A model generated the notes under the pieces. It was not told where the DNA came from. It ran no database searches and saw nothing but the letters and a program-made list of their open reading frames with translations. A program made the position numbers and the translations under genes. From Candidatus Saccharimonadota bacterium (GTDB lineage: Bacteria > Patescibacteriota > Saccharimonadia > Saccharimonadales > Saccharimonadaceae), in the NCBI RefSeq assembly GCF_025273655.1, contig NZ_CP045921.1, positions 180,001 to 212,000 on the forward strand: a DNA stretch of 32,000 nt. Direction: 5' to 3'. Shown piece by piece: positions 1 to 32,000 of this stretch; position 1 is the stretch's first letter; each line of letters opens with the position of its first letter.

Positions 1-1
1 A

Positions 2-370
2 GACGTAGCGCAGGGGTATATGTGTACAACGTTTGTCCGCATCCCAAGTGGTATGGACACGTCACGCTTCCACTACCTGACACTTGCTTCGGTGTATCGT
101 GACACGAGCTTCGAAGTGCGAATCCTCAATGGTACCAATACCGTCCAGTTCAAAAACGTACAACCAGAGATCGACGTGACGGGTCGTGCCAACGACGTAT
201 TCCGTCGTCTCGTTTCACGTGTCGAGTCGGCTGATGCAAGTGAAGCGCCGTATCCGCGAGCGGCTGTCGGTACCAATGGTGATATCTGCAAGAACTTCGT
301 TGTCACGGATGATCCTGACGATTATCACAGCGATGCGCCATCGACATGTGCGGACATTACTCGCCCGTAG
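2..370 (+). CDS. 3' end of a hypothetical protein gene (frame open to the left window edge)
   Basis: No stop in this frame from nt 2 to TAG 368-370; track ORF 20..370 is its distal part; no family recognised by eye. Confidence 0.45.
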   Translation, partial: DVAQGYMCTTFVRIPSGMDTSRFHYLTLASVYRDTSFEVRILNGTNTVQFKNVQPEIDVTGRANDVFRRLVSRVESADASEAPYPRAAVGTNGDICKNFVVTDDPDDYHSDAPSTCADITRP

Positions 371-390
371 CTACAGGTTGGAGCATAAAA

Positions 391-412
391 TAACCGGCTA
401 TATAGCCGGTTA
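391..412. terminator. Bidirectional intrinsic terminator between convergent genes (perfect 22-bp palindrome)
   Basis: TAACCGGCTATATAGCCGGTTA with an A-rich left flank and TTTT right flank, between stop 370 (+) and stop 415 (-). Confidence 0.6.
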
Positions 413-414
413 TT

Positions 415-1341
415 TTAGTCGCTATGAAACTTCTCGTGTATTTCGCGTAGATGTTCGTCGGTGACATGAGTATATACCTGTGTGGTGCTGATATCTGCGT
501 GGCCTAGCATAGTCTGGACGCTGCGAATATCGGCGCCATTCATGAGCAGGTCGGTGGCAAAGCTATGACGCATGGTATGCGGGCTGACATGTTTGGTAAT
601 ACCGGCTAGGCGGGCATATTGGGATATCATACGCTGCACACTGCGAGGTGTTAGTCGCCGATAGTCCCCGGAAGTATCGACTGCGCCCGCGTTACGACTA
701 TAGCTGATGAAGAGCGGGGTCAGGCTGTCGGTGCGGGCATCAAGATACTGCTCCACGTGTTCGGCTGCTGCATTGCTGATAAATACTGGACGGTCTTTTT
801 GTCCTTTGCCGCGTACCATGAATTCGCGCCGAGTAGTATTGATATGATCACGATTGAGATTACAGAGCTCAGATACGCGCAGTCCACTCGAAAAGAGGAG
901 TTCTAAAATAGCGCGATCTCGTAGTCCCGCCTCATCACTCGCGTCGACCTGAGCGCGCAGTCGTTCGATCTCGTCGAAATGTAGGAAAGTAACTTGTTTG
1001 CGTACAGTCTTGGGTAATTCAATCTTGTTGGGTGACAGTGACTCGATGTCACGTTTGGCGAGGTACTGTAAGAAGCCACGCAGGGCAATCAAGTGATAGC
1101 TCTGGGTTTTGAGTGACAGCGCCTCTTCGTGGTCGTTTTTATAGCGATTGAGCCACAGGCGATATTTCCGAATCATGTCGGATGTTATTGTGTCCACAGG
1201 TGGATTATCGGCAAACTCAGAGAAGCGCTCGAGGTAGTGCGTATAGTTTTCGGCGGTTTTGCTACTACGGCCACCCTCGACTTCGAGCGACTCGACGAAA
1301 TCGTACATGAGTGACGAGAAATAAGTATCTACCGCTTCCAT
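415..1341 (-). CDS. xerC: Site-specific tyrosine recombinase, XerC/XerD family
   Basis: C-terminal HTMRHSFATDLLMNGADIRSVQTMLGHADISTTQVYTHV (R..HxxR..Y catalytic signature) and N-terminal SAM-like core-binding region. ATG at 1341 preferred over track GTG 1365 because TATAAT (1349..1354) lies 7 nt upstream. Confidence 0.9.
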   Translation of the reverse strand: MEAVDTYFSSLMYDFVESLEVEGGRSSKTAENYTHYLERFSEFADNPPVDTITSDMIRKYRLWLNRYKNDHEEALSLKTQSYHLIALRGFLQYLAKRDIESLSPNKIELPKTVRKQVTFLHFDEIERLRAQVDASDEAGLRDRAILELLFSSGLRVSELCNLNRDHINTTRREFMVRGKGQKDRPVFISNAAAEHVEQYLDARTDSLTPLFISYSRNAGAVDTSGDYRRLTPRSVQRMISQYARLAGITKHVSPHTMRHSFATDLLMNGADIRSVQTMLGHADISTTQVYTHVTDEHLREIHEKFHSD

Positions 1342-1379
1342 GAGTACTATTATACCCCATGACACTAGAGGTGGCAGGA

Positions 1380-1388
1380 TGATATACT
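1380..1388 (+). promoter_or_regulatory. Extended -10 promoter element TGaTATACT for ndk
   Basis: TGATATACT about 30 nt upstream of the ndk ATG; AAGGAG SD at 1407..1412. The same 9-mer recurs at 7309..7317 and 25627..25635. Confidence 0.4.
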
Positions 1389-1417
1389 AAGAGTAGACAG
1401 TTAACAAAGGAGCTTAC

Positions 1418-1927
1418 ATGGCCAAGACCGAACTCGAACAAACTCTGATTGTATTTAAGCCCGATGCCCTACAGCGCGGCCTCATAGGCGAAATTCTCAC
1501 GCGCTTCGAACGTGTAGGGCTGCGTATTGTTGGCACCAAAATGCTGGCGCCAGGTAGTGATCATTACTTCACTCACTACGAAGAGATTGGCAAGCTCAAA
1601 ACGCGTGCAGGCGACCATATCTTCGATATCACGCTCCAGATGATGGGAGAGGGCCCGGTGATTGCCATGGTGCTCGAAGGTGTTGAAGCTGTTGCTCTTG
1701 TCCGCAAAATGGTTGGTGGTACTGAGCCGAAATCATCTGCACCTGGTACAATCCGTGGTGACTTCAGCCATATGAGCTATGCCTATGCCGACAACAAGAA
1801 GAAGGGTATTCCAAACCTCATCCATGCCTCCGGTGATCCTGCCGAGGCCGAGCAAGAAATCAATCACTGGTTTGCCGATTCTGAACTGTACGACTACGAA
1901 GCGCTGCACGAGAAGTTCACACGCTAG
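1418..1927 (+). CDS. ndk: Nucleoside diphosphate kinase
   Basis: LIVFKPDALQRGLIGEILTRFE, TIRGDF and NLIHASD-like active-site His context; strong SD. Confidence 0.95.
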   Translation: MAKTELEQTLIVFKPDALQRGLIGEILTRFERVGLRIVGTKMLAPGSDHYFTHYEEIGKLKTRAGDHIFDITLQMMGEGPVIAMVLEGVEAVALVRKMVGGTEPKSSAPGTIRGDFSHMSYAYADNKKKGIPNLIHASGDPAEAEQEINHWFADSELYDYEALHEKFTR

Positions 1928-1948
1928 GCGACAGGGCTGGGCTGTATC

Positions 1949-1981
1949 AAAAGCGACCTCGCTATCAGGGGTCGCTTTTGG
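1949..1981 (+). terminator. Intrinsic terminator after ndk
   Basis: AAAGCGACC (1950..1958) pairs with GGTCGCTTT (1970..1978), followed by T-run. Confidence 0.7.
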
Positions 1982-2097
1982 TATAATCAGAATAGTTTGC
2001 TGCTTGCATAGGGAAAGAGCAGCCCGAACAGCTGGCTTCACCAGTGCACGGCGCGATGGAGAAAAACCATAGGTTTGTCTCATACGCGGAGCGACAC

Positions 2098-2174
2098 GCC
2101 TCGGTAGCTCAACTGGATAGAGCAGATCCGTCCTAAGGATAAGGTTGCAGGTTCGACTCCTGCCCGGGGTACCA
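2098..2174 (+). tRNA. tRNA-Arg (anticodon CCT), CCA encoded
   Basis: Hand-folded cloverleaf: GCCTCGG/TA/GCTC-AACTGGATA-GAGC/anticodon loop GTCCTAA/T arm GCAGG-TTCGACT-CCTGC/CCGGGGT-A-CCA. G1:U72 and U4:G69 wobbles. Confidence 0.85.
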
Positions 2175-2253
2175 CACTAAAGCAGACCTTTTTAGGCCAT
2201 CCACTGCCGAACCGTGCTAGGTATACTACGATCAGCAAAAAGAGGAGACCTAC

Positions 2254-2850
2254 ATGACTAAAGAGCGACCGATAGTATGGGTGGACATGGATAATACTAT
2301 ATATGATTTTGATGCGGCTATACTTACACATATCCCTGCAGAGCTGCATGTCGAGCGTGCAAACTTCCATATCGTTGATGATTATTCTCAAGAGCTACGT
2401 ACTACTATTCAAGATATATATAATGCACCAGACTTTTTCCATGGCCTGCATCTTATCGAGGGGGTAAAGGAGTCGTGGCAAGCTATGATTGATGCGGGTT
2501 ATGATCCAAGAATCTTATCTGCTCCTGTAAGTAGCAACTCGATGTCTATTGAAGGTAAGCGGGCGGCACTTGAGCGCGATATGGTGCCAGAATTTGGGCC
2601 TTCTATTTTAGACGATGCTCGATTTGACAAGGACAAGTGGAAATACGACGGCGTAGCATTGTTCGATGATCGGCCGACTGTCGGCGTGAACCCGGAGAGT
2701 GGAGAAGCGCCTTGGGAACATATACTGTATGGGTGGGCTCATCTGTCAGAAGTGCCAATGTCGCGAGCAGCGTTTCGGCTCCTCTCGTGGTATAACTCAA
2801 AAGATACCATACGTATTCTCGATACTGTTCAAGATCTACGGAGTGTTTAG
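2254..2850 (+). CDS. HAD-superfamily 5'(3')-deoxyribonucleotidase-like protein (NT5C-like)
   Basis: N-terminal VWVDMDNTIYDF (DxDxT HAD motif I); size and layout like NT5C family; GAGGAG SD. Confidence 0.6.
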   Translation: MTKERPIVWVDMDNTIYDFDAAILTHIPAELHVERANFHIVDDYSQELRTTIQDIYNAPDFFHGLHLIEGVKESWQAMIDAGYDPRILSAPVSSNSMSIEGKRAALERDMVPEFGPSILDDARFDKDKWKYDGVALFDDRPTVGVNPESGEAPWEHILYGWAHLSEVPMSRAAFRLLSWYNSKDTIRILDTVQDLRSV

Positions 2851-2882
2851 ATGTGCGCTCGTCTTGAGTTTTGCAGCTGTAG

Positions 2883-2888
2883 TATAAT
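2883..2888 (+). promoter_or_regulatory. -10 box TATAAT 6 nt upstream of ATG 2895 (leaderless-type arrangement)
   Basis: TATAAT-caaatc-ATG, no SD. Confidence 0.4.
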
Positions 2889-2894
2889 CAAATC

Positions 2895-3485
2895 ATGCCT
2901 CGCAAACACAAAAATGATCCCACCAAGGCTTTTCCTGGCCAACGCGACGGCGAAGAGCTGATTCTCGTGTTTCGTCGTCATATGATTGCCATGCGCAAAG
3001 GCTTCTATATGCTGCTGATACCGCTAGTGATCACGTGTATTCCACCGCTGATCTGGCAGACGCAGCTTGAGTTATTCCTGTTGCCACTGGGTGGGTTTGT
3101 GCTCGGGCTTATCCTTTTCGCGTACCAGTACATCATGTGGTATTTCACGGTGTTTATAGTGACGGATCAGCGTATTCGCCAAGTAACGCAACACGGCTTC
3201 TTCGGTAGTGATGTCGTAGAGCTCAAACTGTCCAAAATCCACAACATAAGCTATAATATACCAGGAATGAGCGGGGAGCTTTTCGGCTTCGGTACAATCG
3301 TCATCCAGACCTATGTGGGGGATTTGACGATACGAAACGTGGAGCACCCGGAGAAGATATACAACCTCCTTCAAGACGCAGTCGAGGAGGCAGAACGAGG
3401 AGTAAATGAAGAAACTTACGTCGAAACTGAAGCGCTCAAAGCAGAGCGAGAAGCCGAGTCGGATCACCAACGAAACGGTCGCTGA
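2895..3485 (+). CDS. Membrane protein with bacterial PH (bPH_2/YdbS-YdbT-like) domain
   Basis: Two TM helices followed by FTVFIVTDQRIRQVTQHGFFGSDVVELKLSKIHNISY... pattern typical of bPH domain proteins. Confidence 0.6.
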   Translation: MPRKHKNDPTKAFPGQRDGEELILVFRRHMIAMRKGFYMLLIPLVITCIPPLIWQTQLELFLLPLGGFVLGLILFAYQYIMWYFTVFIVTDQRIRQVTQHGFFGSDVVELKLSKIHNISYNIPGMSGELFGFGTIVIQTYVGDLTIRNVEHPEKIYNLLQDAVEEAERGVNEETYVETEALKAEREAESDHQRNGR

Positions 3486-4485
3486 GCATCGTGAGCGTAT
3501 CTTGGCGGGTGGTCGCCGGTTTAAATACCCAGTACAATATACCAAACACCGCTTGGTATGGACAGCAATTGCTATTGGTACAGTGGTGCTGGTGCTGTTT
3601 CTCGCGGTCTCATGGTGGCAACTGTACAAGTCTCAGACTACTGATAGCTTCTATTACCGTATTACGCGCGTTGTGCCACTGCCTGTCGCGCAGGTAGACG
3701 GTGAGTCTGTCAAATACGGCGACTATCTCTTGAATTACAAGATGTCGGAGACGTATCTTGATACTGCCGAGAAAGCAAGTGAGGCCCAGTATGCGGGCGG
3801 CGCGGGCAGCAAGAGTGTCTATGACTACTACAAGGCTCAGGCGATGCAAAACGCCGTGATCGATACCTACGCGCAGAAGCTCGCCAAAGAAAATGGTATT
3901 ACCGTCACGGATCAGCAGGTCAACGACGCTATCAGGGCACTCATACAGACATCCTCGGGACAGTCGGAGATTAGTCAAGAAGTGATTAATCGTTCAGTTG
4001 AGCAGTTGTACGGTCTTTCGCCTTCGGAAAATCGCTACTACTTACGAGAGAGTCTCTTGCGGCAGGCTGTCGCCTATAAGGTAGACAACACTGCAAAAAG
4101 CACGACCGATGATATTAAGGCGATTCTCGACAAAGATCCTGGCAAAAGCTTCGACGAAATCGCGGCAAATTACCGGGGTTCGCCGACAGGAGTGCAGACA
4201 TTGACCTCTGGTTGGGTGAAGAAAGACAACAAAGACGGGGGGCTTGCTGCTGCCGCTGCCAAATTGCAAAAAGGCGAGATGGCTGGTCCGATCAAACCAC
4301 TCAGCGGCGATGGTTATTATTTTGTGCGCCTGCTCGAGGCTAACAACCAGGAAGAGATCAATTATCAGCTCATCAAGGTGCCACTTAAAGAATTCAAACA
4401 GCAGATTGATAATCTTAAGCAGTCTGGTAAGGTGACATATTATATCGCTGTACCAGATGCGAAGCCGCAAATCCAAACCAAATAA
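3406..4485 (+). CDS. Membrane-anchored SurA/PpiD-like chaperone (SurA N-terminal-like plus degenerate parvulin-like C-terminus)
   Basis: Basic N-terminus, one TM helix, then SurA_N-like region. AGGAG 5 nt upstream of ATG 3406 supports this start, giving an 80-nt overlap with the previous gene. Confidence 0.55.
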   Translation: MKKLTSKLKRSKQSEKPSRITNETVAEHRERILAGGRRFKYPVQYTKHRLVWTAIAIGTVVLVLFLAVSWWQLYKSQTTDSFYYRITRVVPLPVAQVDGESVKYGDYLLNYKMSETYLDTAEKASEAQYAGGAGSKSVYDYYKAQAMQNAVIDTYAQKLAKENGITVTDQQVNDAIRALIQTSSGQSEISQEVINRSVEQLYGLSPSENRYYLRESLLRQAVAYKVDNTAKSTTDDIKAILDKDPGKSFDEIAANYRGSPTGVQTLTSGWVKKDNKDGGLAAAAAKLQKGEMAGPIKPLSGDGYYFVRLLEANNQEEINYQLIKVPLKEFKQQIDNLKQSGKVTYYIAVPDAKPQIQTK

Positions 4486-4497
4486 AGGAGGGAAATT

Positions 4498-5094
4498 ATG
4501 GCCTACACATTACCAACGCTTGGATATGAGTATGACGCACTGTCTCGCAGCATTAGTGCAGACATCATGCAGCTCCATCACAGCAAGCACCATCAGACGT
4601 ACGTAGACAAGCTCAATACGGCACTCGAGGGCAAGAGTGTGCCTGATTCGCTTGAGAGGCTTCTGAGTGACTTAGAGAGCGTGCCAGAGGACGTGCGAAC
4701 AGCAGTGCGCAACAACGGTGGCGGACACTATAATCATTCACTGTTCTGGCAGTTCATGAGCCCCTCTGGCGGCGGTGAGCCGACTGGCGATCTCGGCGCG
4801 GCGATTACCGAGAAATATGGTAGCTTTCAGGCGTTTGTGGATAATTTCAGTGCGCAGGCGGCAGGGCTGTTTGGCAGTGGCTGGGTGTGGTTGCAGCCAG
4901 ATCTGAGTCTAGCAGCCTTGCCTAATCAAGACTCGCCGATTATGTCTGGAGGCGAGGCACCGATCCTTGGTCTCGATGTTTGGGAGCACGCCTACTACCT
5001 AGACTATCGAAACGTTCGCGCCGATTATATCAAGGCGTGGTGGGATGTTGTCGACTGGCAAGCTGTCGCTGAGCGCTATCAGCACGCTAAATAA
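4498..5094 (+). CDS. sodA: Fe/Mn superoxide dismutase
   Basis: LPTLGYEYDALSRSISADIMQLHHSKHHQTYV and DVWEHAYYLDYRN signatures; AGGAGG SD. Confidence 0.95.
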   Translation: MAYTLPTLGYEYDALSRSISADIMQLHHSKHHQTYVDKLNTALEGKSVPDSLERLLSDLESVPEDVRTAVRNNGGGHYNHSLFWQFMSPSGGGEPTGDLGAAITEKYGSFQAFVDNFSAQAAGLFGSGWVWLQPDLSLAALPNQDSPIMSGGEAPILGLDVWEHAYYLDYRNVRADYIKAWWDVVDWQAVAERYQHAK

Positions 5095-5101
5095 GTAGTA
5101 T

Positions 5102-6964
5102 CTATCTGGCGTGATGAATTGTCATGCTATTATCTTCGTTGTATTCATAACTATCCTCAGTATCAGTGTCTGGGGTCAGCTGCTCGGTACTTGGTGCTAC
5201 GATGTCTTGATATAGAGCTCCCGGTGTGTTTTGTGGCGATATGTCAGGGGGTTGCGAGACATTCGCCGGATCTGGAGTGATTGGCTCCACGATAGGTGGG
5301 GCGGCGGCTGTTGTTATCGGGGCTGCCGTATAGCTGTTTTGATCCATCTCCTGGGGTACAGAGGCAGGAGTGCTCCACATATCAAGAGGTTCTTCTATTG
5401 CCTCTGTTGGGGCCATGGGTATTGCTGCTGGGTCGAGGTACGATTCGGATTGTGAAGTATATGTCGGTGCAGCGTAGGACTGAGGAGGCTGGTAGGTCAT
5501 TGTTTCTGGCGTTCCTGGTGACGCGAACGACTGTTCGATTTGTTGGATGGACGTATCCGTTAGTGGCGCTACTGCTGTCGGCTGGGTATAAGTGGTATAG
5601 TCATGCTCGAGAACTGACTCATAGCCGGCAGCGGCTTGCGTGGCGCGGTGCCGTCTCCAGAGCAGTAGCACCGCAACACCTGCAGTGACGATGAGGCTAG
5701 TGAGTACGAGGATGATGATAGGCCATGCCGGCTGGCTATCTGTGGTCGGTGATGTAGGAGTAGTAGTAAGTTTGACAGTAATAATTTGGGCATCTGGTGT
5801 TGCGCCTGCAGTAAAATCAATCTTTTTGACTACAAACGACTGCGAGGTGGTGAGCGCTCCTGTCTTGAGCTGCATTGTGTAGTTTCCTGGCATTAGCGTG
5901 AGAGCTACCTCACCTTTGCGGGTTGTTGTGTAGCTGCCGTCTTTACCTTTTAGTGAGATGTGAGCGTCGGCGACGGGGGTTGTACCCTGCGTGATTCGTA
6001 GAATTACAGGATACGCTTTGGTGGTGAAGCTGCCAGTTTTTGTCACACTGACATCCGATGCGTTTTTTGCATCAATTTCATAGAAGTAGATATTACCAAG
6101 TTGCAAATTTTTCAACGTTGCTGAGTGCACCTCGCTATCGCTGGTAACGTCACTGGTAAGTTCGAGTGCGTCTACACTGACGCCATAGCGTATGCTTGTC
6201 GTCGCGGCGTCTTGAGTGTGCCATGTGATTTCAGCGGTATCGTATGCTGCTGCTGCAATGTCATCAGTGATACTTGGCGGATTTGGCGTCACTGCAACCG
6301 TGGGAGCTGGGGATGATGTCGCCTGTGGGGTTTGGGCGGCTGTGGGGGTAGTTTTTGGTGCGCTTGAGGGTGCAGGAGTACTAGTGCTCGGTGTGTTGTT
6401 GGCGGGGGTGCTAGGTGCGGGGGTAGTTGGCGCTGGTGCGGGAGTGATGCAGTTTGGCGGGGTGCCAGTCTGACCTGCTGGACATGTCGGTGTCGCGATA
6501 GTGAATGTGGCGGGTTGCCGAGTTGTTGGTCCGTCATTGATAGTCGTGTTTGTGGTGAAGTTCAGTGTAGGGGTTCCAGTAGTGAGGGCGCGAAACGTAA
6601 TGGTGAAGATCTTCTGATTGTTGACGGCTTGGCTGGGGCACATGAAGCGCGAGTAGGCTACCGTGCCATTACTAATAGAAGGATCGCTACCCCCGAGAGC
6701 ACCTCCGGAACTGCTGGCCGCTGTTGCTTGCAAAATACCGGTTGGGTAAGTGACATTGATAGTTGCTCCGCCACAGAACGATGTGTTGGCCGGCACGCTT
6801 GCGCGAACTTCGACCGTAAACGTTTGCCCTGGTGCATAGGTGGCACTGGCAGGTGAAAAATAAATCGTCCCTTGCACTGCATGCACCGGTGTCGTCGTGA
6901 CTACGTATAGAAACACACCGAAGGCGGCGAATATCGGGAGTGCGAGCTTGCAGAAATGTTTCAT
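5102..6964 (-). CDS. Type I membrane surface protein: signal peptide, cohesin-like domain, Pro/Thr linker, FN3-like and carboxypeptidase-regulatory-like beta-sandwich domains, TM helix, long disordered cytoplasmic tail
   Basis: N-terminal hydrophobic signal; GTIYFSPASATYAPGQTFTVEVRA (cohesin-like); PAPAPTTPAPSTPANNTPSTSTPAPS linker; TM WPIIILVLTSLIVTAGVAVLLLWRR; domain calls are by resemblance only. Confidence 0.7.
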   Translation of the reverse strand: MKHFCKLALPIFAAFGVFLYVVTTTPVHAVQGTIYFSPASATYAPGQTFTVEVRASVPANTSFCGGATINVTYPTGILQATAASSSGGALGGSDPSISNGTVAYSRFMCPSQAVNNQKIFTITFRALTTGTPTLNFTTNTTINDGPTTRQPATFTIATPTCPAGQTGTPPNCITPAPAPTTPAPSTPANNTPSTSTPAPSSAPKTTPTAAQTPQATSSPAPTVAVTPNPPSITDDIAAAAYDTAEITWHTQDAATTSIRYGVSVDALELTSDVTSDSEVHSATLKNLQLGNIYFYEIDAKNASDVSVTKTGSFTTKAYPVILRITQGTTPVADAHISLKGKDGSYTTTRKGEVALTLMPGNYTMQLKTGALTTSQSFVVKKIDFTAGATPDAQIITVKLTTTPTSPTTDSQPAWPIIILVLTSLIVTAGVAVLLLWRRHRATQAAAGYESVLEHDYTTYTQPTAVAPLTDTSIQQIEQSFASPGTPETMTYQPPQSYAAPTYTSQSESYLDPAAIPMAPTEAIEEPLDMWSTPASVPQEMDQNSYTAAPITTAAAPPIVEPITPDPANVSQPPDISPQNTPGALYQDIVAPSTEQLTPDTDTEDSYEYNEDNSMTIHHAR

Positions 6965-7038
6965 ATGTTAGTTTTTGGTTATGGTTACCCGTGAGTATAG
7001 TGTAACAGATTTGGAAAGTGGTTGAAACTGTATTCAAT

Positions 7039-7059
7039 GAAAAAACCGCCACCAGACGG
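7039..7059 (-). terminator. Intrinsic terminator downstream of tRNA-Asp
   Basis: Minus strand CCGTC-TGGT-GGCGG hairpin followed by TTTTTT. Confidence 0.55.
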
Positions 7060-7073
7060 TAACGGTATTTTCA

Positions 7074-7149
7074 TGGCGCGCTCGACCGGATTTGAACCGG
7101 CGATCTCCTCCGTGACAGGGAGGCGTGATAACCCCTTCACTACGAGCGC
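7074..7149 (-). tRNA. tRNA-Asp (anticodon GTC), CCA encoded
   Basis: Reverse complement folds as GCGCTCG/TA/GTGA-AGGGGTTA-TCAC/CCTCC-CTGTCAC-GGAGG/GCCGG-TTCAAAT-CCGGT/CGAGCGC-G-CCA. Confidence 0.9.
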
Positions 7150-7228
7150 AAACTCAGATAATGATAGCAGACAAATCCTCCGTGTGCAAGGGGTGGCGTA
7201 TGGTACAATAGTTGAAGTCAGGAGTTAC

Positions 7229-7304
7229 GCCGCTATAGCTCAGTTGGTAGAGCGGCGCTTTCGTAAAGCGTAGGTCTCCGGTTCAAATCCGGATAGCGGC
7301 TCCA
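7229..7304 (+). tRNA. tRNA-Thr (anticodon CGT), discriminator U73, CCA encoded
   Basis: GCCGCTA/TA/GCTC-AGTTGGTA-GAGC/GCGCT-TTCGTAA-AGCGT/TCCGG-TTCAAAT-CCGGA/TAGCGGC-T-CCA. Confidence 0.9.
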
Positions 7305-7328
7305 AATTTGATATACTAGACAACAGAT

Positions 7329-7706
7329 ATGCGAGATATTATCACTACATCACTGCGCCATGCAGCAAAAGAACGAACACTACTTATTGTGTTTGGTTTA
7401 TTGATCAGCCTGTGTGTGATTATTGCGATCTATTTCGGAGTGCGTGTCCAGCCTTCTTATAATCAGGTATATACGCACTATACGTCATATGGTGGAGTAA
7501 ATCTGTATGCTTCGCAGTGGTGGTATGCGATTAGTTTCCCGTTGTTCTTCATGATGATCGCCATGTTACACACTGCTATAGGCGTCAAATTATACACACT
7601 TAAAGGCAAGCAATTAGCGACTGGCTTCGGTTGGTTTTCGGTCGGGCTAGTAATCTTTGCTGCTATTACATTGACCTATATTGTCAATGTAGCATTTCCG
7701 CTCTAG
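7329..7706 (+). CDS. Small integral membrane protein (about 4 TM helices), function unknown
   Basis: Hydrophobic segments throughout; TGaTATACT extended -10 at 7309..7317; 3-nt gap to the downstream GT2 gene. Confidence 0.6.
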   Translation: MRDIITTSLRHAAKERTLLIVFGLLISLCVIIAIYFGVRVQPSYNQVYTHYTSYGGVNLYASQWWYAISFPLFFMMIAMLHTAIGVKLYTLKGKQLATGFGWFSVGLVIFAAITLTYIVNVAFPL

Positions 7707-7709
7707 TCT

Positions 7710-9413
7710 ATGGCACAGCAATCTCTCGAGCTTCCCTTAGGTAAACGTACGCGCAAATATCGATTCTTCGAAATGGTTCCTGGGCTACTCAGTATTACGG
7801 TTATTGGGCTATTATTTGTACTGTCTTGGCTTAATGCTGCGCTTGCAAGCGGCTATTTGCTGCTCATTATCTTGGCGGCGCTGGCGCGAGCTGTAGTGAT
7901 CGCAGCGCACACGATCCGTGGCTACCAGCATCTTACTGGCGCGCAGAAAGTTGACTGGCACCGACGACTTGGCGATCTTGAGCAGCCCGTGGAGAGTCTA
8001 CCCAGAGAAGAAGCGCGTCAGACGGGTGAATTTGGTCAATCAACACACCTCCGTAATCTTCGCACGCTTGCCACAAACCCCGACGCATACCCTAGGCCGT
8101 CACAGCTGTATCATGCGGTGATTGTGGCGGCATATAACGAATCTATCGAGGTAATTGAGCCGACCATTGTGTCTCTACTGGACACGACTATCGATAATAC
8201 GCAGCTCATCGTTGTATTCGCCTACGAAGCGCGAGGTGGTGAGGGTATTGCACAAACGGCTAAAACTCTCAAAGAGCGTTACGGATCGCAGTTCGGCATG
8301 TTTTTCACTGTTGAACACCCAAAAGACCTGCCTGGCGAGGTAGTGGGTAAAGGTGGCAATATCACGTATGCCGGTGAATATACTGCACGCGAACTCAAGA
8401 AGCACGGCATCAACTCTGACGATGTTATCGTAACGACCCTGGATTGTGACAATCGTCCACACCCCGCGTATTTCGACTATGTCTCATACGAGTACATCGT
8501 GCACGACGCGCGCCAGCACTTATCGTATCAGCCTGTATCGTTGTTTTTGAACAATATTTGGGATGTACCGGCACCCATGCGAGTGATTGCGACCGGTAAC
8601 TCTTTCTGGAACATCATCTCATCTATGCGACCAGACCAGTTGCGTAACTTTGCCTCGCACTCGCAGCCACTGACCGCACTGCAGGGAATGGGCTTTTGGA
8701 GTAAGCGTTCGATTGTGGAAGACGGCCATCAGTTTTGGCGCAGCTACTTCTATTTCAAGGGCGACTATGCGGTGACGCCTATTTACGTTCCGATCTACCA
8801 AGACGCTGTACTGTCAGAGACCTATAAGAAGACGCTTGTCGCGCAGTTCAAGCAGCTGCGACGCTGGGCCTATGGTGCGTCAGACGTGCCATATGTGGCG
8901 GTGCGAGTATTCACTCGTAAGCGCCAAGTTCCGTTTGGTGACTCGCTGGTGAAATTTTATGAGCTACTCGATGGGCACGTTACTCTAGCGAGTATCTCTA
9001 TCCTTGTGGCGTTTGGCGGTTGGATTCCATTGCTTTTTAGCCCCGAGTCGGCACGCAGTGTACCGGCACATCAGCTACCTGTGGTGGTGAGCAGTTTGCA
9101 GCAGATCGCGCTTATTGGTCTCTGTATCTCCATATTCTTCTCGCTCAAGATGTTACCACCGCGCCCAGCTCGCTATAAGCGTCACCGGACCCTCCTGATG
9201 GTTGCACAGTGGATTCTCATGCCGGTCACATCGATTGCGTACGGTGCTATGTCGGCACTCAATGCACAAATGCACCTGCTCTTCGGACGCTATCTCGACA
9301 AGTTTGATGTCACCGAGAAGGCAACAGTCGGTGAAATTACTCGTGCGCAGGGACATCGTCAGCACTGGTGGCAGTGGTGGAAGGCCTCCCGCGGCGTCGG
9401 ATCGAAGCGATAA
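7710..9413 (+). CDS. Membrane-embedded processive family-2 glycosyltransferase (cellulose/chitin/PNAG-synthase-like)
   Basis: VIVAAYNES, TLDCDN (DxD) and QFKQLRRWAYGA (Q-x-x-R-W) motifs, flanked by N- and C-terminal TM helices. Confidence 0.8.
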   Translation: MAQQSLELPLGKRTRKYRFFEMVPGLLSITVIGLLFVLSWLNAALASGYLLLIILAALARAVVIAAHTIRGYQHLTGAQKVDWHRRLGDLEQPVESLPREEARQTGEFGQSTHLRNLRTLATNPDAYPRPSQLYHAVIVAAYNESIEVIEPTIVSLLDTTIDNTQLIVVFAYEARGGEGIAQTAKTLKERYGSQFGMFFTVEHPKDLPGEVVGKGGNITYAGEYTARELKKHGINSDDVIVTTLDCDNRPHPAYFDYVSYEYIVHDARQHLSYQPVSLFLNNIWDVPAPMRVIATGNSFWNIISSMRPDQLRNFASHSQPLTALQGMGFWSKRSIVEDGHQFWRSYFYFKGDYAVTPIYVPIYQDAVLSETYKKTLVAQFKQLRRWAYGASDVPYVAVRVFTRKRQVPFGDSLVKFYELLDGHVTLASISILVAFGGWIPLLFSPESARSVPAHQLPVVVSSLQQIALIGLCISIFFSLKMLPPRPARYKRHRTLLMVAQWILMPVTSIAYGAMSALNAQMHLLFGRYLDKFDVTEKATVGEITRAQGHRQHWWQWWKASRGVGSKR

Positions 9414-9816
9414 TACCATGCTGGGCGCCGTACTGTAGGGCGCTCAGTTCGTCAAACTGCTTCAGTGTACGGTAGGTCTCGTCGGCAATAGCCGATACGG
9501 TGATGGGGGAGGAGATATCGTAGCGTGTGATCAGACGCAGTTCTATGGTGCGGGCGAACTCGTAGCTGGTTGTGGCGGCGTCTGGCAGGTTCAGGAGTGC
9601 ACGATTGATACTGATTATCAATTTACCGGGAGAGAACTGTACCTGGCCTCCAGAGTGGCTCAGTAGCGCCACATCTTCGAGGGATGGCCGCTCGTAGGTA
9701 GTAAATACCCGCCCACAGCTTGTACATTGCCGACGCCGCCACACTTGGGGCGCTTTTTTGTGGGGGCGAGAATTGGGTATGGTAGTTTTTTTGTTCAAGC
9801 AATATACGCATATCAT
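9337..9816 (-). CDS. nrdR: NrdR-like transcriptional repressor (zinc ribbon plus ATP-cone)
   Basis: CVYC...RRRQCTSCGRVFTTYE zinc ribbon, then an ATP-cone-sized region; 159 aa. Its 3' end overlaps the convergent GT2 gene by 77 nt. Confidence 0.7.
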   Translation of the reverse strand: MICVYCLNKKTTIPNSRPHKKAPQVWRRRQCTSCGRVFTTYERPSLEDVALLSHSGGQVQFSPGKLIISINRALLNLPDAATTSYEFARTIELRLITRYDISSPITVSAIADETYRTLKQFDELSALQYGAQHGIIASIRRRGRPSTTATSADDVPAHE

Positions 9817-9893
9817 ATCTATATATTGTCATACTGCTATTCAAAATGCTAGTGGATAACTCGCAAATAAATATGGAAAAGTCCTCCATATAG

Positions 9894-9922
9894 AAAAACC
9901 ACCAGATTGTGGAATCTGGTGG
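9894..9922 (-). terminator. Intrinsic terminator of the 38-aa ORF transcription unit
   Basis: 9-bp stem CCACCAGAT/ATCTGGTGG, 6-nt loop, followed on the minus strand by TTTTT. Confidence 0.65.
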
Positions 9923-9950
9923 AGAAAAGTCCGTTTATACTATAACGCGA

Positions 9951-10067
9951 CTATTTTTTGAGTTGTTTGTGTACTTCGGCCCACGTCATATCGTACTCAA
10001 AGCCGAGTTTGAAGTTGGCAAGCACAGATGGCTTGTGTGTTTGTTTTGTAACTTTCGTGTTAGCCAT
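9951..10067 (-). CDS. Small basic protein, 38 aa (MANTKVTKQTHKPSVLANFKLGFEYDMTWAEVHKQLKK), not in the ORF track
   Basis: ATG 10067 to TAG 9951, bracketed by a consensus promoter ending 6 nt upstream and a terminator 29 nt downstream; no SD (leaderless arrangement). Confidence 0.5.
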   Translation of the reverse strand: MANTKVTKQTHKPSVLANFKLGFEYDMTWAEVHKQLKK

Positions 10068-10073
10068 GATTAC

Positions 10074-10102
10074 AATATAGCATAAGCGTAATATTTTGTC
10101 AA
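10074..10102 (-). promoter_or_regulatory. Sigma70-type promoter TTGACA-17 nt-TATATT
   Basis: Minus strand TTGACA (10097..10102), exact 17-nt spacer, TATATT (10074..10079), then 6 nt to ATG 10067. Confidence 0.6.
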
Positions 10103-10199
10103 CAGCCTCAAAGTAAAAAAATATATCACAGTACGAATATATAGAGGTAAAAAGTAGTCAAAGTATATGTGGAAAAGCATAGGTAGTTTGTGGATGAGC

Positions 10200-10228
10200 A
10201 AGAAAATACACCAGCGAGGTAGCTGGTG
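10200..10228 (-). terminator. Intrinsic terminator ending the DUF4342 gene transcript
   Basis: CACCAGC/GCTGGTG stem (10209..10228), followed on the minus strand by TATTTTCTT. Confidence 0.5.
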
Positions 10229-10313
10229 CTTACGTGGGGCAGGGGGATAGGCGGCGCCTCGCAGGTGTGTAGTGGGGGTGGGTGAGCGCGTCACCGCCTA
10301 TATATTCAGTATA

Positions 10314-10350
10314 GTAAATTGGCACTCGAGTGTCAAGAGTGCCAATTTAC
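10314..10350. other. 14-bp perfect stem-loop overlapping the DUF4342 gene stop codon
   Basis: GTAAATTGGCACTC (10314..10327) pairs with GAGTGCCAATTTAC (10337..10350), 9-nt loop; no adjacent U-run. Confidence 0.5.
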
Positions 10351-10643
10351 TCCTTTGGGTGAGGCTGATTTGAGTCTTTATGTGTCCTCGAAGTGTCGTC
10401 TACTTCACGTTCGACGATGATTGAGCATTCTGTAACAAGTGCGGCAATTGCGCCGACAGCTGCTAGTACAGGTGCGAGTATGGCACCAACGACACCAATG
10501 GTGAGCGGTAGCTCGACGAGTTGCTTGTCATCTTTGTTTTTGATGATGATACGTCGCACGTTACCTTCGCCGACCAGCTCTTTTACTTTGCCAATGAGTG
10601 CGTCACCGCTGACGTTGAATTCTTCGCGAGTTGTTTTGGTCAT
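10347..10643 (-). CDS. DUF4342-like small protein with C-terminal hydrophobic segment
   Basis: MTKTTREEFNVSGDALIGKVKELVGEGNVRRIIIKNKDDKQLVELPLTIGV... resembles DUF4342. ATG 10643 preferred over the track start 10748, whose extension is hydrophobic and overlaps the divergent gene start. Confidence 0.6.
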   Translation of the reverse strand: MTKTTREEFNVSGDALIGKVKELVGEGNVRRIIIKNKDDKQLVELPLTIGVVGAILAPVLAAVGAIAALVTECSIIVEREVDDTSRTHKDSNQPHPKE

Positions 10644-10727
10644 ACTTCTAGTATAGCGCTCTGGAAATATGTTTACAAAACAAGCGGAGCGGATTATGCT
10701 AGTGGCACAGGAGAACAAAACACAAAC

Positions 10728-12416
10728 ATGAAAAAGAAATGGGACCACGAAGTAGACTACCTGGTGGTAGGCACTGGCGCTGCAGGCCTCAGTGCGGCGA
10801 TTACAGCCAAGCGCAATGGACTCGACACACTAGTGATTGAGAGCACCGATAAATGGGGTGGCACGACTGCCGTATCTGGTGGTGGCCTATGGATGCCAAA
10901 CAATCCACTCATGCAAGACGGACGCGTACATGACTCGATTGACGAAGCGTTTGAATATATGGATCAGACGATTGGCAATGTTGGTCCGTGGACTAGCGAC
11001 ACACGCAAACGTGCATTTCTGATGGGGATCGACCATTATGTCAAGATGTTGACCGAGGAAGGTGTGCACTGGATTCGAGCCAAAGATTATCCGGATTACT
11101 ACCCAGATCTACCGGGTGGACGTATCGGTCGTGGTATTGAGGTGAAGCCATACAACACTAGGCGGTTGGGTAAATGGCGCAAGACCCAGCGCTCGAGCAT
11201 TCCGGCGCCTATCATGACAGACGACATGTGGCAGCTGACTCGTGCGTGGTCGACACCAGACGGCTTTCTGCGTGGTGCGCGGTTTGTGTTTCGTATGCTG
11301 GGCGGCTATGCGACAGGTCAGCTCAAAGCTGGTATCGGCATGGCGTTTACTGGCTCACTTATGGAGATTGTCCAGCGCCAGAACACGCCGGTGTGGCTTA
11401 AGTCACCACTTACAGATCTCGTTATCGAAGATGGTCGTGTCGTGGGCGGTGTAGTGAAGAAGGGTCGTAAGACGGTGCGAGTGCACGCTGCAAAAGGGGT
11501 CATGCTTGGTGCCGGTAGATTCGCGCACAACACTGAGTGGCGTATGAAGTATCATGGGGTACCAGGTTGGAGTAGCGCACCAGAAGGTCAAAACGGTGAA
11601 GGTATTGCTATCGGCGCTAAGGCTGGTGGTGCGCTCGGTATGATGGACGATGCCTGGTGGGGAGGCACGACTGCTAATACAAATGGTAGTCCCTATATGC
11701 ACGGGTTTATCCTGAACGAGCGCTCTGATCCGTGGAGTATTGTGGTCGATCAGCAAGGTCATCGCTAGCTCAACGAGTCGGAGAGCTACATCGACTTCGG
11801 GCATCATATGTTGGAGCGTGACAAGACCGTTCCCTCGGTACCATCGTGGATTATCTTTGATCATCGCCATACGACACATTTCCTCAATTCGGCACTTATG
11901 GTGCCGGGGGCAAAGAAGAAGCTTGCGGCGATGGGTGAGCTCGTAGAAGCTAAGACGCTCGACGAGTTGGTAAAGCTGATGAAGGTGAATCAGGCAACAT
12001 TTGACGCCACGATCAAGCGGTTTAACGAATTTGCGAAGAACGGTGTCGATGAAGATTTTCAGCGTGGTCGCACTGCGTATGATCGTTACTACGGTAATCC
12101 GCTCGTCAAACCAAACCCAAACCTTGGTGCAATCGAGAAAGGGCCGTTCATTGCACTCAAAATCTACCCTGGTGACCTTGGTACAAAGGGTGGTCTCGTG
12201 ACAAACGAGTGGGCACGCGTCCAGCGCGAAGACGGTTCGGTGATCGAGGGTCTCTACGCGGCCGGTAACAACACGGCGAGTGTGATGGGGCACACGTATC
12301 CTGGCCCAGGCAGCACGATTGCGCCTGCGAGCGTGTTTGGCTATTTGGCCGCACTGCACGCGAGTCAGCCGCCTCGTCCGCTCGATACAATTGATGCCAC
12401 TGCGGCATCTGAGTAG
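10728..12416 (+). pseudogene. KstD-like FAD-dependent oxidoreductase (3-oxosteroid 1-dehydrogenase / fumarate reductase flavoprotein family) interrupted by one in-frame TAG at 11766..11768
   Basis: N part DYLVVGTGAAGLSAAI...GGTTAVSGGGLWMPNN (FAD fold); C part GDLGTKGGLVTNEWARV...LYAAGNN...GPGSTIAPASVFG. Track ORFs 10521..11768 and 11808..12416 share one frame, and sequence reads through as ...QQGHR*LNESESYIDFG... Confidence 0.7.
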
Positions 12417-12434
12417 CACTGACTTTTGTCGGTA

Positions 12435-12466
12435 TGCAAAAACCTGCCAAAGAGCAGGTTTTTGCA
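12435..12466. terminator. Bidirectional intrinsic terminator (13-bp perfect stem)
   Basis: TGCAAAAACCTGC/GCAGGTTTTTGCA with 6-nt loop, between the KstD-like gene end and the tRNA-Val 3' end. Confidence 0.7.
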
Positions 12467-12478
12467 TTGATAATGTCA

Positions 12479-12555
12479 TGGTGGGCGATGAGGAGCTCGA
12501 ATCCCCGACCTCGTCAACGTCAATGACGCGCTCTAGCCAACTGAGCTAATCGCCC
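12479..12555 (-). tRNA. tRNA-Val (anticodon GAC), CCA encoded
   Basis: Reverse complement: GGGCGAT/TA/GCTC-AGTTGGCTA-GAGC/CGTCA-TTGACGT-TGACG/GGGGA-TTCGAGC-TCCTC/ATCGCCC-A-CCA. Confidence 0.9.
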
Positions 12556-12566
12556 ATAACTGTTCA

Positions 12567-12595
12567 ATCTTACCAGAGTTTACTGAGTATTGCAA
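12567..12595 (-). promoter_or_regulatory. Promoter for tRNA-Val: TTGCAA-17 nt-TAAGAT
   Basis: -10 ends 11 nt upstream of the tRNA 5' end. The palindromic TTGCAA (12590..12595) can also serve as -35 for the divergent thrS leader (TTGCAA-18 nt-TAGTAT, 12614..12619). Confidence 0.45.
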
Positions 12596-12625
12596 TAACG
12601 GGGGTGGATAGGGTAGTATAAAGGT

Positions 12626-12790
12626 AAGCTAAGACGCGGAGTAACCGCCCGCCGAGCTTCGTGGGACGCTGGAGCGTACGATAACGCTGCATCATGAGTA
12701 AACGTCCGGTGGAACCGCCCTTAAACGGGCCCGAGACATGCGACTATGGATTTAATGTATTGAATCTATGAATCGCATGTTTTTCTTTTT
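12626..12790 (+). promoter_or_regulatory. T-box riboswitch leader of thrS (antiterminator/terminator switch)
   Basis: T-box core GGTGGAACCGCCC (12708..12720). Antiterminator: helix GTCCGG/CCGAGAC, 7-nt bulge UGGAACC, helix GCCC/GGGC. Terminator ACATGCGA...TCGCATGT (12736..12780) plus TTTTCTTTTT, ending 24 nt before the thrS ATG. UGGA complements the UCCA end of tRNA-Thr at 7229..7304. Confidence 0.7.
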
Positions 12791-12814
12791 ACAACATAAC
12801 AGAGGTACAACGAT

Positions 12815-14626
12815 ATGAATGAAGAACAACTCCATACAATGCGACACAGTTTGGCTCACATTACCGCTGCGGCGGTGAAGCGACTTTGGCCAGAGGCTAA
12901 GTTTGGTGTGGGTCCGGTAGTGGAGAACGGCTTCTACTACGACATCGATCTCGGCGAGGAAAAGATTAGTGAGCAAAACTTTGGTAAGATTGAGAAAGCG
13001 ATGCGGCGGATTATTTCCGAAGGTCAAGAGTTCGAGCATTTTACTATGCCAATCGATGAGGCGATCGAATGGGCACGTGCGAACGGGCAGCCCTACAAAG
13101 AAGAGCTGCTGAACGACCTGAAACGCAGCGGCACGACAGTGGCCAAAGACCTTGATGCTGATGAAATGGGCACTATCGCCGATGGCGATGCAGCGCTCGA
13201 CGAAGTCGGTTTCTATAAAAACGGCGACTTCGTTGACCTCTGTCGCGGACCACATGTTGACAAAACCTCATCGGTTGGTGCATTCAAACTGATGCGAATT
13301 GCCGGAGCCTACTGGCGTGGTAAGGAAGACAACGCACAGATGCAGCGTTTATATGGAGTGGCATTCGCTATGCAGGATGAGCTAGATGAGCACCTGGAGC
13401 GGCTTGAGCAGGCCAGGCTGCGTGATCACCGCAAGCTTGGCAAGGAGCTTGACCTGTATACGATGTCGCCATTGGTGGGTGCTGGTTTACCTATGTTTAC
13501 TCCTCGCGGCACAGTGATTCGCGATAAGCTTGCACAGTATTCCAATCAGTTGAGAGAAGCGCATGGGTTTACGAAAGTTTGGACGCCAAACATTACGAAG
13601 ACAGCGTTGTACGAAACCTCGGGTCACTGGGCTAAGTTCGGTGACGAGCTCTTCCTCGTGACAAGTCAGGAGACGGACGACGAAATGGCGCTTAAACCAA
13701 TGAACTGTCCGCACCATACACAGATTTACGCAAGCAAGCCACGAAGCTACCGGGATATGCCGGTGCGCTTCCTCGAGACGACGACCGACTACCGTGATGA
13801 AAAAACGGGTGAGCTGGGTGGGTTGAACCGCGTGCGCTCACTGACGCAAGACGATAGCCATGTGTTTTGCCGTCAAGATCAGATAGAGGCTGAAATCCAT
13901 GGATTACTCGCCAGTGTGCGCGAGATGTATGAGACAGTGGGTATGAAGCTGCGCGTGCGTCTCAGCTACCGTGATGATAGCGATGGATATTTGGGTGATC
14001 CAGAGTTATGGACCGCTGCGCAGGAACAGCTCAAAAACGCCGTCATTGCCAACGAACTCGAATATTTTGAAGAAGAAGGTGAAGCCGCGTTCTACGGGCC
14101 AAAAATCGACTTTATGGCTACCGATGCTATCGGTCGAGAGCATCAGCTGGCTACAGCGCAGCTCGATTTTGTGCAGCCGGAGCGGTTTGGTCTGGAATAT
14201 ACCGCTGAAGACAGCTCTAAGCAGCAGCCGGTCATGATTCACTGCGCGTTACTCGGCAGCATAGAGCGATTTATGAGTGTGTTTATCGAGCACACTGCAG
14301 GATGGTTCCCACTATGGGTGGCGCCGGAGCAGGTGAGAATTCTTACCATCAATGACACGGTGCTTGAGTATGTCGAAGAGATTGAGGCGACACTTCGGGA
14401 AACAGTGCTGATGCAGCCGATCAAATACAATGAGGTTCGCTTTGCGCGAGATGACCGCAACGAATCGCTTGGCAAGAAAATTCGCGAAGCGACGGCCATG
14501 AAAGTCCCTGTTCAACTGATTGTTGGGCCGAAAGACCAGGAGGCTAGGGAGGTGAGTGTGCGTACTCAAGAGAGTGAAACGAAAGTCGCGTTAAGTGAAC
14601 TCGGCGAATTTCTTAAGGGTCTATAG
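12815..14626 (+). CDS. thrS: Threonine--tRNA ligase (no N-terminal TGS domain)
   Basis: HSLAHITAAAVKRLWP...GFYYDIDL (editing domain), HRKLGKELDLY, class II catalytic core and C-terminal anticodon-binding region. Confidence 0.95.
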   Translation: MNEEQLHTMRHSLAHITAAAVKRLWPEAKFGVGPVVENGFYYDIDLGEEKISEQNFGKIEKAMRRIISEGQEFEHFTMPIDEAIEWARANGQPYKEELLNDLKRSGTTVAKDLDADEMGTIADGDAALDEVGFYKNGDFVDLCRGPHVDKTSSVGAFKLMRIAGAYWRGKEDNAQMQRLYGVAFAMQDELDEHLERLEQARLRDHRKLGKELDLYTMSPLVGAGLPMFTPRGTVIRDKLAQYSNQLREAHGFTKVWTPNITKTALYETSGHWAKFGDELFLVTSQETDDEMALKPMNCPHHTQIYASKPRSYRDMPVRFLETTTDYRDEKTGELGGLNRVRSLTQDDSHVFCRQDQIEAEIHGLLASVREMYETVGMKLRVRLSYRDDSDGYLGDPELWTAAQEQLKNAVIANELEYFEEEGEAAFYGPKIDFMATDAIGREHQLATAQLDFVQPERFGLEYTAEDSSKQQPVMIHCALLGSIERFMSVFIEHTAGWFPLWVAPEQVRILTINDTVLEYVEEIEATLRETVLMQPIKYNEVRFARDDRNESLGKKIREATAMKVPVQLIVGPKDQEAREVSVRTQESETKVALSELGEFLKGL

Positions 14627-14633
14627 GGCTGAG

Positions 14634-15272
14634 ATGAAACCAAAGATATCTATAGATATAGATGATGTGGTTGCCGATAGTACAGAGGCGCTGCGTATAC
14701 TTGTCAATCAGCGAGTCGGTGCGGCATTAACGGCTGATGACTATCGTGGTGTGGGTGGAGAATACTGGGGCTATTATGAGCGAGTATGGCGGAATCATGG
14801 TATTCAAGATCGAGTAAGTTTCAAGGAACTTTCTGCGGAGATGGCAGCAGATCAGTCACATGTTCTACTTTTGCCTGGTGCGGAGGTTGCTATACATCAG
14901 CTGGCTCAATGGTTTCATGTGGTGTTTATTACTTCACGTGATAAATCTTGGGAGGTGGCAACAAGGAAATGGTTTCAAAAGCAGTTCAGTCATGATGATA
15001 TCGAACTGTATTTCTGCGAAAGCCACAAGGATGCTCGTGCAAAAACAAAAGGGCAGCTCTGCAAAGAGCTGGGCGTAACCCTTCATATAGATGACAACGA
15101 AGCGCATTGCCAATCAGTGCTCGACGAAGGAATTGCGGCGATTCTTTTTGGCCGGTACGGCTGGCACGATGGGAGCGCCAAAGGTGTTGTAGTGTGTGCC
15201 GATTGGTCGGAGGTGATGGACTATATTGGCAAGGCATATGGTGATGCAGATAAAACGAGGGAAGAGAATTGA
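14634..15272 (+). CDS. HAD-superfamily nucleotidase-like hydrolase (second NT5C-like paralogue)
   Basis: KISIDIDDVVADS (DxDxV motif I), ...LHIDDN (motif IV-like). ATG 14634 chosen because track start 14595 lies inside thrS. Confidence 0.55.
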   Translation: MKPKISIDIDDVVADSTEALRILVNQRVGAALTADDYRGVGGEYWGYYERVWRNHGIQDRVSFKELSAEMAADQSHVLLLPGAEVAIHQLAQWFHVVFITSRDKSWEVATRKWFQKQFSHDDIELYFCESHKDARAKTKGQLCKELGVTLHIDDNEAHCQSVLDEGIAAILFGRYGWHDGSAKGVVVCADWSEVMDYIGKAYGDADKTREEN

Positions 15273-15619
15273 GTGATCTAGAGGCTGAGAAGCAATTACG
15301 AGACAGGGTGTATGAACTTATGTCCGAGCTACCATTAGGGAAGGTGACCACGTATGGCGATTTGGCGGCGATGGCGGGCAGTCCGCGTGCGGCACGGATT
15401 GTGGGCGGGATTGCTCATACAGGACCAGCAGAGCTTCCGTGGCATCGTCTCGTGAATGCGCAGGGCGGCTTGGCTATTGGGTTTCCTGGCGGTCAGGACG
15501 TGCAGCGTCAACTTTTGCTCCAAGATGGCATAGAGTGCGATGAGCAGTGGCATATCAAAGAGTTTGGAGAACGGCGATGGCGACCGAGTTGGAACGAGCA
15601 GAACCTCCGCTTGTTGTAA
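15269..15619 (+). CDS. Alkyltransferase-like (ATL) protein, MGMT DNA-binding domain without the Cys acceptor
   Basis: GKVTTYGDLAAMAG...AARIVG...LPWHRLVN: Trp replaces Cys in the PCHRV motif. TTG start overlapping the upstream stop (TTGA). Confidence 0.7.
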   Translation: MSDLEAEKQLRDRVYELMSELPLGKVTTYGDLAAMAGSPRAARIVGGIAHTGPAELPWHRLVNAQGGLAIGFPGGQDVQRQLLLQDGIECDEQWHIKEFGERRWRPSWNEQNLRLL

Positions 15620-16470
15620 TTACTGGGCCGACGGCAAGCGGTAAGACCTCGCTGGTAATCGCTCTAGCTGGGCGGTTCGGCGGTGAAATCATCTGTGCAG
15701 ATAGTCGTACGGTGTACCGTGATATGGATATTGGCACGGCCAAGCCGACCGCAGCAGAGCGTACGCGTGTGCCGCATTGGGGGCTCGATCTTGTCGTGCC
15801 TGGCGATCGATTCACAGCGGCTGATTTCAAGCACTATGCTGAGAGTAAGATAGAGGAAATTCGTGCGCGTGGCCATGTGCCATTCCTGGTCGGCGGCACG
15901 GGATTGTACATAGACGGTGTAGTGTTTGACTATCGGTTTGGCGCGGATGTTGATGAAGGTCTACGCCAGCTGTTGGACAGCATGAGCGTAGATGAATTAC
16001 AAAACTATTGCAATAAAAACAACATAGAGTTACCAGAAAACTCACAAAATAGACGCTACTTGGTGCGGTCAATTGAGCGGCGAGGTAGTAACCATAAGCG
16101 TAATACTGAACCACTGCCAAATTCAATAATTGTAGGAATTACTACGAATAGAGAATTGCTTCGAACAAGAATTGAGCACAGGTCTGAACAATTGTTTGAC
16201 GATGGTGTTGTGGAGGAGGCAATAATGTTGGGCAAAAAATATGGCTGGAATAACGAAGCGATGACGGGAAATGTCTATCCACTTGTCAGGCAATATCTTG
16301 AGGGTGGATTATCGATGCATGAAGTGCAACAGAAATTTGTAACACTCGACTGGCGCCTAGCCAAACGCCAGCTGACCTGGCTACGACGTAATAAGTATAT
16401 CCAGTGGAAAACACTCGAAGAAGCTGAACACTATTTGTCCGACATACTCGCACGCATGGCTACTTCGTGA
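15577..16470 (+). CDS. miaA: tRNA dimethylallyltransferase
   Basis: VITGPTASGKTSLVIALAGRFGGEIICADSRTVYRDMDIGTAKPT. ATG 15577 has GGAGA 6 nt upstream; overlaps the ATL gene by 43 nt. Confidence 0.9.
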   Translation: MATELERAEPPLVVITGPTASGKTSLVIALAGRFGGEIICADSRTVYRDMDIGTAKPTAAERTRVPHWGLDLVVPGDRFTAADFKHYAESKIEEIRARGHVPFLVGGTGLYIDGVVFDYRFGADVDEGLRQLLDSMSVDELQNYCNKNNIELPENSQNRRYLVRSIERRGSNHKRNTEPLPNSIIVGITTNRELLRTRIEHRSEQLFDDGVVEEAIMLGKKYGWNNEAMTGNVYPLVRQYLEGGLSMHEVQQKFVTLDWRLAKRQLTWLRRNKYIQWKTLEEAEHYLSDILARMATS

Positions 16471-16506
16471 TATCATGAATAAGTACAAAATCACAGAGAG
16501 ACGAAC

Positions 16507-17106
16507 ATGATTGACGCGCTATTTGGTTCAAAAACGAGGGTAAAGCTCCTGCATCTATTCCTGAATAATCCAGGCAAGTCTTTTTATGTGCGTGAGATCA
16601 CCCGACTGATAGATGAGCAGATTAACTCGGTGCGTCGCGAGCTGTCAAATATGATGGGCGTGGGTATTATCACGAGCCAGACAGACGACAACAAACTATA
16701 CTACGAAGTGAACCAACGCTATGAGTACTATGTGCCGCTTCGTGCAATCTTCGCCGATGAGCCAGTGGAAGCCAAGGCAGCTGCGGTCAAACAACCAGCT
16801 GCGCGCCAGGCATGGACACTGGCGTTTGAGCAATTGCCAGGTGTTAGGCTTGTCGTCACTGCTGGCGTACTCGTGCGCGGCTCGGCGAGCGGCATAGACA
16901 TATTGGTAATAGGTGATACACCTCCAGCCAAGGTGAAGGCGGTTGTGAAGGCGGCCGAAAAGGCGGAGGGTCGCGAGCTTAACTACACGACTATGCCGTA
17001 CGAAGAGTTCTATTATCGCTTGAGCGTTCGTGATAAATTTGTAACAGAGATCATCAACGGCAAGCACGCTGTGCTAGTAGATACCGATAAATTACTGAAC
17101 AACTAG
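16507..17106 (+). CDS. Winged-helix (ArsR-like) DNA-binding protein with C-terminal nucleotidyltransferase-like domain
   Basis: LFGSKTRVKLLHLFLNNPGKSFYVREITRLIDEQINSVRRELSNM wHTH pattern; C-terminal assignment is tentative. Confidence 0.55.
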   Translation: MIDALFGSKTRVKLLHLFLNNPGKSFYVREITRLIDEQINSVRRELSNMMGVGIITSQTDDNKLYYEVNQRYEYYVPLRAIFADEPVEAKAAAVKQPAARQAWTLAFEQLPGVRLVVTAGVLVRGSASGIDILVIGDTPPAKVKAVVKAAEKAEGRELNYTTMPYEEFYYRLSVRDKFVTEIINGKHAVLVDTDKLLNN

Positions 17107-17111
17107 GAGGA

Positions 17112-17753
17112 ATGATGTTTGAAATAGAATATAAAGGTGGTAGCACAGTAGTACTGTCAACGAAAAACACGACAGTAGTGGCAGATCCAAAGACGTCACT
17201 CGTAGGGCTCAAGGACACTAATACCAAAGATGCTATCGAACTTGGTACTGAAGTGCGTTTTCTAGTGAACAACCCCGATGCCAAGCTAGTGATAGAGGGG
17301 CCGGGTGAATACGAAATTGGTGATTTCTCGCTTAGTGGCGTGCCTGCTCAGCGCCACATCGACACCGAAGATCAGGAAAAGTTGGCAACAGTTTACCGTA
17401 TTGGTGTCGGAGAAGTGCATATTGCATTGTTGGGCAATATCGCTCCGAAGTTGACCGAAGACGAACTTGAGGCAATTGGCGTAATAGATATCCTAGTACT
17501 GCCTGTTGGCGGTGGTGGCTACACGCTTGATGCAACAAGTGCTGCGACGATTGTGCGCCAGATCGAGCCGAAGGTTGTGATTCCTGTGCATTACGCCGAT
17601 AGCGCGCTTACGTATGAAGTGCCGCAAGACACACTCGATACATTTACGAAAGAGCTTGGTGCTCCTGTCGAAGAAGGTGGTAGCAAATACAAAGTGAAAT
17701 CCGCTGGTGCTATTCCACAGTCCTTGACTGTGATTACGCTCGCTCGTAGCTAG
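17112..17753 (+). CDS. MBL-fold (Lactamase_B_3-like) protein lacking an obvious HxHxDH motif
   Basis: DILVLPVGGGGYTLDATSAATIVRQIEPKVVIPVHY resembles UPF0173/MBL-fold proteins. AGGAGG SD; the second ATG (17115) has better spacing. Confidence 0.5.
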   Translation: MMFEIEYKGGSTVVLSTKNTTVVADPKTSLVGLKDTNTKDAIELGTEVRFLVNNPDAKLVIEGPGEYEIGDFSLSGVPAQRHIDTEDQEKLATVYRIGVGEVHIALLGNIAPKLTEDELEAIGVIDILVLPVGGGGYTLDATSAATIVRQIEPKVVIPVHYADSALTYEVPQDTLDTFTKELGAPVEEGGSKYKVKSAGAIPQSLTVITLARS

Positions 17754-17772
17754 TCTAGCTGTCACACTACAA

Positions 17773-17803
17773 AAATCCCCCGCTTATAGAAGGCGGGGGA
17801 TTT
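17773..17803. terminator. Bidirectional intrinsic terminator
   Basis: AAATCCCCCGC/GCGGGGGATTT 11-bp stem flanked by A-run and T-run, between convergent genes. Confidence 0.75.
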
Positions 17804-17822
17804 CTTGTATGCTGACCAGTGT

Positions 17823-18053
17823 TTACTTAACCGGTGAGGCCAGGACGGCTTTGCCGCTTTTTGGCAGGACGCCTTTTTTCTTCAGTGTGCGAATCGCCTG
17901 AGTGCTCAGGGTCATGGTAACTTTCTGGCCGTCTACTACGAAGGTCTTCTTCTGGAGGTTTGGCTTGAAAGTACGCTTGGTGCGACGCAAAGAGAAGCTG
18001 ACGTTGTGTCCGTGCTGTGCGCGTTTACCTGTGAGGTCACATCGTGATGCCAT
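17823..18053 (-). CDS. rpmB: 50S ribosomal protein L28
   Basis: MASRCDLTGKRAQHGHNVSFSLRRTKRTFKPNLQKK. Confidence 0.9.
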   Translation of the reverse strand: MASRCDLTGKRAQHGHNVSFSLRRTKRTFKPNLQKKTFVVDGQKVTMTLSTQAIRTLKKKGVLPKSGKAVLASPVK

Positions 18054-18139
18054 AATCTGTTACTTCCACTTATTATTTAATCAATCTGTACCATTGTAGC
18101 CTATAGGGGTCAAAACGTCAAGACGGGGTGCGAGTGGGG

Positions 18140-18145
18140 TATAAT
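18140..18145 (+). promoter_or_regulatory. -10 box TATAAT 7 nt upstream of ATG 18153 (leaderless-type arrangement)
   Basis: TGGGGTATAATAG, the same 13-mer as in front of the xer gene (minus strand, around 1349..1354). Confidence 0.4.
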
Positions 18146-18152
18146 AGAGGGA

Positions 18153-18809
18153 ATGGAAAGTATTGTGATGACAATTGCTATTACTATCGGTGTAGTACTG
18201 GTGTCTATGACTGTGCATGAGGCAATGCATGGATTTGTGGCGTACTGGCTTGGTGATGATACTGCGAAAGATGAGGGGCGTCTGACGCTGAACCCAATCA
18301 AGCACATCGATCCTTTTTTGACGATTTTACTACCTGTCATGCTGGCGATTGTAGGCGGTCCCATATTTGGCGGGGCTAAGCCAGTGCCGTTTAATCCGAA
18401 TAGGGTGCGATACGACGAATGGGGGGCGGCATTGGTAGCGCTGGCTGGACCACTGACTAATCTCCTAATTGCTTTTGTATCATTTGGACTCATGGTGGCT
18501 CTGGGGTATGGTCAAGTGAATGCGCTGATGCTTGGTGGCGGTATCGTAGGTACAATCCTGCAGTATTTTGTGTTCATTAACCTTGGTTTCTTCGTATTTA
18601 ATATGTTGCCGATTCCACCGCTAGACGGATCACGGGTGCTCTATGCATTGGCACCCGACTTTGTGCGGCGCGGTATGGAGGCTATCGAACAAGCTGGACT
18701 ACTGGTTGTGTTTGCACTTGTGTTGCTTGCCGGGTCGTTACTTGGTCAGGTTATGCAGGCCCTTATGCAGTTTATCTTGCAGGGCTTTGCGGCTGTCTAC
18801 GGCGTTTGA
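18153..18809 (+). CDS. Site-2 protease family (peptidase M50) membrane metalloprotease
   Basis: HEAMHGFVAYWLGD (HExxH) in a TM helix; multiple TM segments; NMLPIPPLDG motif. Confidence 0.85.
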   Translation: MESIVMTIAITIGVVLVSMTVHEAMHGFVAYWLGDDTAKDEGRLTLNPIKHIDPFLTILLPVMLAIVGGPIFGGAKPVPFNPNRVRYDEWGAALVALAGPLTNLLIAFVSFGLMVALGYGQVNALMLGGGIVGTILQYFVFINLGFFVFNMLPIPPLDGSRVLYALAPDFVRRGMEAIEQAGLLVVFALVLLAGSLLGQVMQALMQFILQGFAAVYGV

Positions 18810-18835
18810 TTCTGTCGTATCTCTAGGTGTATAAT
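18806..18835 (+). promoter_or_regulatory. Promoter TTGATT-18 nt-TATAAT overlapping the M50 gene stop
   Basis: TTGATT 18806..18811, TATAAT 18830..18835; would start a transcript near 18842. Confidence 0.45.
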
Positions 18836-18841
18836 AAGATG

Positions 18842-18980
18842 TGTCCAGGGAATCGGCGTATATGATTTCCTAACGTCATTTGATAGGGAGTTCAACATTC
18901 TGCACCTCTGTGGAGGTGCTCTGAGAACGCCCACCTTGCACGTATGCGGGGATATATCAAGCGCCGATCCTGGGCTTTTG
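18842..18980 (+). ncRNA. Candidate structured RNA / long pre-tRNA-Pro leader (unclassified)
   Basis: 12-bp long-range closing helix (CCAGG 18845..49 + ATCGGCG 18852..58 with CGCCGAT 18962..68 + CCTGG 18969..73). Internal hairpin GCACCTC-TGTG-GAGGTGC (18902..18919). TTTT at 18976..79. No ORF. Confidence 0.3.
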
Positions 18981-18994
18981 TGTCGTCAAAATAT

Positions 18995-19070
18995 CGGGAT
19001 GTGGCGCAGTTGGTAGCGCGCACCGCTGGGGGTGGTGAGGCCGCTGGTTCGAGTCCAGTCATCCCGACCA
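18995..19070 (+). tRNA. tRNA-Pro (anticodon GGG), CCA encoded
   Basis: CGGGATG/TG/GCGC-AGTTGGTA-GCGC/CACCG-CTGGGGG-TGGTG/GCTGG-TTCGAGT-CCAGT/CATCCCG-A-CCA. Confidence 0.9.
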
Positions 19071-19086
19071 AATCATCTGCACTATG

Positions 19087-19107
19087 CATCCGGTAGCGGG
19101 TGTTTTT
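19087..19107 (+). terminator. Intrinsic terminator after tRNA-Pro
   Basis: CATCCG-GTAG-CGGGTG hairpin followed by TTTTT. Confidence 0.5.
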
Positions 19108-19143
19108 AATTTGCTATACTAGTGCAAAGGAAGGCCATTATAT

Positions 19144-20040
19144 ATGAAACAACGTACCGCTGTCCGTGCACTTGTGCGCAAACATGATCAGACATTGCTT
19201 CTGCGCCGTGCCAATGGGCGCGAGTCAATACTTGGTAAGTTCGAGCTGCCTGGTGGTAAGATAGATTATCATGAACAGCCGGAGGATGCGCTACGTCGTT
19301 ACTTGGCGAAGGATGCGGGTCTTGTGCCGCTATCTATGCAGCTGTTTGATGTGATTACCTATATAGACTCAGATGATCCTGAGCTACAATATGTGTTTAT
19401 CGTCTATCTAGTAAATGTAGAGGATGCGCGGGTGACATTGAGTGATAACTACGATAAGGCGATATGGCAAAGTAAATCTAAAATACAACATAGAGAAATC
19501 ACTGAATCATCACAAGTACTACTAGGTCTGAGTGAACAAAAAATCGTAACAGATGAGAGTGGCGAACATCAGCTGCAAATAGATGAGAATATTGCAACGG
19601 AAGATAGGATGATTTTGTATTCAGACGGTGGCTCGCGAGGCAATCCGGGCATATCAGCAGCAGCATATGTCGTGGAAAGTGCTACGGGAGATGTGATAGA
19701 GAAAGGTGGTCAATTCCTTGGCATTACCACAAGTTATCAGGCGGAATATCACGGGTTACTACTCGGACTCGAACGTGCGCTTGAGCTGGGTTATAAGAGG
19801 CTCGAATATCGCCTCGATAGTTTGATGGTAGTGAATCAGATGAAGGGTATTTACACTGTGAAAAATAGGGAGCTATGGCCAATTAACGAGCGGGTGATAG
19901 ATTTACTGACGCAGTTCGAAGATGTACGGTTTGTTCATGTGCGTCGTGAATTTAATACGCTGGCCGACGCAGAGGTAAACAGGATTCTCGATATGCACGC
20001 CAAGCCATCAGGACATAGCGAGGAAAATACGGTATACTAG
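19144..20040 (+). CDS. Fusion protein: degenerate Nudix domain (N) plus RNase HI domain (C)
   Basis: Nudix-box region GGKIDYHEQPEDALRRYLAKDAGL (REUXEE replaced by RYLAKD). C-terminal LYSDGGSRGNPG...YQAEYHGLLLGLE...RLDSLMVV...NTLADAEVN = RNase H DEDD pattern. AAGGAAGG SD and TGcTATACT at 19112..19120. Confidence 0.75.
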   Translation: MKQRTAVRALVRKHDQTLLLRRANGRESILGKFELPGGKIDYHEQPEDALRRYLAKDAGLVPLSMQLFDVITYIDSDDPELQYVFIVYLVNVEDARVTLSDNYDKAIWQSKSKIQHREITESSQVLLGLSEQKIVTDESGEHQLQIDENIATEDRMILYSDGGSRGNPGISAAAYVVESATGDVIEKGGQFLGITTSYQAEYHGLLLGLERALELGYKRLEYRLDSLMVVNQMKGIYTVKNRELWPINERVIDLLTQFEDVRFVHVRREFNTLADAEVNRILDMHAKPSGHSEENTVY

Positions 20041-20432
20041 TGGCTAGGCAGTGTGCTAGATGATCGCTTGCCGGGGAGAGCCTGGCAAGAGGAAAGTCCG
20101 GGCAGCATAGAACGGGACAGTCGCTAACGGCGACCGGGGGTGACCCTAGGGAAAGTGCCACAGAAACGATACCGCCTCGTCAAAGAGTGTTCGCCAGGTG
20201 CAAGCTCGGTGGATTACCGAGAGGTAAGGGTGAAATGAGCGAGGTAAGAGCTCGCAGCACTATATGGTGACATGTAGTGGAGGTAAACCCTGTCCGCTGC
20301 AAGGAGAACTACAGACAATAGGTTGTTCGCCGTTTGTAGTCCACAAGATCCGCTCGACTGTGTAGGCAACTGCATGGCTAGATAGATGATCGTCCTCGAC
20401 AGAACCCGGCTTATAGGCAGGCTGCCCAACCA
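20041..20432 (+). ncRNA. rnpB: RNase P RNA (bacterial type), ends approximate (+/-10 nt)
   Basis: P4 halves GAGGAAAGTCCGGGC (around 20089..20103) and ACAGAACCCGGCTTA (around 20399..20413). J18/2-like GCTAGATAGATGA. P1 candidate GCAGTGTGC (20048..56) with GCAGGCTGC (20417..25). Confidence 0.85.
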
Positions 20433-20466
20433 AAAAAACACCCGTGACACGTGGCGGGTGTTTTTT
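20432..20466. terminator. Bidirectional terminator between rnpB and rplT
   Basis: A-run, ACACCCG...CGGGTGT stem around a CACGTG core, then TTTTTT. Confidence 0.65.
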
Positions 20467-20482
20467 GGTTGTAGTGTGGTGG

Positions 20483-20824
20483 CTATTTTGCTGCTTTTGC
20501 GATAGCTTCGAATGCTTTTGGTTCGCGGACAGCCAGGTCGGCGAGAACTTTGCGGTCTAGCTCGATATTTGCCTTCTTGAGGCCAGCCATCAGCTTGCTG
20601 TAAGTTGTGCCCTGTAGGCGCGCAGCAGCGTTGATGCGGGTAATCCAAAGACCACGGAGATCACGCTTTTTGTTGCGGCGGTCGCGGTAGGCATACTGGA
20701 GCGCACGGGTGACAGCTTGTTTCGCTAGGCGGAAGCTGCGTGTGCGGTTATGTTGCATGCCTTTAGCTTGCTTCAGTATTTTTTTGTGCTTTGCGCGTGC
20801 GGTAACACCTCGTTTAACTCGCAT
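20483..20824 (-). CDS. rplT: 50S ribosomal protein L20
   Basis: [22 protein letters not shown]...[26 protein letters not shown]. Confidence 0.95.
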
Positions 20825-21021
20825 TATTTGACTCCTAGGGCTCGTTTAACATTTTTGGCCATGCCACCGGTGACGACAGCTGTCGTGTTGATGGCACGTT
20901 TGCGGCTCTTGCTTTTCTTTGCAAGCAGGTGACCGCCGAACGCGCGACCACGAGTGATTTTACCGGTTCCGGTAAGCTTCACGCGTTTCGCAGTTCCTTT
21001 GTGCGTCTTTAGCTTTGGCAT
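20824..21021 (-). CDS. rpmI: 50S ribosomal protein L35
   Basis: [37 protein letters not shown]; TAATG overlaps with both neighbours. Confidence 0.9.
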
Positions 21022-21527
21022 TATTTACTCCTTACGGTTATGCTCAGATTGCGGCCAGCCATCTGAGGCTTTTGTTCGACAGTCGCATCATCTTCGAGTT
21101 TGGTGATGATTTGGTTGATGAGATCGTAGCCGAGTTCTTTGTGTGCCATCTCGCGACCACGAAAGAAAATCATGATTTTCACTTTGTGACCATCTTCGAG
21201 AAACTTACGAATCTTACGCAGCTTGATTTCGAGATCGTTACTGCCGATCTTGAGGCCAAGTCGCATCTGCTTAAGCTCGCTGGCTTTCGCTTTTTTGCGA
21301 TTTTTCTGTAGCTCCTTCATCTTCTGGTACTGGTATTTACCCCAGTCCACGATTTTGGCAACAGGTGGATCGGCATTTGGCGAAATTTCTACTAGGTCGA
21401 GACCTGCTTCATCCGCGAGGCGACGAGCCTCTGCGAGAGATACTACACCTAGCTGTTCACCGTCTGCACCGATAACGCGCAGTTCCTTGGCTCGGATCTG
21501 TTCGTTCACTCGAACTGATTTGTTAAT
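21021..21527 (-). CDS. infC: Translation initiation factor IF-3, probable ATT start codon
   Basis: [60 protein letters not shown]. In-frame ATT at 21525..21527 lies 7 nt after GGAG (21535..21538), and an in-frame TGA two codons upstream limits the ORF. Track start GTG 21509 is the alternative. Confidence 0.85.
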
Positions 21528-21578
21528 CGCTCATCTCCTTGTCGATTGTTAGCGAGTAGTCGAAATTACTCGAATACC

Positions 21579-21588
21579 ATACTACCAG
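21579..21588 (-). promoter_or_regulatory. Extended -10 promoter TGgTAGTAT for the infC-rpmI-rplT operon
   Basis: Minus strand CTGGTAGTAT about 50 nt upstream of the infC start; the leader contains hairpin CGAGTA/TACTCG (21553..21572). Confidence 0.35.
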
Positions 21589-21613
21589 ATTTCAGTGGTG
21601 GATGCAAGGCTGT

Positions 21614-23128
21614 TTAGGTGAATGACTGGCGATACTGCAAGGCCTCGGCAACATGAGTGGGTTCGATCGTATCGGAGTCGGATAGGTCGGCAATAGTGCG
21701 GGCGACTTTGATGGTCTTGAAATAGCTACGCGCGCTGAGGTTGAGTGATTTGTTGGCGCGGTTGAGCACGCTGGCGGCGGCTGTGGTGAGTTGTGTCGCA
21801 ACAACAATGTTATGGCTGGAGAGTGAAGAGTTGTATTTGTCACTACGCTTGTATCTGTGGTTTTGGCGAGAAGTGGCTTTTGTGATCGATTCCAAAGCAC
21901 TAGCATGTTGTGGAAAGTGCGTAGGCGTATGGGCGAGAAATTGCTCGGTGGGTACGCGGGGAACAGTGAGAGTGAGGTCGATGCGATCTAGGAGTGGTCC
22001 AGATAGGCGCTTTTGATACCCACCGATTTGCTGGAGGCTGCAGGTACACTCTTTGCTGTCATCGCCGTAGAATCCGCACGGGCAGGGGTTCATAGTGGCG
22101 ACCATCATGAAGTCGGCCGGATACGTGAGGTGTCCCTGGGCGCGGTCAATTGATACCTGGCGATCTTCGAGCGGCTGACGGAGTGCCTCTAGTACTGAAC
22201 GAGGATACTCTGGGATTTCGTCTAGAAAAAGTACGCCGTGGTGCGCCAGGCTAATTTCGCCCGGCTTCGGCCTTGTACCACCACCGATAAGCGCACTACG
22301 ACTAGCGGTATGATGCGGGGCACGGAATGGTCTAGTGGACACGATTTCCTCGGTAGCTTCGCCGGAGAGGCTATGAAGCTTGGTGACGGCGATACGCTCG
22401 CGCGGCGTGAGCGCAGGCAAGAGGCTTGTCATCGTGCGCGCCAGGAGCGTTTTGCCGGAGCCTGGCGGTCCGTTGAGGAGGATATTATGGCGACCAGCCA
22501 CGGCAATCACGAGCGCTCGCTTGGCTTGCTCTTGACCGCTGATGGCATCAATAGCGTAGGTAGGGGATGTAGTATGGGCGGTTTCCGTAACCGAAGATGT
22601 GGCGGGAGTGACGACAAGCTCTTGTTTGAGATGGAGAAACAGCTGCTTAAGATCTCTTACGGGGATGATGTCGATACCATCTACCAAGAGGGCCTGCTCT
22701 AGATTTGCCTCTGGTATGAAAATACGAGTGAACTTGTGCACAGCGGCACACTCAACGGCGTTTATAATGCCGCGCACCGGGCGTATCGAGCCATCTAGCG
22801 CCAGTTCACCGATGAACACACTTTCATTTACCTGGGACTGCTTGAGTTGACCACTGATAGTGAGAATTGCTACGGCGATGGCCAGGTCGTAGTGCGAGCC
22901 GTCTTTTGGTAGCTCTGCTGGTGCGAGATTGATGGTGATTTTGCTATCTGGAAACTGGAGGAGTGAGTTGCTGACGGCACTGCGAACGCGCTCTTTGGCT
23001 TCGTCGATGGCTTTGTTGCCCATGCCAACGATCTGCAGGGCGGGGAGGCCGCGCTTGGAGTCACACTCTACCTCAACGAGTGACCCACTAAACCCTACTG
23101 GGGCGACGCATGTGACCTTGGCTACCAT
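21614..23128 (-). CDS. comM: YifB/ComM family Mg-chelatase-like AAA+ ATPase
   Basis: N-terminal Lon-protease-like domain, Walker A LLNGPPGSGKTLLA, GVLFLDEIPEY, C4 zinc motif NPCPCGFYGDDSKECTC. Confidence 0.9.
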   Translation of the reverse strand: MVAKVTCVAPVGFSGSLVEVECDSKRGLPALQIVGMGNKAIDEAKERVRSAVSNSLLQFPDSKITINLAPAELPKDGSHYDLAIAVAILTISGQLKQSQVNESVFIGELALDGSIRPVRGIINAVECAAVHKFTRIFIPEANLEQALLVDGIDIIPVRDLKQLFLHLKQELVVTPATSSVTETAHTTSPTYAIDAISGQEQAKRALVIAVAGRHNILLNGPPGSGKTLLARTMTSLLPALTPRERIAVTKLHSLSGEATEEIVSTRPFRAPHHTASRSALIGGGTRPKPGEISLAHHGVLFLDEIPEYPRSVLEALRQPLEDRQVSIDRAQGHLTYPADFMMVATMNPCPCGFYGDDSKECTCSLQQIGGYQKRLSGPLLDRIDLTLTVPRVPTEQFLAHTPTHFPQHASALESITKATSRQNHRYKRSDKYNSSLSSHNIVVATQLTTAAASVLNRANKSLNLSARSYFKTIKVARTIADLSDSDTIEPTHVAEALQYRQSFT

Positions 23129-23163
23129 ATGTGCTTTTCAGCATAGCATAAGCTTGGTAAATC

Positions 23164-23172
23164 TGGTATACT
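23164..23172 (+). promoter_or_regulatory. Extended -10 promoter TGgTATACT for ssrA
   Basis: Ends 14 nt upstream of the tmRNA 5' GGGGCTG. Confidence 0.4.
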
Positions 23173-23186
23173 GCAAGTATTGGTTT

Positions 23187-23580
23187 GGGGCTGACATAGC
23201 TTTCGACGATAGGAACTTAACAGGGTATTTTGCAAGTCGACCGTACACGTTACAGTACATTTTTAATTGCAAAAGATAATTTTGCTCGCGTTCAGAACGT
23301 ATTTGCTTCGGCATTTGCACCTGCACGCGTTCTTGCGTAACTAAACGCAGGCGTTCGAATTTGCTAGGTGACATCGCAAATCTCGAGTGTTATATTTATG
23401 TCGCTCGCTGCGTATAGGGAAGTGGCCTATGCGCGGGACTTTTGCCACGTAACGCTGACTAATCTTTCCGACTAGATTTTGAGTTAGGCTGTGTTATAAA
23501 ACGAATCAATCTAGCCTAAGCTTGTAGACGAATACCATGTTACCTTTCGGACCGGGGGGCAGTACCCCGCAGCTCCACCA
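23187..23580 (+). ncRNA. ssrA: tmRNA (SsrA), one-piece
   Basis: 5' GGGGCTGACATAGCTTTCGACG and 3' GGACCGGGGGGCAGTACCCCGCAGCTCCACCA (G3:U acceptor pair). Tag frame GCA 23269 to TAA 23338..23340 encodes AKDNFARVQNVFASAFAPARVLA. Confidence 0.85.
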
Positions 23581-23593
23581 TATAGAAAAAGAA

Positions 23594-23618
23594 CCTCCCG
23601 CTACGGGAGGATTTTTGT
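23594..23618 (+). terminator. Intrinsic terminator after ssrA
   Basis: CCTCCCG...CGGGAGG hairpin followed by ATTTTTGTTT. Confidence 0.7.
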
Positions 23619-23867
23619 TTGTGACAGCTCGTAGATAAGTGAAACGACCGCCTGCGAGGAACGGTCGTTTCGGAGTGTGGAGTTTTTAGAGTGTGCTGTT
23701 TGTTTTTGGCTCCTGCACAAGTTTTTTATTCAGAAGCTACCCCTATAATATGATGCCAAAGCGCTTGTGTCAATGATTTTGTGAGAGTTTTTTTGACAAA
23801 GTTTTTTACCGTGTGGAAAAGCCATATATGGTGCATATCGTGACCAATGAGCCACCATGTACGTAAG

Positions 23868-24560
23868 TTAAAGGTCGAAAATAAAATCCCAGCCAAACTC
23901 TGCGTATATTGAGCGCGCCTGTGGGCGTTCAGCAGGGGAGTATTTGGTGGCAAGTTTACGCGTGAAGTACTCTACTTCTGTGACAGAAAGCTGTGGCCAG
24001 TACTGTACGCCAGCTGCGATGCGCGCGGCGGATTCTGCAGTTGGTTGCCAGTCAAATTTTGCCATACGGCGGCAGTTTTCTAGGCAGGCATTTACATGTT
24101 CGCTGGCGGTGGGCGTGCGACCATCTGCAATATCGTACATATTCATACGGAGTGTCCTAGTGGTAGCGTCTTGAAAGCCGAAGTTGGTAGGGTCATGGAG
24201 GCGTCCGTCGCTGGCGAGATAGACCGAATCGATGCTGTTGAGGTAGTAGAGAAGGAAGTTGTCGACGGTATGGTGGACTCCGTAGACAAGCTCGGCATTC
24301 CATATGCCTTCGATATCCCACATCGCTTGATTCGCAGGATGCACGATATCGAGCGCTTCGCGCAGAATTTGCTGAGCGTCGCGGTAGTGTACCTGGCCGA
24401 CGTAGGAGATGTCGATATCGGCAGTTGCACCGCCTGCGATGAGTGTGCGTGTCCAGCCTGCCGCAATGGCGGGTTCGCGGACGTCGTGGGTCTCCAGATA
24501 TGCGAGCACCTCGGTAGCTTGCCGAACGTCTTCTTGTGCTTCGATGGCGGCGATGTTCAT
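23868..24560 (-). CDS. Small nucleotidyltransferase-like protein (poly(A) polymerase / CCA-adding head-domain resemblance)
   Basis: AAGWTRTLIAGGATADIDISY resembles the GGxVRDxLLGxxxxDxDx NTase head motif. ATG 24560 preferred (putative TTGCAC-17 nt-CATACT promoter ends 7 nt upstream); assignment tentative. Confidence 0.45.
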   Translation of the reverse strand: MNIAAIEAQEDVRQATEVLAYLETHDVREPAIAAGWTRTLIAGGATADIDISYVGQVHYRDAQQILREALDIVHPANQAMWDIEGIWNAELVYGVHHTVDNFLLYYLNSIDSVYLASDGRLHDPTNFGFQDATTRTLRMNMYDIADGRTPTASEHVNACLENCRRMAKFDWQPTAESAARIAAGVQYWPQLSVTEVEYFTRKLATKYSPAERPQARSIYAEFGWDFIFDL

Positions 24561-24567
24561 ACTATAT

Positions 24568-24596
24568 AGTATGTGTCTTGGTGGTGATTGGTGCAA
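24568..24596 (-). promoter_or_regulatory. Putative promoter TTGCAC-17 nt-CATACT, 7 nt upstream of ATG 24560 (leaderless arrangement)
   Basis: Minus strand TTGCAC (24591..24596) and CATACT (24568..24573); no SD. Confidence 0.3.
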
Positions 24597-24732
24597 TATC
24601 AAGCGCATACAAATCATAAATGTTGTAAATATAAATATGTAGATAAAAAATCAACATACAAAAATATATCTGTTATTATCACAAATTGAACAAATAGTTT
24701 ATTTACCACAACGAAATATGATGCACGGAGTA

Positions 24733-24761
24733 TTGACAAACCATAAGTAATTTGCTACAGT
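24733..24761 (+). promoter_or_regulatory. Sigma70-type promoter TTGACA-17 nt-TACAGT in the AT-rich intergenic region
   Basis: TTGACA 24733..24738, exact 17-nt spacer, TACAGT 24756..24761. Confidence 0.5.
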
Positions 24762-24939
24762 GAATCTAAGCTTTTACAAACATAAAAAGCACAAAAACCC
24801 TTAACAATTTGGCATCTTTTTCTCACAAGTAACATCAAAACTCTGGTGTGATTTGACGAAGTAACTGGCGGTCTCTATGCCTGCATCTTGCACTCATGGG
24901 GCTGCCTGTAAGCTCCGTCAAATCTTTGATGTTGAGCGC

Positions 24940-25054
24940 ATGTACTGACGTATATAGTACTGGTACAGCCTTGTACCTGGTAAAACCTTGTTTAGCATAG
25001 ACAAGCAACTACCGGGTACAAAGCGAGGAACGTACTATATAAACCGCAGTACAT
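24940..25054 (+). other. 115-nt extended imperfect hairpin (candidate structured RNA or protein-binding inverted repeat)
   Basis: Paired blocks: 24940-47/25047-54 (8 bp), 24949-50/25045-46, 24951-60/25032-41 (10 bp), 10x10-nt internal loop, 24971-82/25010-21 (12 bp, one G:U), 4x4 loop, 24987-91/25001-05, 9-nt loop. Contains 7 GTAC tetramers. Confidence 0.5.
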
Positions 25055-25213
25055 AAGCAAATATGCTCGGGAACTTTCCTGAGCGGTCAGTCGTCTCGAG
25101 TGGTAGTCGGAATCTGGATCGCCCGCCCTTTCATTTACTTTTAGCGGTGGTTGTCGGCCATTTTCCATACAGGCTACTACTCAGACACCCTTGGTATCCT
25201 GTATACTACCTGT

Positions 25214-25600
25214 ATGCTTTCTAAAATTCTTGTGGTAATCGGTGTCATAGCCGCTGTAGCGCTTGGCTACGTTCTCAATACTACGTCTCCTGTCGAGGCG
25301 GGTGCCACTGGGGTGCTTGCGGTATTTTTACTTTCGTATATTGTGTCAGTCGTCGTACTGACTTTTTTTGTTTTTTGGACATATAAACTCATGCTGCACG
25401 TTTTCTACAGTGACCGCACTGGTCACGCGGGTCAGCAGCTAAGTTTGCGCAAAGCATATTATTATGCGTCGATTTTGGCACTCGGACCAGTCATTTTGGT
25501 GAGTCTGCGCTCAGTAGGGCAGGCTGGTGCTGTGCAGCTTTTCTTGGTGTTGGCGCTTCTGGCACTCGGGTGTCTCTACGTATCGCGTCAAACGTCATAA
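25214..25600 (+). CDS. Small integral membrane protein (4 predicted TM helices)
   Basis: MLSKILVVIGVIAAVALGYV... hydrophobic segments. ATG 25214 preferred over TTG 25151; TATACT (25202..25207) 6 nt upstream, no SD. Confidence 0.6.
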   Translation: MLSKILVVIGVIAAVALGYVLNTTSPVEAGATGVLAVFLLSYIVSVVVLTFFVFWTYKLMLHVFYSDRTGHAGQQLSLRKAYYYASILALGPVILVSLRSVGQAGAVQLFLVLALLALGCLYVSRQTS

Positions 25601-25642
25601 AAACGCCAATTTTTCGCTTATGGTTGTGATATACTAACAGGT

Positions 25643-26071
25643 ATGCAGCCAGAGTTATCGCCGGGTCCACGTTCGTACGAACAGCAACCAGTGCCACAGG
25701 TGGAATCGTATGATGTTCCGCCAAACTTTGCATCTCCCGAGACATTTCCAAGCGCTTCTCCTGAGCGCGTAGAACAGCGTAGCGCTGTTGAGTTGGCTCC
25801 ACCGCCACCCGCAGCAGTTCCAATGCCTGCGATGCCATTGCCGCCTGTCCCGCAAACACCGGTGGCAATACCTGCGCCAGACCCAAGTACGGCAAATCCG
25901 ATTGCCGCAAACGACGACGATGTGATCGAAAAAGAATGGGTGGATCGGGCGAAGCAGGTGATTATCCAAACAAAAGATAATCCCTACGCTCGTGAAAAAG
26001 CGATTGGTGAATTACAGCGCGATTATCTAGCAAAACGTTACGGGCGCCAGATTGGTGCAAGTGATGACTAA
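25643..26071 (+). CDS. Proline-rich protein with helical charged C-terminal domain, function unknown
   Basis: N-half is about 30% Pro (APPPPAAVPMPAMPLPPVPQTPVAIPAPDP). C-terminus is DDDVIEKEWVDRAKQVIIQTKDNPYAREKAIGELQRDYLAKRYG. TGaTATACT (25627..25635) 7 nt upstream of the ATG. Confidence 0.55.
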   Translation: MQPELSPGPRSYEQQPVPQVESYDVPPNFASPETFPSASPERVEQRSAVELAPPPPAAVPMPAMPLPPVPQTPVAIPAPDPSTANPIAANDDDVIEKEWVDRAKQVIIQTKDNPYAREKAIGELQRDYLAKRYGRQIGASDD

Positions 26072-26086
26072 AGGAGCGGTTGAAAT

Positions 26087-29044
26087 ATGTTAGGGGCAAT
26101 CATCGGGGTATTTGCTATACTCGTGATCGCCGGTGTAGTAGTCGTTGTCTGCTACACGATTTATCAGGGGATGATGCGCGAAGCCAAAAACTACGAGCGT
26201 GGACTCAAGATGGTTCCAATGTTGATACACCTACCGCCGACTAGTGAGGATTTGGAACGCGGTGGCCGCGATGAGCGTGAAGTAACAGATGAACTTTTGT
26301 CTCAGGCTCAGGTAATGTATAACATCATTGCGAGTACGGCTCAGCGTGGCTTTAAGCATCGCATGTACGGGCAGCGCCATGTCTCGTTCGAAATTGTTGC
26401 CAAAGAAGGCCTTATCTATTATTACGCGGTAGTTCCGATTGTATTGGTAGATGTGGTGCGGCAGGCGGTTATCGCAGCATATCCCTCGGCTCGTCTCGAG
26501 GAGGTTGAAGAGCACAATATATTTACGAAGGATACGCACGCCAGCTCAGTGATTGGTGGCGAGTTCTCCCTGAAGAAAGAGTATGTCTATCCGATAGCTA
26601 CTTACCAGGAGACGAAGCGAGATGCCTCGCGCGCCATCTTAAACGCACTGTCGACAATTGGGCGCGAAGATGGTGTAGGGATTCAGATACTGATGCGGCC
26701 TGCCAGTGAGGGTTGGACTAAGAACTCTCAGCGCACGGTTGAGCGCGTCAAGAAGGATCGTGCGGCTGGTAAGCACGGAGGTTTTGGTGGCGGAGCAGCT
26801 GTGAAAGATATTGCCGGTGCGCTATGGAAGCCGCCATCCGCCGATGACCATAGTGATGAGAAAAATATCGATCGCCAGCTCACAACAAGCGAGCAGCAGG
26901 GCATTGAGGCAATAGAGGAGAAGATGCGGTATCCAGGTTACGAGATGCTGATTAGGGTTGTTGTATCTTCATCTACGGCTACTCGATCTCAGACGCTACT
27001 AAAGAATATTGTAGCTGCTTATTCACTGTTTGATTCACCGACCAACAATGGTTTTGTGTTTACGCCAACTCGTAATGTCGATGAGCTTGTGACCTCATAT
27101 ATATTTCGGTTTTTTCCGCAAAGTCTCCGTCGTAATATTCTCAACACTGTAGAACTCGCAACACTTTTCCATCTGCCGGATCAAAAGAATATTCCTACGG
27201 CGCAGGTGAAGCGTCAGCTGAGCAAGCAAGTCGATGGTCCGACGGAGATTATGGAAGAAGGCTTCTTGATTGGCTACAACGAATTTCGCGGTGTGAAAAA
27301 GCCTATTCGCTTGAGTACTAATGACCGCCGCCGCCACTTGTATATGATTGGCCAGACGGGTACTGGTAAGTCGAAGTTCCTTGAGAACCTTGCCTATCAG
27401 GACATGATGGACGGCAAAGGCTTTGCGTTTATCGATCCGCACGGAGATTCGGCGGAGATTTTGATGGGTGCGGTACCAAAAGAGCGTGTCGAAGACGTTA
27501 TCTATTTTAATCCGGCTGATATGGATAACCCGATTGGCCTGAATATGTTTGAGTTCAATACGCCGGATCAGAAGGACTTCTTGGTACAGGAAGCGATTAA
27601 CATGCTCTATGGACTGTACGATCCGGGGCATACAGGTATTGTGGGGCCGCGTCTCGAGCATATTTTCCGTAATGCCGCGCTGCTGCTGATGAGTGACCCG
27701 GAGGGCGGGACGTTTATTGACATACCGAAACTACTCGTCGATGCCGAGTTTATGAAGAGTAAGCTCAAGTACGTTACTGATCCGACAGTGCTAGAATTTT
27801 GGACCAAAGAATGGCCGTCGTCGCAAAAATCAAGTGAGGCGGGCGAGCTAGTGAGTTGGGTGGCTTCAAAGTTCGGTCCGTTTATCAGCAACGATGCGAT
27901 GCGTAATATCATCGGTCAGACTAAATCTGGCTTCAATCTGCGCGATATTATGGACAACAAGAAGATCCTCATCGTCAACTTGTCAAAGGGTAAGATGGGT
28001 GAGCTCAACTCAAAGCTACTCGGTATTATCTTCGTGATGAAGTTTCAGGCAGCAGCCATGGCGCGTGCAGATATACCCGAAGATCAACGTGAAGACTTCA
28101 GTCTGTATGTGGACGAGTTCCAGAACTTCATGACCGAGAGTTTCGAGTCGATTTTGTCTGAGGCTAGGAAGTATCACCTTAGTTTGATCATGGCTAATCA
28201 GTTCATGACACAGCTTACTGATAAAATTCGTGAAGCGATCATCGGTAACGTTGGTACGGTGGTGTCGGGACGTATAGGTGTGACCGATGCAGAGCTGCTG
28301 GTGAAGAAGTTTGAGCCTGTGTTCACGATTGATGATCTGACAAAAATGCCGAACTTTCAGGGTATTGCAAGTGTGATGATCAATAATACGCCATCGGCGC
28401 CGTTTAGCATGTCGTTTACACCGCCACTCGCCAAGTCAAATGATAAGCTGGCTGACGCAATGAAGAAGCTGTCGGCTACAAAACACGGACGCCCTCGAGC
28501 AGAAGTGGAGGCGGCTATTTCAAAACGTATCACAACACAGCCAAAACCTGCCATGGGCGTTGCACCAGGTACCGGCAATAGGATAGGAGCTCCCGGTGGC
28601 GCTAAGCCGGGCGGAGGTTCGTTCCTTGATGAGTGGCTTGCGAAGCGGCAACAAGCGGGGGCAGGCCGTCCTGGGGTAATTCGGCAACCGGGCCAAGTCC
28701 CTCCAGCGGGTGTACCAGTGCAGCCGTCACCGCTCCAGACTCAGCCAATGCAGTCTGCTGTGATACAAGCACCACCGCAGCCCGCCGTGCAGCCTACTGC
28801 GGCATATCCTCCTTTGCAGCCATTTGTTCAGTCGGGGCAGCCTGGCCAGTTCTTGTCGCAAACTCAGTCCATCCCGACGTCGGTGCCACCTGCCGGTTAC
28901 CCGCCGGTCCAGAGTGTTCAGAATCCATTCGCTACGTCCTCTGCCACTGCACTACCTCAACAGCCAGCAGCCCAGACGGCATCACCACAGGCACTGCAGC
29001 CTCGCCAGGGAGGCGATGGTGAGGTCTCGGTCAAAATTCGCTAG
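26087..29044 (+). CDS. Membrane-anchored FtsK/HerA-superfamily P-loop ATPase, type IV coupling protein (VirD4/TraD/TraG)-like, with Pro/Gln-rich C-terminal tail
   Basis: N-terminal TM helix; about 400 aa unrecognised; Walker A MIGQTGTGKSKF, FIDPHGDS, Walker B-like FSLYVDEFQNF, LIMANQF; last roughly 190 aa low-complexity P/Q/G; AGGAG SD. Confidence 0.8.
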   Translation: MLGAIIGVFAILVIAGVVVVVCYTIYQGMMREAKNYERGLKMVPMLIHLPPTSEDLERGGRDEREVTDELLSQAQVMYNIIASTAQRGFKHRMYGQRHVSFEIVAKEGLIYYYAVVPIVLVDVVRQAVIAAYPSARLEEVEEHNIFTKDTHASSVIGGEFSLKKEYVYPIATYQETKRDASRAILNALSTIGREDGVGIQILMRPASEGWTKNSQRTVERVKKDRAAGKHGGFGGGAAVKDIAGALWKPPSADDHSDEKNIDRQLTTSEQQGIEAIEEKMRYPGYEMLIRVVVSSSTATRSQTLLKNIVAAYSLFDSPTNNGFVFTPTRNVDELVTSYIFRFFPQSLRRNILNTVELATLFHLPDQKNIPTAQVKRQLSKQVDGPTEIMEEGFLIGYNEFRGVKKPIRLSTNDRRRHLYMIGQTGTGKSKFLENLAYQDMMDGKGFAFIDPHGDSAEILMGAVPKERVEDVIYFNPADMDNPIGLNMFEFNTPDQKDFLVQEAINMLYGLYDPGHTGIVGPRLEHIFRNAALLLMSDPEGGTFIDIPKLLVDAEFMKSKLKYVTDPTVLEFWTKEWPSSQKSSEAGELVSWVASKFGPFISNDAMRNIIGQTKSGFNLRDIMDNKKILIVNLSKGKMGELNSKLLGIIFVMKFQAAAMARADIPEDQREDFSLYVDEFQNFMTESFESILSEARKYHLSLIMANQFMTQLTDKIREAIIGNVGTVVSGRIGVTDAELLVKKFEPVFTIDDLTKMPNFQGIASVMINNTPSAPFSMSFTPPLAKSNDKLADAMKKLSATKHGRPRAEVEAAISKRITTQPKPAMGVAPGTGNRIGAPGGAKPGGGSFLDEWLAKRQQAGAGRPGVIRQPGQVPPAGVPVQPSPLQTQPMQSAVIQAPPQPAVQPTAAYPPLQPFVQSGQPGQFLSQTQSIPTSVPPAGYPPVQSVQNPFATSSATALPQQPAAQTASPQALQPRQGGDGEVSVKIR

Positions 29045-29094
29045 TAAGACTACAGCAACTGGGACTATCTAGACGCTACTTTTCGGGAGGGTTA

Positions 29095-29472
29095 CTATCT
29101 TTTACGACCACCTGTGATGAGTAGGTGCGTATAATCAATTACGATGCCAATGACCCAGCCTATCGCAAATGCGACAAGGGATTCAGAGCCAGAGAGAGTG
29201 TAGCCGTAATGCTTGGCGATGAGATACATACTCAGGGTCACGCAGATAGATACAACTGAGCCATAGAGAATGGCGTTTGGTCGTGCAACTGTGATGCCGA
29301 GAGCATTGCTGGCGATATCGAGGGGGCGCCAGTGGATGAGATGACTCCATGCCCGAGCCGGTCTGCGCATATGTGTGCGAGCTTGGTGCATAGTGGTGGC
29401 AAAAGACTGTGCTGCGCGCGACGAAGGTGAAGCTTGTCGAGGTGAGCCGGTTGAGGTTAGTTGCTTTTTCAT
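29095..29472 (-). CDS. Small membrane protein (about 3 TM helices) with basic N-terminal region
   Basis: Start overlaps the upstream stop as ATGA (29469..29472); hydrophobic C-terminal two thirds. Confidence 0.5.
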   Translation of the reverse strand: MKKQLTSTGSPRQASPSSRAAQSFATTMHQARTHMRRPARAWSHLIHWRPLDIASNALGITVARPNAILYGSVVSICVTLSMYLIAKHYGYTLSGSESLVAFAIGWVIGIVIDYTHLLITGGRKR

Positions 29473-30647
29473 GAAAGTGCTCCTGTGTTAAGGTCGTGAC
29501 GGATAAGGCGTAGTTCTTCTCGCTGTTGTCGAGCGCGTGCGTAGAAAAAGAGCGCGATTGTCACCACTGTGACACCTGTGGCAAGGGAAGTGCTAGCAGC
29601 TACTGGGGGAAGTTGGCGAGCAATGACTTCGACTTGCTTGGCCGCCGGGCATGCAACTGGTACATTGAGCGTGTTGTCGAGTGAATTGGTGATCAGGCAG
29701 TCATATGAGGCGGGGTTACTGTCGCCACGCCCTGTGGCCGGAATGGCCGCTGCGACACGAACAGTGAACTGTTTTGAAATTTTTTGGCCTGGCACAAGCT
29801 GAGCAGCAGGCCATACGAGCACATTTGTCGCGGTGTCGAGCGCACCACCACCGTTATCGGTCAGTGTCGCATATTCGAGTACGTCACCGAGTCTATCCTC
29901 TATCGCCACGTCTATCGCCGTATCTCCGGTGTTTTGAGCGGTGAGCTGATATACAATACGATCCGAAGGCTGGGCGGTTGTGCGGTTGGCTGGCTGAGAC
30001 TGGGTTGCGTTGATCGCTGTCTTACTGTAGGTAATCTGGCTCTCATTTGCCTGCGTACCGTTCGGCAGCTTATGAACGACAAGATTTCCCGATCCAGTCA
30101 GAACTGCAAATTCCCCAAACGTATCAGAGACTGCAGTAAGTGCAGGATATGTGCTGCCATGTTGGCGACTAAAGCTATCGTTGTCGTAGAGTGACAAGGG
30201 CGTGAAGTAGACGATACCCTGGCCGCCAGCGGCTTTTGAGTACGGATATGTACTAACACCGTCTTGAGAGCCGAAGAGGGGGGTGCGGCTTACTACGTAC
30301 AACGAGGTATCTGAGCGGATGGTTTGGCTGTGGAGGGAGGCAAGGTCGTGGCGACTGATGCCGATACTGCTGTAGATGTCGCGTAGGTTCTGTGCGTTTG
30401 TGTCGTAGGCTGCCAATAGTTCGGACGGAGCTGTAATACCTCCATACACTAGATCGTTCTCGCTAGTGGGATTGGCAGATTCGGGCGGATAGAGCAAGAC
30501 GAAGGCCTGTACGCCAACCGCAAGTACTGCGGCAATAAGACCGAGCTTTCGTAAAAAAACCTCTCGTTTGAGACGACGATCGTATGCACTGAGCTCACCC
30601 ACCAAACTCGGGCTATACGAGAGACCTGCGACTAATTTTCGAAACAT
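29469..30647 (-). CDS. Surface protein with DUF11/CARDB-like repeat domain, TM helices near both termini
   Basis: N-terminal anchor LGLIAAVLAVGVQAFVLLY. IVYQLTAQNTGDTAIDVAIEDRLGDVLEYATL...VWPAAQLVPGQKISKQFTVRV (DUF11-like). C-terminal LATGVTVVTIALFFYARAR followed by a charged tail. Confidence 0.65.
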   Translation of the reverse strand: MFRKLVAGLSYSPSLVGELSAYDRRLKREVFLRKLGLIAAVLAVGVQAFVLLYPPESANPTSENDLVYGGITAPSELLAAYDTNAQNLRDIYSSIGISRHDLASLHSQTIRSDTSLYVVSRTPLFGSQDGVSTYPYSKAAGGQGIVYFTPLSLYDNDSFSRQHGSTYPALTAVSDTFGEFAVLTGSGNLVVHKLPNGTQANESQITYSKTAINATQSQPANRTTAQPSDRIVYQLTAQNTGDTAIDVAIEDRLGDVLEYATLTDNGGGALDTATNVLVWPAAQLVPGQKISKQFTVRVAAAIPATGRGDSNPASYDCLITNSLDNTLNVPVACPAAKQVEVIARQLPPVAASTSLATGVTVVTIALFFYARARQQREELRLIRHDLNTGALS

Positions 30648-30688
30648 GTTTGTGTGCCCATCCAGATAACCCTTTTCAACTACTAGTC

Positions 30689-30697
30689 ATTTTAGCA
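30689..30697 (-). promoter_or_regulatory. Extended -10 promoter TGcTAAAAT for the 30647..29095 gene pair
   Basis: Minus strand TGCTAAAAT about 40 nt upstream of ATG 30647. Confidence 0.35.
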
Positions 30698-30796
30698 TAA
30701 GAAATATGTTCAGTGCAATCACTTGAGTGAACAATAGTTATCCGGTATACTGGAAGAGTTGTAAATAGCTGCTACGATAGGAACAAGTGAGGGAAA

Positions 30797-32000
30797 ATGG
30801 CTAAACAAAAAGCAGATGGCTCATATGATGGGTCACAGATTCAGGTACTAGAGGGCCTCGAACCGGTTCGTAAGCGTCCGGGTATGTATATTGGTAGCAC
30901 CGGCTACGATGGTGTGCATCATCTTATCAAAGAAATTGCCGATAACTCTATCGACGAGGCGATTGCCGGATTCGCGTCGCGTGTCGACGTACGTATTCTT
31001 GAAGATGGGGGTATTACTATTACTGATGACGGACGCGGTATTCCAGTGGATAAGCATGCCAAAACAGGGCTCAGTACTCTTGAAACCGTTCTGACTGTGC
31101 TGCACGCTGGCGGTAAGTTCGGCGGCGGCGGCTATAAAGTTTCTTCTGGTCTACACGGTGTAGGTTCGAGCGTAGTTAATGCGCTTTCGACCAAGCTTGT
31201 GGCGGAAGTAGTCCAGAACGGACAGCTCTATCAGATAGAATTTGCGCAGGGCGCAACTGTTCAGCCGCTCAAAAAAATGGGCAAGACCGATCGCCCAACT
31301 GGTACAACGGTGACGTTTTACCCGGATCCAACTATTTTTAAAGAGACCGTGACGTTCGACTATAAATGGGTAGTGAACTATCTGCGTCACCAGTCGTATC
31401 TCACGAAAGGTGTCTACACCTCCGTGTATGACGAGCGCACCAAAGAGCGACAGGCATTTTACTTCGAGGGTGGTATTCAGAGCTACGTGAAGCATCTCAA
31501 TATCGGTAAAGAAGTGGTGAGCGACAACGTCTTCTACGTCGAGAGGCAGGTAGAAGATTCCGGTGTCGAAGTGGCGGTGCAGTACAACGACAGCTTTGTC
31601 GAAACAGTGAAGCCATTTGCCAACAACGTGCTGACGCCAGATGGTGGCACGCACCTTGTCGGTTTTCGCGCAGCACTGACACGCGTGATCAATGAATATG
31701 CGCGAAAAAACAGCCTCCTCAAAGAAAAAGAAGAAAACCTGAGCGGTGATGATATCCGCGAGGGCCTGACGGCTATCATCCTTGTTAAGTTGCCAGATCC
31801 GCAGTTCGAAGGCCAGACCAAAAATAAGCTGGGAAATCCAGAGGTGCGTCGTTATGTCGAGCAGGTAATGAACGAATACTTCAGCTATTATCTGGAAGAA
31901 AATCCAGATGTTGCCAAGAAGATCGTCAACAAAGCGCTGCTTGCGGCTCGTGCGCGCAAGGCTGCTCGTGCGGCTCGTGACAACGTGCTGCGCAAAGGTG
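30797..32000 (+). CDS. gyrB: DNA gyrase subunit B, 5' part (runs off the right window edge; absent from the ORF track because no stop is reached)
   Basis: Hand translation MAKQKADGSYDGSQIQVLEGLEPVRKRPGMYIGST...GVHHLIKEIADNSIDEAIAG...; TATACT at 30746..30751 and GAGGGA SD. Confidence 0.95.
   Translation, partial: MAKQKADGSYDGSQIQVLEGLEPVRKRPGMYIGSTGYDGVHHLIKEIADNSIDEAIAGFASRVDVRILEDGGITITDDGRGIPVDKHAKTGLSTLETVLTVLHAGGKFGGGGYKVSSGLHGVGSSVVNALSTKLVAEVVQNGQLYQIEFAQGATVQPLKKMGKTDRPTGTTVTFYPDPTIFKETVTFDYKWVVNYLRHQSYLTKGVYTSVYDERTKERQAFYFEGGIQSYVKHLNIGKEVVSDNVFYVERQVEDSGVEVAVQYNDSFVETVKPFANNVLTPDGGTHLVGFRAALTRVINEYARKNSLLKEKEENLSGDDIREGLTAIILVKLPDPQFEGQTKNKLGNPEVRRYVEQVMNEYFSYYLEENPDVAKKIVNKALLAARARKAARAARDNVLRKG

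Follow-up and report, generated by a model that had tools for sequence, protein, structure and literature searches.

T4SS coupling proteins (T4CPs), FtsK and HerA are related, DNA-dependent translocases. The T4CPs, among them VirD4, TrwB, TraD, DotL and Cag-beta, have two TM helices and are typical of conjugative elements, and several of them have small dedicated partner proteins, such as CagZ, TraM and IcmSW. VirB4 (TrwK of R388; the CagE/TrbE family) is instead built on a two-tier plan, with an N-terminal alpha/beta domain and a C-terminal ATPase. FtsK and SpoIIIE are membrane-anchored members of the same superfamily, with Pro/Gln-rich low-complexity segments typical of FtsK linkers, and archaeal Ced/Ted DNA import systems and HerA represent membrane-associated VirB4/HerA-like ATPases with small membrane proteins and no full conjugation apparatus.

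In Patescibacteria, some 5,700 (5,713) VirD4-like/T4CP homologues have been counted, only 148 of them near virB4, T4CP genes being commonly encoded away from virB4, and the Saccharibacteria T4SS cluster holds a separate bona fide VirB4 together with TrsD (PMC12102498). Southlakia epibionticum has an essential T4SS gene cluster, SEML1_0006-0019, that 'lacks recognizable coupling and relaxase proteins'. Here we analysed a window of 32,000 nucleotides from the Saccharibacterium Candidatus Mycosynbacter amalyticus, with regard to a locus that encodes a membrane-anchored ATPase of this kind.

Results

Organization of the locus

All five ORFs that the initial annotation had assigned to this locus, together with the ATPase motifs that it quoted, were present, at the coordinates summarized in Table 1. 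The ATGA coupling proposed for the convergent pair was also borne out, as a 4-nt overlap follows from the ORF coordinates. The window had furthermore been held to contain no integrase; it does encode a tyrosine recombinase, which is probably XerC/D, while Pfam and profile searches of the window found neither relaxase nor T4SS genes. A tmRNA gene and a lineage-specific ORF lie upstream of the module, and no compositional anomaly was found at the module locus.

The -10-like box ahead of tm128 is so close to the ATG that a leaderless mRNA is suggested, with the transcription start being inferred; a TAnnnT hexamer ended 5–8 nt before the tm128 start in 65 of 78 orthologous loci, with SD-like 4-mers in 6 of the 78. 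In the same manner, the extended box before pro142 suggests a leaderless pro142-ATPase transcript, with TAnnnT ending 5–8 nt before the pro142 ATG in 43/43 orthologous loci and an SD-like 4-mer in 0/43. That the Shine-Dalgarno sequence of the ATPase overlaps the pro142 stop codon indicates co-transcription of these two genes, and relatives carry purine- and G-rich stretches ahead of the ATPase start. Median gaps in Saccharibacteria were 43 nt between tm128 and pro142 and 8 nt between pro142 and the ATPase start.

It was also clear that the long structured non-coding region upstream of tm128 is real (z = -7.3, structure backed by covariation). The ~420-nt RNA, which has its own sigma-70-like promoter and no match in Rfam, most probably constitutes an independent RNA gene rather than a leader.

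Table 1. Features of the ATPase locus and other features of the window (position 1 is the first nucleotide of the window).
Feature	Position	Strand	Description or basis
Tyrosine-recombinase gene	415-1365	-	Phage_integrase, E 5e-44
Sigma-70-like promoter	24733-24761	+	Own promoter of the ~420-nt RNA
Conserved structured RNA, ~420 nt	24768-25190	+	Upstream of tm128; ends inferred
-10-like box TATACT	25202-25207	+	TG directly upstream; 6 nt ahead of tm128 ATG
tm128	25214-25600	+	128-aa polytopic membrane protein, 4 hydrophobic helices (ORF list, hydropathy)
Extended -10-like box TGaTATACT	25627-25635	+	7 nt ahead of pro142 ATG
pro142	25643-26071	+	142 aa, no TM; putative ATPase partner
Shine-Dalgarno AAGGAG of ATPase	26071-26076	+	1-nt overlap with pro142 stop codon
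ATPase	26087-29044	+	985 aa: N-terminal TM, DUF8128, T4CP-type P-loop motor, Pro/Gln tail
N-terminal TM helix, residues ~3-25	26093-26161	+	Hydropathy; helix 2-40 in AF2 model
DUF8128 (PF26449) alpha/beta domain, residues ~30-400	26174-27286	+	Pfam annotation of homologues
P-loop motor, residues ~405-790	27299-28456	+	Pfam, PDB phmmer, invariant residues
Walker A GQTGTGKS	27350-27373	+	Within P-loop motor
All-alpha insertion, residues ~493-609	27563-27913	+	AF2 model
Walker B VDEF	28109-28120	+	Within P-loop motor
Pro/Gln/Ala-rich tail, predicted disordered	28469-29041	+	Composition; confined to Saccharibacteria
Tail motif SFLDEWLAKRQQ	28619-28654	+	Short conserved motif
C-terminal tail motif EVSVKIR	29021-29041	+	Short conserved motif
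tm125	29095-29472	-	Small membrane protein; adjoins module, separate unit
DUF11/DUF7927 surface protein	29469-30647	-	392 aa, N-terminal signal anchor; adjoins module, separate unit

Domain architecture of the ATPase

Judged from its sequence, the ATPase is a member of the Pfam DUF8128 (PF26449) family of Patescibacteria, in which DUF8128 is placed N-terminal to a T4CP-like P-loop domain; PF26449 was annotated on 240/240 of the ATPase homologues listed, and the N-domain of the window protein used as query gave 1,388 50%-identity cluster representatives at E<=1e-3. The approximately 400 residues that had been called unassignable do therefore belong to a named domain, of a family already catalogued and with its function undescribed. 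Since annotation labels its members as coupling-type proteins of T4SSs, they were presumably counted within the ~5,700 T4CP homologues of PMC12102498. A literature search found no paper discussing the DUF8128 ATPase, which is the part that stood of the claim that it is undescribed; the family itself is catalogued, and its orthologue in S. epibionticum is listed as essential in Table S1 of PMC10633639.

The N-terminal TM helix is directly followed by a basic stretch (REAKNYERGLK), and from the positive-inside rule an N-out/C-in topology is predicted, which would make the remaining protein cytoplasmic. The AF2 model of the DUF8128 domain (pLDDT 80.8, pTM 0.78) gave, using Foldseek against the PDB, significant matches only to 10 TrwK/VirB4 chains (E 5e-6 to 4e-4, TM 0.41–0.44, rmsd ~7 A), with the next match at E 0.013, and its sequence profile had no match in the PDB. 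The modelled fold may thus resemble the N-terminal domain of VirB4, at a TM-score of only ~0.43 and without sequence-profile support. For the whole-ATPase model the best match was again VirB4, at full length (E 4e-10, ~800 aligned columns), with T4CPs aligning over the motor only.

The P-loop core and the Pro/Gln tail were both confirmed, with the motifs GQTGTGKSKF at residues 422–431, FIDPHGDS at 448–455 and LYVDEFQNF at 673–681; Walker A and Walker B were invariant across 70 homologues, and the mean column identity of the ATPase was 64%. Between Walker A and Walker B the AF2 model has seven helices (residues 493–609). The nearest sequence relatives of this motor are the T4CPs. Pfam gave TraG-D_C at 26.1 bits (cut-off 22) and DUF87, the HerA central domain, at its cut-off (23.2 bits), with T4SS-DNA_transf (19.2 versus 20.1) and TrwB_AAD_bind (18.5 versus 20.5) just under theirs; CPR relatives passed the latter two (45 bits; each E 8e-12), TrwB_AAD_bind spanning residues 427–726. 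Using phmmer against the PDB, we found DotL (1.4e-5) and TrwB (1.8e-4). All NCBIfam models for T4CPs scored far under cut-off (e.g. SXT_TraD 42 versus 366), and the weak matches to CedB (12.9, cut-off 700) and CedD (28.6, cut-off 600) came from the same library. VirB4 family models (CagE_TrbE_VirB PF03135, AAA_10, TraC) gave no match, AAA_10 being marginal in 1/8 relatives (E 0.004), and FtsK_SpoIIIE matches in relatives were also marginal (E 0.0045–0.06). The top HMM score in any library was PADLOC mad8 (59 bits, E 1e-16), with HerA and DndH weak. No DNA-binding domain was identified in the ATPase. The tail (residues about 791–985) holds 32 Pro and 26 Gln per 195 residues, with SFLDxWLxKR at least 90% conserved and a C-terminal consensus of EVSIKLR in the 70 homologues; relatives beyond Saccharibacteria, of about 800–890 aa, do not have this tail.

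The upstream partners and the convergent pair

Members of the tm128 family are uniformly 128 aa long and share the invariant residues P26, F38, Y42, Y82 and P92, and the family had no match in Pfam, NCBIfam or PADLOC; every named sequence among its 242 database matches came from Saccharibacteria, to which the family on this basis appears restricted. In pro142 the N-part is acidic, of low complexity and rich in Pro, and the helix at the C-terminus (EKEWVDRAKQVIIQTKDNPYAREKAIGELQRDYLAKRYG) is conserved. An HMM of its family recovered the gene upstream of the ATPase in a distant, tail-less relative (locus L085; 46.7 bits, E 4e-15), and a small charged ORF, almost never with a predicted TM, was found at the pro142 position in 58 other CPR loci, with the partner families following the ATPase clades.

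In the convergent pair, tm125 had no family match above threshold, has a median length of 189 aa in relatives, and showed 2 clear TM segments in a hydropathy scan instead of the 3 ascribed to it. The 392-aa protein matched DUF7927 (31.5 bits) and DUF11 (28.5 bits). Of the anchors proposed for both of its ends the N-terminal one was retained. Its C-terminal TM segment is, by sequence, probably part of a degenerate LPXTG-type cell-wall sorting signal: most relatives end with ELP[TQHK]TG, a TM segment and YARSRQ...EVRLIRR, while in the window protein and the sequences nearest to it the motif has degenerated (QLPPVAAS), with TM and tail retained.

Conservation, gene neighbours and fitness

The tm128, pro142 and ATPase genes were co-directional and collinear in 80/80 Saccharibacteria species. 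Linkage to the ATPase was found for tm125 in 77/80 and for the DUF11 protein in 74/80, with the unrelated neighbour comM at 69/80; gyrB was also just downstream in the Saccharibacteria loci with gene calls inspected. As the linkage of the convergent pair is close to that of comM in a highly syntenic lineage, it carries no functional weight. Elsewhere in the CPR, the gene ahead of the ATPase still encodes a small acidic partner, often with dnaX or gyrB near, and no DUF11-like or tm125-like family recurred beside the ATPase in the 86 loci from these other lineages. Co-directional dnaX was found downstream of the ATPase in 19 of 47 diverse CPR loci (within 75 nt in 4 of the 19), gyrB-gyrA downstream in Saccharibacteria and in L085, and recR, ybaB and dnaB upstream in another locus (L086). 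T4SS or conjugation genes were absent from the recurrent neighbours in all 166 loci (80 Saccharibacteria and 86 other CPR), so that an ATPase of the FtsK/HerA/VirD4/VirB4 clade, orphan with regard to such systems, was found just as initially proposed.

The window shares a 10-gene collinear block (M50 protease, L20/L35/IF-3, yifB, ..., gyrB) with S. epibionticum, including in the same order SEML1_0140-0142, of 117 aa, 139 aa and, for the 'TraM recognition domain-containing protein', 1019 aa; orthology with the SEML1 genes rests on synteny, annotation and domain boundaries. In the Tn-seq data for S. epibionticum ML1 (Wang et al. 2023, Table S1; PMC10633639), the tm128 counterpart SEML1_0140 was growth-defective (NE/GD/GD), the pro142 counterpart SEML1_0141 essential (GD/ES/ES, with 0 insertions recovered), and the ATPase counterpart SEML1_0142, a core, Patescibacteria-enriched family, essential (ES/ES/ES), while SEML1_0143 and SEML1_0144, corresponding to tm125 and the DUF11 protein, were non-essential (NE). 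The text of that paper does not discuss SEML1_0140-0142, which are scored in Table S1 only. With strict synteny and a joint fitness phenotype, the linkage of the two upstream genes to the ATPase thus stood.

Discussion

Our results support tm128, pro142 and the 985-aa ATPase as a conserved two- to three-gene unit at the cytoplasmic face. At its centre stands a P-loop ATPase, predicted from its sequence to be active, that falls within the VirB4/VirD4 branch of FtsK-HerA superfamily proteins. Like T4CPs, this ATPase carries an all-alpha domain within its Walker A/B motor, is tethered to the membrane and has a C-terminal extension of the adaptor-binding kind (cf. TraD and DotL). It differs from them in its single N-terminal TM helix, in the ~370-aa soluble DUF8128 domain between anchor and motor, in scoring below the NCBIfam cut-offs, and in its gene, which never adjoined relaxase or T4SS genes in the loci analysed and is chromosomal, core and, in a relative, essential, whereas T4CPs are typically carried on mobile elements. 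With VirB4, the best or, for the N-domain, sole significant structural match, it would share the two-tier plan, and its N-terminal helix recalls VirB3-VirB4 fusions; however, its motor sequence is T4CP-like and not VirB4-like, and its neighbours are comM, tmRNA, gyrB, dnaX and others rather than VirB3 or VirB6 of a T4SS cluster. The similarities to Ced/Ted and HerA are in turn limited by scores far below cut-offs and by a locus with no CedA-like, VirB6-like or pilin gene and no HAS-barrel or NurA partner, and compared with FtsK/SpoIIIE the protein has no 4TM, alpha or gamma domain.

In the mechanism that we propose, the single N-terminal helix would tether the ATPase to the cytoplasmic membrane face, with DUF8128 forming a VirB4-N-domain-like tier beside the membrane and the coupling-protein-type motor, with its all-alpha insertion, beneath; in Saccharibacteria a long, flexible tail would end in a conserved docking peptide. 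The protein may assemble into a ring, as its relatives do, and ATP hydrolysis could then feed or gate a polymer substrate, either DNA or unfolded protein, to a membrane conduit. By analogy with CagZ/Cag-beta, TraM/TraD and IcmSW/DotL, the conserved C-terminal helix of pro142 may dock on the motor, with pro142 serving as an adaptor, regulator or substrate, and tm128 would be a lineage-specific membrane accessory.

Our tentative first choice, to which we give somewhat less than an even chance, is that the ATPase supplies the coupling-type motor that the essential T4SS of Patescibacteria is missing. This reading draws on the essential SEML1_0006-0019 cluster having no recognizable coupling protein, on the second T4CP-like gene of S. 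epibionticum, SEML1_0293, being NE, and on T4CPs often being encoded apart from virB4. It is weakened by the lack of T4SS genes among the neighbours recurring in the 166 loci, by the small share of homologues near virB4 (148/5,713; PMC12102498), by one TM helix instead of two, and by the sub-cut-off T4CP scores of the window ATPase.

The recurrent dnaX and gyrB/gyrA neighbours equally indicate a housekeeping DNA role. The main rival, which we find rather unlikely although well worth weighing, is an autonomous motor, with the DUF8128 protein and the acidic protein encoded beside it acting at the membrane on own or incoming DNA, independently of any T4SS. It might handle the chromosome while the cell replicates its DNA or divides by budding, or it might take up nucleic acid from the host to supply nucleotides. 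In favour are its DNA-translocating relatives and the TrwB match, the replication and recombination genes beside it, a core and essential family never found beside T4SS genes in the loci analysed, a highly acidic, disordered partner that could mimic DNA, and the weak CedD and CedB matches. However, S. epibionticum already has a canonical essential FtsK (SEML1_0096), its comEC is dispensable, so that transformation-type uptake is not essential, and in small, housekeeping-dense CPR genomes the nearby replication genes may reflect coincidence or an ancestral gene order; furthermore, the CedB/CedD scores are far under cut-off and the protein has no identified DNA-binding domain.

That all five genes form a self-contained envelope translocation or host-contact apparatus, as was initially proposed, we now regard as very improbable. 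The proposal can cite the 80, 80, 80, 77 and 74 of 80 synteny, the ATPase and tm125 stop codons lying a median of 16 nt apart in Saccharibacteria, and a surface-exposed, adhesin-like DUF11 protein. Yet the Tn-seq split, with a dispensable pair beside an essential ATPase and pro142, largely refutes it, comM is nearly as syntenic and gyrB also lies downstream, only the upstream partner is retained outside Saccharibacteria, and a DUF11 protein that has a Sec-type N-terminus and a putative sortase signal would need no dedicated ATPase. Direct host contact is likewise not what the topology suggests, as pro142 and most of the ATPase, tail included, are predicted to lie in the cytoplasm. The tm125/DUF11 pair is a separate, dispensable unit, composed of what appears to be an ordinary sortase-type surface protein and a small membrane protein.

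Finally, a remnant or cargo of mobile or defence origin, being either a decayed conjugative coupling protein, in line with the conjugative ties of T4CPs and with a lineage-specific ORF next to a tmRNA gene, a common integration site, or a HerA/MADS-type anti-phage ATPase, in line with the mad8, HerA and DndH scores, can be dismissed almost entirely, since the gene is universal, single-locus, collinear in 80 species, well conserved, core and essential, has no relaxase, integrase, other MADS, Dnd, DUF4297 or Sir2/NurA partner genes at its locus, is of normal composition, and shows neither the patchy, strain-variable distribution of a variable island nor flanking attachment sites.

A bolder view, which we consider unlikely but not negligible, is that the DUF8128 ATPases are a third, CPR-specific VirB4/VirD4 lineage, with a VirB4-like N-domain and a coupling-protein-like motor, forming together with a fast-evolving acidic partner an essential, T4SS-independent machine. 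If that were true, such a machine, for instance a membrane-tethered motor for nucleic-acid import or chromosome handling, would offset the missing nucleotide synthesis of these organisms or serve the unusual budding division of the epibionts.

The five genes and their surroundings

ORF calling recovered all five genes as the initial annotation had described them, namely those for a membrane protein of 128 aa (tm128), a proline-rich protein of 142 aa (pro142) and an ATPase of 985 aa, followed by a convergent pair encoding a 125-aa membrane protein (tm125) and a 392-aa DUF11 protein. The quoted ATPase motifs were located at residues 422–431, 448–455 and 673–681, and its Pro/Gln tail was Pro/Gln/Ala-rich in composition. 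The tm128 product was 100% identical to GII36_01150 of Candidatus Mycosynbacter amalyticus, and all close homologues of the ATPase in a homologue search came from Saccharibacteria. Some minor particulars had to be revised: the window does contain an integrase-type gene, a tyrosine recombinase that is probably xerC/D; tm125, described as having three TM helices, gave two clear hydrophobic segments in a hydropathy scan; and the approximately 400 ATPase residues left unassigned correspond to Pfam PF26449, DUF8128. The surroundings are those of an ordinary housekeeping chromosome (ndk, sodA, thrS, miaA, an M50 protease, RNase P RNA, infC, comM/yifB and tmRNA), with no island-like anomaly in GC content along the window. 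Elsewhere in it, a FAD_binding_2 domain of the fumarate reductase/aspartate oxidase type is divided between two successive ORFs, a split that may stem from a frameshift in a pseudogene or from faulty sequencing.

Features of the window discussed in the text, with positions and strands
Feature	Position	Strand	Remark
Tyrosine recombinase	415–1365	−	Phage_integrase and SAM-like N-domain
FAD_binding_2, first ORF	10521–11768	+	profile positions 1–286
FAD_binding_2, second ORF	11808–12416	+	profile positions 312–414
Conserved block	23580–23833		
Candidate small RNA	23590–23773	−	within the conserved block
Bidirectional terminator	23594–23610		common to candidate small RNA and tmRNA
Promoter of candidate small RNA	23773–23745	−	TTGACA-17-TATTAT, 11/12, strong
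249-aa ORF	23868–24617	−	between tmRNA block and structured RNA
Sigma-70-like promoter	24733–24761	+	TTGACA-17-TACAGT, 5' of the ~420-nt RNA
Structured RNA with its promoter	24733–25190	+	~420 nt (putative extent 24768 to ~25190), just 5' of tm128
−10-like box of tm128	25202–25207	+	TATACT
Extended −10-like box of pro142	25627–25635	+	TGaTATACT
Degenerate sorting motif, DUF11 protein	29469–29700 (region)	−	QLPPVAAS
gyrB	start ~30.8 kb		

Gene linkage and fitness separate a three-gene unit from the convergent pair

The proposal that the five genes belong together was examined in 80 species-representative loci of Saccharibacteria. Its first half stood, with tm128, pro142 and the ATPase gene collinear in 80/80 and median gaps of 43 nt (tm128–pro142) and 8 nt (pro142–ATPase). 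Its second half did not, since tm125 (77 loci) and the DUF11 protein (74 loci) were no better linked than unrelated housekeeping genes such as comM (69 loci). One Saccharibacterium (locus L168) lacks comM, and no gene was called in the 2.4 kb that separate infC from tm128 there (2768–5131); from the arrangement in the window we assume that tmRNA, conserved block and structured RNA lie in this stretch.

Fitness data were taken from Table S1 of Wang et al. 2023 (PMC10633639), in which a block of Southlakia epibionticum ML1 genes follows the gene order of the window; the text of that paper does not mention these genes.

Tn-seq calls for the corresponding S. epibionticum ML1 genes (PMC10633639; ES, essential; GD, growth-defective; NE, non-essential)
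Gene	Product	Strand	Call
SEML1_0138	yifB	−	NE
SEML1_0140	117 aa	+	NE/GD/GD
SEML1_0141	139 aa	+	GD/ES/ES; 0/9 input insertions recovered
SEML1_0142	1019-aa 'TraM recognition domain-containing protein'	+	ES/ES/ES; core, Patescibacteria-enriched
SEML1_0143	193 aa	−	NE
SEML1_0144	535 aa, DUF11	−	NE
SEML1_0145	gyrB	+	ES

A second gene of ML1 resembling type IV coupling proteins (T4CPs), SEML1_0293, is non-essential in the same data (PMC10633639). Quinonero-Coronel et al. 2025 remark that ML1 does not need its t4cp, a statement that agrees with SEML1_0293 and not with SEML1_0142. We conclude that tm128, pro142 and the ATPase gene make up a genuine unit, conserved and essential, whose ATPase superfamily is known and whose architecture and context are unusual. 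The unit has been catalogued already but not studied; a literature search for DUF8128/PF26449 found nothing.

At its N-terminus the DUF11/DUF7927 protein carries a signal anchor, and in most relatives it ends in a canonical LPXTG-type sorting signal (ELPxTG, a TM segment and a basic tail), the sorting motif being degenerate in the Mycosynbacter clade. It is a surface protein of Gram-positive type, for which no dedicated ATPase is needed. The unusually long cytoplasmic tail of these proteins is kept conserved (E[VI]RLIRRxxNxGxI), which hints at a role beyond sorting.

Expression signals and a structured RNA upstream of the unit

A −10-like box, in part extended, with its last T 6–7 nt 5' of the ATG was conserved at both small genes (65/78 orthologues of tm128 and 43/43 of pro142), and SD-like 4-mers were rare there (6/78 and 0/43, respectively); this sequence pattern suggests leaderless mRNAs for tm128 and pro142 across Saccharibacteria. 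A classical SD of the ATPase gene, AAGGAG, lies at the pro142 stop codon, which fits a putative pro142–ATPase bicistron.

The long structured non-coding region noted earlier proved to be real, with an MFE of −159 kcal/mol where shuffled sequences gave −113.7 ± 6.2 (z = −7.3). When the 446 nt 5' of tm128 were folded for the window and for the loci of 79 relatives, the median z was −5.6, with z < −3 in 78/80, and we conclude that the structured RNA is conserved in essentially all Saccharibacteria. Its 5' element AAGCUUUUAcAAAAAcAAAAAGC was conserved 385–580 nt upstream of tm128 in 51/80 loci. An alignment of 28 sequences gave 48 consensus pairs, and compensatory changes occurred in 37; paired cells amounted to 96.3%, compared with 81% in shuffles and 30–49% in slid controls, and double-change cells to 231 compared with 72, with 0/500 shuffles attaining any of these measures. 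Rfam 15, searched in gathering and E-value modes with the window and two relatives, contained no family for this RNA, and a literature search on covariation of Saccharibacterial ncRNA found nothing; it may represent a new RNA family. A long helix and a U-rich tract form its 3' end directly before the −10 box of tm128, an arrangement that favours an RNA gene of its own over a leader. The RNA may act as a cis-regulator of the ATPase unit.

A candidate small RNA with a C/A-rich body and a fold z-score of −4.6 was found further upstream, in a block kept in most relatives (blastn), and had no match in Rfam. Between the two RNAs, the 249-aa ORF, which has the appearance of a lineage-specific insertion, had no counterpart in any of the loci of 80 relatives, and sequence searches of Pfam, NCBIfam, PADLOC and PDB gave no match for it.

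A coupling-protein-like motor with a predicted VirB4-like N-domain

By sequence, the motor of the ATPase was coupling-protein-like, with TraG-D_C and DUF87 matches in Pfam for the window protein, TrwB_AAD_bind and T4SS-DNA_transf matches (E ~1e-11) for its CPR (Patescibacteria) relatives, and DotL and TrwB as best solved relatives in a PDB sequence search. All NCBIfam models scored far under their cut-offs, and the protein lies outside every curated T4CP equivalog. Walker A and Walker B were invariant in 70 Saccharibacterial homologues, with a mean column identity of 64%.

Residues 1–400 matched no Pfam model other than PF26449. The full-length AF2 model was poor (pLDDT 62.6, pTM 0.44) and served for architecture-level Foldseek only, in which full-length TrwK/VirB4 gave the best PDB matches, over ~800 columns, and DotL and Cag-beta aligned to the motor only. 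A separate model of DUF8128 (residues 28–405), built from an alignment of 89 sequences with distant CPR homologues, was good (pLDDT 80.8, pTM 0.78), and its only significant PDB matches were ten VirB4 chains (E 5e-6 to 4e-4, TM 0.41–0.44), the next match having an E of 0.013. These models argue with moderate strength for a VirB4 NTD-like N-domain; a sequence profile of the domain (50 sequences) found neither VirB4 nor any other match in PDB, so that the predicted likeness is one at the level of fold. Hydropathy and AF2 gave a single N-terminal TM helix followed by a basic stretch, from which the positive-inside rule predicts that the whole remainder, tail included, is cytoplasmic. The Pro/Gln tail is specific to Saccharibacteria and carries two conserved short motifs, SFLDxWLxKR and a C-terminal EVSIKLR.

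Relatives of the ATPase across CPR

The N-domain was found in 1,388 representatives of 50%-identity clusters. Full-length relatives of 800–890 aa occurred in Kuenenbacteria, Doudnabacteria, Parcubacteria and other CPR groups, all combining DUF8128 with T4CP-type domains. Tandem DUF8128 ATPase genes were present in five metagenomic loci (L107, L109, L114, L118 and L129), their downstream copies (~955 aa) forming a separate paralogue clade, which may be that of the dispensable SEML1_0293-type paralogue of Saccharibacteria; the window ATPase was closer to the main clade (39% identity) than to this second one (34%). Such tandem copies fit a published survey in which a Patescibacterial genome has about two VirD4-like homologues. 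The literature also gives T4CP homologues in 96% of genomes and VirB4 in 80%, a difference that we rejected as a phyletic argument since the same figures are expected when genomes with two T4CP copies are ~80% complete.

Outside Saccharibacteria no tm128 homologues were found, and a small charged ORF, nearly always without predicted TM, lay directly 5' of the ATPase gene in 58/86 loci of other CPR. These ORFs fell into four main sequence families, which follow the ATPase clades, and one family of three loci that resembles an unrelated gene. Homology to pro142 was demonstrable only within its own family (46.7 bits for the partner in locus L085), and profile–profile comparison of the four families gave no significant similarity (probabilities <1%), so that the shared partner across CPR is positional and not demonstrated homology; a DDPY-type motif common to families F1 and F4 is anecdotal.

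No T4SS components were among the 22 most recurrent neighbour families of the other-CPR loci. A co-directional dnaX lay 3' of the DUF8128 ATPase gene in 19/47 diverse CPR loci with enough sequence, in four of them within 75 nt (loci listed with dnaX downstream: L083, L086, L089–L101, L113, L130–L132, L141, L160 and L162), its position being occupied by gyrB/gyrA in Saccharibacteria and in L085.

Possible functions of the unit

We tentatively favour a membrane-tethered ring ATPase, in which the VirB4-like tier would face the membrane and the T4CP-like motor would pass substrate to a conduit, pro142 acting as adaptor, regulator or substrate of the ATPase and tm128 as a lineage-specific accessory. 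In ML1 the T4SS cluster SEML1_0006–0019 is essential and has no recognisable coupling or relaxase proteins (PMC10633639), and the unit would most likely supply the essential T4SS with the coupling-type motor that it lacks.

A DNA-handling or uptake motor that works autonomously is the strongest rival, a somewhat unlikely reading that the replication-gene neighbourhood of the ATPase suggests. In ML1 comEC is dispensable and a canonical FtsK is essential, and on account of the latter we rejected an FtsK-replacement role for the ATPase. The self-contained five-gene apparatus of the initial annotation is poorly supported and we judge it very improbable, SEML1_0143 and SEML1_0144 being non-essential while SEML1_0141 and SEML1_0142 are essential (PMC10633639). 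A mobile-element or defence origin is hardly credible, as the mad8 and HerA matches in PADLOC came without partner genes and the ATPase is core and essential.

We also rejected a link to the Pam pilus of M. amalyticus (bioRxiv 10.64898/2026.03.03.709456), which is encoded elsewhere, adjoining ATP synthase genes, and for which that report mentions no ATPase and no DUF11, and the Nat Commun 2025 cryo-ET paper holds nothing on the present locus.

Much of bacterial diversity belongs to Patescibacteria. In the one genome-wide fitness map that exists for CPR, the T4SS is essential and a recognisable coupling protein is absent (PMC10633639). The ATPase of the present locus is a near-universal and essential member of the coupling-protein family, counted before and never examined. 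With the predicted VirB4-like N-domain, conserved small acidic partner and replication-gene surroundings of the essential copy, it becomes testable in two cultivable systems, S. epibionticum (genetics) and M. amalyticus (cryo-ET, proteomics), whether the ATPase powers the T4SS or represents a membrane motor of a new kind, for DNA or protein, and either answer fills a gap in knowledge of the lifestyle of ultrasmall epibionts.
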